Source: a virus. From it: 64,000 bases of DNA. The stretch is taken from positions 29,745 to 93,744 of IMG/VR virus record IMGVR_UViG_3300043436_004480. One strand, written 5' to 3'. Below are positions 1 to 64,000 of this stretch, in pieces. A program made the position numbers and the translations under genes. The notes below the pieces were generated by a model. It saw only the letters and a list, made by a program, of their open reading frames with translations. It had not been told where the DNA came from and ran no database searches. How positions within the stretch are numbered: the first letter of the stretch is position 1; each line of letters opens with the position of its first letter.

Positions 1-277
1 ATAGTGATTTTAGTTTTAGAATTACAGGTTCTCCGAAATCTTGAGTCATTCGTTTTTCGATGACTGAAATGATTTCTTCTTTTGCTTTTTGCATTGATGA
101 ATACTGCTCATCAAGAACATCATCACCTCCTGCAAGTACAGTAGTCATGTAAACTAATTCTATTTCTTTGTTTGGCATTTTTGCAGGTATTGTGTTGATT
201 TCGCAATGAAATCCGCAAAATGCTAATACGAAACTACTGTCAGTTTCCAAGTCTGGCGTTAATTCTTTCTGGATCAT
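1..277 (-). CDS. hypothetical protein, 3' end runs off the window
   Basis: ATG at 277 overlaps the stop of 274..552; frame (MIQKELTPDLETDSSF...) is open to position 1; not in the ORF track. Confidence 0.6.
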   Translation of the reverse strand, partial: MIQKELTPDLETDSSFVLAFCGFHCEINTIPAKMPNKEIELVYMTTVLAGGDDVLDEQYSSMQKAKEEIISVIEKRMTQDFGEPVILKLKSL

Positions 278-552
278 AAGTTTTCTTTAAATCTTGTATA
301 AGGTAACCAACAATCAAAAGGATCTCCACAAAATGTGTAATATCCTTCTGAATATTTTGATGCGAGAAATATGCAGGGTTCTGCTTTAGTTTCAAATACA
401 GAATGAAAAACTACAATTTCTTGTCGTTCTTCAGGAAGTTCTTCAGTAAACTTCTTAATTCTTAATTTGTTGTAAGCAGTTTCTACGCCTTTGTTAAAAG
501 CGTGCCACATTGCAGTTCCTTCTAAATAAGGATTTATAACTTCAATGTTCAT
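274..552 (-). CDS. hypothetical protein (92 aa)
   Basis: ORF track; co-oriented with the early block. Confidence 0.65.
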   Translation of the reverse strand: MNIEVINPYLEGTAMWHAFNKGVETAYNKLRIKKFTEELPEERQEIVVFHSVFETKAEPCIFLASKYSEGYYTFCGDPFDCWLPYTRFKENL

Positions 553-688
553 CTTCTTTTGCGTTTAGAACCTTTCTGATAAATAGGTTGTTCTTTTGGT
601 TTTTGTTTGTAAGGCATGTAAGTAGTAAATTCTCTTATTAATTTTTGAGTTCTTTCTACTTCATGTCTTAATATTTCTGGCTGTTCCA

Positions 689-880
689 CTATTCTGATAT
701 TTTTCTTGTTGTAAAAACTACTTCTGAAACTTGTGCAGTAACTCGGTATTCTTTACCACACTTTTTACAAGTGTCATTTAAGAAATGATCGGTATTGGCT
801 AAAACTTCCAGCCAGCCACACCTTTTGTTTTCTTCTCCACAATGAGGACAAATAGGATATTCTGTTTTTTCAGTTGTCAT
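689..880 (-). CDS. small zinc-ribbon protein
   Basis: CPHC...CKKC motif pair; AAAATT-ATG start context. Confidence 0.7.
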   Translation of the reverse strand: MTTEKTEYPICPHCGEENKRCGWLEVLANTDHFLNDTCKKCGKEYRVTAQVSEVVFTTRKISE

Positions 881-884
881 AATT

Positions 885-1097
885 TTAAGGTTTTACGTGC
901 GGAAGTTGTGAATCAAGAATTGCTATTCTTATTTCACCATCTTTAAACTTTTGAAGATGTTCATGCAATATCCATCTTCTTCTTCTCATTCCTTTTTCCC
1001 TATTCTTTTTCAAGATATAGGTATCAAAATACAAAGTTCTCTGCGATGCTTTACGAATTTGATCTTCGTTAAGCCAAGTGTATCCTACTGGTAACAT
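885..1097 (-). CDS. hypothetical protein (70 aa)
   Basis: ORF tightly packed between neighbours. Confidence 0.6.
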   Translation of the reverse strand: MLPVGYTWLNEDQIRKASQRTLYFDTYILKKNREKGMRRRRWILHEHLQKFKDGEIRIAILDSQLPHVKP

Positions 1098-1098
1098 T

Positions 1099-1680
1099 TT
1101 ATTTATCTGGATTATCTACAACTTTGAATTTTAATACTCCTGAATCCATTTTTTCTTTTCTAATAGAAAATATATTGAATCCAAGAGTTTGCGCTCTCCA
1201 AGATGCCATATTTACAGTTTCAACTTTTTTTGAACCTATATTTCTGAATGTATCTTGAATAATATCTGGATAATACTCCAGAACTCTTCCATTTTTTGCA
1301 GAAGTATCAAAAACTAATAGTATTTTATCTTTTTCTGGCATCGGTATTTTCTCAAAAGTCAAAGTTTCCCAAGTTTCATGAAAAACACCGTAAGTCACTA
1401 ATACTTTTTCTGAACTCTTTAGACAAAATAAAGATTTTTCAAATTGCCAACCTTCTCCTTCATTTCCAAACAAGTTTGAAAACAAATAGAAATGCTCAGG
1501 AAAATAACTATATCTAACCAAATTCAAGTCCAAATGAACTTTTTTTAGATATATAAGTTCTTCCCCAGAAAAAGTAAGAATCCTTTCACCGGGCGAAAGC
1601 ATTTTCTTCTCAACCAGAGTTTCTATTTCAGTAGCTTTACTAAAATCGTAAGAAGCTTGAATTATTTGTTGTCTTGTCAT
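1099..1680 (-). CDS. hypothetical protein (193 aa)
   Basis: ORF; AAAATT-ATG context. Confidence 0.7.
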   Translation of the reverse strand: MTRQQIIQASYDFSKATEIETLVEKKMLSPGERILTFSGEELIYLKKVHLDLNLVRYSYFPEHFYLFSNLFGNEGEGWQFEKSLFCLKSSEKVLVTYGVFHETWETLTFEKIPMPEKDKILLVFDTSAKNGRVLEYYPDIIQDTFRNIGSKKVETVNMASWRAQTLGFNIFSIRKEKMDSGVLKFKVVDNPDK

Positions 1681-1684
1681 AATT

Positions 1685-2038
1685 TTAGAATTTTAATTTA
1701 TGAATTTCGTTAAATCCTTCTACTTTGTATTCAAGAAGAATACTACAAATTTGTGAAGTATCATACTTTTCAAACAATTCTTCAGATTTACAATTAAGTA
1801 ATTCGCAAGCAACTGTTTTAAATTCTTTAAATTCTTCTAACTCATGTCCTTGTTTATGACATTCATTAGCAATCTCTACTAATCCTCTACAACCTGTCCA
1901 TGCAAATTTTGAAGATTTAATTTTTGAGTCAGAAGGGATTAAATTTTCAAGAACTTTTTCCCAATCTTTTGGATGCATGGCTTTTAATTTGTCAAGACCA
2001 TTTGCCATTTGTTTTACTAATGATTCCAAGTTTTCCAT
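1685..2038 (-). CDS. hypothetical protein (117 aa)
   Basis: ORF; TTAAAATT-ATG context. Confidence 0.7.
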   Translation of the reverse strand: MENLESLVKQMANGLDKLKAMHPKDWEKVLENLIPSDSKIKSSKFAWTGCRGLVEIANECHKQGHELEEFKEFKTVACELLNCKSEELFEKYDTSQICSILLEYKVEGFNEIHKLKF

Positions 2039-2060
2039 AATTTTAAAGTTTGAAGTGAAT

Positions 2061-2088
2061 AAAAAACAGGCTCCTAAAAGAAGCCTGC
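2061..2088 (-). terminator. intrinsic terminator
   Basis: Minus strand GCAGGCTTC-TTTTA-GGAGCCTGT followed by a T-run. Confidence 0.75.
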
Positions 2089-2142
2089 TTTTAAACTACC
2101 TATTAAATACACCAAATTTGTATTAACCAAAATACAAAGTCT

Positions 2143-2736
2143 TTATTTCTCTAATGCACAATGATCGAGAAACAACAAGAAATCTTCAGAAATAGACTTT
2201 TCTTCATTATTTACAAATTTACATTTAAAAATGTAAATGTGATCGTGGATTAAAGAAACCAAAGTTAATTCTAAGTTATCTTCAAGAATGTTTTCCGCTT
2301 TAACTATTTCTCTATAAAAGAAAGGGTTTTTGCAAAGTTTCTCAATGTGATAATGTTTTAGAATTGAAACTGATAGAGGATTATATCTTGAGTGATATTC
2401 TATTGTTATTGGATTTCCAGGATTTCTATTATACGTACTAAAGAAATACCATTCTTTGTCTGCACTCCTATTTCCTGAAAAATAGTTGTTTAAAACCTGA
2501 TAATATTCAGGGTTTATTAAAGTTCCTTCCAAGTTGTAAGTTTTCTGTGCTTTCAGGTAGATTATATCGTCTACTTCAAACTTCTTTTTGAATTCGGAAA
2601 TTTTGTTTCTGAAATGATTAGTAGAAAATACTTTTTCCTTAGGATTCAAATTTACAAATCCGAAGAGAAAGAAAGGAATTGCCAACAATATGCAAATCCC
2701 TTGAGTGCTAAATTCAATGAGTGTTTGTGAGTTCAT
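2143..2736 (-). CDS. hypothetical membrane-anchored protein (likely start MNSQTL)
   Basis: N-terminal hydrophobic helix GICILLAIPFFLFGFV; AAAA-ATG at 2736 preferred over the track start. Confidence 0.65.
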   Translation of the reverse strand: MNSQTLIEFSTQGICILLAIPFFLFGFVNLNPKEKVFSTNHFRNKISEFKKKFEVDDIIYLKAQKTYNLEGTLINPEYYQVLNNYFSGNRSADKEWYFFSTYNRNPGNPITIEYHSRYNPLSVSILKHYHIEKLCKNPFFYREIVKAENILEDNLELTLVSLIHDHIYIFKCKFVNNEEKSISEDFLLFLDHCALEK

Positions 2737-2750
2737 TTTTGAGTGTGGTT

Positions 2751-2855
2751 TTATAAGAAAGTTACTAATGCAACTATTACGCAAGCTGCAAGTGCAAATC
2801 CTATTATAAAGATTGACATTTTGTTTTGTCTGATAATTTTTTTTGTGAGTTTCAT
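2751..2855 (-). CDS. small single-TM peptide (MKLTKKIIRQ...)
   Basis: 34-aa ORF with a basic N-terminus and hydrophobic C-terminus. Confidence 0.5.
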   Translation of the reverse strand: MKLTKKIIRQNKMSIFIIGFALAACVIVALVTFL

Positions 2856-2987
2856 TTTGTTGCTGTTTGAGGTTGAAAGTAGAACTCCTATCTTTAACGA
2901 AAAAGAATATAAATGCAGGAGGACACATTTATACAAAAGCAAATCTAATGCAGACCAGCGTTCAGATTTCTTTTTAGGAGTTTTTAA

Positions 2988-4133
2988 TTAAGATACTAAC
3001 ATGTAATATCCATATTGGTAAGGTTTTACATCTAAAAACAATGTAGTCAAAGGATCTTGAAAACTAAGATCAAAATCTTTAGAACTTATACCTTTTTTAG
3101 AATCTTCTGAATTCAAACTCAAAAGAACTGCGTTTTTGAATGGCTCTTTGAATATAGCATCTGCTATTTCAAGAAGAACATCAAAATATCTTTCTGGATC
3201 GGAATTCCAAATTGTAGGATTTTTTAAAACTTGTAAACAATAGCCATTAGAAAAAATAAATTCTTCTGCTTCATACAAATTCAGTTTCTGAGTGACTATA
3301 TCTCCCTGATTTACTAAATCAGAATTAATAGCTTTTCCTATGTAGAAAAACTCAATTTGCTTCTTTTTGTTTTCCATCAAGGCTGCAAATATTTCTAAAT
3401 AGGATTTGTGAGTTACTAAATCTTGTATGGATCTAATAGACAGATCAGAAAACAACATTCTTGTTTTTTCTGGGCATAAACTTGCTATTTCAATTAAATA
3501 ACTTCTCAATAAGTCAAAATTCATTCTTGACTCAGAAAAAAGATGACTTCTTTCTGGATCTACTATTTCCAAAAGAAGTTTATAGCTATCTGTCGCTTGT
3601 AAATCGGAATCTTTAGTAAAAGAATTTGTTAATTCTTTATCTTCTCCACTAACAAGTAATTTTTTTAACAGTTGTTCTGGAGAAACATTCTCAATAGGAG
3701 AAACTTTCTTTTTGAAATCTAAATAAGAAACAAAAGAATTTTTAACCGCTTCTTCTAAGTTATTCCCTAAAGAGTGACTTCGTCTTCTAGAAATTTCTTC
3801 TATTTTTTTATTGAAAACAAATTCGTCTTCTTTTTCGTAAGAAACTAGAAGAATAGATAATTCTTCATCATGTTCTTTTCTTTGATTGTTTACCAAATTA
3901 GAAAGAGCTTGGTTATCAGTTAACAATACATTAACTTGTTTATGTTGTATCTCAAACTGTAACTTGAAATGCTCTTTTTCTATTGCTAGTTCTGCGTTAC
4001 TCAAATTTAAACTTTCTATATCTGCTGCCATTTTTCCACGAATTGGATCATGTCTAATCTGATACCAAAGAATGGTAATTCCAACTGAGTATGCAAGTAG
4101 CAATATTACTACAAATAATAATTGTTGTGTCAT
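2988..4133 (-). CDS. membrane-anchored coiled-coil hypothetical protein (381 aa)
   Basis: N-terminal TM segment followed by a heptad-rich region. Confidence 0.7.
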   Translation of the reverse strand: MTQQLLFVVILLLAYSVGITILWYQIRHDPIRGKMAADIESLNLSNAELAIEKEHFKLQFEIQHKQVNVLLTDNQALSNLVNNQRKEHDEELSILLVSYEKEDEFVFNKKIEEISRRRSHSLGNNLEEAVKNSFVSYLDFKKKVSPIENVSPEQLLKKLLVSGEDKELTNSFTKDSDLQATDSYKLLLEIVDPERSHLFSESRMNFDLLRSYLIEIASLCPEKTRMLFSDLSIRSIQDLVTHKSYLEIFAALMENKKKQIEFFYIGKAINSDLVNQGDIVTQKLNLYEAEEFIFSNGYCLQVLKNPTIWNSDPERYFDVLLEIADAIFKEPFKNAVLLSLNSEDSKKGISSKDFDLSFQDPLTTLFLDVKPYQYGYYMLVS

Positions 4134-4175
4134 AACTATTTAAGTTTTTTTTTGACGTTAGAGATAATTTTAAAG

Positions 4176-4207
4176 AAATAAACTGGCATTAAAAATGCCA
4201 GTCTATT
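4176..4207 (-). terminator. terminator-like hairpin
   Basis: ACTGGCATT/AATGCCAGT inverted repeat followed by TTATTT on the minus strand. Confidence 0.55.
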
Positions 4208-4231
4208 TTCCGAAAAAAAAGCATATGGTCA

Positions 4232-4567
4232 TTATTTAATATTACTTTTCAATATTGAATAATGGTCAGCTTTTACTATACAACTCTTTTCTAGTTCTTC
4301 AATAACAAAAAGACTTTCATCTTTTGTTACTGTTCCATCTAGTAAACTTTTTTTGTATATCTGAATTAACTCTATGTCAGATTCATTTAATGAATCTACT
4401 ACATAAAGCATGTTTTTTTGTTTTGTAGAACTATGGTCTTGCTGCTGGAAATCTTGGTGGATAATCTCTATTTTTGAGACTGACCAAATTCCTATTATCA
4501 ACAATATGATTAGGAGTCCCAGTTCTAAAATCCTCAGATTCTTTATTTGATCTTTGTTGTAAGTCAT
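4232..4567 (-). CDS. single-TM hypothetical protein
   Basis: Hydrophobic LGLLIILLIIGIW; AAAATT-ATG context. Confidence 0.65.
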   Translation of the reverse strand: MTYNKDQIKNLRILELGLLIILLIIGIWSVSKIEIIHQDFQQQDHSSTKQKNMLYVVDSLNESDIELIQIYKKSLLDGTVTKDESLFVIEELEKSCIVKADHYSILKSNIK

Positions 4568-4880
4568 AATTTTCTTTAGTTTCTATCAACCAATATTTAA
4601 CTTTTGGTTGATTACGATTGACAATTGATTCTTTTTCAGATACGACAAAGCCGTATTTTTCTAATCTGCGTTTCACGCTTTCTAGTTCACCTTCTTCATA
4701 TTTTTCAATATCAAGAAATGCTTCGATTGGATTTGCAGGGTTCTTTGCTGCATTACGCAGTTCAAAGTTTATTTTTTCGAGAAGAGGAATTTCATCATTC
4801 CTATTTTCACGAATTCTTTTTAAGTCGTCCAAACTTGTTACTCGAGACAAACTTTTAAACGTAGTCACTTTAAAGCCCAT
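4431..4880 (-). CDS. hypothetical protein (149 aa; 3' part overlaps the next gene)
   Basis: ORF; CAAAATT-ATG context. Confidence 0.6.
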   Translation of the reverse strand: MGFKVTTFKSLSRVTSLDDLKRIRENRNDEIPLLEKINFELRNAAKNPANPIEAFLDIEKYEEGELESVKRRLEKYGFVVSEKESIVNRNQPKVKYWLIETKENYDLQQRSNKESEDFRTGTPNHIVDNRNLVSLKNRDYPPRFPAARP

Positions 4881-4943
4881 AATTTTGATAATTTTAAAGG
4901 TTAAAAATGTGCAGACTTTTACATCTGCACATTAATTTTAATA

Positions 4944-5621
4944 CTAAGCTTTTACAGTTGTTTGTTCTGCATAATTACCTGCTGGAACAGAAACAGCATT
5001 GGAGACAGATGTTTTTGCAGCAGTTTCTTGAAGTTTCAAGTCTTTTGCAAGCAAATTTTCAATCTCTTCATCTAACCAAATGTCGTGAGTTTCACGATAA
5101 TCAATGTCAGTTTTTCCTCCAAGAGTTAATGAAGCAACTTTAAATTGAGCTACAAAGCGAGCTTTAACTTCGCCAGTTTCTTGATCTACAAAGTTTCTTC
5201 TCAAATACGGAACAATTTCTCTGTCTTTTAGACGTACTAATTGTGCCATTTTGATTTTATCAAAAGTAGTAAGACCATTGGCAATTGCACTTCTTTGATT
5301 TTCGCTTAGCAACGGAGCGCAGGCATAAATCATAATAATTCTTGGTCTGTCCCAAGCATCCACTTTTTTCTGCAATTCTTCTATGGTATCTGTTTCATTA
5401 ACTTCCATCCATACTATTCTTTTGGAATCGTAAGATTTTGTTGATGCATCAGTTAACAAAACTTCGTGGTGGGTTTTGCTAGGATCGTTACCATAAAACA
5501 ACTTTACTTCTTGTTCAAGCGTTGCTTGAAATCTGTTTTCGCCAATTGACGACTTTTTTACTTCTGTTACAGTTAATTTGCCAAACTGTACTGGACGAGA
5601 ACTTTGATTTAAGTTTTCCAT
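4944..5621 (-). CDS. hypothetical protein (225 aa), possibly nucleic-acid binding
   Basis: Long ORF with a beta-rich-looking N-terminus and low-complexity tail, preceded by a structured leader; function is inference only. Confidence 0.7.
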   Translation of the reverse strand: MENLNQSSRPVQFGKLTVTEVKKSSIGENRFQATLEQEVKLFYGNDPSKTHHEVLLTDASTKSYDSKRIVWMEVNETDTIEELQKKVDAWDRPRIIMIYACAPLLSENQRSAIANGLTTFDKIKMAQLVRLKDREIVPYLRRNFVDQETGEVKARFVAQFKVASLTLGGKTDIDYRETHDIWLDEEIENLLAKDLKLQETAAKTSVSNAVSVPAGNYAEQTTVKA

Positions 5622-5660
5622 TAGGATTTTTGAGATTATTTTGAGAAATAGTTTTAATTC

Positions 5661-5726
5661 TTAGCATTGACAGCTAAATTCAAATAAACTTATGCGTTGA
5701 CAGCATTGCTACATTGACAGTAAGCA
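5661..5726 (-). promoter_or_regulatory. three tandem stem-loops with conserved UGUCAAY loop in the 5' leader of 4944..5621
   Basis: Plus strand: TTAGC-ATTGACA-GCTAA, ATGC-GTTGACA-GCAT, TAC-ATTGACA-GTA; loops nearly identical, stems differ but stay paired. Confidence 0.7.
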
Positions 5727-6002
5727 CGTTTATTAAGGAAGGATGTGTTTCTGCACAATACACATCAAATTGTTGTGAAATAAGAACTTTTTAAAATACT
5801 TAAAGTCTCTCCGCAATTTTCTATTAATAAGGACTTCTGCAACGACTTCGCAGCATTTGGAATCTTATGAAAATAGAAATAATTAACTAAGGAAGTTAAT
5901 ACATGATTTTTACTTCTGCACGATACCTCTTACGTTATGAACTAGTCATCGACTTGAGTTACGCCCCACATGTTTGTCATTTCTGAAGAATTTCTGTAAA
6001 AT

Positions 6003-6030
6003 AAAAAACTCTCTGATTTCTCAGAGAGTT
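6003..6030 (-). terminator. intrinsic terminator ending the tmRNA coding piece
   Basis: AACTCTCTGA-GAAA-TCAGAGAGTT followed by TTTT. Confidence 0.85.
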
Positions 6031-6300
6031 TATTCACCGTTTTAGTAGGTTTCACTCGTTTAGCTTATGCTGCAACTGCAACACGAGAAAACATAGGTAC
6101 TGATTTGCCGTTTATGGCTTTGCTTTCCTTTCTCAGCGATTTTTCATACTGTCAAAACCGGTCTTCCCCAATTTGCAGAAATGCATCTGCACAGTACTAA
6201 AGCGACTGGTTAGCTACAACAAAAGTTGAGTGGAGAAGTAGGGATTCGAACCCTAGTCCAACATGAATTCTACTTCGATACAAGCGGAACGCATCGTAAA
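6007..6300 (-). ncRNA. ssrA: circularly permuted (two-piece) tmRNA
   Basis: Acceptor piece comes first: TTCATGTT-GGAC-TAGGG-TTCGAAT-CCCTA-CTTCTCC-A, ending at 6231. A 61-nt intervening segment follows. The coding piece starts at 6169: GGGGAAG-ACCGGTTTTGAC-AGTATGAA. The 7-bp acceptor stem has G3:U70 and A73. Tag ORF 6109..6065 reads GKSVPMFSRVAVAA*. The 5' boundary is approximate. Confidence 0.92.
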
Positions 6301-6365
6301 AGTATGCAGAGTTATTTAACTATGCAACTTTAAATTTTAAATCTTTTCCCAGAAAAAGAAAAAGA

Positions 6366-6755
6366 TTAGGGCAACTGTTGATTTTCAACATCTGACTCCT
6401 CGAACTTGATTATTATATCAAACTCAATTTGTAGTTCTGCACCAGTTAACATTTGTTCTTCTGGAGTCCAAGATATATACACTTCACTACCTATGAATAT
6501 GTTATTCATAACAAGTTCAGGAATTAATATGTATCTATGTTGCCACTTAACTGTATTTTCATCATAAGTAAAGAAATCTATTTGTAAAGCTTCATTTTTT
6601 GAAGCATTATCTAAGTAATCTTTATCTATGTTGAGAAAACACTTGTTTTGCAATTCTATTCTTAAACTTGGTGCAATTTCTTCAAGTTTTATACCTTTTA
6701 TAAAGCTTGTTTCCTCTGACCAATTTTGTGTTTTGCACTCTCGTGTTATTTTCAT
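6366..6755 (-). CDS. hypothetical protein (129 aa)
   Basis: ORF track. Confidence 0.65.
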   Translation of the reverse strand: MKITRECKTQNWSEETSFIKGIKLEEIAPSLRIELQNKCFLNIDKDYLDNASKNEALQIDFFTYDENTVKWQHRYILIPELVMNNIFIGSEVYISWTPEEQMLTGAELQIEFDIIIKFEESDVENQQLP

Positions 6756-6756
6756 A

Positions 6757-6915
6757 CTAATCTGAATTCATTTTGTACAAACCGGCTATTCCTAGTAAAG
6801 ATATAATTCCAAAAGCATAGCTTTTTCCAAAGTTTGATTCTAAAACACCTTCTATGCAAAGAAATAAATCTATTCCTATTAATACGCACATGATAATACT
6901 TCCTATTTTTTTCAT
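6757..6915 (-). CDS. small 2-TM membrane protein (likely start MKKIGS)
   Basis: Two hydrophobic segments; the upstream part of the track ORF overlaps 6923..7063. Confidence 0.6.
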   Translation of the reverse strand: MKKIGSIIMCVLIGIDLFLCIEGVLESNFGKSYAFGIISLLGIAGLYKMNSD

Positions 6916-6922
6916 AGATGTA

Positions 6923-7063
6923 TTATTTTCTACAACCTGTACCCATAGTACAAGCTGGTCTGTTTCCATACTTTTTATAAGCAGTATGTCGCTTTTGTGC
7001 ATTATTCTGAGTTGCACAACTCGTTATTGCTATTAAAAGCAATAATGCAATTACTGTTTTCAT
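6923..7063 (-). CDS. small lipoprotein (46 aa), not in the ORF track
   Basis: MKTVIALLLLIAITS-CATQ...: signal peptide II with lipobox ITSC. Confidence 0.7.
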   Translation of the reverse strand: MKTVIALLLLIAITSCATQNNAQKRHTAYKKYGNRPACTMGTGCRK

Positions 7064-7111
7064 GCTGTTTCAGTTTTAATTTTAAATGTTGTTGTTTTCT
7101 GTATATCCTGA

Positions 7112-7142
7112 AATAAAATAATCCAGAGCCATAGACTCTGGA
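7112..7142 (-). terminator. terminator-like hairpin
   Basis: TCCAGAGTC-TAT-GGCTCTGGA followed by TTATTTTATTT. Confidence 0.55.
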
Positions 7143-7202
7143 ATATTAACTACATATTATACAAAATTATGAACACATCATTTCGATTACCCGAAATGTA
7201 GT

Positions 7203-7288
7203 TGCTGCGTACACAGGATTCGAACCTGCTTTGTTCAGACAACACGAGTTTCACGTGCGCAAACAAAATCACCATTAGAAATACGCAG
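7203..7288 (-). ncRNA. tRNA-like RNA with an extended, non-canonical anticodon arm
   Basis: Acceptor CTGCGTAT/GTACGCAG; D-loop TAATGGT; T-arm GCAGG-TTCGAAT-CCTGT; long irregular arm (TTTGTTT/GAACAAA, GCACG/CGTGT) in place of the anticodon arm. Confidence 0.75.
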
Positions 7289-7414
7289 TTTAATTTATTA
7301 AACTTTCTTTGCAGTATCTTAGCAACAGAATAATAAATTAGTAAGTTTCTCTGGTTCTTCCCCTTTCTCTTTGAAACTTACAAATGTCTGAGATTGGAGG
7401 TTCTTGGTTTAAAC

Positions 7415-7509
7415 AAGTCGAAATACGGGATTCATAGCCCGCACTTCAACTCAAAGTATGTTTACTCTTAATAAAATCACATAGACGGAAACATACAAAG
7501 TTTCTATGC
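7415..7509 (-). ncRNA. pseudoknot (7456-7509) followed by a 15-bp minihelix-like hairpin (7415-7452)
   Basis: GAAAC/GTTTC interleaved with GTAT/ATAC, L3 ending AAAC; then GAGTTGAAGTGCGGG-CTATGAAT-CCCGTATTTCGACTT with several G:U pairs. Confidence 0.5.
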
Positions 7510-7550
7510 AAAGTTTTACTCAATTACAATAGTTGTAATTATTCATTTGA

Positions 7551-8009
7551 CTAATCATGTCCAAATATATCTTCTTCAAGATAAGACTTGACAGGCTCCT
7601 GAGTTTTTTCTTTTTCTGGGACATCTTTCATAGAATCAATCCTTGAAAGTAAGTTCTTTACATCAACTTTTTGACGAAGATCAGAATTTTCTTTTGCCAA
7701 GTTATCAATTTGACTTTCTAAACTTCCTATCAATTGAAGACGAAAAGCATTTTTATTTACTTCGTTTGCAAGATTTCTATTTATTCTTTCCGTTTCTTTA
7801 TTCACTTGATTTACAAGTAGATAGCAAAGTAGTATCAAACCTAAAACAGAACTCAATAACAAAAGAGTCAAGAGTATAATTTCAAGTTTAATTAAGTTAG
7901 TTCCAAGAACTATCCAGAAGATTAAACATGTTGCTACAATTGACAATGCAATTATAGCTAGAATTTGCGTGAATGCAGTAGCTGCAATTTTATTGATTTT
8001 GGTATTCAT
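7551..8009 (-). CDS. 2-TM + coiled-coil hypothetical protein
   Basis: Two N-terminal TM helices followed by coiled coil. Confidence 0.7.
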   Translation of the reverse strand: MNTKINKIAATAFTQILAIIALSIVATCLIFWIVLGTNLIKLEIILLTLLLLSSVLGLILLCYLLVNQVNKETERINRNLANEVNKNAFRLQLIGSLESQIDNLAKENSDLRQKVDVKNLLSRIDSMKDVPEKEKTQEPVKSYLEEDIFGHD

Positions 8010-8017
8010 AATTTTAA

Positions 8018-8042
8018 TTCTGTTAGCCTATACACAGAAAGG
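8018..8042 (-). promoter_or_regulatory. family-A pseudoknot upstream of AUG (copy 1)
   Basis: CCT-T-TCTGT-GTAT-AGG-CTA-ACAGA. Confidence 0.7.
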
Positions 8043-8065
8043 TGTTTTGGTTGGTAAATGAGCAA

Positions 8066-8515
8066 TTACGATAATAGTAATTGCTCTAATTTGTACTTTG
8101 ATTCTTTTATTAACATTTCTAAAATGTCAACATGACCAATTAAATATGCAGTTTCATTTCCAATATGACCTTCTGCACGTTTTTTGTATTCTGCAATTTT
8201 ACTTTCATAAAATTTGATGTTCTCTTCATGAACATTTTTAATATTATGAATATTTTGCATCTTTTCATCTTGAAGTGCATCCCAAGCATACAAACTTTCA
8301 TCTGCAAGTTTGTTAATATCTTGGAATGTTTCCCTAATCATAAAGCACATTCCTATGAATGCGCCAAATCCTAGAGATATTAGAGCGTAACCCATAATTA
8401 CTACGGATTCCAACTTGTTTTCTGTAAATTTGTTTCCTATTATACAAGAAACGAAAACTAACAAAAACATTGTTAGTATGGCAAATATATTGCCTTTGAT
8501 TTTACTTGAATTCAT
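8066..8515 (-). CDS. 2-TM + coiled-coil hypothetical protein
   Basis: Architecture similar to 7551..8009. Confidence 0.7.
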   Translation of the reverse strand: MNSSKIKGNIFAILTMFLLVFVSCIIGNKFTENKLESVVIMGYALISLGFGAFIGMCFMIRETFQDINKLADESLYAWDALQDEKMQNIHNIKNVHEENIKFYESKIAEYKKRAEGHIGNETAYLIGHVDILEMLIKESKYKLEQLLLS

Positions 8516-8526
8516 AATTTTAAAGT

Positions 8527-8551
8527 TCGATTGACCTATGTATCGAGAGAT
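8527..8551 (-). promoter_or_regulatory. family-A pseudoknot upstream of AUG (copy 2)
   Basis: ATCT-C-TCGAT-ACAT-AGGT-CA-ATCGA. Confidence 0.7.
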
Positions 8552-8558
8552 ATTATTT

Positions 8559-8921
8559 TTAAAGTTTTGTTAAGCTTCTACATCCGATGATTTCACCTTC
8601 GGAATTTCTTACTGTTTCTGCAACGATGTAAAAATCATTGCGTTCGGGATAATACGTTTTTATTGATTGTGCAGCAATTTGCGACACAACATAAATCGTA
8701 TTTTCCTTTTCTTCTGGGATGAAATCTGGTTCTCCGAAAGACGTTTTAGCCATAACTGGAATTCCGAATGTTCCTCTACTTATGAAAGTTTCTTGAACAT
8801 ATGGATTCTGCTTTGCTCTAACAATTCCGTCACTTTCAATCTCTAATGCGATGACATCTACGTCATCTATTTGTGCATAAAATCTTAGTTTATGCGGAGT
8901 GAAATTTTTTATTTCAGTCAT
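8559..8921 (-). CDS. conserved phage hypothetical protein (N-terminal NxTPH, C-terminal GxIIGCRxL)
   Basis: Motifs KNFTPH and VRNSEGEIIGCRSL match a recurring phage family (from memory); start reassigned to MTEIK. Confidence 0.75.
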   Translation of the reverse strand: MTEIKNFTPHKLRFYAQIDDVDVIALEIESDGIVRAKQNPYVQETFISRGTFGIPVMAKTSFGEPDFIPEEKENTIYVVSQIAAQSIKTYYPERNDFYIVAETVRNSEGEIIGCRSLTKL

Positions 8922-8931
8922 AATTTTAAAT

Positions 8932-8957
8932 TCGATTAACCTATACATCGAGAGGTT
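8932..8957 (-). promoter_or_regulatory. family-A pseudoknot upstream of AUG (copy 3)
   Basis: AACCT-C-TCGAT-GTAT-AGGTT-A-ATCGA. Confidence 0.72.
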
Positions 8958-8964
8958 TTGAGAT

Positions 8965-9318
8965 TTATAATTTGTTGTTACTACGGATCATGAATTTTCC
9001 GTATGCCATTAGAGTTTCTCCTGCTAATTGAGAGTAAACTGAATCGGGACACATGTACGCATCAGTTAGAAATTCTACTTCTACTAAAGTTTCAGGGTTA
9101 GTTCCTAATTCTAGTGCATTATCAACGTGCTTTTTTAGCTCTGCTAAAGTTAAATGTTTACTTTTACTTTGAACTTCTTCAAGTTCAGCAAAAGCCAACT
9201 TTTCTTTCAACTGATTCATTTCTGAAGTCATCTGAGTTATCAATTCTTCGCCAGTTGAACCAGCGATGTCTGCTGCGTAACCTTTAATACGCATTTTTAA
9301 TTCTTCTACCTTTGTCAT
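8965..9318 (-). CDS. hypothetical protein (117 aa)
   Basis: ORF; CAAAATT-ATG context. Confidence 0.7.
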   Translation of the reverse strand: MTKVEELKMRIKGYAADIAGSTGEELITQMTSEMNQLKEKLAFAELEEVQSKSKHLTLAELKKHVDNALELGTNPETLVEVEFLTDAYMCPDSVYSQLAGETLMAYGKFMIRSNNKL

Positions 9319-9328
9319 AATTTTGAAA

Positions 9329-9350
9329 TGGTTGCCTTTACACCAAAAGG
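9329..9350 (-). promoter_or_regulatory. family-A pseudoknot upstream of AUG (copy 4)
   Basis: CCT-TT-TGGT-GTAA-AGG-CA-ACCA. Confidence 0.68.
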
Positions 9351-9587
9351 TTAATTTTGAATTTTAAATTTGACGGAATGTGCAGTCACGCACTGTGAAT
9401 AAGAACTTGTTCTGTTGATTAGACTACAAACAATTTGTTTCTTACATCTGCACATTCATTTTAACAGAGGCCAAGATATAATATGCAAGTTGACAAAAGT
9501 TAATCAGACTTTTGTCCAATGTTATTCTTTCTGCACTATATCTTATTTATGCTCCACGCATACCTCTGCTAAAACTGTCAAACTTTG

Positions 9588-9696
9588 TCACAATGAGAAG
9601 ATTCGAACTTCTAAAGTTTTTCGGATTAGAATCTTGTCTAATCTTACTAAGGAATCTACCGATTTCCTCAACTATTCCACCGACTGGACATTGCGA
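9588..9696 (-). ncRNA. tRNA-like RNA whose anticodon arm is replaced by a two-hairpin branch
   Basis: Acceptor TCGCAATG/CATTGTGA; D-arm TCCA-GTCGG-TGGA; AGTT/AACT enclosing TGAGGAA/TTCCTTA and GATTAGA/TCTAATC; T-arm AGAAG-TTCGAAT-CTTCT. Confidence 0.75.
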
Positions 9697-9698
9697 AC

Positions 9699-9756
9699 AA
9701 GTAGTTTAAAATTACGACGTATATCAAATTCATTATTTGATATTTACTTAGGTCGT
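9699..9756 (-). ncRNA. family-B H-type pseudoknot with a hairpin inserted in L2
   Basis: ACGAC-CT-AAGTA-[A ATATCAAAT/ATTTGATAT AC]-GTCGT-AATTTTAAAC-TACTT. Confidence 0.68.
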
Positions 9757-9846
9757 GTCTATTTTTCACCCTATAACAACAAAATAGACTAAATTTGTTA
9801 CTGGGATGCTTTCTTACGAAAGTTTTCAGGAAAAGGTACTATCATA

Positions 9847-9905
9847 AACAGTTTAACAACTTGTTGAGGTTCTGAAAAAGCAGTTTTAAAACTTGCTTAG
9901 GTTTT
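9847..9905 (-). repeat. two tandem family-B pseudoknots
   Basis: AAAAC-CT-AAGCA-A-GTTTT-AAAAC-TGCTT and AAC-CTC-AACA-A-GTT-GTTAAAC-TGTT; flanked by the direct repeat GGTACTATYATAAAC (9835-9849, 9915-9929). Confidence 0.65.
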
Positions 9906-9932
9906 GAAATTAACGGTACTATTATAAACGAA

Positions 9933-10496
9933 TTATTTAAATTCGTTTATAAACTCTTGAGAGCAACGGCAAATTTCTAATTCTGTATCATCTCCTCTAT
10001 TTAAATAAAACAGAATGTCAAAATTATCCACTTTGATCACTAATTCATAAGAACCTTGACCAGAAGCAATCATGAAAAATTCAAGATTTCTTTTGTTAAG
10101 TTTGAATTTTTCTATTTCTCTTTTTAAGGTAGAAAATACAAGTTCAGCATCTTCTCTGCTAAGAATCTTTGATTCATTATCACAAAGAAATTGTTCACGT
10201 TCTGCAAGTTCTCGTTCTGTTTTAGAAAACATAGGACGAATTCTTTCGTCTATATATTCTGCATGCTCTTCATCATGTTTATTAGCATAATGAATATAAT
10301 CTGTTGAATTGCTGAATTCATACAGAGGACCATTTTCGTCATTCTTTATGTATAACAAAATGTCGTTACCGTTATCATGAACAAGATATTGTTCATTTAC
10401 TAATTTGAAAGCATATCTAGCTTCTGTGTTAGCAATTATTTCTTCTAAATTAGGAAATAATTTAATTGCAATGTCCTTTGTGATTAACCTAGGCAT
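9933..10496 (-). CDS. hypothetical protein with an apparent internal duplication (187 aa)
   Basis: RLITKDIAIKLFPNL...DILLYI resembles KILSREDAELVFSTL...DILFYL. Confidence 0.7.
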   Translation of the reverse strand: MPRLITKDIAIKLFPNLEEIIANTEARYAFKLVNEQYLVHDNGNDILLYIKNDENGPLYEFSNSTDYIHYANKHDEEHAEYIDERIRPMFSKTERELAEREQFLCDNESKILSREDAELVFSTLKREIEKFKLNKRNLEFFMIASGQGSYELVIKVDNFDILFYLNRGDDTELEICRCSQEFINEFK

Positions 10497-10572
10497 AACT
10501 CTGAATGCAGCTTCTCATCTGAGAATTTCGACTCCTTTAAGTCTTATTATACTGCTACTTTTTACTTTTAGA

Positions 10573-10618
10573 TATTATTGAAAGATTCGAACTTTCTGAT
10601 CCACCGACTGGAATAATA
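10573..10618 (-). ncRNA. 46-nt minimal tRNA-like RNA (acceptor + D-arm + T-arm, no anticodon arm)
   Basis: TATTATT-CCA-GTCGG-TGG-ATCA-GAAAG-TTCGAAT-CTTTC-AATAATA; D-arm 13-mer identical to the 9588-9696 element. Confidence 0.72.
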
Positions 10619-10620
10619 AG

Positions 10621-10647
10621 GAACAGTTTTTAAACTTGTTCAGGTTT
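10621..10647 (-). ncRNA. family-B H-type pseudoknot directly after a stop codon
   Basis: AAAC-CT-GAACA-A-GTTT-AAAAAC-TGTTC. Confidence 0.68.
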
Positions 10648-10976
10648 TAATCTGCTAACCAGTCGTATTCAGATTTATCGAAATAGTCTGGATCACTAAT
10701 ATCTTTGTTATCGAATGCTTCTAGTTCTTCTATGCTTTTTCTTAACGAAGGATGCACTCCAGTATTTTCTTGCCACTCGACTATCTGCTCATCAGTAAGT
10801 TCAACTTCATTTCTAAGTTGTGCAAGAAATTTATTTCTATCGTCGTCTGTAAGGATTTCTCCATACATATTCTCAAAAATTTCGACGTTGTCTTCATGAT
10901 AAAGACGTTCTGCTTCTCTGAAAGGAATTTTTAACTCTAAAGAAGCGTATGCGATTAATTCGTTTTGAAGGTTCAT
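10647..10976 (-). CDS. acidic hypothetical protein (109 aa)
   Basis: Very D/E-rich ORF. Confidence 0.7.
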   Translation of the reverse strand: MNLQNELIAYASLELKIPFREAERLYHEDNVEIFENMYGEILTDDDRNKFLAQLRNEVELTDEQIVEWQENTGVHPSLRKSIEELEAFDNKDISDPDYFDKSEYDWLAD

Positions 10977-11112
10977 TGCTTTGAAGTTTTATGGTGATAA
11001 TCTATGAATAATATACCTGACAATTCCAAGACAAAATTAATTGTGATGGAAATGTTCAAGGTTTTCAATTAGTATGATGAAGACTAATTGATTTGGCAAA
11101 AAGAATTGGTTG

Positions 11113-11343
11113 CTAAAATGCAACCAATTCCATCATAATTCTCCCGTCTGGAAGAACCATTTCTACTTGCTTGATTTCTTTGCAAGTAAATTCAAAGGTC
11201 TCTCCAGCTTCTGCTGGGCCTTCAAACCGCATGAGACCAGGAAGTTTCCTGAATCTGCCAGTAGCGACTTCGGTGCTTATACTCCACCACGAGTTTTCGC
11301 CTGACTTGGTCAGGCAAACGAAAGTTGCTTTAACTTTGTTCAT
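11113..11343 (-). CDS. hypothetical protein, first gene of the early block (likely start MNKVK)
   Basis: CAAATT-ATG at 11343. Confidence 0.6.
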   Translation of the reverse strand: MNKVKATFVCLTKSGENSWWSISTEVATGRFRKLPGLMRFEGPAEAGETFEFTCKEIKQVEMVLPDGRIMMELVAF

Positions 11344-11379
11344 AATTTGCATCTGCACGTTAGTGTGTACAGCCAACTT

Positions 11380-11545
11380 TAGGCAGGGGGGATAGTGGGG
11401 GGTTAGCTCTGCAATTGAAAATGAAATAAATTTTTTTAATTTTTTTTTTTGAAAAAATTTTGGAGTTTAAATTTTAGCTCTTCAATCCAGATCGAAAAAT
11501 AATTTTTTGAAAAATTTTTCTGGAATTTTTTCTCTGCTTCTGCAA
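11380..11545. other. G-run plus A/T-tract non-coding segment; candidate genome terminus, packaging or origin region
   Basis: GGGGGGATAGTGGGGGG followed by several long T/A tracts; no ORF; lies between the early block and the packaging module. Confidence 0.4.
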
Positions 11546-11547
11546 AA

Positions 11548-11583
11548 CAAAAAACGCCAACCTACACTTTCGCTGGTTGACGC
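11548..11583 (-). terminator. intrinsic terminator
   Basis: GCGTCAACC...GGTTGGCGT followed by TTTTT. Confidence 0.65.
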
Positions 11584-11626
11584 TTTTCGAGGTCTTTGTC
11601 CGCAGACATGACTTTGCAAAGATAAG

Positions 11627-11667
11627 AAAAAAAAACAAAACCCACCAGAATTAACTGATGGGTTCTG
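11627..11667 (-). terminator. intrinsic terminator
   Basis: AACCCATCAG-TTAATT-CTGGTGGGTT followed by TTGTTTTTTTTT. Confidence 0.7.
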
Positions 11668-12010
11668 CGTACTGGCAAGAATATCTGAAAATTAGCTTTC
11701 GCCAGAGTTCTCAGCATAAGTTTGTTTTTGCTTTTTAAAAAGTTCCAGATCACAAATCTGAAATTTTCTTCTTTATAATATTCTCAATTTTCAATCCTAA
11801 TTTACTTCCTTATTTTTTATTTTTCAAATCCAAAATCGGATTTTAAAATTTTTCCTTTTTCTGGGAAAATCAAATTGCCTGTACCATTGGTAGAAGAGGC
11901 GTTATCTTTGATGCACAACTTCGGTCTCTTGGTGGTCGCTTTGCTTTGACCTTAGCAAGATACAACTTTTTCCTGACATTATGGTTAACTATCCAAACTT
12001 TATTTTCATA

Positions 12011-12847
12011 CTACAATGAATTAAGGATTTGTTTAGAGCGAGTAGGTAATTCATAAACAGTCCATTGTAGAGAATGTAGAAACTGAAAAGCTTCTTCTGA
12101 AGTTTCATTTTGAAGAAGTAATAATCCTAGATCTTCATGAATAGAAGCAACAGGTCTGTTATTGTAAAGAATTACTACTGAACCTCGAAGTTCTGGATGG
12201 TTAAGATAGAAAGAAGAGAAAGGAAAGTCTCTGTTTATATCTGAATACAAATTTTGCATAGGAACAACTCCATATTCGAAGTGAGGTATATAGAAAGCTG
12301 TCGCAGATTCTTGTTCGTTAGTAACTCCAATTGCATATGAATTTCCATATTGAAGAAGACATCCAAGTTGAGAAGTTTTAGCTTTTGTTTTTAAATACAA
12401 AGCACTAAGCAAAGGATTTATAGAAGGATTCTGCAAAAGAAGTTCTACTGCAAACCAATCAACAGTATATCGTTGTGAATTTGAAAATCTAACAAGTGGA
12501 CAACCTAAAGCTGCATCATCTATATATATATGTGCAAACTGTTTATTAGAATGGCTCCAACTTTGATCTGGATTAAAGTTCAACCAATCAAGATTGAATT
12601 TAAGATCGTGCATTTTGAGAAAGTCAAAAGCTTCTTGCAAAGTGTCTACTGGTTCTGAATCTTTGTCTGGTCTGATTTGCAGAGTACTTCGCATAGTCCA
12701 GAGCATAAGTTGAACTTCCGGAATTGTAGATAGTTTAGTTAGAACTTTCTTTGCATACGGAACAAGTTTGCCTATTCTTGGGAAATCATGAGTTACAATT
12801 GTTCCATCGAAGTCAACTCCGATAATAATCTGGTTTTTTTGAGACAT
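12011..12847 (-). CDS. HAD-superfamily phosphatase (BT0820-like) with a C-terminal extension
   Basis: Motif I VDFDGTIV, motif II LWTMR, motif IV YIDDAALG; start reassigned to MSQKN. Confidence 0.85.
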   Translation of the reverse strand: MSQKNQIIIGVDFDGTIVTHDFPRIGKLVPYAKKVLTKLSTIPEVQLMLWTMRSTLQIRPDKDSEPVDTLQEAFDFLKMHDLKFNLDWLNFNPDQSWSHSNKQFAHIYIDDAALGCPLVRFSNSQRYTVDWFAVELLLQNPSINPLLSALYLKTKAKTSQLGCLLQYGNSYAIGVTNEQESATAFYIPHFEYGVVPMQNLYSDINRDFPFSSFYLNHPELRGSVVILYNNRPVASIHEDLGLLLLQNETSEEAFQFLHSLQWTVYELPTRSKQILNSL

Positions 12848-12965
12848 ATTATATATGTATAGGTTAAAGGTTAGATTGCTCTGGGAAAGAGGGCCGAAAT
12901 GAGAATCGCCCAAGTCTTTTTCTTTTTTTGGGACTACTATTGACCTGTAAAAATTTTGACTTTTA

Positions 12966-12997
12966 CAAATGTAACTTAATACTGACTAAGAAGCAAG
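12966..12997 (-). promoter_or_regulatory. Bacteroidota-type housekeeping promoter (leftward)
   Basis: CTTG-N20-TACATTTG. Confidence 0.65.
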
Positions 12998-13013
12998 CAA
13001 TTTCAAAAATTGT

Positions 13014-13044
13014 TTTGTAATTTATCAAACTATGTGTACGTTTG
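13014..13044 (+). promoter_or_regulatory. Bacteroidota-type housekeeping promoter (rightward, start of the structural module)
   Basis: Perfect TTTG-N19-TACGTTTG match to the -33/-7 consensus. Confidence 0.8.
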
Positions 13045-13060
13045 TAAAAAACATCATCTA

Positions 13061-13867
13061 ATGTCATCAGCAACTTCAAATTATTACAAAACTCACTCTG
13101 TTGAAAAAGTTCCTAAGATAATTAGGGATGAAAATCATATATATAGAGATGAAACAGAAAAACAATATACTTCTGTTACAACTTTGATCGGACAGTTTAA
13201 AAATAAATTCGATACCGAGAAAATTAGCAAAGCATATTCTGAAAAGCATAACATACCACAAGATCAAGTTAAGAAAGCTTGGTTGCAGACTTGTGTAGAT
13301 GCTTGTGAAAAAGGATCGTTACTTCATGATTTAATGGAGAAAGGATTAGAAGATGTTGATGCATATGTAAAAGCAGAGATGAATAATTTCAATTCTCCTG
13401 CTTTGGCAAGAGATGTCCTTAGTTCAGACGATATTACAAAGTTTGAGAATAACGAAAAGTATCTTGTCTGCAAAGAACCAATTATTGCTTTCTCTCTGCC
13501 GGGAAATAATAAAGGTATTGCCGGAGGAATTGATTTTATTGCTGAGGAAATAGGAACAAATGTTGTACATTTACGTGATTGGAAAACTAACAAAGCGTTA
13601 AATCGTTCTGGATATAACAATCAAATGATGAAGTTTCCAGTTTCTCATTTGCCAGATTGTAATTATCAGCATTACGTTTTGCAACTTTCATTATATGCAT
13701 TCATATTAGAGTACGGATATAATAAAACTATTGGTACTTTAGGAATACACCATTTTAATTATCTTGCAAACACAGTTCAATATTATGAAGTTCCTTATCT
13801 GCGGAACGATGTATGCGATATGTTAGCAATTTTCTTTCATGGTTCTATAATGAAAAAAGTCTGCTAA
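13061..13867 (+). CDS. PD-(D/E)xK superfamily exonuclease
   Basis: SVTTLI, GSLLHD, IAGGIDF, RDWKTNK and HYVLQLSLY motifs; start reassigned to MSSATS, downstream of the promoter. Confidence 0.85.
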   Translation: MSSATSNYYKTHSVEKVPKIIRDENHIYRDETEKQYTSVTTLIGQFKNKFDTEKISKAYSEKHNIPQDQVKKAWLQTCVDACEKGSLLHDLMEKGLEDVDAYVKAEMNNFNSPALARDVLSSDDITKFENNEKYLVCKEPIIAFSLPGNNKGIAGGIDFIAEEIGTNVVHLRDWKTNKALNRSGYNNQMMKFPVSHLPDCNYQHYVLQLSLYAFILEYGYNKTIGTLGIHHFNYLANTVQYYEVPYLRNDVCDMLAIFFHGSIMKKVC

Positions 13868-13924
13868 AAGCAGACCTCTTTCAATTCAGTATCTAAACAC
13901 CATCTCTAAATTAATTTTACAAAA

Positions 13925-14338
13925 ATGAGTCAAAATACCGAACAAACAAACGATTATGTCTTTACTAACGATTCGCTCGAAGAAGGATGCTTACAATGGG
14001 TTACAATGTTAGCCGGATTAAGTTCTTTAACAGATACAGAAATAAGATTTCTGACGAAGTTCGTTATTAGAGATTATAAATACAGAGAATCTGCTCCTCA
14101 TATACCAAGAGGAGATAGAGATTTTGAATATAAAGTTGCTTTGTACTTGCGTTCTAATAGAGTAAGAGAAGAAATTTGTGCAGAACTAGATATAACAGAT
14201 GGTTATTTTGCAATTCTGATGAACAGATGTAAAGAGAAGAAAGTTATTATTGCAAAAGATATTAAGTCTTTAGCTGTAAATCCTATTTTCTGTTTTCCTA
14301 AAGACGGAGTAGCAAACATCATCTTCAAATTAAACTAG
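13925..14338 (+). CDS. hypothetical protein, possible winged-HTH
   Basis: REEICAELDITDGYFAILMNRCKEKKVI resembles an HTH. Confidence 0.6.
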   Translation: MSQNTEQTNDYVFTNDSLEEGCLQWVTMLAGLSSLTDTEIRFLTKFVIRDYKYRESAPHIPRGDRDFEYKVALYLRSNRVREEICAELDITDGYFAILMNRCKEKKVIIAKDIKSLAVNPIFCFPKDGVANIIFKLN

Positions 14339-14340
14339 TA

Positions 14341-14532
14341 ATGAGAAACGTACAGGATATAATTGACAAAATATCAGAAGATAAAGAAATTCCTAGAGAT
14401 TTAGTGGAGAAAACTATCATGCGTTTTCATGAAATGATGTGTGATAAGGTAAAAGAAAGTAAGTTTGACATAAAACTCCCAAGATTTGGGTATTTGCATT
14501 TGAGTAAACCTAAAAAAGATGAAAGTAAATAG
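14341..14532 (+). CDS. HU/IHF-like DNA-binding protein
   Basis: DIIDKISED...LVEKTI...IKLPRFGYL resembles the HU body. Confidence 0.65.
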   Translation: MRNVQDIIDKISEDKEIPRDLVEKTIMRFHEMMCDKVKESKFDIKLPRFGYLHLSKPKKDESK

Positions 14533-15076
14533 TTTTAAAAGTTCAGAATCAAATTTCTGGGAGTTTAATCCTAGTTTTTCTTATGTTCCTGAGTTTTCAG
14601 CAATAAGAAAACAAGATCTTTCTACTTTGAAGAAAGATTCATCTTATTATATGTGGTTTGCTTGGTTTATGTTTGATCCAGAAAGTCCATATCACTATTT
14701 CCCAGAAAAAGAAAGAATGCAGAGGATTGCTGAATGTGATTTCTTCCGCAAATTTAGATCTGGAGAAGATGATATTATATCAAAAGATGATAAAGATTGG
14801 ATTCCTAGAATATTAGTTGAATATCAGAAGGTAACAATGACTTCTGCACAGCGTTCTTTGTATATGTTTGATGAGCATATAAAAGAACGTGAAGAATACA
14901 TGAGAAGTTTAACTTACTCAGATCCTAATAATGCAAAAGTAAAAGATGATCTTCTTATAAACACAAAGAAAGTTTTAGATTCAAGAAAAGAAATCGAAAA
15001 ACTAGCTTTGTCAGAAATGTCTTCGGTTGAAATAAATAATTCAGAAGCTTCTTTAAGCGATAAAAATGTTATATAA
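14519..15076 (+). CDS. protein upstream of TerL (possible terminase small subunit)
   Basis: Overlaps the TerL start; assignment by synteny only. Confidence 0.55.
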   Translation: MKVNSFKSSESNFWEFNPSFSYVPEFSAIRKQDLSTLKKDSSYYMWFAWFMFDPESPYHYFPEKERMQRIAECDFFRKFRSGEDDIISKDDKDWIPRILVEYQKVTMTSAQRSLYMFDEHIKEREEYMRSLTYSDPNNAKVKDDLLINTKKVLDSRKEIEKLALSEMSSVEINNSEASLSDKNVI

Positions 15077-17225
15077 CCGTTCTAACTTTATTCTTCCTGA
15101 AATACCTTTAATAGATCCGAGAAGTCCAGAATATACAGACTTCTGGAGAGGAGAAAAAAGAAAAGCTATTGAAGGAGTTTGGGCAGGAGGATTTTGGTGT
15201 CCTCCTACTGTATATCATTATGCAAACTTTAGTAATATAGATATTACTCAAGGAAAGATAAGGGTGCAGAAGAGAGCTGAACTCAGAGATTTAGAATGGG
15301 AAAAGGGGAAAGTTCATGCAGTAATGAGAGGATTTTCAGGATTTGAAAACGATCCTGAATTTACTTGTGATATAACTGCAAAAGAATTTGGAGTAGATGC
15401 AAAAGGAAGAAAGTATTTAGAACCTATGGACTATTTAAACCGTTGGTTTAAAACAGACTTAGGAAAAGCTAGATATAATAATCCGAACTTAAATCTTTTA
15501 GATATGGAAGCACGTGGAACAGGAAAATCTTTCTGGGCTGCGAATTTAATATCTCATTACTTTTTGTATGATGGTGCAACAGACTATGATGTGTATTCAC
15601 ATCAAAGAAATATAGGTGAGCAGATGAACTGCGAAATTATAGTTGCTTCTGTTCAAGACACTTTCATTGATGCTTTGCTTTCAAAAGTAGATAAACACTT
15701 AAGTAATTTACCCGGAGGACAAAGTATAAATGGAAGATACCATCCATCACCTTTATCAGTTACATACGCTGGACAATTAGATAGCAAAAATAAATCTGGA
15801 ATTGTAAAAGGAAGAAATGTAAAGAAAGGTGGAGTTTGGGTATTCGAAGGTTCGCAGACTCAAATATTAGTAAGAAACGTAGGTACTAAAAAAGCAGCTT
15901 CTTCTGGTAGTCGTGCAATGTATGTTGCAATTGAAGAGTGCGGACTTGATCCAAGATTAGATGATGTATTTGCAAACTTAAAAGACGTAATTAAAACAGA
16001 TACTGGAAACTTTGGTTCTATACATATGTTTGGAACTGGAGGAGAAGTTGCAGCAGGAAAAAGTCAAGCTGCAAAAAAGATGTTTTCTAAGCCTAGAACG
16101 TATGATTGTTTGTTTTTTACAGACAAGAAAGGAACAGAAATAGGATATACAGTTCCTGCATATAAAAAGTATAATGAATTCAGAGATGATAATGGTATTC
16201 TAGATGAAGCAAAAGCATTAGCTTTCTATAATAAAGAAAGAGAACGAGAAAAAGGAGATACAAAATTATATTATGATTTTATTCAAAACAATCCGTTAGA
16301 ATGGGAAGAGATGTTTCTAATTCCGGGAGGAAATAGATTTCCTACTCAGTTATTAGAACAACAAAGAAGTTATTTAATGACTGCTGCACATCCTAGAGAA
16401 CTAGGAATTTGCGGAGAATTAAGTTCAATTGGTGCAGATGGAAAAGTTACATTTACTCCAGATTTAGAAAACAAACTAAAACCCGCATCTTATCCAGTAG
16501 AAGATAAGAATAATAAAGATGAAGGTTGTGTAGTTATATTTGAATTTCCAGATGAAGATTTAGTTCAGCACGATGGAGTATATATTGCAGGACTAGATCC
16601 ATATGATCACGATGATGCAAGTTCAAGTTCTTCATTAGGTTCTATAATAATATTCAAAAGTTGCAGAGCAAACAAATATAAGAAAGATGCAACATCAGAA
16701 ATCATAGTTGCAGAATATACTGGAAGACCTAAGTCAGCAAATGACTTCTATGAAATTTCGTTAAGACTTTTATGTTTTTATAACGGAAAAGTTCTTTATG
16801 AAAATGAAAAGATAATGGTGAAAGCTTATTATCAGAGAAAAGGTTTTGCACATAGACTTGCAGGAACTCCAAATATATTGAGATCGTCAGTTGATGCTTC
16901 AATAAAAAATAGAAATGGTGTTGGAATCAACATGACTCTCGACATAAAGAAAGAAGCAGAGGAAATGTTAAAAGATTATTTTACAGAATCTGTAATTATG
17001 CAAATTAAGTCCATTCCTATTCTGTCAGAAGCAATAGATTTCAATCTTTCTGGCAACTTTGATAGAATGATTGCTCTAATGTTAGCTATTATTTATAACT
17101 TGCAAATAAAGACTGACGATGGTGATGAAACTCAGGCAGTTAATAATGACTTAATGGATTATCTTAGAAAAAAGACAGAGCATATGCGAACAAGACCGAA
17201 TCTAAGAAATCTAATCCAGAGATAA
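15066..17225 (+). CDS. terL: terminase large subunit
   Basis: Walker A ARGTGKS, Walker B VAIEECG, FGTGG coupling motif, nuclease GLDPY and NFDRMIALMLA. Confidence 0.93.
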   Translation: MLYNRSNFILPEIPLIDPRSPEYTDFWRGEKRKAIEGVWAGGFWCPPTVYHYANFSNIDITQGKIRVQKRAELRDLEWEKGKVHAVMRGFSGFENDPEFTCDITAKEFGVDAKGRKYLEPMDYLNRWFKTDLGKARYNNPNLNLLDMEARGTGKSFWAANLISHYFLYDGATDYDVYSHQRNIGEQMNCEIIVASVQDTFIDALLSKVDKHLSNLPGGQSINGRYHPSPLSVTYAGQLDSKNKSGIVKGRNVKKGGVWVFEGSQTQILVRNVGTKKAASSGSRAMYVAIEECGLDPRLDDVFANLKDVIKTDTGNFGSIHMFGTGGEVAAGKSQAAKKMFSKPRTYDCLFFTDKKGTEIGYTVPAYKKYNEFRDDNGILDEAKALAFYNKEREREKGDTKLYYDFIQNNPLEWEEMFLIPGGNRFPTQLLEQQRSYLMTAAHPRELGICGELSSIGADGKVTFTPDLENKLKPASYPVEDKNNKDEGCVVIFEFPDEDLVQHDGVYIAGLDPYDHDDASSSSSLGSIIIFKSCRANKYKKDATSEIIVAEYTGRPKSANDFYEISLRLLCFYNGKVLYENEKIMVKAYYQRKGFAHRLAGTPNILRSSVDASIKNRNGVGINMTLDIKKEAEEMLKDYFTESVIMQIKSIPILSEAIDFNLSGNFDRMIALMLAIIYNLQIKTDDGDETQAVNNDLMDYLRKKTEHMRTRPNLRNLIQR

Positions 17226-17231
17226 CGAACA

Positions 17232-19628
17232 ATGAATACTAACAAGATACTTTTCCAGACTGCTGCCGTAGGATTTCCTCCGCAGAAAATTGCCAGTTCC
17301 AAAAAAGGAAAAGAGTGGCAAAGACAATGTATGGATGCCATAATTGGAAAAGCTGCATTGTTAAACCAACAAGGAGGAAGAAGAACAGATAGAAACTCAA
17401 AGATTAGAAATTATAATCTTTTGAATTCAATCTTAGATCCAAATGATTTTCAGTCAGTAGTTAGTTCATTAGGTTATACAGAAGATACACTTGCAAACGA
17501 TCCCGCAAAACTGAGACCGTTTAATATGTTTTATCCAATACATCAACAGTTAATAGGAGAAGATTTAAAAAGACCTTTTCCTTTTACTGTATATGCTAGT
17601 GGTGGATCTATTGTGGAAGAAAAAGACAGAATGAAAAAAGAAGCAGTAGTTACTGAACTTCTAAAAGGATTCCGTCAAAAAGTAAAAAGAACTGCAAATC
17701 CAGATGTTGAAGAAGAAGAAGTTAATCTTGATCAAGTTGTAAAAGATTACGGAAGTTCTTATTATCACAAGAAAGAAGTATTAGCAAATAAGTATTTGAA
17801 AAGTCTGTACAAGACTTGTGAATTAGATATAACTTTTAGAGATGGTTTAAGTCACGCAATTATAGTTGCAGAAGAACTTTACAAAGTTACAAAAGTAAAC
17901 GGACAACCATCAGTAAGAGTAGTTGATCCTTTGCAGATCGAATTTGACTTACCTACTGGATCTTCAAAACTTGAGGATGCATATTGGGTAAGAGAAGAAA
18001 GACAGATGACTCTTGCAGAAGTAATTGATGAATTTGCAGAAGACTTAACAGATGAGCAGATTTCCGAATTAGAAGAGTTAGGCGGAAACCACATGCAAGG
18101 TTATTCACCAACTACTGATTTTCCGGGAGTAATATCGAATGATATAGATATACGTAATACAGAAAGGTATGGTTCTGCACAAGGAAGAAGTGTAGGAACC
18201 ATAACAACTTTTGATGTGCATAATGTATGTTGGAAATCATTCAAGAAAACTCCTTATTTAGAAGGAATAGATGATTCAGGAATTCCATTTAAAGTTCTTG
18301 TAGAAGAAAACAGAAAACTTACTTCTGAAGAAAAGAAAAAAGGTTACAAGATAAATGTACTTTGGATAACTGAAGTTTGGGAAGGTGTAAAGATTGGCTA
18401 CTTGCATTTGAAAGCAAATCCAACAGAAGTTAGATATGCTTCAATGAGCAATCCGAAAGCTGCAAAACTTCCTTACGTTGGTACAGTATATAATGCACTC
18501 AATTCTCTAGCAACTTCTATTATAGATTTAATAAGACCTTTAAATTATTTGAAGATCATTATTATTTATAGATTAGAAAGAGAACTAGCAAAAGCAAAAG
18601 GTAAAAAGATAGTAATAGATAAAGCAAAAATTCCGGGAGATATGTCTTGGGATGAATGGTTCTATTACTTAAATGAACAAGATGTAGAAATCATAGATAC
18701 ATCGAAGATTGGTTCTGGCTCTCCTAATCTTGCATACAATACTTATAAAGATCACGATTTGACTATTTCGTCAAACGCAACTCAATACTTAGGTATTATA
18801 CAATATATAGATAACGAAATTTTCAGAATTACTGGGATGAGTAGTGCTAGAATGGGAACTCCAACACAAGATGGACTTGGAGTAAACCAAATGGCAATGA
18901 CTCAATCTTATGCAATTACCGAAAATCTTTTTTATCAGCATAATGATGTAAAGAAAAGAGTTCTTTCACATTTATTGCTTTTGGCGAAATACTGTTATGC
19001 AGATACAGAAAATGTAAAGTATCAGCAAATGAATGGCGACCTTCTGACGGAAATTATAGAAATGGATGGTGGAATATTTGCTGATTCTGATTTCGATATA
19101 TTTGTTATGAATAGTATCAAAGAAAATAAGATCTTTGCAACTATTGAAGCACTTGCTACTACTGCAATGCAGCAACAAAGTATAACTATGACAGAATTTG
19201 TCAAAGCATTAAAATCTGAATCATCTGCCGAAATGGAAGCTGTATTAGGAAAAGCAGAAGAAAGAAAACAACAACAACAAGAGGCATTCCAACAACAAAG
19301 TCTGCAAGTTCAACAAGAGAAAAACGAAATTGAAAAACAGAGAATGGAAATCGAACGTCAAGAAAAACAACTTGACAGAGAAAACCAAGTTCTAATTGCA
19401 GAAATAAAATCAGGTAGCGACATACAAAGAACTATGTTAGGCCTAAATGATAATGCAGAAAATCAAGCAAACAGAACATTTGCATTAGATGCTGCAAAAA
19501 GTCAAACAGAAAATCGTAAAGTAGATGTCGAAGCTGCATTGAAGATTGCAGAACTGAAAACTAAAGTTTACGATGCAGATACCAAACTCAAAATAGCAAA
19601 AGAAAATAAACTACCCGGAGAAAAATAA
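17232..19628 (+). CDS. portal protein (crAss-like)
   Basis: 798 aa directly after TerL; FPPQK N-terminus, WITEVWEGVKIG, LPYVG, C-terminal Q-rich coiled coil. Confidence 0.88.
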   Translation: MNTNKILFQTAAVGFPPQKIASSKKGKEWQRQCMDAIIGKAALLNQQGGRRTDRNSKIRNYNLLNSILDPNDFQSVVSSLGYTEDTLANDPAKLRPFNMFYPIHQQLIGEDLKRPFPFTVYASGGSIVEEKDRMKKEAVVTELLKGFRQKVKRTANPDVEEEEVNLDQVVKDYGSSYYHKKEVLANKYLKSLYKTCELDITFRDGLSHAIIVAEELYKVTKVNGQPSVRVVDPLQIEFDLPTGSSKLEDAYWVREERQMTLAEVIDEFAEDLTDEQISELEELGGNHMQGYSPTTDFPGVISNDIDIRNTERYGSAQGRSVGTITTFDVHNVCWKSFKKTPYLEGIDDSGIPFKVLVEENRKLTSEEKKKGYKINVLWITEVWEGVKIGYLHLKANPTEVRYASMSNPKAAKLPYVGTVYNALNSLATSIIDLIRPLNYLKIIIIYRLERELAKAKGKKIVIDKAKIPGDMSWDEWFYYLNEQDVEIIDTSKIGSGSPNLAYNTYKDHDLTISSNATQYLGIIQYIDNEIFRITGMSSARMGTPTQDGLGVNQMAMTQSYAITENLFYQHNDVKKRVLSHLLLLAKYCYADTENVKYQQMNGDLLTEIIEMDGGIFADSDFDIFVMNSIKENKIFATIEALATTAMQQQSITMTEFVKALKSESSAEMEAVLGKAEERKQQQQEAFQQQSLQVQQEKNEIEKQRMEIERQEKQLDRENQVLIAEIKSGSDIQRTMLGLNDNAENQANRTFALDAAKSQTENRKVDVEAALKIAELKTKVYDADTKLKIAKENKLPGEK

Positions 19629-20500
19629 TGAGAACAAGATCAAAAATTAATTCTGACGGTTCAGTTACAGAACGTAGCAATCTGTCAGATCTTAATAAAT
19701 ACCCAGACGGTACTAAAAAGGTAAAAGCACCTAGTACAGAAACGAGAGGTGATAAGACTGCAACGGCAATGCCTGCAAAGAGAAAGGCAATGACTAATGA
19801 AGAAGAAATAAGAAGCACAAGAGGTACACAAATGGAGCGTGGTTCTTATTATGATAATAAGGATAAAAATCAGTTTGAAGGAGATGTTTATCAAGCACAA
19901 GACAAAGCAAGGGATATAAAAAAGGCACAACAAAACCAAAGGGATAAAGCCCTTGAAAGAGCAGTATCTGGCAAATTTGAAAAAGGTACTTCTGGTGTTT
20001 CTAATTCCAAAAAATCTCTTGCAGAAAGATATGCAGAAAACAAAGGCGGATATGCAAGAGCATTACAATCTGGAAAAGTTGTAGAGAAAAACGGAAAGAA
20101 AGTTGTAACAGATCCAGATACAGGTCTGGAATATGAATACAAAGGGAATCCGGAAAAAACTTCTGAATCTACAAAACAAGGATTGTCTAAAATAAACAAT
20201 CAGATTGATGGAGATAATTCTGCAAAGAGAAGAATGCCAAAAGCAATGAATTTAATGCCACAATCTGACAAAGTTAATATTCCTATGTCAAATCCTAAAT
20301 CAGGAAATTTAGGAACTCCAAAGACTTCTTCTATGTACGATAACGAAGCTGTCAGAAAGGCAACCGGCAGAACAGGTCAAATAAGTAACCGAGACAGAAT
20401 AAACGCAGCTAAAGGTAATAATACTTCTAGCACATCTACACCGGTGACTGCTTTTTCAAAAAGGGAAGAAGAATTCCAGAGAAAATTAAGAAATAAATAA
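19628..20500 (+). CDS. basic low-complexity protein with cargo-type [YF]xxG[GT] motifs
   Basis: KYPDGTKKVK and KFEKGTSGVS are shared with, or closely match, 32302..36039. Confidence 0.7.
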   Translation: MRTRSKINSDGSVTERSNLSDLNKYPDGTKKVKAPSTETRGDKTATAMPAKRKAMTNEEEIRSTRGTQMERGSYYDNKDKNQFEGDVYQAQDKARDIKKAQQNQRDKALERAVSGKFEKGTSGVSNSKKSLAERYAENKGGYARALQSGKVVEKNGKKVVTDPDTGLEYEYKGNPEKTSESTKQGLSKINNQIDGDNSAKRRMPKAMNLMPQSDKVNIPMSNPKSGNLGTPKTSSMYDNEAVRKATGRTGQISNRDRINAAKGNNTSSTSTPVTAFSKREEEFQRKLRNK

Positions 20501-20525
20501 TTTCGTAACCAATCTTTAAATTAAT

Positions 20526-21572
20526 ATGTCAACAAAAGCAAGTGAAATCGAAGAAACCTTTGAAGATACAAATGACTTCATTGGAAATTTAGTATCGCAA
20601 GATACTTCTGCCCAGACAGATTTGAATTCAGGAGATAATGATCCTGATGAAGATGATGATGATGCAGATGATGATTCTGGAACTCAGATTGCAGATGATT
20701 CTGCAACTAGTCAATCATCTCAGCAAACCGCACCTGCAAATAAATCAGTAGAAGAAATTCTAGATGTATTTACAGAACATCTATTTATTCCAGCAGAAGG
20801 AGTAGATGTAACAAACAAAGAAGAAGTTTCAAAACTATTAGATTATCATAACACTACTGTTATTGATACTTTTATAGATCAGACAAAAGAAAATCTATCT
20901 GAAAAAGAAGTTATGCTTTTAGAAGCACTTACTTCTGGAATTCCTTTGTCAGAAATTGATTTTGATTTTCAGGCTGTTGATTATTCACAAGTGGATGAAA
21001 CAGACGAAGAAAATCAAAGAAACTTGTTATTTGATTACTATGTTAATGTTAATAATATGGACGAAGAAGATGTAGAAATTTTAATTTCTTCTCTTAATCC
21101 TGAAACATTAGCTAGCAGAGCAAGAGTAGCAAAGGAAAAACTTTCCGATTTTCAACTTTTGGAAATTCAGAATGCAAAGGAACTGCACGAAAGGAGACTC
21201 GAAGAACAAGAAATTATCGAGAGACAACAACTTGCAGATTTTAAGAGTAAAATTTTGAGTATAGACTCAGTAGCAGGAATGAATTTATCAAACGAAGATA
21301 AACTTGCTATATATGATTACTATACTTTGCCAGTAAAAAATGGAAAAACTCAAAATGAGTTAGACCAGACAAGTATTGATAATGTTGCTTTGCGAGCAAT
21401 AATGAACATAAAGAATATTTCTTTAGATAAATTGAGCAGACAGGCAGAAACAAAAGTTGTAAATAGACTTTTAAGAGTTGGTTCATCAGAACAAAATACA
21501 GGTGGCAGAACTGTTCAGGGAAAATCTGGAATTGCTACTACGCAAAATACTACCTTTGCTTATGACCTATAA
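20526..21572 (+). CDS. acidic putative scaffolding protein
   Basis: Very D/E-rich; directly upstream of the major capsid gene as in crAss-like phages. Confidence 0.7.
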   Translation: MSTKASEIEETFEDTNDFIGNLVSQDTSAQTDLNSGDNDPDEDDDDADDDSGTQIADDSATSQSSQQTAPANKSVEEILDVFTEHLFIPAEGVDVTNKEEVSKLLDYHNTTVIDTFIDQTKENLSEKEVMLLEALTSGIPLSEIDFDFQAVDYSQVDETDEENQRNLLFDYYVNVNNMDEEDVEILISSLNPETLASRARVAKEKLSDFQLLEIQNAKELHERRLEEQEIIERQQLADFKSKILSIDSVAGMNLSNEDKLAIYDYYTLPVKNGKTQNELDQTSIDNVALRAIMNIKNISLDKLSRQAETKVVNRLLRVGSSEQNTGGRTVQGKSGIATTQNTTFAYDL

Positions 21573-21594
21573 TAATAACAATAATATATAAACC

Positions 21595-23115
21595 ATGCCA
21601 GCAGAAGCACAATTTAATGCAGGAAGGTTATCTAACTTACAGGTAACCACTCAAGAAGCACTTGTAGGAAATCTTTCTACAAGCGATCACTTAGAACGAA
21701 TGTTCGCAACAGAACGCCATAAACTAGGAAGATTTTTATCTTACGAACTTGGTGGTAGGAATGTAAAAAATGGAAAATTCTTAATGCAGTTCTTGACTGG
21801 CGGTTTAGGAAATGAAATTTTTACAGAAAGCGAAGAATTCAGTTGGGATTTAATTCTCCCTCAGATTTATTACGGTGAAGTAATAAAAGATGCAACAGAA
21901 GTTGAACCGAACAACGAATTCGTTGGTAGGTATCATACTGTATTTAGGGTTGTAATGAAAGATAAAGTCTTTAACCAAAGAGATATTATCTATTCAGATA
22001 AAAACATTGACATCACCTGTCAAGTTTGTGCAGAACCAGTTCCGTATTCAGCAGGTGGTTGGATGTATTCATTGGTAATTTCAAATGCAGACAAAGATTT
22101 GTATTTGACCAAAGATGCAATTAGTACTGGTGCTAAATGGAGCAGAGACTTTACAGCAGTTGAAGAACTGTCAACTAAAGTTGAAAGTGGTAGAGCGCAT
22201 ACATCAGCAATGTTTGTAAACAATCTTACCACAATCAGAACAGGTTATTCAGTTTCTGCAAAGTTAGCAATGCAGAAGATGATAATTGAAATTCCAGATT
22301 CAGAAGGTAAGTTCCACAAAAAATGGATCAACTATGCTGACTGGCAGAACATGATTGATTTCCAAAATGATTTTGAAAATCTATTGTTCTACGGAAATCC
22401 ATCATTTGACCAAAATGGTTTGAGCCACTTAAAAGGTAAAAACGGAAAAGTAATTAAAATTGGTGCTGGGGTTCGTTCTCAGATTTCCGATTCAATGAAG
22501 CATTTCTACAAAGGTTCATTTACTTATGATTTCTGGGATGAAATCCTATTGGATATGTCATACCAAGTACAAAGAAATGGTGGAAATCATAACTTTGTTG
22601 CATTCACAGGTAAAATGGGTATGCGTAAGATTACCGAAATGGTAAATAAGAAATGGAAAGGAATGGTTACTCCGAATTTCATTAGTAATGATGCACGTTT
22701 CTTGGATGGAAAAGGTCAAGAAATGCAATTCTTAGGAATGGAATTCCAAACAATTCATTTCCCGAACGGAATTAAGTTAACCGTAAAAGAACTTCCTGCA
22801 TACGATGAAATGTCAGGTCGTGGTTTAACAAGAGATCCGTTAACAAACAAACCAATTGAATCTTCAAGATTTACATTGATGAATTTTGGTACAGCAGATT
22901 CAAGTGGTACTAAGAATATCAGAAAAGTCACCAGAAAAAGTTCAGAAAGAATGTGGTACACAGGTGGTTCAATTGATCCAATGGGTATTGTTTCAAATTC
23001 TAAATCGAAAATGGGAAGTACTGATATTGATGGTTACGAATTGCACAGGATTACAGAAGGCGGTGTAATTATTACCGATCCTACTCAATGTTGTGAAATT
23101 ATCATGAAAGCATAA
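21595..23115 (+). CDS. major capsid protein (crAss-like)
   Basis: 506 aa; NNLTTIR, KIGAGVRSQI, FTGKMGM, TDIDGYELH...GVIITDPT; synteny; strong terminator downstream. Confidence 0.9.
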   Translation: MPAEAQFNAGRLSNLQVTTQEALVGNLSTSDHLERMFATERHKLGRFLSYELGGRNVKNGKFLMQFLTGGLGNEIFTESEEFSWDLILPQIYYGEVIKDATEVEPNNEFVGRYHTVFRVVMKDKVFNQRDIIYSDKNIDITCQVCAEPVPYSAGGWMYSLVISNADKDLYLTKDAISTGAKWSRDFTAVEELSTKVESGRAHTSAMFVNNLTTIRTGYSVSAKLAMQKMIIEIPDSEGKFHKKWINYADWQNMIDFQNDFENLLFYGNPSFDQNGLSHLKGKNGKVIKIGAGVRSQISDSMKHFYKGSFTYDFWDEILLDMSYQVQRNGGNHNFVAFTGKMGMRKITEMVNKKWKGMVTPNFISNDARFLDGKGQEMQFLGMEFQTIHFPNGIKLTVKELPAYDEMSGRGLTRDPLTNKPIESSRFTLMNFGTADSSGTKNIRKVTRKSSERMWYTGGSIDPMGIVSNSKSKMGSTDIDGYELHRITEGGVIITDPTQCCEIIMKA

Positions 23116-23137
23116 CAAAAAATATCATTATATTTGT

Positions 23138-23164
23138 GGGAGAAGAGCAATCTTCTCCCTTTTT
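23138..23164 (+). terminator. intrinsic terminator after the major capsid gene
   Basis: GGGAGAAGA-GCAA-TCTTCTCCC-TTTTT. Confidence 0.85.
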
Positions 23165-23181
23165 ACTTAATCTAAACATCC

Positions 23182-24069
23182 ATGAGTATCAAAACTTTAG
23201 TACCAATTAAAGCAACTAATTCTTTTCTTGGTTTGCAGACAGATCCTGCATTGAAAAATTTAACAAGACTTCCAGAAGCAGGAACCAGACTAGGACTTGC
23301 AGAAGATGATTACGGAAATGTAATTACTGGGATTCCTGAAAGCGAAAGAGCAGAGTTAGAAAAAGAATTAGGATTAAAATCTGGTCAACTTTCTACAAGT
23401 TCTGAATTCTGGAGAACTTCTCCTGCATTCAAAGCAGGTATTACGATTCCAGCAGAAGGTTTAACTTTAGATCTAGGTAAAGCAGAGGATAAAGTTAAAT
23501 GGTACTTGATGCAGACGTATGACATTTTGCAGACTGGAGCAATCAGAAAAGCAAGTCATGAATTTTATGTAAAAGATGAAGAACAAGAACTAAAAGTTTC
23601 TTCTGAAAAGCTTACTAAGAAGAAATTCTTGTACGGTTTGTATGTAAACTGGAATTTAAAAGACAAACGTGACTTCTTGTATGCATCTGGAGTAAAACAT
23701 TTAGGTCTTTCTGAATTGAAGATTGATGATTTGGTTTCTACTAGAATTGAAGATAAGACCGCAGAATCTTATGAATTGTTAAAAGATCCAAGATACAATA
23801 AAATTGTAATGTTGGAAAAACTTTTAACTACTTCTGTAATTACATATTCTCCTCAATTAATGAGATATGAATTCCAAGATGAAGCATTAGCAGAAACAAA
23901 AGATGGACTATTAGCACTACTTGCCAGACAGGATGAAAAAACTGGTGCATTAGTTCAAAGAATTAGACTTGTCTATGCAGACAGATTGAAATCTAATGAA
24001 TATGTAGATTTAGCATCTGAAACTGATTTGACACCGGCAAAAGAAGCTCCCGCAAAAGCAGATAAATAA
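23182..24069 (+). CDS. structural-module protein following the major capsid gene
   Basis: Synteny; 295-aa ORF. Confidence 0.65.
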   Translation: MSIKTLVPIKATNSFLGLQTDPALKNLTRLPEAGTRLGLAEDDYGNVITGIPESERAELEKELGLKSGQLSTSSEFWRTSPAFKAGITIPAEGLTLDLGKAEDKVKWYLMQTYDILQTGAIRKASHEFYVKDEEQELKVSSEKLTKKKFLYGLYVNWNLKDKRDFLYASGVKHLGLSELKIDDLVSTRIEDKTAESYELLKDPRYNKIVMLEKLLTTSVITYSPQLMRYEFQDEALAETKDGLLALLARQDEKTGALVQRIRLVYADRLKSNEYVDLASETDLTPAKEAPAKADK

Positions 24070-24797
24070 TGACAGCCTTAGAATTTCACGAACTCTTTAG
24101 ACTTCGTATTGACAGAATGGATGGATCTTATCTCCCTGATATATTAGCAGAGGAGATAGATTCATTTCTAAATGTTGCACAACTGCAAATTCTGAAAACG
24201 AAGTATGGAATAAATAATATTTACCAGAAAGGATTTCAAGAAATTCAGAAGAGAACAGACGATCTGAATCCAATAACTGGGACTTTTTACTTATTCCCAG
24301 AAAAAGCAAAAGATAGATTGGAGAGGACGGAACTTAAATTCGACTTCTCCAAACTTCTATTGCCAACAGAACAAGCAGATTCATATTTAGAATCTTACTT
24401 TGTAGATAGCAATAAAGAATACTTAATATTCTTACGTGCAGAAGCAAGAACAAAAGTTGATAAATGTGATTACAATTGGCAAAAAGTAAATATTGTGCAA
24501 ATTGATGATCTGAATCATTTGCTAAAAGATCCGCACAATCGTCCTACTGCTGAATATCCAGTAGCTTACTTTGTCGAAAATCGAATTGTGATGCCCATTA
24601 CAAATTTCGAAATAGAAGTGCTAAAGATAAACTGTATCTTTAAACCAGATAAAATAAGTCTAGCAGAAGATAAAACTACAAATTTACCTGAATTAGTTCA
24701 CGATGAAATTGTAGAAAGAGCAATAACTCTAGCATTAGAATCTATTGGACATCCGAGAATTCAAATACAACCACAAATATCACAGAAAACTGAATAA
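24069..24797 (+). CDS. tail ring / head-tail adaptor protein
   Basis: EEIDSFLNVAQ, KRTDDL and LPELVHDEIVERA motifs typical of crAss-like ring proteins. Confidence 0.75.
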   Translation: MTALEFHELFRLRIDRMDGSYLPDILAEEIDSFLNVAQLQILKTKYGINNIYQKGFQEIQKRTDDLNPITGTFYLFPEKAKDRLERTELKFDFSKLLLPTEQADSYLESYFVDSNKEYLIFLRAEARTKVDKCDYNWQKVNIVQIDDLNHLLKDPHNRPTAEYPVAYFVENRIVMPITNFEIEVLKINCIFKPDKISLAEDKTTNLPELVHDEIVERAITLALESIGHPRIQIQPQISQKTE

Positions 24798-24799
24798 TT

Positions 24800-26227
24800 A
24801 TGAGTGAATTAGAAAATGCTACACGCAGGCAGTACATTCAAAATACGAATACTGCCGGAACAAGAACAGGTGATCCTGCTGCAAATTTAGCAGAAGGTGA
24901 AATTGCAATTGTAGATAGAGCCGGAAAAATCATAACTGTTGGTGGTGCAAATCCATACACAGGAAATGCTTTGCAGAAAGAAATTGCAATTGTGCAGAAA
25001 CTTGACGGAAGTATTGATTATAGTCCGTGGTTTAAAACTTCGGATATTGAAGTTCTATCAAAAGAAGCTTACAAAGCACCAGATCAACAAGTTTTGGTTT
25101 TAGGTGTTGCAGGAACAGTTGGCAGAAATCCAGTTTGGACTGCTGCGGAAACATATCGAATGTCGGTGGAATTTGAAGACCGAACTCGTGTGGCTGCAAA
25201 TAGAAATCCTGAAAGATACTTTGTTTCAACTCTGGCTACAACTAGTCAAGCTGATAAATTAGCACTGTTTTCAGATTTCTTAGCCCAACTTCAAGCAGAT
25301 AACTATTGCAAAAAGTTTTGCAGAGCATATTTAACTGCAAATGGAAGTTTTGTTGCTTCTACAACAGCAGGAGCAAACGCAAACTCAACTTATGCATTTA
25401 CAAAAGGTTCTAAAACAGTAACCGTTACTATTTTAGGAACTGCAACTGTTGGAAACTCAGTTATTGCAGATGCTTGGTGGAAAATTTCAAATAATCCACA
25501 AACAAATTTAATTTCTGGCGCACCAGTCGCATCTTCTCCAGTTTATAAAATTGTAGCTGCATCTAATGCATCGCAAGTTTATACTTTGACTTTAGATCGT
25601 CCATACGAAGGTGAAACTCAGACTTTAACTTTAGGAGCAAACGCAGTTGCAACTCAAATTACAGTTATAGCTGCTGCAAATACAGCAACCGTTACTGAAT
25701 TTGGAATTGGAATTGTTGGTTTACGTCAGCCATTCGGAGAAAGAATTGGCAGACACATTGTAAGAGTCTATGCAAACTTGGGCGTAGATGATATAAATCG
25801 TGGAATAAGAACTTTAACCGAATCAAGTTCTTCAACTTCAATTCAAGAAGCAGATTACGGTGCAGGTGCTTGGGAAACAATTTTTGATATGGAAAGACAA
25901 AGTATGTTTGCAAATGGTTCTCAGAATCATGGAGAGTGCATTCGTATTCGTCCTGCATTTAGAACTTTGGAAAATGGAGCGTACAGTCTCTTTAGTATTT
26001 TTGTTAACAGCAAAACACAAAGAGCAATGTACACAACAGGAGTTGCACCACTTGCAATGCACATTGCAATAAATGCAGGAGCCGGTGCTGGATTTGAAAC
26101 CTCTGATACAACAATGGTTTATTTCAATACTGTATTAGGACTAATTGCAGTTGCTGAAAAAATCGTACCTGATTCAACGGCTTGGAACGCAGCATATACA
26201 AGTGGCGGTGTAACTATTGCATCGTAA
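24800..26227 (+). CDS. virion structural protein (possible auxiliary capsid protein with an inserted beta domain)
   Basis: A/T/G-rich 475 aa followed by a terminator; function by synteny. Confidence 0.55.
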   Translation: MSELENATRRQYIQNTNTAGTRTGDPAANLAEGEIAIVDRAGKIITVGGANPYTGNALQKEIAIVQKLDGSIDYSPWFKTSDIEVLSKEAYKAPDQQVLVLGVAGTVGRNPVWTAAETYRMSVEFEDRTRVAANRNPERYFVSTLATTSQADKLALFSDFLAQLQADNYCKKFCRAYLTANGSFVASTTAGANANSTYAFTKGSKTVTVTILGTATVGNSVIADAWWKISNNPQTNLISGAPVASSPVYKIVAASNASQVYTLTLDRPYEGETQTLTLGANAVATQITVIAAANTATVTEFGIGIVGLRQPFGERIGRHIVRVYANLGVDDINRGIRTLTESSSSTSIQEADYGAGAWETIFDMERQSMFANGSQNHGECIRIRPAFRTLENGAYSLFSIFVNSKTQRAMYTTGVAPLAMHIAINAGAGAGFETSDTTMVYFNTVLGLIAVAEKIVPDSTAWNAAYTSGGVTIAS

Positions 26228-26248
26228 TTACAGAATCTGTAAATTAAA

Positions 26249-26272
26249 AAAAGGGGGCGAAAGTCCCCTTTT
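26249..26272 (+). terminator. intrinsic terminator
   Basis: AAAAGGGGGC-GAAA-GTCCCCTTTT. Confidence 0.8.
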
Positions 26273-26298
26273 CTTGTTTTATTTAGTTATATTTGTAT

Positions 26299-26976
26299 AT
26301 GTTACTAAGTCAAATAGTTTACGACATTCTGAACACAGTTTCAAAAGGAGTTCCAGCAGATGATACTCCATATAGTGAACGTCATTTGGTTTATTTGATA
26401 AATAATACCAGAGCATTACTTATTCGTTCCGAAACTGAAAAAGGAAAAGAAATTGCTGGAAATATAGTTCAGAATTTAAAAGGCGTAAAAGTAACAAGAG
26501 AAAAATCATCTTTAACAGAATGTTGCAGTCCAAACCAATGTTTGTATGTAACAGAAAAAGAACTTCCTGTACCAATATCGACAAACAGCAAAACTTTGTT
26601 TACTTATGTTGGTAATGATAAAGGAAAATCTTTTCAGGCAACATCATATCAAAATATAAACTACGACAGATCTTCTTCTATAACTAAAAATATGACAAGG
26701 TATTTTTATTTAGAGAAAAGAATTTATATAGTTGCTCCTAGAAATGAGTCTGGTTTAGAATACATAAACATTCATGGAGTTTTTGAAGATCCTCATTTAG
26801 CAAACACATTTGCAACTTGTGAATGTGAAAACGGAGTTTGCGATTCATCAATCGAATTTGAATATCCAATAAAGTCAGATATGCTTTTAAATTTAAAGGA
26901 TATGATAGTTAAGAGAGATGTTGCTTATATGAACTCGTTTGTTAATGACAGTTTGAATAACACATCACCATCTTAA
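26299..26976 (+). CDS. tail ring protein
   Basis: LINNTRALLI, INIHGVFEDP and EYPI motifs; ATG at 26299. Confidence 0.72.
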   Translation: MLLSQIVYDILNTVSKGVPADDTPYSERHLVYLINNTRALLIRSETEKGKEIAGNIVQNLKGVKVTREKSSLTECCSPNQCLYVTEKELPVPISTNSKTLFTYVGNDKGKSFQATSYQNINYDRSSSITKNMTRYFYLEKRIYIVAPRNESGLEYINIHGVFEDPHLANTFATCECENGVCDSSIEFEYPIKSDMLLNLKDMIVKRDVAYMNSFVNDSLNNTSPS

Positions 26977-26977
26977 T

Positions 26978-27433
26978 ATGACAAACGCATACGATATTTC
27001 TTACTTTGTTTCATTTGATGAAACAATGAGCAAAGAAAAAGAAGTTCCTACTTTAAAATCATTATTTTTAAAAGCTGGAATAAAATACTCTTTGGCAAAA
27101 GAAATACTTACTGAATATTTTAAACTTGTTCCGCAGGCACTTGTAAATAACGGAGAATATTCATTTCCGGGATTAGGCAAAGTATCAATACGAAGATACA
27201 AAGGCAAGAGAACAAAAATGTTAGATTATAAGCATTATAAACTAACCGGAGAAATTCAGCATATTTATGATACTGAACTAGATAGAAACTATTTCAGATG
27301 TTTGTGGACAAGACCTTTTAATGCAGCTAGTCATAATTATAGATTATCAATATCTATAAGGTGTTTCAGAGCAATGAAAAAAACAATAGAAGATAACAAT
27401 CTTCAAAACAATTATCCTTTGCAGAAATCATGA
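26978..27433 (+). CDS. IHF/HU-like protein of the crAss-like tail module
   Basis: FPGLGKVSIRRYK...LDYK...YFRCLW pattern; synteny. Confidence 0.65.
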   Translation: MTNAYDISYFVSFDETMSKEKEVPTLKSLFLKAGIKYSLAKEILTEYFKLVPQALVNNGEYSFPGLGKVSIRRYKGKRTKMLDYKHYKLTGEIQHIYDTELDRNYFRCLWTRPFNAASHNYRLSISIRCFRAMKKTIEDNNLQNNYPLQKS

Positions 27434-28308
27434 ACATAACTTTTATAGATTACAGAGAAGCAATTTCTAAAGTTATTCGTGACTTAGCAATAAGGAATAA
27501 CGAAATTCCAGATCTAGATTTCATAGAATGGATTGCAGAATGTCTTAAAGATATTGGCTCTTATTATCAATTAGTAAGAACTAAAAAATTATTAACTGTA
27601 AATGATTACAGAGCATCTTTGCCATTAGAAGCGCATAGTGTAAATTCTATAAATGCATTTTGTGAATATGCATCGGCAAAAGCAATAATGTCAAATGCAG
27701 GAAGTTATCAAATAACTTACTACAATACGAAGATTGAAGAAATAGACGAACTTCTAACTACTGAAACGAATCCTGATATAATTGCAGATTTGGTAACGAA
27801 GAAAGAAATTTATAAAGCTACAAGGGACGAAAGAATTGCAGCAATTAACTATGTGCAACCAGAATATCCGGCAGATATGCTAGATCTCTTTTCTTTTTCT
27901 GGGACAATGCTCAATAGTGCAAAGTATATAGTTCAAGGTAGTTATATTGATGTTTCTTTTAGACATGGTTTTGTAGAAATAGAATATATGGCATTTCCAA
28001 CAGATGATTGCGGAATACCAATGATTCCAAATACACAAAACACAAAAACAGCAATATTCTGGAAAATTGTAATGCAGTTGTGCATTCAAGGAAGTTCGTT
28101 TATTAAAAACGATGCTTTAAAAAATCTTGATTATGTTACAAAACAATATCAAAGATTTACAGATATGGCAAGAGCAGAAATAAATACTCCTGATAGAGAA
28201 ACTATGATGAGGCTTGCAAATAGCTATCACAAGATGATTCCTACAAACAATGATTTCAGAACTAAGTTTGTAAATCTAGGAAAAGAAAGAGTTTTAAACT
28301 TACGATAA
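27430..28308 (+). CDS. tail tubular / ring protein
   Basis: IEWIAECLKDIG and IEYMAFPTDDCGIPMIP motifs; directly precedes the muzzle gene. Confidence 0.72.
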   Translation: MNITFIDYREAISKVIRDLAIRNNEIPDLDFIEWIAECLKDIGSYYQLVRTKKLLTVNDYRASLPLEAHSVNSINAFCEYASAKAIMSNAGSYQITYYNTKIEEIDELLTTETNPDIIADLVTKKEIYKATRDERIAAINYVQPEYPADMLDLFSFSGTMLNSAKYIVQGSYIDVSFRHGFVEIEYMAFPTDDCGIPMIPNTQNTKTAIFWKIVMQLCIQGSSFIKNDALKNLDYVTKQYQRFTDMARAEINTPDRETMMRLANSYHKMIPTNNDFRTKFVNLGKERVLNLR

Positions 28309-28309
28309 A

Positions 28310-31300
28310 ATGAATAGCTTCGAAAGAGGATTACATACTGAATTTGATCCAGCATTCCAACCAAAAGGATCTTATAGAGATTTAACAAATGCAGTTAGAG
28401 ATTTATCAGGAACTCTTTATTCGGAAAATGGAACTATTGAAATAATGAATATACCTACTGGTCTTAAACTGGTAGGTAAAATTCTTATTAACCAAACTCT
28501 AGTTTTGTTTCTTTCTAATTTGCAGTCAGGTTCTGAAAATGTATCTGAGATAGGAATTTATGAAAACGAGCAGTATGTACCTTACGTTTCAAATAGAATT
28601 AATTCTGGTGCAAAACTTCAATTGACAGAGGATGTATTCAGATTTAACGAATTTAATTTAGTTCCGGGAACAGGAAGAACAAATTACAATGGTGACTTGT
28701 TGATTTATTTTTCTGATGGAAACGGAGAAGCAAGAACAATAAATTTAACAAAAGTAGAAAGTGAAAACCCTTTAACTTTTGCAGAAGACAGTAAGCTTTT
28801 TATATCAAGATTAATTCCTGTAATAAATTATGTTTCTGTAACTGATGATGGAGAATGCTTATCCGGAGTTTATCAATTTGCAGCTAGGTATGTTACAAAT
28901 TCAGGAAATACTTCTCCGTTCGGATTTGTAACTAATCCTATTTCTATTGTAGATGAATCAGAAAATTCAAATTTTGGTCAATACGATGGATGTTTACCGC
29001 AAACACAAACTGCAAAATCTATAAACATAGAAGTAAGTCACTTAGACACAGATTACCCATTTATAGAAATAGCAATGCAGACTTATGTAGGTTTGCAGAA
29101 TACTCCTACATATAAAATTATTGCTCGTTTGCCAAATAACAAATCGGTAATAAGTTACAAATTCACAGGAAAAGAAGACAGAGGCTCAATAACAAAAGAT
29201 GAATTTATACAAGAAGGTGCATCTTATTCATTTGTTTCTTTTTATCAACAGAAAAATAATCATTTGTTAATTGCTGGACTTGCTGCAAAAAACGAAGACT
29301 TTGGATTTGAAGAACTTGCAAATAACATTGAGATAAAACTACAAGCTAGATTTACTTCTCCAAGTCAAAACAGAGTATTGTTTAATACTAGTGAATCTGA
29401 CGATGGAAGATTTCCTACTTATGTAGATAGTGATTATATAAATTATGGAAATACGCTAATTACAGGAAGAGGAAATATTATAGATTTAAAATCTCAGTCA
29501 TTAGGAGGAGCAAACACTTACAAATCTCCAGTTTTTGCAGCAGATAATAAATGTTATATGCCAGACGAAGTCTATTCGTTTGCATTCGTTCCTATTTTTA
29601 AAGATGGAACTTATGGATTTGCATATCCGATATTAGCAAAATCAACACTTCCAAAAACAGAACAAGATTTTGCTAATCTTTTAGGAGAAGACGACATTCT
29701 TGAAACTTTCAACCCTTTTACAGGAATCGGAACTTTGTTAAGATATGATTCAGAGGAAACTTATGCAGATGGAAATGAATCTAAAATCATAAGACATTTT
29801 AGATTTCCTCCGAAAAGATATTATGCAAAATTTGTAGAGGATGTTTATAAAGGAGAAGATGTTCCTAATCCAGCAAGACATAATGTTGTATATGGAATAC
29901 ATGTTTCAAATATAAACTTTACAGAAGCACAGAAAAAAGTATTACAAGGTTACGTGATTGTTCGTCAAAAACGAGATACGTTTCAAAACAAATCTGTATT
30001 ATCACAAGGTTTTGCAAAAAATTTCAGTAAAAACAATGCAGGAAACGTAACTGTTTGGGACATTCCTGTATTGGGAACTACGCAGTTGGAAAATTATCCT
30101 CCAGACGGAGGAACTGATTCAGACAGATTAGTCGGAATAAATACTTCTACTGGAGAACTTCTTTCTGCAACAATAGGTGATTATTGCAAATTTTATAGTC
30201 CTGATATTTTTCACAATGTTGAAACTGGACAGTTTGCAAAACAAATGTGTTATGGAGGAGATTTGAAAATATCTTTAGGGTATCTTGCACAAGGAGGAGG
30301 AACAAGTGTTCAACAAGATTTGTTTGTTGCTTCGTTAGAAAACACTAATTATACAAATGATAGTGCATACGATCAAGGTTTTTCAGACTTTATAGAAGAT
30401 AGGGCAAATTTAGGAACTGAACTAGAAGAAAGAACCATCATTGCAAACTTATTAAAAAACGTAAGCGCAGACAATTATTATGATACAAATTCTTTCTGGA
30501 GACCATCAGGACTAGATTATCAATCATTTGGTGATCAATCAAAAACATGTCTGTATAGATTAAACGGAAGATTAAAAAAGACTTATAATCGTCAAACTTT
30601 AGCTGGAGCAGATTTCAATTTTGTTAAATTACGCAGAGATAGTTCAAACAACGTAAGCGATTTCGATGGAAACAAGACCAAAAAAGTAAAACTTTCAACT
30701 CATTATATAAAAGCCAATAATACTCGTCAATACGGAAAGTTAGAAGAGGCTGAATATATGCAGGTTGGAGTTTCTTTTGATTTGAATGCAACTTCTATTT
30801 CTTTAATGGGCGGAGATTGTTATCTTTCTTATTATTGGATGAATTACAAAGAACTTTTATCTTTTGAGGGATTTAATCGCTCAATATTTACCATTGTTCA
30901 GTTACCTATTCTCTCAGAACAAAATTACAATTTAAGGCATTATGTAGAGGCTGGTTCAGGACAGACTGCACAGGACAGCGAAGGAACGCAGCCATACTAC
31001 CCTAAAGAAACTCGCATTTTTAATGGTAGTACCGGACAAAGAATTGGATTGGCAAATTTAGATATAAAAAATGGAGTTTCGTCTGGATATAATAAACAAT
31101 ACGGATTTCAGAATATAACTAAATCCTTTTTTGCAAAACCTTTTCTATATGAAAAAATAATTGACTTTAGTAATCGAGTTGCTTATTCTGATCAGTCAAT
31201 AGAAGGAGAACAACTAGATGCATTCAGAATATTCAAACAGAATAATTATCAAGATGTAACCAGACAGTTTGGAAAGATTTCTGATTTATTTGTATTTAAT

Positions 31301-32302
31301 GATGTACTTTATGCACATTGTGAAAATGCTTTATTTAGATTGTCTTTTTTAGAACAAACTGCATTAGTAACAACATCTGGAGAAGTAGAAGTTGGAGACG
31401 GTAAAAAGTTGATGAATTCTCCTAGAATTGTATATGATATAAACGGAGGATATGCAGGAACTACAACTCGTTGGGCAAATGTAAATACTCCGTTCGGAAG
31501 ATTCTTTATAGATACAAATCAGAAAAAAGTATTTTTGCTTTCCGATTCAATCAGAGAGATTTCTGATCTGGGTATGAAAAGATTGTTTTTTGAAAATCTA
31601 AAGCATAAAGAAAATTCATATTATAACAGATATATAGGCACTTATGATTATCAGAACGATAGGTATTTGTTGTTTGATACAGATCCTAGTTTTAGCTTTG
31701 CTTATTCATACCATCCGAAATCAGAAAGTTGGTTATCAAGACATACTTGGAAGCCACAGGATTTGTTTTACTTCGGAGCCAAACTCTTTTCTTTTTCTGG
31801 GGATAAGATGTATGCTCATACAGATAATAAGAATACACTTATTATTTATGGAAATAACGAAGAGTTTTCAATAACCGTAGTTGAAAACGAGCAAATAGTT
31901 CAAACGAAAAGATACGATAATGTTCGTATGTATTGTGAATTTTTCAGAAATACAAATAGTTCTGGAATAGAAACTATTATTGATCCGAAATCAGTATTAC
32001 CAATACATTTGGAAGAAAAAGGGTTATCATACAAAAACTTCTTTGATGAAGTTACAATATCAAATGATAATCATCTTGTAAACAAACCTTTTAGTTTTGA
32101 TATAAAAGATACAGAATCTGTACTTGTAAGAAGACTAAATTCTGAATATAGGTTTGCTATACCAAGAAATACAAATCCTGAAAAAGTAAAGCAACGTATT
32201 ACAGGAAAGTTTGCTATATTAAGCATCAGAAAAAACCAATCTGCTGGCGACTCTATAAAACTAAACTGGATAGATATTACTTCAACACCTTACGAGAGAT
32301 AA
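28310..32302 (+). CDS. tail stabilization / muzzle protein
   Basis: 1330 aa; NSFERGLHTEFDP, GVYQFAARY, EVYSFAFV, RVAYSD, FGRFFID, WLSRH; synteny. Confidence 0.8.
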   Translation: MNSFERGLHTEFDPAFQPKGSYRDLTNAVRDLSGTLYSENGTIEIMNIPTGLKLVGKILINQTLVLFLSNLQSGSENVSEIGIYENEQYVPYVSNRINSGAKLQLTEDVFRFNEFNLVPGTGRTNYNGDLLIYFSDGNGEARTINLTKVESENPLTFAEDSKLFISRLIPVINYVSVTDDGECLSGVYQFAARYVTNSGNTSPFGFVTNPISIVDESENSNFGQYDGCLPQTQTAKSINIEVSHLDTDYPFIEIAMQTYVGLQNTPTYKIIARLPNNKSVISYKFTGKEDRGSITKDEFIQEGASYSFVSFYQQKNNHLLIAGLAAKNEDFGFEELANNIEIKLQARFTSPSQNRVLFNTSESDDGRFPTYVDSDYINYGNTLITGRGNIIDLKSQSLGGANTYKSPVFAADNKCYMPDEVYSFAFVPIFKDGTYGFAYPILAKSTLPKTEQDFANLLGEDDILETFNPFTGIGTLLRYDSEETYADGNESKIIRHFRFPPKRYYAKFVEDVYKGEDVPNPARHNVVYGIHVSNINFTEAQKKVLQGYVIVRQKRDTFQNKSVLSQGFAKNFSKNNAGNVTVWDIPVLGTTQLENYPPDGGTDSDRLVGINTSTGELLSATIGDYCKFYSPDIFHNVETGQFAKQMCYGGDLKISLGYLAQGGGTSVQQDLFVASLENTNYTNDSAYDQGFSDFIEDRANLGTELEERTIIANLLKNVSADNYYDTNSFWRPSGLDYQSFGDQSKTCLYRLNGRLKKTYNRQTLAGADFNFVKLRRDSSNNVSDFDGNKTKKVKLSTHYIKANNTRQYGKLEEAEYMQVGVSFDLNATSISLMGGDCYLSYYWMNYKELLSFEGFNRSIFTIVQLPILSEQNYNLRHYVEAGSGQTAQDSEGTQPYYPKETRIFNGSTGQRIGLANLDIKNGVSSGYNKQYGFQNITKSFFAKPFLYEKIIDFSNRVAYSDQSIEGEQLDAFRIFKQNNYQDVTRQFGKISDLFVFNDVLYAHCENALFRLSFLEQTALVTTSGEVEVGDGKKLMNSPRIVYDINGGYAGTTTRWANVNTPFGRFFIDTNQKKVFLLSDSIREISDLGMKRLFFENLKHKENSYYNRYIGTYDYQNDRYLLFDTDPSFSFAYSYHPKSESWLSRHTWKPQDLFYFGAKLFSFSGDKMYAHTDNKNTLIIYGNNEEFSITVVENEQIVQTKRYDNVRMYCEFFRNTNSSGIETIIDPKSVLPIHLEEKGLSYKNFFDEVTISNDNHLVNKPFSFDIKDTESVLVRRLNSEYRFAIPRNTNPEKVKQRITGKFAILSIRKNQSAGDSIKLNWIDITSTPYER

Positions 32303-35300
32303 TGAAACATAAAAGTTGCAGGTGCAAAAACAAGAAAGGCGTTAAAAAGTACCAAATGGGTACTCAGAATATTAGCGCAGGAAGTAATACATTTCTAGAT
32401 TCTCCAGATTACAGAGAACTGGATGAAAAACTAGACAGAAAAGCAAATAGAGATGCAGCAGTAAGAAGTGCTGCTGTTATGGCAGGAGACGCAGCACTTC
32501 CGGGTTTAGGAACTGCAATTGGAATCGTAGATTCTTTTACCGACAGAACCAAAGATGAACATGGAATATATAAAAGTAAAGGAGCAGAAGTATTGGACAG
32601 AATAAGTCCTATACATAAAACAAAAGCTTTGTTTTCTGGTGACAGAGATGAAATATTAGATGCTGCTACTTTTGGTATTGCAGGAAAATCATCATCTGAT
32701 AAAGCAAAAGAACTAAAGAAAAAAGCAGAAGTTGAACTGAATCAAAGAGTTCAAAACAGAAAATATGCAGGAACTGATTCAACTTCTTTTCAATCTTCAA
32801 AACAATTCAGAAGAGGAACTTCTGGAGTTTCTAAATATACAAACGGATTAAAGAAAGCAAAGTCCATAGTTTCAGAAAATGATAAAACATATGATGAAAC
32901 AAAAGCACCAAAAGATGGTGATTTGTTGTTGCCAGATGTAAATAGACCTAGTTATAAAAACAAAGAAGGTCAGATTGTATCTGAAAATAAAATAACAGTA
33001 GGCTTTGACGATGGTGAATATGTAATACCGACAGTAGTTAATGGTAAACAACTATCAGAAGAAGAAGCAGTTGCAGAATTTAAACGTACCGGTTTACATA
33101 TGGGAAAATTCAATAGTTCAAAAGATGCAGATATATCTGCACAAAAAAGAACTATGAAATACAATGTTCTTGCAGATCCTGTTCGTAATCAGTCAGAACA
33201 GATCTATAAAAAAGGAACTTCTGGATTAAATAAAAACGGAGTAAAAAATACTCTTTGGAATAATATCAGAGCAAATAGAGGTTCTGGAAGAAAACCAACT
33301 GCTCAGATGTTAGAACAGGAAAAAAAGATCAAAGCTTCTGATAAATATGAAAAAGGAGGAGAAGTTTGGACAAGAAAAGAGGGGCAGGATCCTGACGGAG
33401 GACTTAATGCAAAAGGTAGAGCCGCATATAACAAAAAACACAATGCTAATTTAAAACCTCCACAACCAGAAGGAGGAAGCAGAAGAGATAGTTTTTGTGC
33501 AAGAATGAAAGGAATGAAAAGAAAGCTCACGTCTGCAAAAACAGCAAATGATCCTAACAGTAGAATAAACAAATCATTACGTGCTTGGAAATGTAAAACT
33601 GGTTGTGTGGTAACAAACTCGGAAAATATGAAAACTAAAAAGTATCCCGGTGGAGTAGCAGGATTAACAGGATTAAAAGGAATGGATTTATCTTTTATGA
33701 AAGATATGAATGTTCCTAATAGTACAACTACAAATTCTGCATCTGCACAATCTATGGGTTCTGGATTCGGTTCTGCATTTCAATCAGGAATGCAAAGTCC
33801 TTATGGTCAAGCTGCATTAGGATTAGTAAATACTTTTCTTGATAATCAAGAAGAAAAAAGAAAAAAGCGCAGAGACCAAGGTAAAATAAATAATTTTCCT
33901 ACTACTTTTGAAAAAGGAGGACAAGTGAGAAGTGGTTATAAACGTCAAGGTAAATTTAAAAATAGAATTACTGGCGGAGAAGGTTTTAATGTAGATAATA
34001 CAGGAAAAGCTGTAACAATTGGTAAAAAACTTTATAATAACCGCAGATCAGATGAAGAATTTGCAAAACTTCGTGTTGGTTACAGTTTAGATGGAATCAG
34101 AGAATTAGGTGCAGATGAACTTGCAGCAATTACTGATAAATCTAAACTTATTAGAGTTCGTGTAGGAGATGGAAAATATGGAGATAATAATTCTTTGTAT
34201 AGAGATAATGTTCCACAACCAGTTTCTCCACCAAATAGAACTCCATTTACACCACCTGCATTAGAAGCATATCCAGATGTAAATGATTATAATGGAGATA
34301 CTGAAGCTTGGCAGAGAGATTATGCAAATATAGAAAAAAGAAATAGAGAACTTCGCTCTAAATACAAACAGCTTGCAGATCAAAAGGCTGAAAATCAAAG
34401 AGACGACGTTCGTCCAGAAGATATAGATAACAACCGTTATACAGGAGTAGGTGTATCTTTTGAAGAAAGTAAAGCTAGAAGAGATGCCTACAAGAAAAGA
34501 AAGCTTGGAGAACAATCACAGTTAGAAAACACAACTGTTGCTGAACCTACAAGTTCTATTCCAAAACAGAATCTGGAAGAAGAAGTTCCTGTATTCAGCA
34601 AAGGGGGAAGATTTAAATACAAACAAAAACAAGTTATTGAAATAGAAGGAAAGAAAACTCCTGAAATTCATACTAGCGAAGATTTCGAACTTAAAAATTT
34701 AGGAACAGTTCCTCATTCAAAAGGAGGAAACAAAGTTGTTGCAGAAGAAGGAGATATTGTATTTCCTACTCAGAACAATCCTGAAAAGTTCAAACATATT
34801 GCAGAACTTATGAAAATGAAAGCTTCTGGAACAGAAGAACAGAAAGCTTATGCAGTTTCTCAATTAGAAAAAGAACGTCGTAAATTACCTGCTGATAAAG
34901 GTTCTAAATATCCAGACGGAACTAAGAAAGTTAAAAAAGGAAGATACAAAACAACTTCTATACAAACTCCAGACAAGTTGCCAACTGGAACAAATGCAGA
35001 CTATATAACTCGTAATCAAAACAGAAAAGACAGAAGATCTATTTATAACAAGTTAGGAACTTTTAAAAATAGAGCAACTGGCAGAACTGGTATTCAAACA
35101 GGAAATCCTGCATTTAATAATCAGTTATCAGATGCAGAATTTAACTCTGATAAGTATCAGCAAACTGCACAATTTGTAGTTTATGACAAAACTACAAATA
35201 AACCTATTCCTTATGATTCAGCAGTTCACAAAAGGGAAGATGCAGTTCGTGTAATTAAAGGTGCAAAAGGTGAACTATTAGTTGATCATGATGCAAATCA

Positions 35301-36039
35301 AAAACCTCCTTTAGAATTAAAAGGACAAGGAATAGGAAAAACAGATTGGAAAGTTCCAAATACAAATTTTTCTCGTGTTCCGGATGCGGTGACTAGCCCA
35401 GAAAAAGCAAAAGATGTGGCATCTAAGAAAGGTCGCTCTGATTTTCCTGTATATGTAAACGAAATAAATAACTTTGCTCGTGCAAATCAAAGATTGCCAA
35501 AGAGACAAGAAAGATATTTATCTCCTGAACTTATGCAGTATTCAGATATGTCAGAAAATCTTCGTAATGATGTAAGAAACATTTCTGCTGCTGATAAAGA
35601 TAATTCTCGTAACTTGTCCGGTGGTTCTGCTGCTAATGCAAGGTCTAACTTTTCAAGAGCAGGTGCAGAAAGAAGTCAAAGGATGGCTGCAATTCAAGAA
35701 GCAGAAACTCAGAGAGCAATGAATATCCAAAATGCAAATGTTGGTATTAAAAATCAAACTCAGCAATTGAATTTGGGAAGATTTGATGCATATCAACAAG
35801 CAAGAGAACAAGACCAAGCTGTCAGAACTGCATACGCAGACACCGCAGTTAAAGGTATGGATGATAAATTGCAGGTAGAAAGAAAAGATAGAAACCAAGC
35901 AATAAGAGATAAAGAAATTCTTAAACACTTGCGTACAGAGAATTATAGATATGACGAAGAAGGAAATCTTATTCCTATGAAGAAAAAAGGTTCTCGTTGT
36001 ATAACTTCAAACAAACCAAAATACAAATATGGCAAATAG
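32302..36039 (+). CDS. internal virion (cargo) protein, modular
   Basis: IEIEG...GTVPHSKGG module, repeated [YF]xxG[GT] motifs, embedded DUF6321-like module, C-terminal N/Q/A-rich helices. Confidence 0.72.
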   Translation: MKHKSCRCKNKKGVKKYQMGTQNISAGSNTFLDSPDYRELDEKLDRKANRDAAVRSAAVMAGDAALPGLGTAIGIVDSFTDRTKDEHGIYKSKGAEVLDRISPIHKTKALFSGDRDEILDAATFGIAGKSSSDKAKELKKKAEVELNQRVQNRKYAGTDSTSFQSSKQFRRGTSGVSKYTNGLKKAKSIVSENDKTYDETKAPKDGDLLLPDVNRPSYKNKEGQIVSENKITVGFDDGEYVIPTVVNGKQLSEEEAVAEFKRTGLHMGKFNSSKDADISAQKRTMKYNVLADPVRNQSEQIYKKGTSGLNKNGVKNTLWNNIRANRGSGRKPTAQMLEQEKKIKASDKYEKGGEVWTRKEGQDPDGGLNAKGRAAYNKKHNANLKPPQPEGGSRRDSFCARMKGMKRKLTSAKTANDPNSRINKSLRAWKCKTGCVVTNSENMKTKKYPGGVAGLTGLKGMDLSFMKDMNVPNSTTTNSASAQSMGSGFGSAFQSGMQSPYGQAALGLVNTFLDNQEEKRKKRRDQGKINNFPTTFEKGGQVRSGYKRQGKFKNRITGGEGFNVDNTGKAVTIGKKLYNNRRSDEEFAKLRVGYSLDGIRELGADELAAITDKSKLIRVRVGDGKYGDNNSLYRDNVPQPVSPPNRTPFTPPALEAYPDVNDYNGDTEAWQRDYANIEKRNRELRSKYKQLADQKAENQRDDVRPEDIDNNRYTGVGVSFEESKARRDAYKKRKLGEQSQLENTTVAEPTSSIPKQNLEEEVPVFSKGGRFKYKQKQVIEIEGKKTPEIHTSEDFELKNLGTVPHSKGGNKVVAEEGDIVFPTQNNPEKFKHIAELMKMKASGTEEQKAYAVSQLEKERRKLPADKGSKYPDGTKKVKKGRYKTTSIQTPDKLPTGTNADYITRNQNRKDRRSIYNKLGTFKNRATGRTGIQTGNPAFNNQLSDAEFNSDKYQQTAQFVVYDKTTNKPIPYDSAVHKREDAVRVIKGAKGELLVDHDANQKPPLELKGQGIGKTDWKVPNTNFSRVPDAVTSPEKAKDVASKKGRSDFPVYVNEINNFARANQRLPKRQERYLSPELMQYSDMSENLRNDVRNISAADKDNSRNLSGGSAANARSNFSRAGAERSQRMAAIQEAETQRAMNIQNANVGIKNQTQQLNLGRFDAYQQAREQDQAVRTAYADTAVKGMDDKLQVERKDRNQAIRDKEILKHLRTENYRYDEEGNLIPMKKKGSRCITSNKPKYKYGK

Positions 36040-37753
36040 ATTTAACACTCCTATTGCCTCACAAGCAATTTCTGCATACGCACCTGTTGATATGAAGGTA
36101 CTATTGAATGAACTTCAAATGGTGCAGAAAAGATGGGATGAAAACGAAGCTTTTAGTGACGAAGTTAAAAAAACTATAAAAGCTATTCCGGCAATGCCGG
36201 GAGATGTTCCATTTAGAGATCAATTAGTTTCTTCATTAACAAATGAATTAAACAAAGCTGTTTCACAATCTACTGATTTAGGTTCTTCTTCATTTAGAAG
36301 AACTATTGAAGGAATTTATGACAAATTTGGTGCAAATGCAGATGTAAAAACTCTTATATCTAACAATGCGTTATATACAGAGAAAGAAAAGAAAAAAGCA
36401 GATTTAGAAAAAGATGGAAGATATACACAAGATTTATTTGCTGATAATGAATCTACTCGTGTTGACAAAGATGGAAAAATTATTCCTTATAAATATGAAC
36501 TAGAACGTGCTTTTTCTGACGAAGAATATCTAAATCCTATATCTAAATTTGCAAATCAACTTAAAGCAAATGCACAAGCAGGAAAAGGATTTACATTTGA
36601 CGAGTTTGGAAATAAATACACATTCGATGTTTCATCAGAAGGAATAAGTGATGCTCAGATTATGAATTTGGGTGGTACTTGGGCAAAATCTTTTTTGAAT
36701 ACTGATGTCGGAAGACAACGTACTAAAAGATATATGCGAAGTAAAGGTGTTGATTACGAAACTGCAAAAAAACTTATTGAATATGATGTACTTTCTTACA
36801 TGAGAGGAAATGTATTTTCTAAAACTTCCCAAGGAAAAGATTTTCAGTACGCTCCCGAAGGAATAAGAAAAGAAATGCAAGAGAAACAAAAATCTTTAAT
36901 GGCTCCCGATGGAACTTTTATAAGAACAGGAGATTACGAAGTTGATAATGGTGAGTTAGCAATAGATAGTCCAGAATTTAATGCTGCATTACTTAATTAT
37001 GCACAAAGTAGAGGAATACCTCCAGAAAAAGTAAACAAGAAGGAACTTCATGCTGCACTTAATAATATGAGAAGTGGGGCGCAACAAACAGGTGTGATAA
37101 TTCCTGATAAAAAACAAAGAAGTGAAATAAACACAGCTCTTTTTGGAGAAAAAACTAGAGCATTGACATTTTTTACCAATGGAACAATGGTAAAAGAAGG
37201 AACCAAATTAGTTCAAGCAGATGATGATACTCTAAGTGAACTGGAAAAAAATCAATATGAATTTGATTTTATGGGAGTTGATGTAACTAATGGAAAACTT
37301 CCCGGAGCAATTGTTGTTCAAGCTATTCCAAAAGAAGGAAGTTCTGGAAAACAAAGAACTTTTTATCTTCCTAATACTTCTGGAAACCGACAAATTGCAG
37401 AGTCAACAAGAATGATTGGTGCAATAAATATGGCAAAAACAAAAGCACAAGGAGATGATATTCCTATTGGAGGAACTATGCTTCCTATATTAGATGAAAA
37501 CGGAAGAGTAGTATCTCAACAAATTGCTCCAGAAGGAACAATTCTAAGAATAAGAACTACAATTAGCAGAGGAACTGCAAATAGTCCTTCTAGAGCAAGT
37601 CAAATTGGAGAAGTTGTAATAAGCAGCAGAAACGAAAAAGGACAGATAATAACTAAAAAAATAGATACAGATCTAGACAAACTTCGTTCTTATCATGGAT
37701 CACGAATTGTAAAAGGTATGTCACAAGAAACACCTGACTACTCCGAAGAATAA
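36029..37753 (+). CDS. internal virion (cargo) protein 2
   Basis: MANRF...YAPVD N-terminus; lies between cargo 1 and the RNA polymerase. Confidence 0.65.
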   Translation: MANRFNTPIASQAISAYAPVDMKVLLNELQMVQKRWDENEAFSDEVKKTIKAIPAMPGDVPFRDQLVSSLTNELNKAVSQSTDLGSSSFRRTIEGIYDKFGANADVKTLISNNALYTEKEKKKADLEKDGRYTQDLFADNESTRVDKDGKIIPYKYELERAFSDEEYLNPISKFANQLKANAQAGKGFTFDEFGNKYTFDVSSEGISDAQIMNLGGTWAKSFLNTDVGRQRTKRYMRSKGVDYETAKKLIEYDVLSYMRGNVFSKTSQGKDFQYAPEGIRKEMQEKQKSLMAPDGTFIRTGDYEVDNGELAIDSPEFNAALLNYAQSRGIPPEKVNKKELHAALNNMRSGAQQTGVIIPDKKQRSEINTALFGEKTRALTFFTNGTMVKEGTKLVQADDDTLSELEKNQYEFDFMGVDVTNGKLPGAIVVQAIPKEGSSGKQRTFYLPNTSGNRQIAESTRMIGAINMAKTKAQGDDIPIGGTMLPILDENGRVVSQQIAPEGTILRIRTTISRGTANSPSRASQIGEVVISSRNEKGQIITKKIDTDLDKLRSYHGSRIVKGMSQETPDYSEE

Positions 37754-37773
37754 TTACAACTTCTGTAATTTCT

Positions 37774-37798
37774 AGTCCGCCAAGTGCGGACTTTTTTT
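37774..37798 (+). terminator. intrinsic terminator
   Basis: AGTCCGC-CAAGT-GCGGACT followed by a T-run. Confidence 0.8.
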
Positions 37799-37811
37799 GT
37801 ACCTTGGCTTT

Positions 37812-40800
37812 ATGGCAAAGCAACAAAAACCTACTGTACCAGTTGTAAATCGTAGTACACAAGAAATTGATCAAATATCTAAGATGTTTGATAATGTAAA
37901 AGGTGGACTAGATAGTTATGGAAATACTGCAAGAACAAGTTTTATAGGAAAAGACGATTATACTACCAGTCAATATGATACTGAAAGAACTCAGTTCGAT
38001 GATATGGAAGCAGTATATAATGCAAGAAATGCAAATCAAAGTTACTTTGATATTGCAGGAAATATGCTGGGAAAAGTTGGAGTTCGTGCTTTGTCTGCAA
38101 CTATTGATTTAGGAGCAATGATTTCTGGTTCAGGAGTAAGCGGAGTTCCTTTATACTTATTTGATAAATACGTAAGAGATAAACATCAAAATGTAAATAG
38201 TTTTTGGGATGGTTACAAAGAATCCGTATTTGATAACTCAATAACAGATCTTGCAGATTTAGTTCAAGAATTTGGAGATGATAATTTTCAACAACAATAT
38301 AGTGCAGATCAAAGAAAATCAGATGGAGTTTCATTAAAAAGAATTGTTACAGAGGGAGTACCAGATGCAGCAGGATTTATTTTATCTGCATGGTTAACTG
38401 GAGGAACGTCTGGCGCAACAAGTTTAGTAGGAGGAGCAGCAAAAGCTGCAACTGGTATAGGATTAGCAGGAAAAGGATTAAATGCATTAAAAGCTTCTAA
38501 AAGTTTTGGAAAAATGATGACTGTTTTTCCACAAGAAACCAAAGCTATACTTTCTGCTGCTTCTAAAGGTGCAGATGTTACAGAAGATATAATTAAATTA
38601 AGTAATGCAGCTAGAAATGCAACACGTTGGAATTTAGCAAAGTCTGCATTTACAGGTTCTCTAGGAGAAGCTTCACAAGAAGGCAGAGCAACAAGAAAAG
38701 AAGTAGAAAAAGAACTTGTTGAAAATTACATGCGTGAAAATGGAATTGCAAACGAAGAAGATATAGATGTGTTTACAAGAGCGAGTCTGAGAAGTGCTGC
38801 AACAGATGCAGGTGTTGTAAATTTTGCTATAAATAGTGCAATCCTTACAGGTTCAAACTTATTATCTTTTCCTACTTATTTTAAAAGATTTCAACATGGA
38901 AAAAGAGAACTAGGAAAATTTGTAAATAAAGGAATAAACCCGGATGATGCATATGATTTAGTTAAAAAAACAACAAAACAAAGAGTAGGCGATGCAGCAA
39001 AAAGATACGGAGAAACTTTTATAAAACAAGGCACACCAGAATCCGTACAGGAACTTCTGCAGACAATGTCTTCTTCCGGAGTAACAAATTATTATTCTAA
39101 CAAATTTTCAGAAAAAGAAGCAGAAGAAGCTACAAGTGCAATTGGTGGATTTTTATCTTTGTTTGCAGATACAATCTCAAGTACAGAAGGACTTGAAGGA
39201 ATGATTGTTGGTGGTCTTATTGGAGGCGCACCGGCAATAGTTGCAAATGAAAAAGAAAGAGGTGCAAAAAGAAAAGAAGCAGCCGAATTAGTAACTGCGT
39301 TAAATAATAGCCAAGCAAAATCACAATATCCAAAGTTATTCAAAGGTATTGTAGATAATCTTAATTCTCAAAAAAAGAAAGATACTGCCCTTGTAGCAGA
39401 TGACATCTTTACTTTTAAGAATGAAGATCATAAGCAGATATTTGACTATATGAACTTGCGACTTGATCTAGATCGTGAGGAAGATATAAAAGCAGATATT
39501 GAAAATCTAAAAGTTGCAGATCCAGATATATTAGATGAATTATTTGGTGCAAAAAATAGTGAAGTAGAAGGTTTTTCTTATGCAGATTTAGCTACAAAAC
39601 TAGAAGAAAAGTTAGAGGCAGTAAAGAAAACTCGTGACAAAATAAATCTTAATTATACAACTCTTGATCAAGAAACAAAAAATCAGCTGATGTATTTTGC
39701 ATCAGCAGTTGACAACTTTGACAAGAGAGAAAACCAGATTGTTGAAGAATTGGCTGCACAAACTGGAGTAAGCGTAGATACTATTAGAGAAACTTATAAA
39801 AGTTACAAAGATACAGATGCAGTAGATTACAAAGATGTAATTCTTAGAGAATCTAAAAAGAAGTTCAATGTTAATCCTATATTAGATAGTTTAGATACAC
39901 TTGCAGATTCACTAGGATTGTCAAGTGCAACTAAGAAATCATTTTTAGATTTTGAAACTGAGAAAAAGAAAACGGAGCCTGATTTTAAAACAGATTTGGA
40001 TTCTCTGTTTAAGATTATTACAGGAGAAGCCGGTACAACATCTTCTTTGTTTTCTGGGGATAATACTAAACCTGCAAACTCTGAACTTTCATCAGTAATA
40101 GATGAAAATGCATTTTCAGATGAGTATAAATCACTAATAAGTTCTGCAAAAACAGATTATGCAGCTAAAAAACTTAAAGGCAACCAAACAAGAAACGAAA
40201 AAGGACAATTTGGAGAGAACGAAGATTTTTCTCCTCAGTCTGAACAAATAAACAAAACTTTTTCTGACTTAAAAAAAGTTGCAGACACAAGAGAAACTTA
40301 CTACAAGTATTATACTGAACTTAGCAGAAATCCATTTGCACAAGCAAGATTCAGAAACGAAGTTGAGCAAGACAAGAAGAGATATGCAGAATACATATCT
40401 AAAATATTAGCACAGCCTGTAACTACTCCTGCGGAATTAGCATCAGCAGAAACTAATACTTCTGCTTCTAATTCTATTGCAGAAGCAGGTAAAAAAGCTA
40501 CTCCTACTTCTGGTTCAATTCCATTTTCAGAAATGCCAAGTGGTTATGAAACAGGTACCGGAGATAACTCAGGTTTGCCAACTCCATCTGGAAATCAGAT
40601 TATTCAACAACCTCCTGCAAAACCAACAGAAGAAAAAAAACCGAACCAGAAAAAAGAAGAACCTTCTAAAGGAACTGGTACAAACACAAGTACACAAACC
40701 TTAAAAGAAGCACTTGCAAAGGTAGTTCAAAAAAGTAATACAATTTCTCTTAATGAAAAAGGAGATGGATATGTAGTAAAAGGTTTAGGAAAATTTTTCA

Positions 40801-43800
40801 GAAGAGCAACGTCTGTTGTAGGAAGAGAATTTACTGGCGGGAAGTCAAAGCAGACAAATCAGATTGCATTAGGTAATGCATTCGATGTATTAGGAAAATT
40901 GACTTTTGGAAAAGAAGGTGCAGAAGCTAGTGAAGAAGATAAAGCAAAATTGTTACCTATTTTTCCTTCGATTTCTCAAGAACTTGCTGATATAACTGAT
41001 GGTCTTGCAGGAATAAGAAAATCTTTAGAAACGGGATCAAAAACAAGACCAAAAGCAATAAATTTTTATACAGGTTTAAAACTTGCAAATACAACAGGAT
41101 TAAACATAGCAGGCGAAATAGATTTGCTTGTTGAGTACGAAGACGGAAGTTTACAAATTGTTGATTTTAAGTCGACTTCTTCAACTGACTATATATTAGA
41201 CAATTATCTTCCTCAACTTTCTTTATATCAGTCTTTATTACAAAGAGAACTCAATTTACCAGATGTAAATTTTAGAGAACCTGCAATAATAAATATTGCT
41301 ACTAAAGTAGATCCTAATAATTCAACATTAAGAATATTTGACGAAAAGTCTGTAAAAGCAATATCTCTTACAGATACAGAAGATAAAAAGAATCTTGGAA
41401 TAAAAACAAGAAGTTTCTTATCAATGTTATTAGAGTATGAAGGATTTACAGATGAGTACTTCTCTTTACCAGAAAACAGAAATGATTTAGAAGCTGTTGC
41501 AAGATACAATCAGGAATTATTAAGAAATCCGAATATAAATCACGAAGTAGAACTTCTTGATAATGGATTAACGGCAATATATGCAGAATTATCAGATGGT
41601 TCAGGAGCAAAAGAAAGCAAACATGTTTCTTATATTCATACTGATTCAACTCTAAAAGCATACAACATAGAAAATGCAAAGATGCTTCTTTCTGAAATAG
41701 AAAAAGACACTTGGGCAAAAGACAATCTTCTGAAACCTGATATAAAAAGAGAAATACGTTCGACTTTCGATAAATTGAATAGAGTAAGAAACGTAAGAAA
41801 CTCTTTAACAAAAGGAAAAAGAAATAAACTTTCTGTAAAAATTTCATATTCTCCTGATTTTTTTGTTAGTGAAAAAGATTGGAAGCAACAGAGAACTTTG
41901 GCAGATATGATTGCAGCAGGAGATATTCCTATTGGATCTTATGTATATGAATCATTAAGAAAAAAAGACAATAATTCTTACTCGGTAAAACCACTAAAAG
42001 AAACAGGAACTCCAGCAGACCTGACTGCTACTGCTCAAGGACTAAATGCAAAATTTCCTACTGACAAATGGATTTTAGTATTACCAAAAGCAGATTCTAC
42101 TGTTGCTCCAAAAAGAGTAACGCTAAGACCATTGCCTATATTCAAAGAAGATGGAACTTCATTGACTAAAAGTTCAAGAGAAAAGTTAGACAGTCTTAGA
42201 AAGTTAGCAACTTCAAACTTCGAAGCTTCTAAGGCTACTGATATTCTGAACTCTCTAGTTTTTATTCCTACTCAAAAACAATATGAAGTAGAAATAGAAG
42301 GAGCAGATGGAAAAATCAAAAAAGAAAATACAAATTATGACTTTAGAGTTTCAGTAGCTGGAAAACTATCAGATACTGAACTTGCAGTTACTTATCAAGT
42401 AACAAGTTATAAATATGAGAATGATACATATACACCAGTAGATTTTACTTTTACTGGAAGTATGGAATTACTTTCTGAAGATGAATTTGAATTTCTTTTG
42501 GATATGCCTACTACCGTAAACAAAGGAAAAATGTTTGAAGGTAGTGAGTTTTTAGGAAAAACAAATAAGCAGATATTTAATGAACTTCTTGGAAAAGATG
42601 GAAAACCGGGAGTAACTGAAGCGAAAGGTAAGTTTGCAATTGACAAATCTTCTTTCTTGTTAGGAAGTCCTACATCTGCATCGGAATTAGTTCCTTTATT
42701 AAATCAAGATGTGCCTATAAAAGTTGTAAAAGAGTTTGCAGAACAGGCAGTAGGCGAGGAAGTACAAGATTTGAAGAAATCGGAAACAGTTGCTAATAAA
42801 GTAGTTGATAATCTAGTTACTCCAGTAACAATAAAACAAGAGGATGAAGATACTGGATATTCTTTGTTTTCTGGGAATAATTTAGTTTCTGCTGATTTAC
42901 AGGATATAAAAAATAGACTTTCTAAAATACTTCCTTCTTCTGTTGAAGTTAGTAGTATTATGTCTATGGTTCAAAAATTAAATCTTACTGGTGCAGAACT
43001 AGGAATGGTTTATAAAAACGCAATTTATCTTGCTAATAAAATTGAAAAAGGTACAGAGTATCACGAAGCATTTCACATTGTTTTTAGGTCGATTCTTTCC
43101 GAAAAACAAAGAGCAGAACTTCTCGAAGAAGAACTTAGAAATAATCCAGTATCGCAGGAAGAAGTTGATTCTTTCAAAAATCTTCACCCATCGTATAAAT
43201 TTTTAACAAATGAAGAAGCATTAGAAAAACTTCTTGAAGAAAGATTAGCAGATAGATTTCAGACTTATCAAGTTAAAAAAGATTCTACTTCCTTGGTAGG
43301 AAAATTCTTTAACTATCTAAAAGATCTAGTTTCTTCTCTTTTTAAAAACAGAAGCAAGATAGATTCAATCTTTGCAGAAATAAGTGCTGGAAAATTTAGA
43401 AATTCTGCATTGTCTTATAATGGAAAAGCTGTATTATTCAAAGCTTTGCCAGCAATGATGGTGAGTGAATCAGACTATTTAGTAAGATGGATTTCTTCCG
43501 AAATAGCTGCTGATTTTACTAACAGAGAACAAGGTGATAATTTAGAAGAAGCGAAAGAAAATGCTTATGAAGGTTTAACTGATTCATATCTTGATAATCT
43601 TACAGAAAGATATTATGCAGAATCAGGAATGCAGATGAGCAAGGAAGAGTATGATAATTTAGATATTGCTAGTAAACAATATTATGTTGCTACGAAATCT
43701 GGCGAATATTTACCTAAATCTGGATTTCTAGATCTTTCTGCAAGACCTGCATTTTTAGCAGAATTAAGAAATGAAATTCTTAATAAGTTTAATAATTATG

Positions 43801-46800
43801 CATATTTCGATTCAGATTTGGAAGATATTAGATCTGGAGCATCTGAAACAGCAAACCTGAAAGACTATGAAGCAGAAAACAATACTGTTGGTGGATTAGA
43901 TTCAATCAATAAGAAAGTTACAGGTTGGCTAGACTCAATTTTCTACATAAATGAAAAAGGAAGAAAAGTAATGATAAATGTACAACAAGTGCATGCAAAA
44001 CTCATTACTAATCTTGCAGATTCATTGTCTGGAGAAGAACTTATTTCCAAATTAGAAAAAATTGCAGGAACAAAAAGTAATCCACGAGATAGAGAATTGC
44101 TTGCTGTATTAGATGCTTATAATGGATCTAATATGAAAAAAGAAGTTCAACTTTTGTTTTTGAATTCATACAACAAAGTGTATATGGATTCAGTAACTAC
44201 CTTGCTTAATTCTTCAATGAAGAAGATTCAGCTAGACATGGTAGAAACAAATGGTATTGCAACAGATGGCTCAACAAAATTAGTAAACGAAAACAATCGT
44301 GCTGCATTAAGAGAATATTTAGGAAACTTTAGTGGTAATTTTAATATTATAACTAAGGATAAAAACAGAACTTTATTAAATTCCGAATTACAAGAAGAAT
44401 ACGAAGACATATCTAAAAGTATTCAAGAGTTGTCAGAAGATGAACAGCAACCTATATTAGAAAGAATGAAATTCATTCTTGAAGAACACTTAGGTATGGA
44501 CCTATCAGTAGAAACTCTTAGGGAAAACTATGTTCTTACTGATAATCTGGAAACCAAAGAAGTAAAAGAGTCTATTTCTGAGATTTTGAAGTTTGTTACC
44601 AAAAAAGGACAAAATCCTTTCTTGGATGATAGTAAAGGAACTAACAATCGTTCTCGTTTGCATAAGATTATTCTTTCGGAAATGAAGTATTCGTTAGAAC
44701 CTATTTCTGCATTGACTTACAAAGATGCAACAAATAAAAATCGTTATGCAATTACCGGAATGTTTGAAGAAAAAAAACGTCTTCTTAGATTTCAAAGAGA
44801 TGGTGCGTTTTTAAGAGAAATAGTTGAAAACGATTATTTTAAGTTTTCTTCGTTATTTTCATCTGGAACAGACGGAATAGGAAAGATTTCTAGTACTCTG
44901 AATTCAATAAAATTAACTTTTGTTAATGGGCTTTCTTACAAAAAGACAAAAAACAATGGAAAGAGAACTTTCAAAGATTTTAATTCTGCTGACCACATAC
45001 TTTCTAAATTAAGTCTTTACGAAAAAGGATATATTAGTCCGTTTGTTCACGAATCAGGTTCAACCCAAACTGCATATGATTTAGGCAAACTATTTGAAAA
45101 AAATGAATTGTTAGACAGAACAGTTGAGGCATTAGAAAAAGTAAAAGACTCAACCGGAAAAGTTAAACCTGTAAATCTAAACGAATCTTTTGCTGTTCAG
45201 TATGCAAACATTTTGAAACAAGATATTCATCTTGCAATCGAAAACGAAAAACTTTTAAGAACGGCAAAAAGAAAATTAGCTGAATTACAGAAATTAGCAA
45301 AAAGCAAAGATGAAAAAGTTGCTAAAGATGCAAAAGAAGAACTATTCAAAGAATCATATCTAAATGATTTAGTTTTAGGCCTTTCTTTTAAATATGAAAC
45401 TGACGGAGAATCTTTTGTATACGACGAAGAAGGAAACAGAAAAGTGATTTTTCTAAAAGATCCGAAGCATAGAACTTTCAACAGTATTGGAGGAGTTGAT
45501 TTATTTGCTGTAATAAAAACAGAGATAAATGGTTTAGGAGAAATAAGAAAAGAAGAGCAGTTAAACTCAGATTTAATATCGTATCTAACTGATTTAGTTG
45601 AAGCAGGAGCAGATCAAACTGCACAAATAAATAAAATTCTTTCTAATTCTAAAACTGGAAGTTATGCTTCTGTTTTTCAAAAAATAAGATCTGAAATACA
45701 CAAGATCACAACTGCTTCTGTTAAAAAAGAAATGAAATTTGCACGAGATCAGGGTGTAGATTATGCTTCTTTTTTCAAAGCTACTGCCGGAGTTTCTATT
45801 TATGAAAAAGCAGAACAGTATCTTTATGAGAAAGCAGTAAGATCTTTCTTAGGTTCAGTATATGTAAACCAGATGATTACTGGATATTCTGGAGCGCATA
45901 TAAATTTTAAGAATAACGTAGATATTGCCAAAAGAAGTAAAGATAAAACTTCTTCTGGAATGGACATGAGCAACTATGCTTTTGTTAATGATTCTGAAAC
46001 AACTGTAAACTTTGCAATTATTCCTGATGACATTTCACGATCTTCTAAAAAACAAAGTAAAAAAGCAGCAGAATACGATATTATAGCAACTGATGGTGCT
46101 GCATACGTAACTGCCAACTTTATGAAGATGTATCTAAAAAGTACAGTAGGTATATCACCAAAACAAGAAGAAATTTTAGACATTATTGCAAATCCTTATC
46201 GTTGGAACGAAATCGTAAACGTAGGCGGAATAAAAAATTATCTTAGAGAAATAAGACCAAATGATTCAGAATACATGAAAGCTCTGAATACTTTGGATTT
46301 AGCTCCTAAGAAAAGTTTTGTGGCTAATCCCGGAAGTTATGATAAACTAAATCAAGGAGGAGAAATGTTTAAAGACGCTTCTTTCTTTTTGAGTCCGGAA
46401 TTAATATTCACTCTAAAAAATGGTGAATTAGTACCAAGAAAAGGAATGGAAAGACAGGCACATTTATTAAAGCAAATGACATTGCAGAATATAGATAGTG
46501 CAGTTTATGTTTCTTCTTCTAAAGCTACAAAACGAAACTTATCTGTAATTCATCCAACAGATCCTTCAAAAATGTTCTTAAAGAGTACTCCTATTTCTAT
46601 GGAGCATATAAAAGAACAAGTTAGAATGGAAAGTGGAAAATTAAAAGTAGTTCATGGTACACAATTGATTGAGTTAGCAGATATAAGTTCGGTAAAACCA
46701 GAAGAAAGAGAAGAGTATCAAACTCTTCTTGCAAACACAAGAGAAAGTGCGCAGAACTTATATAGTTTAAGTCGTAAACTTATAACTAAGAATGGATTGA

Positions 46801-49800
46801 CTGTGTTTGCAAACTCTATAACTAACCAATTGGAAAGTAAAAAGAGGAATGTGAACGTAATGAAGCTACTGTCTGGAGAAACTACTGCTAATAATGAACA
46901 CAAGTTTAAATTTAGTGTAGATTTGCCGATTATTTCCAGTTTGTTTGAAGAAGCATTTTCTTCTTTTTTTGGGAAAAATGTAAACCGTCAAAGAGTAGCA
47001 GGTTTAAAACTTACTCTTGCTCCTTCAAAAGGAATGACTTATGAAGTTACAAAAGCAGGAAAACCTACTTATAATACATTAAGAAGAGATGAAGAAAAGT
47101 ATGACTATAAAGAATTAAAAATTCATAGATACGAAAGCGGAGAATTCAAATTTGCAGAAGTTTTAATATCAGAAGAAATTCTTGATGATATAAAAATTTC
47201 TCGTAAGGATTTCTTAGCTCTTTCTGAAGAAGAACAACAGAAAGCTTTGCAAATGATTGGTTATAGAATACCAACTCAAGCAGCGCACTCAATACTTCCT
47301 ATAAAAGTAGTTGGTATTTTACCAAGATATTACGGTTCTGTTGTATATATGAACGAAGAAGCCGTAGCAATAATGGGTGCTGACTACGATATTGACTCCT
47401 TATTTGTATTTAGAAAAAAGATACAATCTATATCTACTATAAATGCACAAACAAAGAAAAAAACTACTCGTCTTCTTACTCATGAACTTAATTCAGAAGA
47501 TAGACTTGACAGTTGGCTTCAATACATGTATTCTGAAAAGAAATTTAGAGGTTTCTTAGAAAGATACGCAGAAACAAGAAGTAAAGAAGAAGGAAATGTA
47601 ATAACTCTAAAAGATATTCTTTCTATTGATGAAGAGAAAGTAATGTTATTTGGAAAATTGCAGCAGATGGGAATAATATCTCCTAACGAAAATGCTCCTA
47701 ATTATTATTCGCCTTTTCAACAGCAAAATAGAATCTTAGAACTTAATCTCGGCTTTATAAAAAGCATGAGTCAAGAAGAATTAGAAGAAGTTGCATTACG
47801 TCCAGCAGGAACGTCTTTAGTAAAGAATGTTGCAGACACAATGGCTGAATTCTTAGGATTTAACAAAAACGATGAATTCGGTTTTAATTTTCCTTCTGAA
47901 CAGCAAGAATCACAAATTCGTAATACTGTCGGAAAGAAAAACGTAGGTAATGCGGTAGCAGTTGCAGTTGCTGCCTTAGCAGTAGCTAAAAACGAATCAG
48001 TTGTAGCACATTTGTCAAACCCTCTTGGTTTAAGTGTTATTGATAGTTCTGATAGTTATGAAGCAGATGTTGCTTATGATAAAAATACAGGATTGCTTGT
48101 TATTTCTGAAAACGAAAGACAAGTTCCTAAACAATTAAGTTTTTCAGACGTTTCTTCATCTTCAACAGATGACGCAAAAGAAAACAATGCTTATAAACTT
48201 AATATAACTGAATTTACTATAAAAAGAGTAAGCGCAGGTATAGCAATGGGATTAGGAATAACTAGATCGTTACTTCTTAATACTATTCCTATAATGAAGT
48301 ATATAGCTAACTTTGAAAAACAAGGACAAAGTGCGTATGATATAAAAGAAGACTTTTTGAAAAAATCTATTGATTTTACAAAAGCTTATGAAGATTTAGC
48401 TAAAAAACCAATTCGTCTTGATAGACAAAATCCAAAACCGGCATTGATTAGATTTAATGAGATGTTAGCAGATGGAATAAATTTCTTTAAGACTGACACC
48501 GGTAAAGTAGTAAAGTCTATAATGAGAGATACGGACTCTTTTGTTTTTTCAAAAGACGTAATAGCAGAACTTAAACAAAAATTAAACGAAGAGCAGAAAA
48601 AAGATTTCGGTTTATTCTTAATAAACCAAAGAGAACTTCTTGATTTGTCTGATTATTTAGGTGACGTTGCTACTTTATTACTTAGATACAGAAAAGTAAA
48701 TTCTAAAGGAAATAAAGAGGTAGGAACTACGCTTGCAGATTATCAAGAAATTGTTGATAATTTCGAATCAGAAAAAGAAATACAAGAAAAAGTATTATCT
48801 GGAGAGTGGGAAGTACCTGCAATAGTAAGAACTGACGGAGTTCCAGCTATAACTAAAAACGGAGAAGCAATTTATAGAAATGCACTTCGTGTTTTAGAAG
48901 ATTCTGAAAATTATACTTTGAAAACAAATAAGATGTTCAGAAAATCTTATATGTCAACAAAAGGAATGTTTTATTCAGACAAGCAGAAAAAAGAAAAGAT
49001 GTTAATTGACTCTTTCTTTAACTGGTTTAATATTCAGGCTGCAAAAAGACGTAGTTCAGCAATAAAAGACACCCAAACTTTAGCTAAGGAATATATCTTT
49101 TCAAAAGATAACAATGTAGCCAAGAAAATAAATACTTTATTAGCAAGTAGTCCTGAGTTACAAAAACTTCTTAGAAAAAATACTTTCTGGAAAAAGTTAG
49201 AAATAACAGACATTGATCATCAAAAAGGTATTTTTGCAGCAGAAATAAAGTTTCCAAGTTATTCTACTAAAGATACTATGGTAGAAGATAAAATTATTCA
49301 AGATGCATCTATAATATTTACTAATTTAAAACTTAGTAACTTTTCAGAACAGGATAAACCACTTGCTGAAAAACTTTCAAAGGAATTAAAAACTCTTCGT
49401 GAATATTTAACTACTTATGAATTACTAAGATCAGGATTGTCTTATAAAAATAATAGTTACACTTCAAAGATGCCTGCATCTTTATTTTCAAAACAATCTG
49501 ACTTTTTAGAAAATTTAAGAACTGAAATTTTTGCAGAAGTAACCAGAGAAGAGGCAGCATTAGTAGCTAAAAAATACTCTGTTGATCCGAGTGTTATAAC
49601 TAAAATGGATGTAGTTTCCAGAAGACTGTATTATTTACTAAATCCTAATGCAGAATCAGAAAACAAACCTTACAAACCCGGAACATCAGAAAGTGCATGG
49701 ACACATAGATTTAATTATTTTTCTGTTTATTTCAAAAAGAATGAAAACAGAATATCTTTGTCTTCAGTTTTTGGAAGTGTAACAAAAAATGAAACTGACA

Positions 49801-51605
49801 TAAACAAAATAGTAAAGTCTATAAATTCAGCATTTGCAGCAGAAAAATTTGGTCTTTCTGGAAACTCCCAGATTTTTGAAGTAAAAGAAGAGGAATTAGG
49901 AAAAAAGTTAAACTTTTCTTTAAATCAATCAGCGATTGATTTACTAAGTCCTGAACAAAAATCTGCATTCTTATCTAATTTTAGGAATTACTTATTCTTT
50001 AACAAAAAAGAAGAAAAGTATGAACTTGCTTTACCTATGGTGATAAGAATGTCTTATGCAGCAAACCCTCATGTTTACATAAGAACAGATGCAAAAAAAG
50101 GTAATTACACTAGAATTGACAAATTAGATGGTCTTGAAGACTTACCATTTGATATAAATTCATTTAGTTCTGGAGAAGAATTAGATAAATTTATGAATAC
50201 TCCAGAAGTTAAAGCATATTTAGCAGAGATTAAAAAACAAAGAGATGCAAACTTACCTCCGAATACAGTATCTGGACTTGCAGGTTATTCACAAGAAGAT
50301 TTTAGGACTGGTCAATCAGAAGATGATTTTGATTCAAGTTATGTTCGAGAAGCTTCTGCGGAAGATGATAAATTTAATCCTGATTTAATAGGTTTTAGTA
50401 CTGTTGGTGAAAGTTTTGAAACTCCGTCAACTTCAATAGGAAAAAATATAGTTTCTATAAAAATTCCACAACTTAAAGTAAGTGGAGTGATGTCTTATCA
50501 AACTACGCAAAATGCAACAGATGAAGCAAAAGAAAAAATAGGAAGTAGTAATCCAACCAGTTTAGAATTAATAAAGTTTGGATTTAGAACAAGAACAACA
50601 CGCTCTGCATCAGAAATGAAAAAATATAATCTCAAAAAAGGAGATTTAGTTTATCAATCTGGAATTATAAATGGCAAACCTGCTGAAATTCTAACAAGAA
50701 TAACAGATGTAATTTACAAAAACGATCCTCGTTTTGTATCAACTTGGAATCAAGAAGGATGGACAGAAGAAGGAAAGTTTGTTCTTGATACAAAGTATAA
50801 AGATGCTGAATCAGGAGCAATATTTTTTGAAGTTATAGAAAATGAAAAACCTTCTGAAAACAGCCCAGAAAAGAAAGAAGACTCTGGAATTTCTATAAAT
50901 TCTCCAAGAAAGCCCAAACCAAGAAAAGTTGATGACAACGAAGCACCTGACTTTTTGCAAAAAGCTTCAAACACACAACAAATCTCACTAGATGCAGCAG
51001 AAACTATTTTGAAAAAACTTTCTTCAAAACTTAACTTGCCGTATTCTTTTGTTTCTGGTACTGGAAAATGGATAGGAAGATTTGACGAAAGAACCGGAGG
51101 AGTAGAAATAAATCAAAATGCAGAAATTGGTTTAGATACTCCTTTTCACGAATTTCTGCATCCTTTTATTTTAATGATTCAGAAAACTCGTCCTGAATTA
51201 TATAATTCTCTAATTGACCAAATTATAGAAGAGGGAAAAACTTTAACAAGAATTTCGGAACTTTATCCTGAACTTTCACAAGAAGGAATAATAATGGAAG
51301 CAATAGTAACTAAGACTGGCGAACTTGCAGCAGGAATTTACGCAAACAAAAAAGAACAATCTTTATTCCAGAAAGTTTTATCTGAAATAAAATCTATTAT
51401 TAGTTCTATTTTGGGAATTAACGAAGATTTCGTATCTTTAGATAACGCTACATCTTTGTTTGACTTAGCGCAAATAATGAATGATAATAATTCTTACGAC
51501 ATGTCTTCATTATTTAATCAGAATAAAGAAACACATTTAGCAAAGCTAAAAATGACGGTTTCTTCTTTAGTAAAATCAGACACTTTAACTTTCAGTTGCA
51601 AATAA
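37812..51605 (+). CDS. giant virion-associated RNA polymerase polyprotein (~4597 aa)
   Basis: GYRIPTQ and catalytic GADYDIDS (47382-47396), ATDGAAY; also PD-(D/E)xK and HExxH domains; ATG at 37812. Confidence 0.9.
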   Translation: MAKQQKPTVPVVNRSTQEIDQISKMFDNVKGGLDSYGNTARTSFIGKDDYTTSQYDTERTQFDDMEAVYNARNANQSYFDIAGNMLGKVGVRALSATIDLGAMISGSGVSGVPLYLFDKYVRDKHQNVNSFWDGYKESVFDNSITDLADLVQEFGDDNFQQQYSADQRKSDGVSLKRIVTEGVPDAAGFILSAWLTGGTSGATSLVGGAAKAATGIGLAGKGLNALKASKSFGKMMTVFPQETKAILSAASKGADVTEDIIKLSNAARNATRWNLAKSAFTGSLGEASQEGRATRKEVEKELVENYMRENGIANEEDIDVFTRASLRSAATDAGVVNFAINSAILTGSNLLSFPTYFKRFQHGKRELGKFVNKGINPDDAYDLVKKTTKQRVGDAAKRYGETFIKQGTPESVQELLQTMSSSGVTNYYSNKFSEKEAEEATSAIGGFLSLFADTISSTEGLEGMIVGGLIGGAPAIVANEKERGAKRKEAAELVTALNNSQAKSQYPKLFKGIVDNLNSQKKKDTALVADDIFTFKNEDHKQIFDYMNLRLDLDREEDIKADIENLKVADPDILDELFGAKNSEVEGFSYADLATKLEEKLEAVKKTRDKINLNYTTLDQETKNQLMYFASAVDNFDKRENQIVEELAAQTGVSVDTIRETYKSYKDTDAVDYKDVILRESKKKFNVNPILDSLDTLADSLGLSSATKKSFLDFETEKKKTEPDFKTDLDSLFKIITGEAGTTSSLFSGDNTKPANSELSSVIDENAFSDEYKSLISSAKTDYAAKKLKGNQTRNEKGQFGENEDFSPQSEQINKTFSDLKKVADTRETYYKYYTELSRNPFAQARFRNEVEQDKKRYAEYISKILAQPVTTPAELASAETNTSASNSIAEAGKKATPTSGSIPFSEMPSGYETGTGDNSGLPTPSGNQIIQQPPAKPTEEKKPNQKKEEPSKGTGTNTSTQTLKEALAKVVQKSNTISLNEKGDGYVVKGLGKFFRRATSVVGREFTGGKSKQTNQIALGNAFDVLGKLTFGKEGAEASEEDKAKLLPIFPSISQELADITDGLAGIRKSLETGSKTRPKAINFYTGLKLANTTGLNIAGEIDLLVEYEDGSLQIVDFKSTSSTDYILDNYLPQLSLYQSLLQRELNLPDVNFREPAIINIATKVDPNNSTLRIFDEKSVKAISLTDTEDKKNLGIKTRSFLSMLLEYEGFTDEYFSLPENRNDLEAVARYNQELLRNPNINHEVELLDNGLTAIYAELSDGSGAKESKHVSYIHTDSTLKAYNIENAKMLLSEIEKDTWAKDNLLKPDIKREIRSTFDKLNRVRNVRNSLTKGKRNKLSVKISYSPDFFVSEKDWKQQRTLADMIAAGDIPIGSYVYESLRKKDNNSYSVKPLKETGTPADLTATAQGLNAKFPTDKWILVLPKADSTVAPKRVTLRPLPIFKEDGTSLTKSSREKLDSLRKLATSNFEASKATDILNSLVFIPTQKQYEVEIEGADGKIKKENTNYDFRVSVAGKLSDTELAVTYQVTSYKYENDTYTPVDFTFTGSMELLSEDEFEFLLDMPTTVNKGKMFEGSEFLGKTNKQIFNELLGKDGKPGVTEAKGKFAIDKSSFLLGSPTSASELVPLLNQDVPIKVVKEFAEQAVGEEVQDLKKSETVANKVVDNLVTPVTIKQEDEDTGYSLFSGNNLVSADLQDIKNRLSKILPSSVEVSSIMSMVQKLNLTGAELGMVYKNAIYLANKIEKGTEYHEAFHIVFRSILSEKQRAELLEEELRNNPVSQEEVDSFKNLHPSYKFLTNEEALEKLLEERLADRFQTYQVKKDSTSLVGKFFNYLKDLVSSLFKNRSKIDSIFAEISAGKFRNSALSYNGKAVLFKALPAMMVSESDYLVRWISSEIAADFTNREQGDNLEEAKENAYEGLTDSYLDNLTERYYAESGMQMSKEEYDNLDIASKQYYVATKSGEYLPKSGFLDLSARPAFLAELRNEILNKFNNYAYFDSDLEDIRSGASETANLKDYEAENNTVGGLDSINKKVTGWLDSIFYINEKGRKVMINVQQVHAKLITNLADSLSGEELISKLEKIAGTKSNPRDRELLAVLDAYNGSNMKKEVQLLFLNSYNKVYMDSVTTLLNSSMKKIQLDMVETNGIATDGSTKLVNENNRAALREYLGNFSGNFNIITKDKNRTLLNSELQEEYEDISKSIQELSEDEQQPILERMKFILEEHLGMDLSVETLRENYVLTDNLETKEVKESISEILKFVTKKGQNPFLDDSKGTNNRSRLHKIILSEMKYSLEPISALTYKDATNKNRYAITGMFEEKKRLLRFQRDGAFLREIVENDYFKFSSLFSSGTDGIGKISSTLNSIKLTFVNGLSYKKTKNNGKRTFKDFNSADHILSKLSLYEKGYISPFVHESGSTQTAYDLGKLFEKNELLDRTVEALEKVKDSTGKVKPVNLNESFAVQYANILKQDIHLAIENEKLLRTAKRKLAELQKLAKSKDEKVAKDAKEELFKESYLNDLVLGLSFKYETDGESFVYDEEGNRKVIFLKDPKHRTFNSIGGVDLFAVIKTEINGLGEIRKEEQLNSDLISYLTDLVEAGADQTAQINKILSNSKTGSYASVFQKIRSEIHKITTASVKKEMKFARDQGVDYASFFKATAGVSIYEKAEQYLYEKAVRSFLGSVYVNQMITGYSGAHINFKNNVDIAKRSKDKTSSGMDMSNYAFVNDSETTVNFAIIPDDISRSSKKQSKKAAEYDIIATDGAAYVTANFMKMYLKSTVGISPKQEEILDIIANPYRWNEIVNVGGIKNYLREIRPNDSEYMKALNTLDLAPKKSFVANPGSYDKLNQGGEMFKDASFFLSPELIFTLKNGELVPRKGMERQAHLLKQMTLQNIDSAVYVSSSKATKRNLSVIHPTDPSKMFLKSTPISMEHIKEQVRMESGKLKVVHGTQLIELADISSVKPEEREEYQTLLANTRESAQNLYSLSRKLITKNGLTVFANSITNQLESKKRNVNVMKLLSGETTANNEHKFKFSVDLPIISSLFEEAFSSFFGKNVNRQRVAGLKLTLAPSKGMTYEVTKAGKPTYNTLRRDEEKYDYKELKIHRYESGEFKFAEVLISEEILDDIKISRKDFLALSEEEQQKALQMIGYRIPTQAAHSILPIKVVGILPRYYGSVVYMNEEAVAIMGADYDIDSLFVFRKKIQSISTINAQTKKKTTRLLTHELNSEDRLDSWLQYMYSEKKFRGFLERYAETRSKEEGNVITLKDILSIDEEKVMLFGKLQQMGIISPNENAPNYYSPFQQQNRILELNLGFIKSMSQEELEEVALRPAGTSLVKNVADTMAEFLGFNKNDEFGFNFPSEQQESQIRNTVGKKNVGNAVAVAVAALAVAKNESVVAHLSNPLGLSVIDSSDSYEADVAYDKNTGLLVISENERQVPKQLSFSDVSSSSTDDAKENNAYKLNITEFTIKRVSAGIAMGLGITRSLLLNTIPIMKYIANFEKQGQSAYDIKEDFLKKSIDFTKAYEDLAKKPIRLDRQNPKPALIRFNEMLADGINFFKTDTGKVVKSIMRDTDSFVFSKDVIAELKQKLNEEQKKDFGLFLINQRELLDLSDYLGDVATLLLRYRKVNSKGNKEVGTTLADYQEIVDNFESEKEIQEKVLSGEWEVPAIVRTDGVPAITKNGEAIYRNALRVLEDSENYTLKTNKMFRKSYMSTKGMFYSDKQKKEKMLIDSFFNWFNIQAAKRRSSAIKDTQTLAKEYIFSKDNNVAKKINTLLASSPELQKLLRKNTFWKKLEITDIDHQKGIFAAEIKFPSYSTKDTMVEDKIIQDASIIFTNLKLSNFSEQDKPLAEKLSKELKTLREYLTTYELLRSGLSYKNNSYTSKMPASLFSKQSDFLENLRTEIFAEVTREEAALVAKKYSVDPSVITKMDVVSRRLYYLLNPNAESENKPYKPGTSESAWTHRFNYFSVYFKKNENRISLSSVFGSVTKNETDINKIVKSINSAFAAEKFGLSGNSQIFEVKEEELGKKLNFSLNQSAIDLLSPEQKSAFLSNFRNYLFFNKKEEKYELALPMVIRMSYAANPHVYIRTDAKKGNYTRIDKLDGLEDLPFDINSFSSGEELDKFMNTPEVKAYLAEIKKQRDANLPPNTVSGLAGYSQEDFRTGQSEDDFDSSYVREASAEDDKFNPDLIGFSTVGESFETPSTSIGKNIVSIKIPQLKVSGVMSYQTTQNATDEAKEKIGSSNPTSLELIKFGFRTRTTRSASEMKKYNLKKGDLVYQSGIINGKPAEILTRITDVIYKNDPRFVSTWNQEGWTEEGKFVLDTKYKDAESGAIFFEVIENEKPSENSPEKKEDSGISINSPRKPKPRKVDDNEAPDFLQKASNTQQISLDAAETILKKLSSKLNLPYSFVSGTGKWIGRFDERTGGVEINQNAEIGLDTPFHEFLHPFILMIQKTRPELYNSLIDQIIEEGKTLTRISELYPELSQEGIIMEAIVTKTGELAAGIYANKKEQSLFQKVLSEIKSIISSILGINEDFVSLDNATSLFDLAQIMNDNNSYDMSSLFNQNKETHLAKLKMTVSSLVKSDTLTFSCK

Positions 51606-51606
51606 A

Positions 51607-54600
51607 ATGGTTTGTGAAAACGGAATATCAGAAATTCAAGTAAGAGCAAAGAATGGGAAACCGTCTTTGCTCTTTGAATCAATTTTAAAAGACGTAAATG
51701 GAGATAAGTCAAAAGCATTGGAACACTATGCAATGGCTAATACTCCTGAATTTTTGAATTGGTATAAAGGCGAACTTGATGAAAATGGAGAACCTGTATT
51801 TAATAAAGGTTTTATTTCAGAAGGAGTAAATAAATATTATTATCAAACTTCGAACTCTTCTCAGAAAACAAAGACTCAGGATTTGATAGATTCTGCGATC
51901 TTAAATCTAAAACGTAAAATGAAATTTTACGAAAGTAGAGAAAGTTATGAAACTTTATCTGATGTTGCAAAATTACATACTAAAGAATTAGGTATTTTAG
52001 CAGATAGAATTTCTGAACTGGAAGAACACCAAGCAGTTGTAGAATATTTACTAGCTTCTCAGAAACATATTCAATCAGCAAGAAGTAGATTTGATGCTTT
52101 GCAAAAAGAAGTAAGTAATCCAAATCCATCAAAAACTAAATCTCAATTATTAAATGAATTGCACCAAGTGCATGCATACGTTTCAGATTATACTTTAGCT
52201 ATGCAAATGGCTTATAATTATGAGTCGTTTAATAATTTAGATCCAACAAAAAGAAAAGAATATGATGAATATACTACTGAGAGAGAGCCAGATACAAAAT
52301 TAGTTGATGTAATTGCAGATATATCTACTAATGGTGGATATATAAGTCAAACATATTTAGTTTTAGCTAGAGAAATAATGGCTGATGCTCTTTATGACGC
52401 AGACGATTTTTCTAAAATAAATGAAGAGTTAATCGCAGCAGGAAAACCTATAATAACTAAAGAAAGTTTTAAAAAAGAACTTGCAGTATCATCAAAAGAT
52501 ATTGGGCCTGTATCAAGATGGTTTGGCTCTTTAATTTCTGTAAATGATCCTGTATTAGCGGCATTTGCTAAAAAAGTAAAATCAGTTATAGATGTTGTAA
52601 GAAGAAACAGTATCTCAACAGAAGCTAGAATAGATCAGGCCAAAAAGAAATACGAAGCTGCATCTGGAATATCTTCAAATAACTTAAAAATGTTCAATGA
52701 ACCTTTTTATGAAGAGGTAGATACTATAAATGAATTAGGAAATGTCGTAAAACGTCTTGCTTTTGTTAATAAAATTGATTATGCAGGTTACCAAAAAGCA
52801 CTTAGGGAAAAAGAAGCTGAAATTGAAAATAGAGAAGAAGCTTTACAAAAAGCGTTACCTAATTCAACAGATCCTCAGCTAATTTTGTCTCAGATTAAAG
52901 CAGTCAGACAGGAACTAAGAGATTGGAAAAGTGTAAACTTTGATGATGTTAAAGAAGAACCAAGATACCCATTATGGAAAAATAAAAAATATGAACTTCT
53001 TGAAGCAAACAAACCTGCATTTGAATACTATTCAGAACTAAAGTCAGTTTTGTTCGAAGCCAAACTAAAATTACCAAAGAGATATAGAAACTATCCTTAT
53101 TTACCTTCTATAAGAAGAGAAAAATTAGATAGATTAACAGAAGGAGATTGGAAATCTTTGGTCAGAGAAGTCAAATCTAGTTTTTCTGATCCTATTAGAG
53201 ATACAGATACGGAATATGGATTGTTGACTATTGATGGTCAAGAAAGCAGAAGTGTTCCTATTTTTTATCACAATGAATTATCCGCAGACGAAACAAGTTA
53301 TGATTTGTACAGATCTTTTACTCTGTATGCAAAAATGGCAGATAATTATAGAGAGTTATCTTCTATTCAAGCAGACGTAGAAGTTTTTACAGATATAATA
53401 AATAGTAGGAATGCTGCAAAAACTACTGCTTCTGGAAGTATGGTTCAAGAAGGATTTGCAAAAAGAATAGGTATAGAAAGATTTATAAATAAATCAGAAG
53501 AACCTAGATTTAGACAAATGTTTAATGACTATCTTTCTGCAATCTATTATGGAGAAACTAGAGCGCAAGAAAATAAAACACTTTTGAAATGGAGTGATAC
53601 ACTAATGAAATATGTAGCGCAAAATTCATTAGCAATGAACGTATATTCAGCAGTGAATAACTTAGCTTATGGGCAAATTCAAAACTTTATAGAAAGCGCA
53701 GGTTCTAAATTTTATAGTCCGAAAGATTACAAAGACGGAATGGCTATGTATTTTAAAAACTCTGCTCAAATATTAGCAGATGTATCAAAAGCAAGTGGCA
53801 AATCTAAAATTTCTCTAGTTTCTGAACTTTTTGAATTTAGACAAGGATTTAGAGATTATACAACTGGCGATAAGTCTAATATTATTAAAACTGTAATTGG
53901 TTCTGAACCTTTGATGGTTCTTCAAAATATAGGAGAACACAGCATTGGATATGGAATAGGGCTTGCATATTTAAATGGCACAAAAGTAAAAACAAAATCT
54001 GGAGAAACTATAAGTCTTTATGATGCTTACGAAAAAGACGGAGACAATCTTGTATTCAGAAAAGATCTAGCTTTATCAAAAGAGGAATTAGAAAAAATTC
54101 AAAGAAAAGCACAAGAACATATTTCATATCTATTTAAAAAACTACAAGGTAACTATTCTCAACTAGATAGTGTTGCAGCAAGTAGATATGTAATGGGAAG
54201 ATTTGCATTACTATTCAGAAAACATTTATATACAGGTGTGAAAAGAAGATGGGGAGAAAATAGAGTAAATTATGAAGCCGGAGTTGTAGAAGAAGGTTCT
54301 TACATACAATTTTTTAAAGCTGTTAGCAAAGCGGCACAAGCAGCTTGGAAACTAGATAGTCCTTTGTTTTTAAAAGAAGCAAAAGGTATTTATTCTGGAG
54401 AAGCTAGAAAAGCAATGTTGGAATTAGCAGCAGTTGCAGTAATATTTGTATCAATAGGACTAATATGGGATGATGAAGAAGACGAAGAAGATCAGGAAGG
54501 ATTGTTCTGGAAATATCAGTTAACTAGATTATCTTCTGATTTGTTTTTTTACATAAATCCATTTGATATGTGGAGAACTGCAAAAAACCCGACTTCTGCA

Positions 54601-54804
54601 ATCGGAACTGTAAACAAAATGTTGAAATTTATTCAGCAGTTATTTAATCCATTTGAAGAATACGAAAGAACTCAAGGAACTAGAAAATCAGGAGATAGTA
54701 AACTACTAGCAAAATTTGAAGATCTAATTCCTGTGATTACACAAATTGAAAACTTACTTACACCAGAAGAGCAACTTAGTGCTTTTGAGAACTTGGGTGT
54801 ATAA
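51607..54804 (+). CDS. large ejected/internal virion protein following the RNA polymerase
   Basis: 1065 aa, helical; LQGNYS, FALLFRKH and EEGSY motifs; synteny. Confidence 0.7.
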   Translation: MVCENGISEIQVRAKNGKPSLLFESILKDVNGDKSKALEHYAMANTPEFLNWYKGELDENGEPVFNKGFISEGVNKYYYQTSNSSQKTKTQDLIDSAILNLKRKMKFYESRESYETLSDVAKLHTKELGILADRISELEEHQAVVEYLLASQKHIQSARSRFDALQKEVSNPNPSKTKSQLLNELHQVHAYVSDYTLAMQMAYNYESFNNLDPTKRKEYDEYTTEREPDTKLVDVIADISTNGGYISQTYLVLAREIMADALYDADDFSKINEELIAAGKPIITKESFKKELAVSSKDIGPVSRWFGSLISVNDPVLAAFAKKVKSVIDVVRRNSISTEARIDQAKKKYEAASGISSNNLKMFNEPFYEEVDTINELGNVVKRLAFVNKIDYAGYQKALREKEAEIENREEALQKALPNSTDPQLILSQIKAVRQELRDWKSVNFDDVKEEPRYPLWKNKKYELLEANKPAFEYYSELKSVLFEAKLKLPKRYRNYPYLPSIRREKLDRLTEGDWKSLVREVKSSFSDPIRDTDTEYGLLTIDGQESRSVPIFYHNELSADETSYDLYRSFTLYAKMADNYRELSSIQADVEVFTDIINSRNAAKTTASGSMVQEGFAKRIGIERFINKSEEPRFRQMFNDYLSAIYYGETRAQENKTLLKWSDTLMKYVAQNSLAMNVYSAVNNLAYGQIQNFIESAGSKFYSPKDYKDGMAMYFKNSAQILADVSKASGKSKISLVSELFEFRQGFRDYTTGDKSNIIKTVIGSEPLMVLQNIGEHSIGYGIGLAYLNGTKVKTKSGETISLYDAYEKDGDNLVFRKDLALSKEELEKIQRKAQEHISYLFKKLQGNYSQLDSVAASRYVMGRFALLFRKHLYTGVKRRWGENRVNYEAGVVEEGSYIQFFKAVSKAAQAAWKLDSPLFLKEAKGIYSGEARKAMLELAAVAVIFVSIGLIWDDEEDEEDQEGLFWKYQLTRLSSDLFFYINPFDMWRTAKNPTSAIGTVNKMLKFIQQLFNPFEEYERTQGTRKSGDSKLLAKFEDLIPVITQIENLLTPEEQLSAFENLGV

Positions 54805-54805
54805 A

Positions 54806-54837
54806 TTTGTGCTAAGTGCCTAATAGTCTTATCTTTA
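54806..54837 (+). promoter_or_regulatory. promoter for the lysis/tail-fibre block
   Basis: TTTG-N20-TATCTTTA, with ATG 4 nt downstream. Confidence 0.55.
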
Positions 54838-54841
54838 TATA

Positions 54842-55108
54842 ATGAACATTGTAAAAAAGTTACTGGCATCTTTTGATACAAAAACTGATGGGTTTTCAGC
54901 AAGAAAACTTACAGCATTTGGTTATTTTATGTTAGTAACTTTTTTGCATATTGTAATTTATTTAAAAGACAAAACAGATTTTCTGTTTGAATTTTTGATA
55001 GTTGACACAGTTGCAATATTAACTCTGTTATCAGTAATTACTGTTCAGAAATTAATTGACAATTATTCAGTTAATAAAAACAAACGTGATGAGCAATCAC
55101 CAGAGTAA
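54842..55108 (+). CDS. holin-like 2-TM protein
   Basis: GFSARKLTAF plus two TM helices and a charged tail. Confidence 0.65.
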   Translation: MNIVKKLLASFDTKTDGFSARKLTAFGYFMLVTFLHIVIYLKDKTDFLFEFLIVDTVAILTLLSVITVQKLIDNYSVNKNKRDEQSPE

Positions 55109-55373
55109 AGAAATGTCTATTCAACATATAGAAGCATACATAAAACCAGTAATATTATCATTACTAGGTGTTACTTACGGAAAGTTAAGTTTAGTAAACG
55201 TATCCGTAATAACAACTTTAATTCTTGATATTACAGGAATTGCAGCAAATATGGAGCAAGTAATTCACATGATTGTATTATTAAGTGGAGCAGGGACAAG
55301 CGTAACTGGATTTGGATATATTGTATTCAAATTCTATCGAGATTATCGTGAATTCAAAAACTCAAAACGATGA
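55089..55373 (+). CDS. holin/antiholin-like membrane protein
   Basis: 2-3 hydrophobic segments and a basic C-terminus. Confidence 0.55.
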   Translation: MSNHQSKEMSIQHIEAYIKPVILSLLGVTYGKLSLVNVSVITTLILDITGIAANMEQVIHMIVLLSGAGTSVTGFGYIVFKFYRDYREFKNSKR

Positions 55374-55921
55374 AAAACTTCATATTAGGAATAATTATAG
55401 TATTTGCAGTTGGTTTTGGATGTAGTCCAAAGCAAAGATTTGACAGATTGATTAAAAATCATCCATATCTTGTGCAGACAACAGATTCTGTAATCAAAGA
55501 TACTCTGTACAAAATCGAGATTAAAAGTGATACGGTTAAGATAAACGAAGTTGTCCTGTCCTTAGATACGATTTATCAGATTATAGACAAATTGCCGGAA
55601 CAATCTTTTTCTTTTTCTGGGGGAAAGCAAAAAGCCAAAGACAAAATAGCTTTGATTTCTAAATTACAGAAGGATTGTCTGTATTTAAAAGATAGTTTAA
55701 TCTACGAGGACAAATTGTTAAGTATAAAAATGTCAGTAGTAGATAACATAGCTACTTTAAAAATAAATAAGAAACCGCAGTTAGTAAAAACAAAATTAAT
55801 CCCAGAAAAGAAAGAATATATATGGCAGAAAGATGCTATTTTATGGTTTCTCTTTTTTGTAATGGGATTTCTTACTTATCATTTTATAATCTTGTTTTAT
55901 GATAACCGCAAATCAGTTTAA
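55370..55921 (+). CDS. putative unimolecular spanin
   Basis: N-terminal lipoprotein signal (VGFG-C) plus C-terminal TM AILWFLFFVMGFLTYHFIILFY; next to the holin-like genes. Confidence 0.6.
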   Translation: MKNFILGIIIVFAVGFGCSPKQRFDRLIKNHPYLVQTTDSVIKDTLYKIEIKSDTVKINEVVLSLDTIYQIIDKLPEQSFSFSGGKQKAKDKIALISKLQKDCLYLKDSLIYEDKLLSIKMSVVDNIATLKINKKPQLVKTKLIPEKKEYIWQKDAILWFLFFVMGFLTYHFIILFYDNRKSV

Positions 55922-56144
55922 CGACTCAATAAAACTTGCAGACGGATTAAGTAAGACTTTGTTTTTAAACAGAGTAAACGTAATAAATGAGAAGTCTCAA
56001 AAGAATTATGAAGTTGCAATTCAAGATTTCAAAACTGTAAGAGCAGCTTTCAATTATGCTTATCAAAGACAAGATGAGCCAAGATTTTCTCAGTTACAAA
56101 ACTTACTTAATAAACTTCAAAAAGATAACCAAAACTTACTATAA
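55899..56144 (+). CDS. hypothetical protein (81 aa)
   Basis: ORF packed in the operon. Confidence 0.6.
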   Translation: MITANQFNDSIKLADGLSKTLFLNRVNVINEKSQKNYEVAIQDFKTVRAAFNYAYQRQDEPRFSQLQNLLNKLQKDNQNLL

Positions 56145-56992
56145 TGGCAGTATTTAACAAAAAATTTTACAGAGTAAATTCTAACAATCTTGCTCTTACA
56201 CAAACGCCAAACGGAGGAACAGCAAATCAACCTACTGAGGAAATATTTAGTCTTGCTTTAAGAACAGGTACAATCAGTTGCTCCACAAGTAGCACAACTG
56301 TTACTGGATCAGGAACTCAATTTTCTACTCAATTACAAGTAGGACATATACTTCAAGATGCAATTGGAAACAACATAGGAGTTGTAGCTTCAATTACAGC
56401 AGGTAGTGAAACTTCCTTAACATTGGTATCAAGTGCAAAAATTACACTTAACGGAGCTAGATTTGCATCTGGAAATGTAGATGCTGTATTGCCAACAGAT
56501 TCTTTTTTAATGAGAATTGAAGTAATAAAGGCATCAGGAAATACTTCTGTTACAGTTCCTAGTTTATTTCAATTAAGAAGAGGCACATCAGAAGAAGTAC
56601 TAAGTCCTCCTGCATTTACAAATAAATCTTATATTGAATTTTTTGCAGAAGGTGCGTTAGGAATTGGAGATGTTTCGGCTACTCCGGTTTCTTTAGAAGC
56701 AGGTATAGAAAACTACTCAACAGTAAATCTTCCGAATATTGCTTCAACAGCACAACCTTTTCCTTCAATAATTGCCTCTGGTTTAGCTCAGATGACAGTT
56801 GCAAACTTTCCTACATATTGTTGGTATTTAATAAATCCATTCGCAAGAGGAGTTGAAAATTTAGCCACCAACACAAAATACGGATTTGAAATCACAGATG
56901 ATTTACCTGCAATTGTAATTCCTGCTGCAAACATAACTTTGCAAGCAAGTCATTATGATGTAGTAAATCAAACTTATTTCAGAAAATATTAA
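56144..56992 (+). CDS. tail fibre/spike-associated protein
   Basis: GTISCSTSSTTVTGSGTQFSTQLQVG motif typical of tail-fibre N-terminal beta domains. Confidence 0.6.
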   Translation: MAVFNKKFYRVNSNNLALTQTPNGGTANQPTEEIFSLALRTGTISCSTSSTTVTGSGTQFSTQLQVGHILQDAIGNNIGVVASITAGSETSLTLVSSAKITLNGARFASGNVDAVLPTDSFLMRIEVIKASGNTSVTVPSLFQLRRGTSEEVLSPPAFTNKSYIEFFAEGALGIGDVSATPVSLEAGIENYSTVNLPNIASTAQPFPSIIASGLAQMTVANFPTYCWYLINPFARGVENLATNTKYGFEITDDLPAIVIPAANITLQASHYDVVNQTYFRKY

Positions 56993-56995
56993 TTT

Positions 56996-58192
56996 ATGTC
57001 TGTTTCAGCAAGAATAGTACAACTAGAAATTGTACCAAAAGATCAAGCATTAGAAGATGAGCCACGAATTTTAGTCGGTTCATATTCTGCTGCTTCTCCT
57101 GAAATATTTTCGCTGAATGGAGATATTCATAAATTAGGAGATTATCCTTTTGTTCTTGAATTTGAAGATCAAGGCGGAACAAATACATTTTTAAAACTTG
57201 AATTTTTAAATAAGAGAAATTCACCAACTGTAATAGAAACTAGATTTTACGAAGTTGCAGTAGAAGCAGGATTTACAGCTTCAAATACAAAAATTCGTAT
57301 CTTCGCAGAAGATATTGCTATAATTCAGCAAAAAGTTGGTACAATATTTATAAGAATAACTGGCTGTAATAACATACATGGAGCAAGTCCTGCTACTTAT
57401 TATGAATACGAAGTTGACGAAGAACCAACAACAATTTTAGAATATCGTTGGAGAAGATGTAGAAAATTACTATTCGGCACAATAAATAAAAGCAGATTGA
57501 TATTTTCTACTATTGGAAATCTGAAACTCATGTTTTCAACAGTTCAGAAAGAAAGACTGTTGTTTTCTACTCTTGGAAATTTAAAGTTGATGTTTACAAC
57601 TATAAATAAGAGTAGATTAATAATAAGTACACCTCCTGAATTTCCAGTTCTTCAGATACCAATTAAAGCAAAACTTAGTCTTATCTCAGATTCTTCAATA
57701 CTTAGAGTTGAAGATGATAACACCTACAATGTTAGTAGACAAAGAGACGATTTCAAGATTTATACAGTATTACTTAAAAATGAAGAATTTCTTGCAGTAC
57801 GCAATTCAAATAATCCTGATAGTTCAGTTCTTTGGGAATTTAATGTCTCAAATGGAATTTATGAATTGTTTTATATAGTAATTCCAAACGAACTAGAATT
57901 AATAGTAGGAGAAGGAAACGCATATCAAGAAATAATAAAAACTTCTGGGGTTATGTATGTAAAATATACAATTCCAGTTTCTAAAGAAATTCTTTCATGT
58001 CTTGAAGAACTTAACGATCAAGAAATAGAAAGATTACTTGAGGGTTTTACCACTGAACAAAATAGATATATACAAGCAGAGTCTTTATATATCTCAATGT
58101 TGGTTGCAGCAGCAAAAAATGATATGAAAACCACAAAGAAACTAAAATCAATTTTAGAAGGTCTTTGTATAAATTGTGGATGCGGATGTTAA
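56996..58192 (+). CDS. tail hub/fibre-attachment-like protein with 10-aa repeats
   Basis: C-terminal CINCGCGC; repeats at ~57467-57630. Confidence 0.55.
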   Translation: MSVSARIVQLEIVPKDQALEDEPRILVGSYSAASPEIFSLNGDIHKLGDYPFVLEFEDQGGTNTFLKLEFLNKRNSPTVIETRFYEVAVEAGFTASNTKIRIFAEDIAIIQQKVGTIFIRITGCNNIHGASPATYYEYEVDEEPTTILEYRWRRCRKLLFGTINKSRLIFSTIGNLKLMFSTVQKERLLFSTLGNLKLMFTTINKSRLIISTPPEFPVLQIPIKAKLSLISDSSILRVEDDNTYNVSRQRDDFKIYTVLLKNEEFLAVRNSNNPDSSVLWEFNVSNGIYELFYIVIPNELELIVGEGNAYQEIIKTSGVMYVKYTIPVSKEILSCLEELNDQEIERLLEGFTTEQNRYIQAESLYISMLVAAAKNDMKTTKKLKSILEGLCINCGCGC

Positions 58193-58458
58193 GTCAGATA
58201 GAACTGTATCAGAACCAACTTAGAGAAAAGATTTATGATTTCTCTATAAAGATTTCAGAAAATTATTCTTGGGACAGATGCAAAGCATTTATACTTGCAG
58301 TATCTGAAATTGAATATGCATTAAGTATTGTAAATTCAGAAGCATTAGATTTGTCAGATGCAGACAAACAGATATTTCTTTCTTATCTAAGAAATAAATA
58401 TGATGTAGAAATTTCTCAGGTTCAGCCTACTTTTTTTTTTACTTCCATTAGTAGTTGA
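58186..58458 (+). CDS. N-terminal module of a tail-fibre gene, ending just after a T10 tract
   Basis: ATG overlaps the previous stop; T10 at 58431-58440. Confidence 0.6.
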   Translation: MLSQIELYQNQLREKIYDFSIKISENYSWDRCKAFILAVSEIEYALSIVNSEALDLSDADKQIFLSYLRNKYDVEISQVQPTFFFTSISS

Positions 58459-58477
58459 TCAATCTCCATTCGGAGAT

Positions 58478-59452
58478 ATGCGAAAATCTGTATATGATAC
58501 AAATAATAATGGTATTGTAGATAGTGCAGAAAAAGTAGAAGGAATACAAAATGCAGGAGATAGTTATTACTACGGAACAAACTCAGAAGGTACTTCTGGG
58601 TTTTTTCCTATTCCTATTCCAGACATTGATTTATCAGACTATTATACTAAAGAAGAAGTTGATGATCTAATTGACGGAATTGTAATCCCAGAGGTTGCTT
58701 TTTCTCCTACGGAAGATCCTACAACAATTACAGTAGGAGCATTAAATAGTGGTTATGTTTTAGCAAATAAAACTATAATTGAAGTTTTAAAAGCAATGTT
58801 GCAACCTTTTGTAAATCCTAATGCAGCCGTTAGTTTTGTAAGTATGACACTTGCAGATCAAGTCAATTTTGCAAAATCCGGATTGAATTTTGAAAAAGGT
58901 GCGCAGATTACTCAATTAGTATTTAATTACAATGCTTACCCAAATAGTGATACACACTTAGGAGCAACAGTAGTAAACATTCCGAATTTAACACAAATAA
59001 ATATTAGTTCTGGAACTACATCTACTACTGTAACTTGTAATTTTTCAACTAATATAATTTCCACATCAAATAGAGTTGTAACAATAACAACGGATTGGCA
59101 AACAACAGCAAATGAAACAGATACCTTAACAATGATTCCAGTTTCTCCAGTTTATTTTGGATCAGGTTCAGTTGGTGCAGATGTAACTACATTAGGAAAA
59201 GCAAATTTGTTAGCCTCAAAATCAAGAACAAACCTTGCATTTAATGCCAGCAATAATAGATACATATATGCCTATCCAAAAAGTTATGATGTTTTAACAT
59301 CCATTATAGACAATAATAATTTTAATGTGTTTTCTAATTTTACTAGAAGTGAACAAACTATAAATTTTGCAGATGGAACCAGTGAAGTTTATTATGTTTA
59401 CACATTTAATTCAAATTCAATTCCGGGAGCAGTAACTTTTACTTTCAATTAA
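58478..59452 (+). CDS. tail fibre protein (likely joined to 58186 by a +1 shift)
   Basis: (GD)MRKSVYDTNNNGIVDSAE, DLSDYYTKEEVD and YIYAYPKSY...SIIDNNNF motifs. Confidence 0.7.
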   Translation: MRKSVYDTNNNGIVDSAEKVEGIQNAGDSYYYGTNSEGTSGFFPIPIPDIDLSDYYTKEEVDDLIDGIVIPEVAFSPTEDPTTITVGALNSGYVLANKTIIEVLKAMLQPFVNPNAAVSFVSMTLADQVNFAKSGLNFEKGAQITQLVFNYNAYPNSDTHLGATVVNIPNLTQINISSGTTSTTVTCNFSTNIISTSNRVVTITTDWQTTANETDTLTMIPVSPVYFGSGSVGADVTTLGKANLLASKSRTNLAFNASNNRYIYAYPKSYDVLTSIIDNNNFNVFSNFTRSEQTINFADGTSEVYYVYTFNSNSIPGAVTFTFN

Positions 59453-59453
59453 C

Positions 59454-60419
59454 ATGTCATTTGTAAACACACCAGTTGGATTTAACAGACTCGGAAATTT
59501 TCCACTTGATAAAGATACACAAGTGGCAGATATTACTGCTAGAAATGCACTTCCTTCTGGTTCAAGATATATAGGACAGGATTGTTACGTTCTTTCCGAA
59601 AACAAACCCTACAAATTAATTGGTGGGATTACAAATGCTCATTGGGTAGATATGAGCGATTATTACAAAAAATCAGAAGTAAATGCACTAATTTCAGATC
59701 TTACGAATGTAAATAATAATGTTTGGCAACAATCATTTTTTGATAGATCTGGTTTTGGTTTAAGTGCTTCTGGTACAGGTTCTAGCGCAAATATTCCACA
59801 AATAAATGAAGCAGTTGCATATACTCCTGCACAAGGAATTGTGTTATTAAGAAGTGGAACAGCTTCAAATGGGAGTTCTAGCATAAGAAGAGATAGCACA
59901 AACGGAGTTGCTTATCAATATTATTTTGATAATGCCTATTTTAAATTTGATACTTGGGTTAGATTTTCTGAAATACCAACCGCATCCAAAGTTTTTACAT
60001 TTCTTAAAAGTTTTCATAATACAACAGGGCCGGGAACAGATAGACGTATTGCAATTACAATGGAATGGAATGCAACGATTAGTCCTAACCGAGCAGTCTT
60101 TGCAATAAGAACAAATACCAATAATTTAACTACTTATACTGCTATTGCAGACACAACTGCAAATCCACTATTCATTCCTACTGCAAACATTTGGTATAAA
60201 CTCAGTCTTGAAATAAATAAATCCACAAACACTTATAATTTTTACATAAATAATATTTTGGCAGCTTCACTAAATGGAGTTGATGTAACTCCAATAACTG
60301 CATACTATGGTTTATTTATAGGTCTTCTTAACACAAGCGGAACATTTACAACTCCGGTTACAGTTGCGATTGATCATTACAAAGAAACGATAATTCCTAG
60401 TTCACCACAAATTATCTAA
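59454..60419 (+). CDS. tail fibre/receptor-binding protein with a lectin-like (LamG/ConA-type) C-terminus
   Basis: GFNRLGNFPLD...RYIGQDCYV N-terminal module; NIWYKLSLEI...FYINN. Confidence 0.6.
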   Translation: MSFVNTPVGFNRLGNFPLDKDTQVADITARNALPSGSRYIGQDCYVLSENKPYKLIGGITNAHWVDMSDYYKKSEVNALISDLTNVNNNVWQQSFFDRSGFGLSASGTGSSANIPQINEAVAYTPAQGIVLLRSGTASNGSSSIRRDSTNGVAYQYYFDNAYFKFDTWVRFSEIPTASKVFTFLKSFHNTTGPGTDRRIAITMEWNATISPNRAVFAIRTNTNNLTTYTAIADTTANPLFIPTANIWYKLSLEINKSTNTYNFYINNILAASLNGVDVTPITAYYGLFIGLLNTSGTFTTPVTVAIDHYKETIIPSSPQII

Positions 60420-60422
60420 ACT

Positions 60423-60587
60423 ATGCCACAAGAAGAACAAACTGAATTTGTACATCTTAATTCATCTAGAGTATACCTAGCAAATCGCATTCTTAAAAAA
60501 GAAGAGATAGAAGATTTGCAGAAAGAATCAATTGAAACTCTAGATAATGAATTTTTATATATAAAAACAATAACCCTTTCTGAATAA
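60423..60587 (+). CDS. small acidic protein (54 aa), not in the ORF track
   Basis: MPQEEQTEF...TLSE* fills the gap between the fibre and amidase genes. Confidence 0.55.
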   Translation: MPQEEQTEFVHLNSSRVYLANRILKKEEIEDLQKESIETLDNEFLYIKTITLSE

Positions 60588-60592
60588 AAACT

Positions 60593-61135
60593 ATGAAAAG
60601 ATTATTTATTGAAGCTGGTCATAATAACAGCGATCCCGGTGCCATTGGCAACGGTTACAAAGAAGCAGATTTGACTAAAGAACTTCGTGATTTAATTATT
60701 GCGGATCTTAGAAAATCTGGATTTACAGGAACTATTGTTGCCGACTTAGATAACAATTCACTTGCTCAAACTTTACAAAGATTTAGTTCTGACAAAGACG
60801 ATTTAGTTTTAAGTCTTCATTTCAATGCAGCAGGTGTTGCATCTGCAACTGGTCTGGAAGTAATCATTGATGATACCCCAGAAAAGAAAGAAAATGAAAT
60901 GGCTGCCGAAATTGCAAGAGTTTGCGCTCTTGAATTAGGCATTCGTAATCGTGGAGTTAAATCTGAATTGCAAACTGCAAGAAAACGAATTGGCATTCTG
61001 AATATTCAAGGAGTTGCACTTCTTTTGGAGGTTGCTTTTATTTCTAATCCTGACGATATGAAAGCATATCAGAAAAGAAAAGGAAATATGGTAAAAGCAT
61101 TATCTACTATTCTTCGGGAATACTTAATGTCTTAG
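60593..61135 (+). CDS. endolysin, N-acetylmuramoyl-L-alanine amidase (Amidase_3)
   Basis: IEAGH, E(ADLT), SLHFNA and LLEVAFISN zinc/catalytic motifs. Confidence 0.92.
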   Translation: MKRLFIEAGHNNSDPGAIGNGYKEADLTKELRDLIIADLRKSGFTGTIVADLDNNSLAQTLQRFSSDKDDLVLSLHFNAAGVASATGLEVIIDDTPEKKENEMAAEIARVCALELGIRNRGVKSELQTARKRIGILNIQGVALLLEVAFISNPDDMKAYQKRKGNMVKALSTILREYLMS

Positions 61136-61140
61136 AAAAG

Positions 61141-61165
61141 AAGCCTCCTTAATCGGAGGCTTTTT
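61141..61165. terminator. bidirectional terminator at the convergence point
   Basis: AAGCCTCC-TTAATC-GGAGGCTT with A- and T-rich flanks. Confidence 0.75.
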
Positions 61166-61397
61166 GATGTTTTGTAAATTCTTCTGGAAGAGAGTTGTAA
61201 ACTTCTTCTTTGAGGTAGAACTTAAAATCCGAATTGTATTTTGTAAGATCGTCGAGATCAAACATTGGACTTTCAAATTCCCAAGTTCCACTTTTTATAA
61301 GGTGATTTGTTTTAGGTCTAAATTCAATTAACCACCGCATCTGGATGTCATTTATCTCTTTCCAACCAGAAGTATCTTTTCTGTATATTATTCCCAT
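61149..61397 (-). CDS. hypothetical protein
   Basis: ORF track. Confidence 0.6.
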   Translation of the reverse strand: MGIIYRKDTSGWKEINDIQMRWLIEFRPKTNHLIKSGTWEFESPMFDLDDLTKYNSDFKFYLKEEVYNSLPEEFTKHQKASD

Positions 61398-61702
61398 TTG
61401 AATTCAACTTTAAGTTCAGGTAAATCATGTTTTGGTACGTCTGCAAGTAAGAGTTCCACATTCTTTTTTACATACTTGACACTATCTGCAAAACCAAAGA
61501 GTTTATAAACGCCCGGAAGACCAGAAAAGATTTCGATTTTCCAGCCTGTTTGTAGAGAGTATATTGATTTATTTTCTTCAATGCTCTTTTCGAATTCTTT
61601 TCTTGGTTCTGTACAATAAGTAACTCGTACTTCATATCTTAAAAACTTGTAAGTATTTATACAGTTTTTATCTGGTTCTTTGAGAGTTAATACTTTTACC
61701 AT
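61388..61702 (-). CDS. hypothetical protein
   Basis: ORF track. Confidence 0.6.
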   Translation of the reverse strand: MVKVLTLKEPDKNCINTYKFLRYEVRVTYCTEPRKEFEKSIEENKSIYSLQTGWKIEIFSGLPGVYKLFGFADSVKYVKKNVELLLADVPKHDLPELKVEFKWE

Positions 61703-61707
61703 GATTT

Positions 61708-62580
61708 CTAAAAACTACTGTCTTCTGGTTTGTCTTCGATTATTGAAACAACAAGGTTAAGCTTATTTCTTAACTTCTCAACCTCTTCATCCTTTTCAGA
61801 AAGTTCGTTTGTAAGACGATTTATCGTTTTGTATGCAGTTTCCAATTCTGCATTTTTTGATGAAGTATAACTCTTAGGAAAACTTCGAAAAGGTTCTCTG
61901 AATTCTTCTGGAAATTGATAATACTTTTCAACATCCATTTCTATTGTGTTAGTATCCAGATCGTCAGAAATAAATCTTCCCTTTGAAGAAACCTCTTGAC
62001 CATTTAGAAAATACTCAACCATTTCGTGTTTTTTGACAGCTTTTAACCAATTTGTATTATCTCGGTTAAGCTTTATTCTTTTCCCAGTTTCAAGATTTTT
62101 AAATTCTTGAGGAAGTGCTTCGTAAACCTCAGTTAGTATTTCATATACAACCTTTCTGTTAGTTCTTGCTTGCTGATAATCTACAAGTGAAAAACTCATA
62201 TATTCTTTACCATCACACCAATGTTTATTTACAACAGGATTTGTTGGTTGAGTTCGCATAATCCAATCAATTTGAGGGAAGTTTACACGAGTCAGCTTAT
62301 TCTTTTCTTTTTCTGGGATTTCACTAATAAGTCTTCTTCTTTGATCATCAAGCTTTTCAGCTCTTTTTAAGTTTGATTTATGTCTTTCTTCAACCATTTC
62401 TAATGGGCCAGTTCTAAATTCATAAGAATTCAAATCTGCTGTTTTATGTTCTTCATATCTACCAAAATTTTCCATTACGTGTTTGTAATATCCTTTTGAT
62501 ATGTAATCTAAACCGTTATAAATTCCTGTATTAAATGGAAAACTTGCTATTTTCCAAAGAGGCTGTTTTTCTGTATTCAT
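61708..62580 (-). CDS. hypothetical protein with a C-terminal coiled coil
   Basis: ORF; TAAATT-ATG context. Confidence 0.7.
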   Translation of the reverse strand: MNTEKQPLWKIASFPFNTGIYNGLDYISKGYYKHVMENFGRYEEHKTADLNSYEFRTGPLEMVEERHKSNLKRAEKLDDQRRRLISEIPEKEKNKLTRVNFPQIDWIMRTQPTNPVVNKHWCDGKEYMSFSLVDYQQARTNRKVVYEILTEVYEALPQEFKNLETGKRIKLNRDNTNWLKAVKKHEMVEYFLNGQEVSSKGRFISDDLDTNTIEMDVEKYYQFPEEFREPFRSFPKSYTSSKNAELETAYKTINRLTNELSEKDEEVEKLRNKLNLVVSIIEDKPEDSSF

Positions 62581-62641
62581 AATTTATTTTTTTTAAAATG
62601 GCTCTGTTTCCAGAGCCAGTCTATCTGTCTCCCCGAAAATT

Positions 62642-62956
62642 TCAATACGGGAATATCTTTCCGTTATACCCACCTCTATATACTCTTATCTGGAAAGACT
62701 CATTATCATTTAGCTTACCTAACGAGCCATCTAATTTTCTGTACTTGACAGAATTAACAAAGTCCTTTTTGTCTAGTGAATAAGGAGTATCCATCCATAC
62801 GGACTTAACTTCAATTCTTCCCTCAGTTTTACTTTCCGTATCTGAGCTCCAATAATGAATGAATATTCTATCTCCATTATTAGGCCTTTTTTCAAGAGAA
62901 GTATCTTCACAACCACACAGTAATATGCAAAGTAGTAAAATTAGTAACTTTCCCAT
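62642..62956 (-). CDS. putative lipoprotein
   Basis: MGKLLILLLCILLCG-C signal peptide II. Confidence 0.6.
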   Translation of the reverse strand: MGKLLILLLCILLCGCEDTSLEKRPNNGDRIFIHYWSSDTESKTEGRIEVKSVWMDTPYSLDKKDFVNSVKYRKLDGSLGKLNDNESFQIRVYRGGYNGKIFPY

Positions 62957-62957
62957 C

Positions 62958-64000
62958 TTACTTGAGTAGACCAGTTGAAAGTTCTGCATTTATTGCAGGT
63001 TGTGGATTGTAGTTTTTTAGTTCAAAACAACTAAATGGAAGATTCCCATAATCATTTTTATCTAGAACTTCAATTACTCTATTTTGAGTAAAATTAAGTC
63101 TCAATTGCGTATTACTGTCTTTGTGAGTTATAGATCTGTTTATAACTTCACTTGCTTGAGCAAAATGATTTTCGTAAAGATGAACGTCTCCAAAACTATG
63201 AATAAATTCACCAGATGCGAAATTTAAAAGTCTGCATAAAATCTCTGTTAATAAAGCATAAGATGCAATATTATAAGGAACTCCTAAAAAAGCATCGGCA
63301 CTTCTTTGATACATACTACAATCTAAATAATATTTAGGTGCGTATGTATCTACTAGATCTTTTGTTCTCTTTTGATCAGCTATTAACTCGTCTTCAGAAG
63401 AAGAGTAATATTTTATTACCCAGTTTGTTCTTTGTTCTTCTGTCATAGGTCTGCAATTGAACTGAACAAGTGCATGGCACCAATAAAGTGCAAGTTTGTT
63501 CTGATACTGAGGAGCAACAGAAGTCAAAATATGTCTTCTGCTTTCTGGAGTTTCAGAAAGACTTTTCACAAGATTTTTGATTTGATCTACACCATCCAAA
63601 TCTCTCCAAACTTTTCCATATTGATAACCACAATCACCAAGTCTGTAAAAAGTTTCAATTGCTTCTGGGCGAATATAATGAACAGGAAGTTTATCAAACT
63701 CCGTTTTCTTTATTGCATCAACAAATTCTGCAAAAGAGTAATCCTGTCTTGCTTTCTTTGTTTGTAAGCCAGATTCTCGAAGTTTTATGTAATAATTGTA
63801 AGCATCTTCATTCCAGATGTTACAACCATTATCAACCAAAAACTTGATATTGGTGTCACCATTTAAAAACCATAGAAGTTCTGCAACTATGTTTTTAAAT
63901 GATAACTTTCTTAATTCAAGAAGTGGAAATCTTTCTTGAAGATCAAATCTCATCTGATAACCGAATAAAGATTTTGTAGCAGGCATATTTGCTCTCGCTG
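62958..64000 (-). CDS. thyA: thymidylate synthase (5' end outside the window)
   Basis: ELLWFLNG, IWNE, YG..WR, SRRHI, catalytic WCH, YQRSADAFLGVPYNIASY, GDVHLYENH; frame open to the window edge. Confidence 0.95.
   Translation of the reverse strand, partial: ARANMPATKSLFGYQMRFDLQERFPLLELRKLSFKNIVAELLWFLNGDTNIKFLVDNGCNIWNEDAYNYYIKLRESGLQTKKARQDYSFAEFVDAIKKTEFDKLPVHYIRPEAIETFYRLGDCGYQYGKVWRDLDGVDQIKNLVKSLSETPESRRHILTSVAPQYQNKLALYWCHALVQFNCRPMTEEQRTNWVIKYYSSSEDELIADQKRTKDLVDTYAPKYYLDCSMYQRSADAFLGVPYNIASYALLTEILCRLLNFASGEFIHSFGDVHLYENHFAQASEVINRSITHKDSNTQLRLNFTQNRVIEVLDKNDYGNLPFSCFELKNYNPQPAINAELSTGLLK

Follow-up and report, generated by a model that had tools for sequence, protein, structure and literature searches.

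Two-piece tmRNAs encoded by circularly permuted genes are described from Alphaproteobacteria, a betaproteobacterial lineage and picocyanobacteria (Keiler 2000; Sharkady and Williams 2004; both as cited in PMC9004378), and two-piece tmRNAs of phages are also established (PMC9004378). The text of the latter study assigns 50 of 53 two-piece phage tmRNAs to marine or aquatic sources, yet its Table S1 (Buchholz et al. 2022) lists at least 10 human-derived crAss phages as 'Permuted' (cr7_1, cr10_1, cr50_1, cr52_1, cr60_1, cr114_1, cr115_1, cr124_1, cr125_1 and cr273_1). The 2025 tmRNA database contains 79 phage sequences and reports sporadic permuted forms in Bacteroidota assemblies. In RefSeq, members of the gene family described below are annotated as 'transfer-messenger RNA, SsrA' or 'tmRNA, SsrA' in cr7_1 (Suoliviridae), cr124_1, cr130_1 and cr131_1. 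No discussion of a permuted family of the crAss or Bacteroidota type was found in the main text of the literature searched.

The locus analyzed here lies on the minus strand of a 64-kb stretch of viral DNA (referred to as the window). It is very probably a functional, phage-encoded permuted tmRNA gene, belonging to a phage-borne family that would derive from the one-piece tmRNA of Bacteroidota. The identification is sound, but the gene is not new; the novelty claimed in the original prediction is refuted by the crAss-like phages already catalogued with permuted tmRNA in RefSeq and in Table S1. The part that is unexplained is a covarying pseudoknot in the spacer between the two halves of the gene.

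The phage and its host

The window is part of a 93,744-bp IMG/VR virus record with an estimated completeness of about 57%. The terminase large subunit (TerL), portal protein and major head protein (MCP) of the record match crAss-type PHROGs, in agreement with the original assignment to the crAss-like phages. The MCP matches only crAss-like phages (of Bacteroides, Flavobacterium, Cellulophaga and gut metagenomes), with identities of about 30–33% (about 32% to Crassvirales). This restricted set of matches at low identity indicates a deep-branching crAss-like phage, a distant relative of the gut crAss phages, with a host that is very probably a member of Bacteroidota. No close relatives of TerL or of the neighboring protein (4944–5621) were found among viral contigs; the locus itself returned nothing at E≤1e-5 in a blastn search of 50,697 phage records, and no match in an exact 29-mer scan of viral contigs. 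SmpB, for which no gene had been seen in the window, was not found across the whole 93.7-kb record (about 57% complete), nor were a CCA-adding enzyme or RtcB, so that host factors would be needed for tmRNA function. The late-gene arm of the window also contains a single open frame of 4,602 codons (37797–51605, plus strand), presumably a giant virion protein typical of crAss-like phages.

Detection and anatomy of the tmRNA gene

ARAGORN called a permuted tmRNA (tmRNA*) at 5974–6320 with the tag GKSVPMFSRVAVAA, the sole RNA gene called in the window. A search of the window against Rfam 15 gave two matches above threshold, the hatchet ribozyme RF02678 (see below) and tmRNA_permuted RF04321, the latter at 6277–6065 with 59.1 bits (gathering score 47; E 6.5e-09 for the whole window). 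The one-piece model RF00023 matches the 3′ half of the tRNA-like domain with 35.4 bits. A two-piece tmRNA had been proposed from the letters of the DNA; every feature then quoted is present when read on the minus strand, and both programs detect the gene, ARAGORN with the same tag and RF04321 over its cut-off. The features of the locus are as follows.

~6296–6231, minus strand: acceptor piece (approximate 5′ end)
6261–6296, minus strand: 5′ region of the acceptor piece, 3′ strand of helix 2 (sequence reading)
6292–6286, minus strand: GC-G-UUCC, proposed partner of GGAA-A-GC at 6128–6122
6277–6275, minus strand: CGA (sequence reading)
6267–6260 with 6150–6143, minus strand: helix 2a, UUCAUGUU with AGUAUGAA, 8 bp
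6231–6260, minus strand: 3′ half of the tRNA-like domain, with UGGAC, T arm, CUUCUCC and A6231 (ARAGORN, RF04321 alignment, RF00023)
6255–6239, minus strand: T arm UAGGG/UUCGAAU/CCCUA, 5-bp stem (sequence reading)
6238–6232, minus strand: acceptor 3′ strand CUUCUCC (sequence reading)
6231, minus strand: discriminator A, followed by CUC; CCA not encoded
6230–6170, minus strand: spacer (intervening sequence), 61 nt (sequence reading)
6192–6215, minus strand: H-type pseudoknot (covariation)
6169 to ~5996, minus strand: coding piece
6143–6169, minus strand: 5′ half of the tRNA-like domain, with GGGGAAG, ACC, GGUUUUGACAG and the helix 2a strand AGUAUGAA (ARAGORN, RF04321, sequence reading)
6169–6163, minus strand: acceptor 5′ strand GGGGAAG (G1 = 6169), pairing 7/7 with CUUCUCC
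6110–6142, minus strand: linker from helix 2a to the restart codon, including GGAA-A-GC (6128–6122) and AUAAAC (6115–6110) (sequence reading)
6065–6109, minus strand: tag frame, with GGC (6109–6107), GKSVPMFSRVAVAA and the stop UAA (6067–6065) (ARAGORN)
6049–6092, minus strand: helix-5-like hairpin around the last tag codons and the stop codon (sequence reading)
5996–6031, minus strand: intrinsic terminator, 11-bp stem and GAAA loop (6031–6006) with U tract (terminator scan, 1 found versus 0.3 expected)
5901–5990, minus strand: hatchet self-cleaving ribozyme RF02678 (61.4 bits, gathering score 51)

A6231 precedes G6169 with 61 nt between them, so that the tRNA-like domain is encoded with its 3′ half first. 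The acceptor stem contains G3:U70 and A73 (A6231). The sequence AUAAAC|GGC opens a 14-codon frame (6109–6068) that is closed by UAA. The helix-5-like element consists of an outer stem, GUUUUCUCGU (6092–6083) with ACGAG(U)GAAAC (6059–6049), and an inner hairpin, GUUGC-AGUU-GCAGC (6082–6069); the equivalent inner hairpin of relatives is CCNNN-(A/U)AG-NNNGG, with compensating changes. The coding piece probably ends at the terminator. No pseudoknots corresponding to PK1–PK4 are evident in the mature RNA: helix 2a and the restart codon are separated by 33 nt, with no PK1 equivalent seen upstream of the restart codon, and the stop codon is followed only by the hairpin and the terminator. PK1–PK4 are not strictly defining for a tmRNA, and reduced tmRNAs are known. 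A plain minimum-energy fold of the whole precursor did not recover the tmRNA fold.

The 3′ end varies among relatives. In many of them the plain terminator at the end of the coding piece is replaced by a G+C-rich hairpin whose conserved loop (GUGCGAAAU or GAACGAAAU) resembles a T loop; this hairpin is absent from the window. At seven loci the tmRNA gene is flanked by other RNAs, a tRNA gene ending 5–15 nt ahead of the acceptor piece and a further RNA after the coding piece; the tmRNA of these tRNA-array carriers is probably cut out by tRNA processing enzymes.

A phage-borne family of permuted genes

Related loci were collected with two patterns. The first (a T loop, followed 60–90 nt later by GGTTTTGACAG) found eight viral contigs, and all eight loci pass the Rfam cut-off with 55–61 bits and have compensating acceptor stems. 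The second was built on the tmRNA 3′ end (UGGAC-T arm-NNNNUCCAC, 50–80 nt, a complementary strand starting with GGG, and GGUUUUGACAG) and found 56 viral contigs and 110 metagenome stretches. The window fits this pattern, which also retrieved the contig of cr7_1 itself. Together with the window there are 167 instances (123 unique), all with identical gene order. The acceptor stem is paired 7/7 in every instance, with 18 distinct stem sequences, G3:U70 and discriminator A; U70, the discriminator and the following C were fixed by the search pattern, which left G3 and the other stem pairs unconstrained. The T stem is paired 5/5 in 166 of the 167, and CCA is encoded in only 10. ARAGORN reported a permuted tmRNA with a tag for 86 of the 123 unique sequences. 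Since one order is common to 167 independent stretches, the permutation is not an artefact of assembly, a concern attached to the original prediction.

As a control, a looser pattern was run on 185,579 bacterial species genomes (one per species) and gave 57 hits, none with 7/7 acceptor pairing. These hits are a tRNA next to an ordinary tmRNA, or chance matches, and were rejected as permuted tmRNAs; six are one-piece tmRNAs following a tRNA. The full pairing in all viral hits to the same loose pattern, as against 0 of 57 in bacteria, puts the match beyond chance, and the permuted form of this type is essentially phage-borne. The carriers are not only crAss-like phages: four of five tested lack the crAss-type MCP and TerL, and one has both. 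The permutation had been attributed to an event in this phage; the gene is instead a member of a large phage-borne family that includes non-crAss phages.

Pairing between the two pieces was examined for the family as a whole. The stretch immediately after GACAG is the partner of the 5′ region of the acceptor piece (mean z −2.2, with 58% below −2, n=89). A minimum-energy cofold pairs this 5′ region with the 3′ tail of the coding piece, but the family mean z of that pairing is 0, and it was rejected. In the window alone, helix 2 is weak beyond the 8-bp helix 2a (duplex z about 0). Near its start the acceptor piece has a GUUC box, whose partner is a GRAC box ahead of the restart codon; the window has UUCC with GGAA, and in one locus (L205) the strands of the two boxes are swapped.

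Relationship to other tmRNAs

The tRNA-like domain had been described as Bacteroidota-like, and it matches the one-piece tmRNAs of Bacteroidales. Five such tmRNAs, chance recoveries from the pattern scans, share with the phage family a 5′ end of the form GGGGNNG-ACC/UUU-GGUUUUGACAG and a 3′ end of the form GUUUGGAC-NN-GG(G)UUCGA..CUCCAC (GUUUGGACGAGGGUUCGAAUCCCUCC..CUCCAC). Both groups have C but no CA after the discriminator, and GGC (Gly) is the restart codon in all five Bacteroidales genes examined. A one-piece tmRNA from a Muribaculaceae metagenome-assembled genome has the ACC-GGUUUUGACAG sequence and the helix 2a geometry of the window, and the 3′ end of a one-piece tmRNA from Muribaculaceae is almost the same as the 3′ half in the window. 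Of 201 sampled Bacteroidota genomes, 33 contain the 5′ motif, mostly at tmRNA 5′ ends that start with GGGG; for two other phyla the figures are 5 of 201 and 6 of 201, close to what the reversed-pattern control gave. The host-type gene of Bacteroidales (RF00023) is in one piece of about 397 nt with PK1–PK4 and the tag GENNYALAA, whereas the permuted phage gene has mature parts that add up to about 240 nt and contain no pseudoknots, and encodes a tag that is longer and different.

The two-piece tmRNAs of alphaproteobacteria, betaproteobacteria and cyanobacteria and those of marine phages (RF04321; Melnitz phage) resemble the window in having a permuted gene and a precursor for an acceptor piece and a coding piece. 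However, the RF04321 consensus, which was built from alphaproteobacterial, betaproteobacterial and cyanobacterial sequences, combines GGUUUCGAC with a UUCGAUU T loop and encodes CCA, while the window has GGUUUUGACAG, UUCGAAU and no CCA. Additionally, the tags of those lineages start with alanine, in contrast to the restart at GGC (Gly) in the window. The matches of the tRNA-like parts, the GGC restart and the missing CCA to Bacteroidales one-piece tmRNAs make it likely that a tmRNA of Bacteroidota was permuted separately from the alphaproteobacterial, betaproteobacterial and cyanobacterial two-piece lineages, in one or several events.

The closest described genes are those of the RefSeq crAss-like phages (Suoliviridae: cr7_1 (NC_055895), cr124_1, cr130_1 and cr131_1). 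They share with the window the gene order, the Bacteroidota-type tRNA-like domain without encoded CCA, the small mature pieces without pseudoknots, and a structured spacer. They differ in the tag ([GD]NVNNIVDYTNVA instead of GKSVPMFSRVAVAA), in the sequence class of the spacer pseudoknot (the window has the GCUAACC type), and at the 3′ end, which overlaps a tRNA-like call (tRNA-Cys) where the window has a plain terminator followed by a hatchet ribozyme.

The tag peptide

The tags form families with fixed starts (GGC or GAC), and 79 of 86 end in VA or AA. The window tag falls in the G-K-x-[IV]-x-M-F...L-R-[AM]-V-A family, and those of human-gut Suoliviridae are [GD]NVNNIVDYTNVA. The original prediction was right that the tag is unlike GENNYALAA tags of hosts, but within the phage family it is typical. 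The restart codon is GGC in 55 of 86 members; the restart context is ATAAAC in 8 of 86, and TTAAAC or ATAACT in 44 more. Differences between tags at codon positions 1, 2 and 3 are 5.8, 5.4 and 7.4, which would be modest evidence of selection on the peptide. The P-x-R core of the tags coincides with a conserved, covarying RNA hairpin, and so does not provide clean evidence of peptide selection.

The spacer contains a covarying pseudoknot

The spacer of the window consists of a hairpin CAAC-UUUU-GUUG (6228–6217), the pseudoknot (6215–6192) and a hairpin UGCAGA-UGCAUU-UCUGCA (6191–6174), followed by AAUU. The pseudoknot stems are S1, AGC (6215–6213) with GCU (6203–6201), and S2, CAGU (6208–6205) with ACUG (6195–6192); the loops UAA(C), C and UUAGU are conserved, and the 24-nt motif can be written as NGC-UAAC-CNGY-C-GCN′-UUAGU-RCNG. 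On 22 distinct sequences, 99.4% of cells are paired and five of the seven pairs vary on both sides. None of 500 shuffles equals this value, and slid controls are 8–54% paired. A simple hairpin (GCUAAC/GUUAGU) was considered in place of the pseudoknot and rejected; it shows no covariation, and one of its pairs is broken in 8 of the 22 sequences.

Scanned with the exact pseudoknot pattern, all viral contigs together yielded 28 hits, about 25 of which are inside permuted-tmRNA spacers, between the acceptor 3′ end and a GGGG...GGUUUUGA start; these include tmRNAs too diverged for the first patterns. The GCUAACC-type motif is present in 24 of the 123 unique spacers. A second, unrelated class of pseudoknot (ACAAC-C-N6-U-GUUGU-AAAAC-N6′), which ends 3 nt before G1, is found in 32 of the 123; it is the class of the human-gut crAss-like contigs (L071–L226) and has compensating changes (UAGGAA/UUCCUA, UAAGCA/UGCUUA and UAGACA/UGUCUA). 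A comparison of the spacer with Rfam returned no family at E≤10 apart from a chance hit of 10.9 bits, and no description of the spacer pseudoknot was found in the literature searched. The tmRNA database paper describes the intervening sequence as absent from the mature RNA, its comment being limited to odd inserts. In relatives, UUCGCC(A) or UGCCAG is a frequent loop of the first spacer hairpin, which follows the acceptor 3′ end; these loops cut across the spacer classes, and that of the window is UUUU.

Tentatively, the spacer may be a selected RNA module, which either directs or times the two processing cuts of the precursor or is released as a stable small RNA with a function of its own. 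In the form in which cleavage at the RNase Z and RNase P sites frees a stable pseudoknotted RNA of about 60 nt, acting as a processing cofactor, ligand sensor or sponge in addition to the tmRNA, this proposal appears rather unlikely. It would account for the strong covariation and the invariant loops, for the near confinement of the pseudoknot to tmRNA spacers and for the second class at its fixed distance from G1, and the ssrA genes of marine phages are known to carry a glutamine riboswitch (PMC9004378). However, the presence of two unrelated pseudoknots in one position suggests that the role is structural or in processing, rather than tied to a specific ligand or target. Moreover, 53 of the 123 spacers fit none of the crude classes tallied, other inserts are present in some spacers, and the spacer matches no Rfam family.

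A hatchet ribozyme downstream of the gene

The hatchet ribozyme starts 5 nt past the U tract of the terminator, and its predicted cut is after C5988, at the 5′ end of the ribozyme itself. Its core is fully matched; P1, capped by a GAAA loop, is only 3 bp long. Self-cleavage of hatchets takes place at the 5′ end of the ribozyme, and in about 90% of them a P0 hairpin is located immediately upstream (Li et al. 2015, PMC4604424). Whereas P0 of a typical hatchet is close, the upstream hairpin in the window is the tmRNA terminator, about 20 nt away. Eight other tmRNA-bearing crAss-like loci have hatchets 2–5 kb upstream on the same strand, each with its own P0, so that direct adjacency of tmRNA and hatchet is particular to the window. 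The P0 hairpins of these eight loci share a GUGAGAAUAG-like loop. A second copy of the hatchet cut-site context was not found downstream in the window.

Proposed function

The processing, charging and tagging steps that we infer from the sequence would start with one transcript, from about 6296 to the terminator at about 5996. In this precursor, the folded spacer would most likely stop the loop that caps the acceptor stem from mispairing, so that both processing sites are presented. Host RNase P would cleave 5′ of G6169, and host RNase Z or exonucleases would trim after A6231 (or C6230), releasing the 61-nt spacer; CCA would be added by the host CCA-adding enzyme. The acceptor and coding pieces would be held together by the acceptor stem and helix 2. 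Transcripts that read through the terminator would be cut by the hatchet 8 nt past the U tract, separating the tmRNA from the downstream mRNA. Charging is predicted to be by host alanyl-tRNA synthetase (AlaRS), through G3:U70 and A73, and host SmpB and EF-Tu would carry the charged RNA to stalled ribosomes. Translation would restart at GGC, add A-GKSVPMFSRVAVAA and stop at UAA. Ribosomes would be released for phage protein synthesis, and the tagged fragments would probably pass to host proteases.

Alternatively, the RNA could be processed and bind host SmpB, AlaRS or EF-Tu mainly to block or divert host trans-translation, sparing phage proteins the degradation tag of the host. Such a decoy has a precedent in the tmRNA of phage DS6A, which has no tag frame and inhibited the endogenous tmRNA in E. 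coli (as cited in PMC11915505), and it would suit a mature RNA without any pseudoknots, a tag unlike the GENNYALAA-type tags of hosts and a record without a phage SmpB. It is nevertheless improbable, as a decoy needs neither the restart context nor the open frame of 10–25 codons nor the stop codon, which are kept across 86 tags, and would not need tag ends (VA or AA) that resemble degradation tags. That the locus is an inert remnant, either host tmRNA pieces picked up at an attachment site or a decaying pseudogene, is hardly credible: temperate phages often carry 3′ ssrA fragments as a general point (PMC9004378), but here 167 stretches have both halves, always in the permuted order and with acceptor stems that change in a compensating way, the permuted form is absent from the 57 pattern hits in bacterial genomes, and the gene has its own terminator. 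A functional tmRNA gene is the preferred reading.

Implications

The crAss-like phages are among the most abundant viruses of the human gut. Many of them, like the distant relative analyzed here, carry their own ribosome-rescue RNA, and the family looks like a further, phage-borne origin of two-piece tmRNA, derived from Bacteroidota. As a nearly minimal tmRNA that still encodes a tag, it would be useful for asking which parts of a tmRNA are indispensable and why a lytic phage devotes resources to rescuing ribosomes. Worth work at the bench are the folded spacer and the self-cleaving ribozyme beside the gene. If the spacer is indeed a selected module, its pseudoknot would be an RNA motif not yet catalogued, associated with a phage group that ranks among the most abundant in the gut.

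Follow-up and report, generated by a model that had tools for sequence, protein, structure and literature searches.

Why should four consecutive small genes of a phage each be preceded, at almost the same distance from the ATG, by the same short foldable sequence, and what could be reading it? This question was raised by a crAss-like lake phage (IMG/VR record IMGVR_UViG_3300043436_004480), of which a stretch of 64,000 nucleotides (positions 29,745 to 93,744 of the record), referred to below as the window, was analysed. A sequence-only reading of this DNA had proposed a covarying pseudoknot upstream of the four genes, possibly acting on translation and possibly also serving as a recombination handle. 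The copies are described here together with their relatives in other phages, and the functions that they may fulfil are weighed.

Four copies in a crAss-like lake phage

All four hairpin copies were located on the minus strand, ahead of the ATGs at 8009, 8515, 8921 and 9318 (window coordinates), with the positions and spacing given by the sequence-only reading. From ACCU (AUCU in copy 2) through the 3' arm, they extend over 8043-8019, 8551-8527, 8956-8932 and 9351-9328, and are followed by A/U tails of 9, 11, 10 and 9 nt, respectively. Their parts, and the genes that follow them, are listed below.

8007..8046, minus strand: copy 1 (model R1 64 bits, model R2 37.3 bits); ACCU 8043-8040, spacer U 8039, 5' arm UCUGU 8038-8034, loop GUAUAGGCUA 8033-8024, 3' arm ACAGA 8023-8019, tail AUUAAAAUU 8018-8010, AUG 8009-8007
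7551..8009, minus strand: gene after copy 1; 152 aa, N-terminal half hydrophobic, without Pfam or PHROG family
8513..8554, minus strand: copy 2 (model R1 55 bits); AUCU 8551-8548 (U·G with loop AGG), spacer C 8547, 5' arm UCGAU 8546-8542, loop ACAUAGGUCA 8541-8532, 3' arm AUCGA 8531-8527, 11-nt tail 8526-8516, AUG 8515-8513
8066..8515, minus strand: gene after copy 2; 149 aa, N-terminal half hydrophobic, without family
8919..8959, minus strand: copy 3 (model R2 45.1 bits); ACCU 8956-8953, spacer C 8952, 5' arm UCGAU 8951-8947, loop GUAUAGGUUA 8946-8937, 3' arm AUCGA 8936-8932, 10-nt tail 8931-8922, AUG 8921-8919
8559..8921, minus strand: gene after copy 3; 120 aa, match to phrog_30542 (function unknown), E 1.2e-16
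9316..9354, minus strand: copy 4 (model R1 53.6 bits); ACCU 9351-9348, spacer U 9347, 5' arm (U)UGGU 9346-9342, loop GUAAAGGCA 9341-9333, 3' arm ACCA(U) 9332-9328 (4 bp and a U-U), 9-nt tail 9327-9319, AUG 9318-9316
8965..9318, minus strand: gene after copy 4; 117 aa, without family

A consensus pattern of 21 positions retrieved three of the four copies, against 0.00 expected (100 shuffles), and missed copy 4, whose loop is one base shorter. No further full copy was detected by a structure-aware scan of the entire 93.7-kb genome, so that four is the total for this phage. Copy 3 displayed a second in-frame AUG at 8948, within the arm-loop junction, which is probably not the start. The AAAAUU-AUG that the sequence-only reading had noted does end the tail of every copy, but it is not specific to the element since AAAAUUAUG also occurred at no fewer than five other minus-strand genes of the window that are devoid of hairpin. 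Three genes of the same phage displayed ACCUU fused straight to the A/U tail, without hairpin.

The 2-kb region gave no blastn match among cultured phages and, for the gene after copy 3, no close relatives were found in viral contigs. Sequencing runs matching window positions 7400-9500 were DNA runs only, from lake and freshwater metagenomes.

Hairpin covariation and a candidate crossing stem

About 170 distinct copies were collected, with the consensus AACCU, one base, a 5-bp stem, the loop GUANAGG-YN-A, the stem partner, an A/U tail and AUG. The element itself measures about 29 nt, and roughly 45 nt as a module with its surroundings. Both the 10-nt loop and the 5' AACCU flank were nearly invariant.

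The stem displayed the opposite behaviour: 36 distinct arm pairs were recorded, and yet 96.8% of the cells were paired over 57 aligned copies, a value reached by none of 500 shuffles and far above the 16-41% obtained in slid-register controls. All five pairs showed changes on both sides. These counts were taken from the model-based alignment A6, as the MAFFT core alignment misplaced the one-base loop gap. The compensatory changes first noticed in stem 2 of the window copies were thus extended to the 57 aligned copies, and the hairpin is proven by this sequence covariation. As to the strand, wobble cells read in the sense orientation comprised 17 G·U against 2 A·C, which designates the sense strand as the folding one and makes RNA the simplest reading. 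The single G·U pair of copy 2, previously put forward in this respect, is real but weak evidence when taken alone, the overall excess being the stronger argument. Both observations therefore bear out the initial suggestion that the mRNA strand contains a conserved folded element. Taken by itself, the hairpin is marginal (-3 to -5 kcal/mol, z about 0) and no stabler than shuffled sequence. Folding energy alone would thus not reveal the element, and the conserved loop must make additional contacts.

One candidate contact is the crossing stem CCU:AGG (stem 1). Its three pairs were invariant, save for a C-G to U·G change in 2 of the 57 rows, while an optional fourth A-U pair was broken in 20 of them without compensation. 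In a scan blind to this stem, 76 of 82 matches kept CCU and AGG (as ACCUC and NAGG). Five changes in total were recorded across its six positions, C to U (2) and A to G (3), all of which leave a wobble pair; no compensatory double change was seen. In about 130 copies the connectors hardly vary: CCU is separated from the hairpin by 1 nt, and within the loop AGG is preceded by 4 nt (GUAN) and followed by 2-3 nt. These lengths appear compatible with an H-type pseudoknot when judged by general rules. A 3-bp pseudoknot, CCU:AGG, thus probably holds the AACCU flank and the loop together; it is plausible but unproven. Since stem 1 lacks double changes, CCU and AGG could alternatively be contacts for a protein or for rRNA rather than mutual partners, and the hairpin-less ACCUU of the three genes mentioned above fits poorly with ACCU acting as a pairing partner only. 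The covarying pseudoknot of the sequence-only reading is accordingly to be narrowed down: stem 2 covaries, whereas stem 1 consists of invariant pairs and the knot as a whole does not covary.

Carriers, start codons and candidate functions

Carriers were found among Crassvirales, Flavobacterium columnare myophages, siphophages of Flavobacterium and Riemerella, three Microviridae (genomes of about 6 kb) and jumbo-size contigs, as well as among phage-like genes inside Bacteroidota genome bins. Examples are the crAss-like lake phage, cr50_1, a Kolpuevirus, Ficleduovirus V175, Muminvirus and Riemerella phages, with Flavobacterium, Riemerella, Bacteroides and Prevotella-type bins among the hosts. 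Only one to seven genes per phage carry the element, often in a run, and the crAss-like phages phi14:2 and crAss001 were without copy (best scores 14.5 bits or less), indicating that it is dispensable for phage translation in general. Among 150 sampled Bacteroidota genomes, no match was obtained besides the seed genome (stricter filters, 49 candidates scored per genome), and no true match was found in plasmids. The downstream ORFs fell into about 22 unrelated groups (median 102 aa), and the element is independent of gene family and phage lineage. As a dedicated partner can hardly be encoded by microviruses, it is probably supplied by the host; near-invariance between phages as different as 6-kb microviruses, crAss-like phages and jumbo-size ones implies that this host reader is very conserved.

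Whether the distance to the AUG would be random in homologs had been left as a test by the sequence-only reading. It proved to be tied to the start codon: among 172 copies, 126 had a tail of 8-10 nt and 165 one of 5-13 nt. In full phage records, 11 copies were read after a search with a model holding no start-codon information, and in all 11 a start codon, including one GTG, lay 5-12 nt downstream; several of these copies had been missed by earlier pattern scans. Exceptions were one Muminvirus copy without nearby start and one Riemerella copy located 21 nt from the ATG. On the upstream side, a same-strand stop codon occurred within 30 nt of the element in 115 of 169 copies, and the element was also encountered before first genes at divergent junctions (cr50_1 and Riemerella GDF21).

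No Shine-Dalgarno (SD) match was detected: the tails are A/U-rich without GGAGG-like run, and the sole AGG sits within the loop, 17-21 nt upstream of the AUG. Likewise, 30 aligned copies displayed no promoter, with neither a conserved block beyond about -10 from ACCU nor a TTTG or TAnnTTTG layout. GUAUAGG was considered as a sigma-70-like or T7-like promoter box and dropped for want of a second box and of upstream conservation, and because the wobbles are strand-specific.

Tentatively, and with slightly less than even confidence, we favour an SD-independent ribosome-docking start module, which would help host ribosomes to start on small accessory genes. The element would be a cis-acting RNA, located in the 5' UTR of accessory genes of Bacteroidota phages or in the spacer between cistrons. 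A host component of very high conservation, the 30S platform or protein bS1 being the likeliest candidates, would recognise the folded knot and thereby bring the ribosome to, or place it on, the AUG of each cassette gene without regard to the neighbouring ones. Host start regions in Flavobacterium johnsoniae are devoid of structure between -20 and +20 and display A at -3, -6, -12 and -13, and bS1 was suggested as their reader (PMC6847099). The element shares with this Kozak-like context (Baez et al. 2019, PMC6847099) a tail, typically AAAAUU-AUG, with A at -3 and -6 and no SD, features typical of highly translated host genes. It differs by being structured from about -38 to about -10, its structure ending mostly 8-10 nt before the AUG, where the host regions are unstructured and display A at -12/-13. 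Placing structure where host start regions have none suggests a specialised initiation route. Complementarity of loop and flank to the 16S rRNA of two Bacteroidota was limited to matches of 6-8 nt including G·U, i.e. chance level.

A more daring version, which we regard as decidedly unlikely, would make the element a bacterial counterpart of viral IRESs, in which a self-contained copy of the SD/anti-SD helix fills an empty platform cleft. In the 5' flank (A)ACCU(C/U) one recognises the beginning of the anti-SD tail carried by Bacteroidota 16S rRNA (GAACACCUCCUUUCU), and in the loop AGG(U) the 3' portion of an SD. The anti-SD of Bacteroidota ribosomes is itself locked away by bS21, bS18 and bS6 (PMC7797042). 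Flank and loop would then pair in cis, stack on the hairpin and occupy the platform cleft, so that the AUG, located 8-10 nt downstream, would be brought into the P site, and phages bringing their own SD helix would out-compete host mRNAs.

Several traits of the element would also suit an operator, at which a trans-acting RNA-binding protein, either a host global regulator or a widespread phage protein, represses or times the translation of accessory genes. Invariant unpaired loop bases on a variable stem are typical of protein-binding hairpins, only a subset of genes per phage is concerned, often in runs, and the structure lies within the ribosome footprint, where binding would block initiation; RegA and gp32 of T4 are precedents for translational operators. 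Such a role is nevertheless unlikely, as a phage protein common to microviruses of roughly 6 kb and to very different phage families and hosts is hard to conceive, and a special rationale would be needed for phages to keep sites for a host repressor. Quite unlikely in our view is a signal for mRNA processing or stability, whereby a host endonuclease cut would separate cistrons and the hairpin or knot would cap the downstream 5' end, following the logic of the RNase III sites between T7 early genes. It would account for the frequent proximity of an upstream stop codon (the 115 of 169 copies above), and the A/U-rich tail adjoining the hairpin resembles the usual context of RNase E/G sites, namely an A/U-rich single strand beside a hairpin. 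Neither cleavage nor capping, however, needs a tight spacing of 8-10 nt to the AUG, there is no upstream cistron to remove at the divergent junctions of cr50_1 and Riemerella GDF21, and a stem of 5 bp is far too short for RNase III cleavage.

Readings at the DNA level appear very improbable, even if 40-nt units repeated before small early genes are classically promoters and the breakpoints of cassette arrays at the element (see below) are reminiscent of attC-like single-stranded recombination sites. The hairpin promoters of the N4 virion RNA polymerase, which act on the template DNA strand and are confined to N4-like phages, likewise combine a small conserved-loop hairpin before early genes with a phage injecting its own RNA polymerase. 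A crAss-type equivalent, serving a virion polymerase with a preference for single-stranded templates, is conceivable, since the virion polymerase of phi14:2 transcribes single-stranded DNA and no early promoter motif is known for it (bioRxiv 10.1101/2020.03.07.982082). Yet phi14:2 itself is without element, the carriers include microviruses, myophages and siphophages without virion polymerase, and the wobbles mark the sense and not the template strand (the 17 G·U against 2 A·C); an N4-type hairpin promoter was ruled against on these three grounds. Neither a -33/-7 or -35/-10 layout nor a conserved upstream block was present, a DNA stem of 5 bp with a 10-nt loop would be very unstable, and neither a promoter nor an attC model gives any role to the constant distance from the AUG. 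Integron attC sites are folded single strands of at least 57 nt, which contain R''/L''-L'/R' repeats and a GTTRRRY core and have a tyrosine integrase encoded close by; with about 29 nt, a single 5-bp stem and no GTTRRRY core, the element was not retained as one of them. No integrase was noticed in passing beside the arrays. Finally, copies within a contig tended toward one common stem, e.g. ACGAU throughout contigs L192 and L193, which suggests local copying or gene conversion and might evoke a selfish or neutral repeat, spread by recombination and tolerated in spacers without any role in expression. We hold this to be barely credible: neither the loop nor the flank varies between hosts or phage families, the orientation is strictly sense, the spacing to the start codon is fixed and pairing was kept through at least 36 arm variants, all of which points to purifying selection on a function.

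The start module favoured here bears on how Bacteroidota ribosomes choose start codons without SD pairing. If the reader is the ribosome, the element would give a direct handle on SD-independent initiation, being short enough for mutagenesis, toeprinting and cryo-EM, and it might provide a compact portable start module for the engineering of Bacteroides and Flavobacterium. It is testable now since cultured carriers exist (the F. columnare Ficleduovirus, the Flavobacterium Muminvirus, Riemerella phages and the Bacteroides cellulosilyticus Kolpuevirus).

Known structured elements and gene junctions

The element is apparently undescribed so far. At the gathering threshold, Rfam 15 returned only Hatchet and permuted tmRNA over the whole window, both away from the copies. 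Between positions 7900 and 9500, with E up to 10, matches were at chance level only, the copies themselves being touched just by a 13.6-bit partial match to COG2908. An Rfam match with known function, which the sequence-only reading had named as an argument against novelty, was thus not found. Full-text literature searches gave no description of the motif, although large catalogues of candidate phage RNAs (PMC10690425) may contain it unnamed.

Among known structures, the preQ1-I riboswitch and other minimal H-type pseudoknots resemble it by their size (about 30 nt), a 5-bp hairpin, a loop-flank pairing of 3-4 bp and a location immediately before the start region. Here, however, the flanking strand is 5' instead of being a 3' tail, the start codon is not sequestered, no association with metabolic genes was observed and the riboswitch families of Rfam were unmatched. 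Structured initiation regions that are poor in SD and dock on the 30S platform exist in the rpsA leader (hairpins with GGA loops) and the rpsO pseudoknot of E. coli. Both share conserved purine-rich loops with the element; they are single-gene, chromosomal, longer and autoregulatory, in contrast to a portable, phage-borne unit of about 29 nt that precedes many unrelated genes in a phylum without SD pairing. The pseudoknot operator of T4 gene 32 is likewise a phage 5' UTR pseudoknot acting on translation initiation (PMC10690425), but it lies farther upstream and serves one autoregulated gene through its own protein, whereas the element is independent of gene and family.

In a small number of comparisons between related contigs, homology breakpoints fell at the element. 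The segment shared by contigs L192 and L180 ends at 2402, at an element located at 2372-2396, and homology resumes at 2792, 10 nt before another one at 2802, the ORFs in between being different. Similarly, an X3 contig, from a related strain, diverges at window position 8968, just upstream of copy 3. These cases lend support to the recombination handle suggested earlier. With the same module before many unrelated genes, the element would serve as short homology for phage gene exchange, and it appears from these alignments to be a junction where accessory genes are traded.

The closest parallel in this respect is PeSL (promoter-early stem-loop) of T4-type phages, a composite of early promoter and terminator-like stem-loop (Arbiol et al. 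2010, PMC2839356; Comeau et al. 2014, PMC4122927). Each is a short conserved repeat with a stem-loop, found in a variable part of the phage genome where it separates small accessory ORFs that are unrelated to one another, and both coincide with insertion, deletion or replacement breakpoints between related phages. The element is distinguished from PeSL by having neither promoter nor terminator, by its weak hairpin, whose loop is invariant and whose distance to the AUG is fixed at 8-10 nt, and by a family that spans unrelated phage families, including ssDNA microviruses. A junction role would thus carry the PeSL concept over to phages other than the T4-like ones, through a promoter-less unit of a different kind.

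Copies of the element in the phage genome

A sequence-only reading had proposed that the same element stands before the AUGs of four consecutive genes, and this was borne out on the minus strand, where four small genes start at window positions 9318, 8921, 8515 and 8009. Each copy displayed A(C/U)CU, one base, an arm of 4-5 bp, a loop of 9-10 nt with the core (G/A)(U/C)A(U/A)AGG, the complementary arm, an A/U tail of 9-11 nt ending in AAAAUU, and AUG. The consensus pattern recovered 3 of the 4 copies (0 expected in shuffled sequence), and whole-genome scans found no further full copies. None of the four downstream genes had a Pfam family.

Positions in and around the copies (window coordinates unless stated):
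8948-8946, minus: AUG inside the structure of copy 3, at the junction of arm (...GAU) and loop (G...), in frame with the gene
878-898 and 4878-4908, and near 27092 of the whole record C1, all minus: hairpin-less leaders ACCUU(U)AAAAUUA... before ATG, aligned to covariance model R1 with a single gap

Because of the in-frame junction AUG of copy 3, ORF callers begin the gene nine codons too early; the same AUG recurs in many ACGAU/UCGAU copies elsewhere. The tail AAAAUUAUG was also present before several other minus-strand genes without a hairpin and is thus not special to the element. In three other genes of the phage ACCUU was fused straight to the tail, and in these leaders spacer, stem and loop seem to have been deleted exactly from the element.

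The record C1 is a virus of 93.7 kb, of which the window covers 29745-93744. Terminase and portal matched PHROG families for the same functions, as did the major head protein, which also had about 30% identity to head proteins of gut crAss-like and Flavobacterium phages. DNA sequencing runs holding the element region came from lake and freshwater metagenomes. Within the window, genes lie on the minus strand from position 1 to about 12,900.

Other features of this crAss-like phage (window coordinates):
5901-5990, minus: Hatchet ribozyme match (Rfam, 61.4 bits; gathering cut-off 51), on the strand of the tmRNA gene and immediately 3' of it
6065-6277 (ARAGORN 5974-6320), minus: circularly permuted tmRNA gene (Rfam tmRNA_permuted, 59.1 bits), with the tag peptide GKSVPMFSRVAVAA according to ARAGORN
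12011-12913, minus: 300-aa ORF at the divergent junction, matching phrog_1238 (E 1.2e-23), a phage family with the annotation phosphoheptose isomerase; the ORF may be an auxiliary metabolic gene
37797-51605, plus: 4,602-aa ORF after the structural genes, with a PD-(D/E)XK nuclease domain (residues 1083-1153) as only clear Pfam match

Hairpin and crossing stem

The proposed pseudoknot was upheld for its hairpin, whereas its crossing stem CCU:AGG displayed no covariation in the 57 distinct aligned copies. Among these, 96.8% of hairpin cells were paired and 5/5 pairs had changes on both sides (83 cells), values reached by 0 of 500 shuffles; sliding the partner out of register reduced pairing to 16-41%. 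Over all copies, 36 different arm pairs were recorded and wobbles were one-sided (17 G·U cells versus 2 A·C cells), which identifies the sense strand as the folding one.

As to the crossing stem, ACCUC and NAGG were retained in 76/82 hits of a scan that left it unconstrained. Only five changes were seen at its six positions, C to U in window copy 2 and carrier L111 and A to G in carriers G007, L174 and L238, and all five retained a U·G pair. The chance of this is about 3% by our own arithmetic, taking the six possible transitions as equally likely; it is suggestive of CCU:AGG pairing, short of proof. A putative fourth A-U pair was unpaired in 20/57 rows and is therefore not supported.

Carriers, start-codon distance and possible role

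Three scans of public collections, filtered for complementary arms, and a fourth with one arm pair fixed and flank and loop free were pooled with covariance models R1 and R2. With about 170 distinct copies, the element is a large family. Carriers checked by eye comprised Flavobacterium columnare phage V175 (Ficleduovirus), gut crAss-like phage cr50_1, a Kolpuevirus of Bacteroides cellulosilyticus, a capybara and a pig microvirus, a Flavobacterium Muminvirus and a Riemerella phage. IMG/VR carrier contigs ranged from 8.5 kb to 174 kb and included three proviruses. Hits in bacterial genome bins were almost all from Bacteroidota (Prevotella, Parabacteroides, Alistipes, Paludibacter, Chitinophagaceae), before phage-type genes, for instance those coding for HNH endonuclease, T5orf172, PD-(D/E)XK nuclease or a crAss001_48-like protein. 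Chromosomal copies are rare: none was found under strict filters in a sample of 150 Bacteroidota genomes, nor any in plasmids. The model crAss-like phages phi14:2 and crAss001 are without the element. Rfam, whose search the sequence-only reading had suggested, holds no matching family and a literature search found no published description. We rate the element as a new family, joining the known kinds of structured start regions and phage cassette junctions.

The distance from 3' arm to AUG peaked at 8-10 nt (126/172 copies), within the range allowed by the search patterns and not at its edges. That the position relative to the AUG is not random was confirmed with R2, a model without any tail or AUG information: of the copies that it located in full phage records 11 were read, several of them missed by earlier pattern scans, and each had a start codon (one GTG) at 5-12 nt on its downstream side. 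There were three exceptions: a Muminvirus copy had no start close by, one in Riemerella was separated from its ATG by 21 nt, and the third was a V175 copy (carrier L085 3501-3590, record 45304-45390), which lies in an unannotated spacer before an unannotated, lysine-rich ORF of 16 codons, an arrangement shared by about 60 F. columnare phage records. In 115/169 copies the element began no more than 30 nt from where an upstream gene of the same strand stops; other copies followed a divergent junction and preceded its first gene. Downstream ORFs were small (median 102 aa) and fell into some 22 unrelated groups. Among the copies compared, no sequence was conserved upstream of about -10 from ACCU, so that a promoter is not part of the unit.

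Three features, namely folding of the sense strand, strict orientation and an SD-like distance to the AUG, point to a role in initiating translation. We tentatively favour a portable module on which the host 30S subunit would dock, or by which it would be positioned, at the AUG of the gene behind. Phages that infect Flavobacteriia, Bacteroidia and Chitinophagia carry the element with hardly any change, and it is also present in microviruses, which have only five or six genes; its partner is therefore expected to be a component of the host, and a highly conserved one. Well-translated genes of F. johnsoniae have start regions that lack structure from -20 to +20 and carry A at -3, -6, -12 and -13, and bS1 was suggested as their reader (PMC6847099); in the element the A-rich proximal part is kept and a structure takes the place of the distal part. 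The 5' flank of the element resembles the beginning of the 16S rRNA anti-SD tail in Bacteroidota, and its loop AGG(U) the end of an SD; this hints at a possible mimic, in cis, of the SD helix.

By itself the hairpin is of marginal stability (-3 to -5 kcal/mol, no better than shuffled sequence), and connector lengths are nearly fixed; both observations are consistent with a compact knot or with binding of a partner. That the element is an operator for an RNA-binding protein appears unlikely to us, and a processing or stability signal is less probable still. Folding of the sense strand is in keeping with RNA and speaks against a DNA hairpin, whether as a cruciform or on the template strand; a signal at the DNA level would be the most improbable of these explanations.

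Cassette arrays and homology breakpoints

Several copies in a row, each heading a small ORF, were common, with seven copies in L192 and five each in L193, L180 and G008.

Freshwater arrays of 5-7 copies in a row, with an ORF of 26-91 aa behind each copy (carrier coordinates):
2372-4866 of L192
2-1860 of L193
1382-3834 of L180, reverse

Nearly all copies of these three arrays displayed the arm pair ACGAU/AUCGU, and nearly all of this lineage a second ACCU three bases upstream. Homology between the related contigs L192 and L180 stopped at one copy (L192 2402; element 2372-2396) and restarted at 2792, 10 nt before another (2802); between these two points the contigs have different ORFs. Homology breakpoints at repeats were likewise reported for PeSL, a repeat of T4-like phages (PMC2839356, PMC4122927); the cases recorded here are few. 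Another lake sample gave a contig of the window's own lineage that followed gene 3 (120 aa) and copy 3 and diverged at 8968, the upstream edge of the element. Contigs matching only the 36 nt of the element were present in other samples.

Follow-up and report, generated by a model that had tools for sequence, protein, structure and literature searches.

Pseudoknots joined to anticodon-less tRNA mimics in a divergent crAss-like phage: a candidate RNA-processing cassette in two forms

What might a pseudoknot do when it stands two nucleotides in front of a tRNA-shaped RNA without an anticodon, between two genes of a bacterial virus? The question is raised by two cassettes lying in gaps that phage annotation currently leaves empty. 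They belong to a window of 64,000 nucleotides, the whole stretch of DNA that was analysed here, which comprises bases 29745-93744 of a 93.7-kb IMG/VR virus record with a G+C content of 32%; all coordinates below are those of the window unless a contig or locus is named. The region 15066-23115 contains, in succession, the genes for terminase, portal, and major head protein, and because the portal protein is at most 30% identical to those of crAss-like phages of Bacteroides, Flavobacterium, Cellulophaga, and Azobacteroides, we assign the phage to the Crassvirales as a divergent member. The sequencing runs containing this DNA are lake and freshwater metagenomes, and none is listed as RNA. Judged by its genes and by these runs, the source is an uncultured, divergent crAss-like phage of freshwater. 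The only close relative seen was a 90-kb contig with a terminase 77% identical; the major head protein and a 187-aa ORF neighboring the cassettes had no relatives in IMG/VR, blastn against GenBank phages gave no match, and a weakly informative terminase pattern scan of genome and metagenome contigs yielded no relative among the 600 matches listed. A single ORF of 4602 aa (37797-51605, plus strand) is situated in the structural block; it may encode the virion RNA polymerase that crAss-like phages typically have.

Both cassettes are on the minus strand amid a row of small ORFs without family matches, and this same-strand arrangement suggests one long transcript. In a simple scan, promoter-like sites were not in excess in the cassette region, and terminator-like sites were detected, but none at the cassettes. 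ARAGORN called no intact tRNA gene in the phage. The heptamer GTGCAGA occurs on the minus strand at 11358, 9536, 9453, 6192, 5756, and 4930, at non-coding sites of the early region that follow A/T-rich runs; the phage may use it to mark promoters or processing sites.

Two cassettes of a pseudoknot and a tRNA mimic

The large cassette (9756-9588, minus strand) lies between a stop codon at 9933 and a start codon at 9318, all on the minus strand. The preliminary description had seen in it a large pseudoknot, a 2-nt linker, and a tRNA-shaped RNA with two hairpins, and this architecture was confirmed with the minus-strand sequence and RNAfold. The H-type pseudoknot (9699-9756, minus) is built of a stem S1 of 5 Watson-Crick pairs (ACGAC 9756-9752 with GTCGT 9718-9714), a loop L1 of CT (9751-9750), a stem S2 of 5 Watson-Crick pairs (AAGTA 9749-9745 with TACTT 9703-9699), a 26-nt hairpin as L2 (9744-9719), and a 10-nt L3 with AAAC at its end (9713-9704); S1 and the L2 hairpin are also paired by RNAfold. 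A GT linker (9697-9698, minus) leads to the tRNA mimic (9588-9696, minus; RNAfold and descriptor scan), the acceptor of which is formed by 9696-9689 and 9595-9588 with 8 bp, the third being G.U. The D-arm (9688-9676) is followed by hairpin 1 (9671-9647; 10 bp, one bulge, and a GGUA loop), hairpin 2 (9643-9624; 7 bp and a 6-nt loop), 11 nt of single strand, and a T-arm with a 5-bp stem and the loop TTCGAAT (9612-9596). RNAfold returned the cloverleaf-like fold together with S1 at -42.7 kcal/mol (z = -2.96), and none of 200 shuffled sequences folded as well. Hairpin 1 closes with a 4-nt loop, so the large mimic has no anticodon loop, and an identity as tRNA-Sec or allo-tRNA was rejected for this reason. 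ARAGORN called no tRNA in the large mimic, and Rfam returned no tRNA match at E ≤ 10. An identity as a GOLLD, ROOL, or Y-RNA-like RNA was rejected because there was no Rfam match, and a plus-strand protein encoded by ORF 9415-9792 or ORF 9512-9709 was rejected because nothing supports these frames and they overlap the RNA folds.

Directly behind the large mimic, a non-coding stretch of about 270 nt (9319-9587, minus) reaches to the next start codon. It is strongly structured (RNAfold, -72.8 kcal/mol; z = -4.07), contains no minus-strand ORF of 35 aa or more, and had no match in Rfam; possibly it is an RNA with a 5' end that a cut behind the mimic creates. A second, different small pseudoknot-like motif is found about 10-35 nt 5' of the start codons at 9318, 8515, and 8009 (minus), where it precedes the ...AAAATT-ATG of consecutive genes; before 9318, it pairs CCTTT with AAAGG and TGGT with ACCA. 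On the other side of the cassette, the stop codon of ORF 9933-10496 lies within a perfect A/T-rich hairpin of 13 bp (9920-9950, minus).

The small cassette is located between a stop codon at 10647 and a start codon at 10496, also on the minus strand. Its compact pseudoknot (10621-10647, minus) scored 44 bits with a covariance model, R1, of which it is a training member, and its first base is also the final base of the stop codon (10649-10647) that ends ORF 10647-10976. It is followed, again after 2 nt, by a 46-nt mini-tRNA without an anticodon (10573-10618, minus; sequence and descriptor scan) that consists of a 7-bp acceptor, a D hairpin, a 4-nt linker, and a 5-bp T-stem with a TTCGAAT loop, the 4 nt being all that stands in place of the anticodon and variable arms. 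Its acceptor is made up entirely of A-T pairs, and the fold energy of the small form is unexceptional (z = -0.34). Read-through of the 109-aa ORF was considered and rejected, as only 22 codons would be gained and the spacing is wrong. Downstream, a 64-nt leader (10494-10557, minus) contains TATAAT, AAGGAG, and a 10-codon upstream ORF that overlaps the main start codon.

Comparison of the two mimics indicates what has been preserved. Almost all positions of the acceptor and two pairs of the T-stem are altered without loss of pairing, while the D-arm and the T-loop are identical to the letter; the 11-nt core of each occurs exactly twice in the 93.7-kb genome, once in either cassette. Loops that stay frozen while stems drift with compensation point to selection on the fold and not to decay, which upholds the earlier claim of a conserved fold with variable but paired stems and invariant loops. 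The same claim for the pseudoknot, that S1 and S2 differ in letters and nevertheless pair, was also borne out: both stems of the large form, known from a single sequence, are fully Watson-Crick, and the compact family covaries (see below). Hallmarks of tRNA are present in both mimics, namely, a TTCGAAT T-loop, GTCGG in the D-loop, and an acceptor/T stack of 7/5 bp in the small form and 8/5 bp in the large form. The anticodon arm with a 7-nt loop that characterizes canonical tRNA (RF00005) is present in neither, and neither was called as a tRNA by ARAGORN or matched to one by Rfam at E ≤ 10. Their trailers are C-AAA and T-CTA rather than RCCA, with different discriminators (C and T). As regards the features of tmRNA (G3:U70, A73, and a tag frame), the large mimic has a G.U at pair 3 but a C as discriminator, the small mimic has neither a G.U nor an alanine identity set, and no tag frame is found in either. 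The tentative idea of an interchangeable payload in the anticodon position draws on two forms, one empty and one with two hairpins, and on a single strain contig.

A third tRNA mimic (7205-7288, minus) was detected by the descriptor scan and by a weak tRNA-Sec match (21.8 bits, below threshold). It has an 8/5 acceptor-T stack, a minimal D region of its own, and one long central helix, and there is no pseudoknot on its 5' side. A permuted two-piece tmRNA is encoded at 6277-6065 (minus; Rfam, 59 bits; ARAGORN tag GKSVPMFSRVAVAA), directly followed by a Hatchet ribozyme (5990-5901, minus; 61 bits). Hatchet cleaves at its own 5' end, so that the tmRNA coding piece may have its 3' end trimmed in this way. 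The tmRNA, the Hatchet ribozyme, and all three mimics are contained within approximately 5 kb.

The compact pseudoknot family

Two further compact pseudoknots stand free in the gap that holds the large cassette. Copy A (9878-9904, minus; 47 bits with R1) and copy B (9846-9872, minus; 28 bits with R1, one C.U mismatch in S2), both training members of the model, follow the stop codon at 9933 at distances of 27 and about 60 nt. The compact pseudoknot is 27 nt long and follows the plan N-AAC-CU-(5 nt)-A-GUU-N'-NNAAAC-(5 nt). IMG/VR was scanned with a pattern in which the shared letters alone were fixed and the S2 positions left free; the motif was located at 117 loci or more, and S2, at those free positions, was perfectly paired in 115 of the 123 IMG/VR matches listed. 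Among 95 distinct sequences, the outer pair of S1 was CG in 34, AU in 32, UA in 11, UG in 4, GC in 3, GU in 1, and unpaired in 10; S2 was 97% paired with alternation of GC, AU, and GU; and 93% of the cells were paired overall, compared with 28-41% when the 3' partner was slid. A fifth S1 pair was rejected, since it is unpaired in 41 of the 95 sequences. The compact copies could alternatively form a plain hairpin in which GUU pairs with the AAC at the end of L3, but the covarying S1 pair in the 95 sequences favors the pseudoknot, and the frequent U.G pairs in S2 fix its strand. On this covariation, which backs both stems, the compact pseudoknot is a real, strand-specific RNA family.

The large-form pseudoknot (9756-9699) gave no match to R1 at E ≤ 10 with filters off. 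It has in common with the compact family an L1 of CU, a 5-bp S2, and an L3 ending in AAAC; it differs in having another S1 of 5 bp, a 26-nt hairpin in place of the single-A L2, and an L3 of 10 nt. We provisionally class it, from one sequence with perfect stems of its own and the same 2-nt placement, as a structural variant. A loose pseudoknot descriptor found 10 sites compared with 5.5 expected from shuffled sequences, a difference that is not significant.

The family has a characteristic position. An ORF ends within 80 nt upstream in 90 of 108 distinct loci, most often at a distance of 5-9 nt, a peak that may be inflated because these loci are not phylogenetically independent. A start codon is often found 19-42 nt behind the pseudoknot, and U/C-rich bases follow it (108 loci). 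Nine loci of one phage group (L236, L241, L252, L259, L270, L284, L288, L289, and L328) have a post-stop compact pseudoknot and, behind it, a T-run plus DnaA-box-like TGTGGATAA repeats. No Rfam family corresponds to the compact pseudoknot (no match at E ≤ 10 in the window or at E ≤ 1 in five other loci); for preQ1-I and other small pseudoknot riboswitches there was likewise no Rfam match, and the flanking genes vary while the position is usually post-stop. A literature search by its sequence found no paper. The motif went undetected in the 401 Bacteroidota genomes searched and in 0.94 Mb around the terminase genes of 80 distant crAss-like relatives. By this distribution, the compact pseudoknot is not a trait of this clade but a module shared across phage lineages.

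How closely is the pseudoknot tied to tRNA-shaped RNAs? In this phage, two of the four pseudoknots abut a mimic, each time with the same 2-nt linker. Elsewhere in the family, a real tRNA begins 3-8 nt behind the compact pseudoknot at 3 of the 108 loci (Asp, Asp, and Trp), no locus has a mini-tRNA there, and the remaining 105 have no tRNA behind them, which implies that the pseudoknot has a role of its own. The third mimic lacks a pseudoknot and copies A and B stand alone, so the linkage is not obligatory. What survives of the claimed linkage between pseudoknot and mimic is the 2-nt linker of both cassettes, against which half of the pseudoknots and one of the three mimics stand alone. As far as these loci go, pseudoknot and tRNA-shaped RNA are joined repeatedly, but in a minority of cases. 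The 0.94 Mb around the terminase genes of the 80 distant relatives contained no pseudoknot-mimic cassette; a strict mini-tRNA descriptor returned nothing new in 2.9 Mb of other loci and two matches in a reversed control; and patterns linking the D-arm to the T-loop matched only ordinary tRNAs or chance sequences in IMG/VR. Odd tRNA-shaped RNAs were seen near the terminase of distant crAss-like relatives at L068 5966-6066 (minus), L082 3337-3483 (plus), and L083 3517-3665 (plus); they include a 99-nt form with an inner T-loop-like hairpin and a 145-nt tRNA-Asp-like form with a variable region of 75 nt.

Mini-tRNAs in bacteria and signs of exchange among related strains

Saprospiraceae belong to the Bacteroidota, the phylum infected by crAss-like phages, and a metagenome-assembled genome of this family encodes an anticodon-less mini-tRNA in its 16S-23S spacer (contig CBDCAB010000005.1, 7451-7502; locus L204). 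The spacer is 385 nt long (16S at 5772-7297, 23S from 7683) and has no spacer tRNA. The mini-tRNA has the D-arm core CCAGTCGGTGG and the T-loop of the phage mimics, with no pseudoknot on its 5' side; as it was found by a pattern that required the D-arm core and the T-loop, their identity was imposed by the search and does not independently argue for common descent. Precursor rRNAs are classically processed at spacer tRNAs, and by analogy the simplest reading of this mini-tRNA is that of a processing signal. In a second genome from the same order (L349), spacer tRNAs are accompanied by a weaker D/T remnant, and a pattern search of 121 genomes of the order of genome G001 gave weak or partial look-alikes only.

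Pattern searches of metagenomes and GTDB genomes returned mostly chance matches and a few real mini-tRNA-like elements. Those from metagenomes (L094 7603-7659, L097 7443-7503, L098 26-118, L170 106-166, and L106 2449-2502) form another small family with the same core and share a 5-bp D hairpin, a GAGG/CCUC T-stem, and GCTTTG as 3' strand. Their linkers are short, apart from one of 46 nt in L098. The L097 element adjoins SusC/SusD genes, and two of the metagenome elements are followed by terminator-like hairpins.

Contigs of related strains, which come from other studies, differ at the cassettes. Homology with related-strain contigs stops exactly at 10573, which is the last base of the mini-tRNA. 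Copy A is kept as a 34-nt island (9879-9912) amid unlike sequence in contigs of two runs, and the 64-nt leader (10494-10557) is kept between unlike flanks, in the manner of a mobile regulatory cassette. In one strain contig, 9555-9611 and 9808-9859 are kept and 163 unlike letters take the place of the 196 bases between them (9612-9807); 9395-9545 is identical in a contig of one related strain. Position 9866 reads T (plus strand) in three runs, by which the mismatched S2 pair of copy B is restored. The breakpoints and islands argue that the modules are separate exchangeable units with edges matching the structural edges.

A proposed processing site with a capped 3' end, and rival readings

In tRNAs, the acceptor/T stack is measured by RNase P, RNase Z, and the CCA-adding enzyme, which also contact the D/T elbow; the small mimic presents the canonical 7+5 bp and the large mimic 8+5 bp. 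We tentatively favor, at a little under an even chance, a reading of the cassette as a processing site for RNase P and RNase Z that leaves a capped 3' end on the upstream RNA. The first module would be a variant of the compact H-type pseudoknot that is set a few bases behind stop codons, and the second a non-decoding mimic of the top half of tRNA, that is, of the acceptor/T stack and the D/T elbow. Host RNase P would recognize the elbow and the 12/13-bp stack and cut at the 5' end of the acceptor; in the large form, the predicted cut falls behind the GT linker or, if 12 bp are measured, one base further in. The upstream RNA would then end as a pseudoknot plus 2-3 bases, a tail presumably too short for 3'-5' exonucleases to grip, and RNase Z or another nuclease would free the 3' side of the mimic along with the following RNA's 5' end.

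An RNase P-based module for 3'-end processing had already been proposed in the preliminary description, and the proposal holds in part. In its favor are the 12/13-bp acceptor-T stack with an intact D/T elbow, the position at gene boundaries within a same-strand gene row, the real tRNAs 3-8 nt behind the compact pseudoknot in three other phages, and the Saprospiraceae spacer mini-tRNA with its matching D-arm and T-loop, to which the break of strain homology at the 3' end of the phage mini-tRNA can be added; against it, the modules also occur apart (two pseudoknots of the four stand free, as does one mimic of the three), and the trailers are not RCCA. The unexceptional fold energy and all-A-T acceptor of the small form, the 105 family loci with no tRNA behind the pseudoknot, the negative search of the 80 distant relatives, and the position of the large-form pseudoknot outside model R1 count on the same side. 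The protein subunit of bacterial RNase P binds the single-stranded leader, and a folded pseudoknot 2 nt from the cut site may hinder the enzyme. A more ambitious version seems possible but doubtful: phages would possess a kit of RNA modules that punctuate their long messages (stop-proximal cap, mimics, and leaders), of which cap and mimic would in the present phage be fused as a counterpart of MALAT1/mascRNA, so that RNase P would yield a capped 3' end and the excised tRNA body would be a stable small RNA serving as scaffold for an exchangeable hairpin payload.

It is unlikely, in our estimate, that the mimics instead act in trans, as stable non-decoding look-alikes that divert a host factor reading the elbow or acceptor, with the pseudoknot as an unrelated neighbor. 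Candidate targets would be a defence nuclease directed at tRNAs, the CCA-adding enzyme, a modification enzyme, EF-Tu, or SmpB, and the tRNA body of the large form would be a scaffold for its two hairpins. The invariance of the elbow nucleotides while the stems drift fits such a role, as do three different mimics and a phage tmRNA within 5 kb and the G.U at the third acceptor pair of the large form. The simple scan, however, gave the mimics neither a promoter nor a terminator of their own, the small one begins 2 nt after a stop-proximal pseudoknot inside a gene row, and the acceptors share no identity set and differ in their discriminators (C and T). Release of such an RNA would, moreover, still require the cuts of the processing reading, so that the two are not exclusive, and a decoy or scaffold acting in trans is compatible with the same cuts as punctuation. 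Alternatively, the pseudoknot might act on translation or transcription at the gene end, by timing termination or ribosome release, by blocking re-initiation or scanning, or by stopping or pausing the polymerase, and its adjacency to a mimic would be incidental packing. At 5-9 nt, a structure meets the leading edge of a terminating ribosome, which is where the narrow stop spacing at the 108 loci mostly places the pseudoknot, and the next start codon (often 19-42 nt behind) and the U/C-rich bases after it agree with an action of this kind. Pseudoknots of similar size can stall ribosomes and exonucleases (PMC10321173). We nevertheless judge this distinctly unlikely as an account of the cassettes: the pseudoknot of the small one overlaps the stop codon and would have to be melted by the ribosome, the distance from the stop codon is 27 nt for copy A and about 60 nt for copy B, the non-independence of the loci may have inflated the spacing peak, and the 2-nt linker to the acceptor in both cassettes is left unexplained.

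The strain comparison raises the possibility, very unlikely in our view, that the cassettes are mainly junction modules of a mosaic genome, either crossover points or mobile units in the shuffling of accessory genes, with any RNA function secondary. The end of homology exactly at 10573 suits this idea, as do the short islands that alone are shared (34 nt at 9879-9912 and 64 nt at 10494-10557) and the swap of 9612-9807 for 163 letters. Crossover points, however, require identity and not compensatory stem changes; the G.U pairs and the covariation in both pseudoknot stems indicate selection on an RNA of one strand; and an identical core of 11-13 nt is short for homologous recombination. That the mimics are decaying tRNA genes and the pseudoknot pairings due to chance is highly improbable and disfavored, notwithstanding that the phage has no intact tRNA gene and that the loose pseudoknot descriptor found 10 sites where 5.5 were expected, because the stems remain fully paired despite their near-complete change, the loops are identical, the anticodon arm is cleanly absent or swapped for closed hairpins, and the compact pseudoknot family extends over more than 100 loci with covariation.

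The processing reading can be set beside several known systems. In plant mitochondria, the tRNA-like ends of t-elements coincide with mapped mRNA ends, and RNase P and RNase Z are named as the responsible enzymes (Forner et al. 2007, PMC1920247). The phage mimics resemble t-elements as non-decoding, tRNA-like folds with a conserved T-arm, found at mRNA boundaries on the transcribed strand; they differ in belonging to a bacterial virus, in having no anticodon arm or two hairpins instead, in the dedicated pseudoknot on the 5' side, and in that their ends are predicted. At the 3' ends of MALAT1 and MEN-beta, a triple helix precedes mascRNA, and the 5' cut by RNase P makes a capped 3' end and releases the small RNA. 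The phage arrangement is alike in that a structure of protective type stands directly 5' of a tRNA-like RNA, with a 2-nt linker in both cassettes, whereas the putative cap is an H-type pseudoknot of 27 to 58 nt without an ENE-like U-rich internal loop, the cleavage is predicted, and the system would be bacterial. Spacer tRNAs provide a third parallel through the Saprospiraceae mini-tRNA, which combines the anticodon-less plan, the D-arm core, and the T-loop of the phage mimics at a processing-type site, but with no pseudoknot in front. Resistance to exonucleases or stalling of ribosomes is brought about by coremin-type Xrn1-resistant RNAs and luteoviral H-type pseudoknots (PMC10321173), which share with the phage pseudoknots a very small size and an A-rich third loop. 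The likeness drawn is one of structure; they are found in eukaryotic RNA viruses, block a 5'-3' enzyme, and need a second hairpin, whereas protection in the phage is proposed against 3'-5' enzymes. The tRNA-like domain of tmRNA also combines an acceptor and a T-arm with a reduced D region and no anticodon. The engineered tRNA scaffold, in which foreign RNA in the anticodon position is trimmed out by tRNA enzymes, recalls the large form, with the difference that it is a laboratory design and no natural family.

The guidance of message punctuation by tRNAs is known from mitochondria, haloarchaea, and a few nuclear RNAs. If the cuts occur, it would extend to DNA phages, and a very widespread tiny phage pseudoknot absent from Rfam would acquire a first testable role; the 27-nt pseudoknot and the 46-nt mimic would then be compact parts for controlling RNA ends in bacteria, and the Saprospiraceae rRNA-spacer mini-tRNA hints that hosts use the same device. 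A literature search on anticodon-less tRNA mimics or the compact pseudoknot in phages found no paper. The kind of device to which the cassette would belong is known from organelles and nuclei; the phage setting, the putative pseudoknot cap, and the hairpin-bearing scaffold are new.
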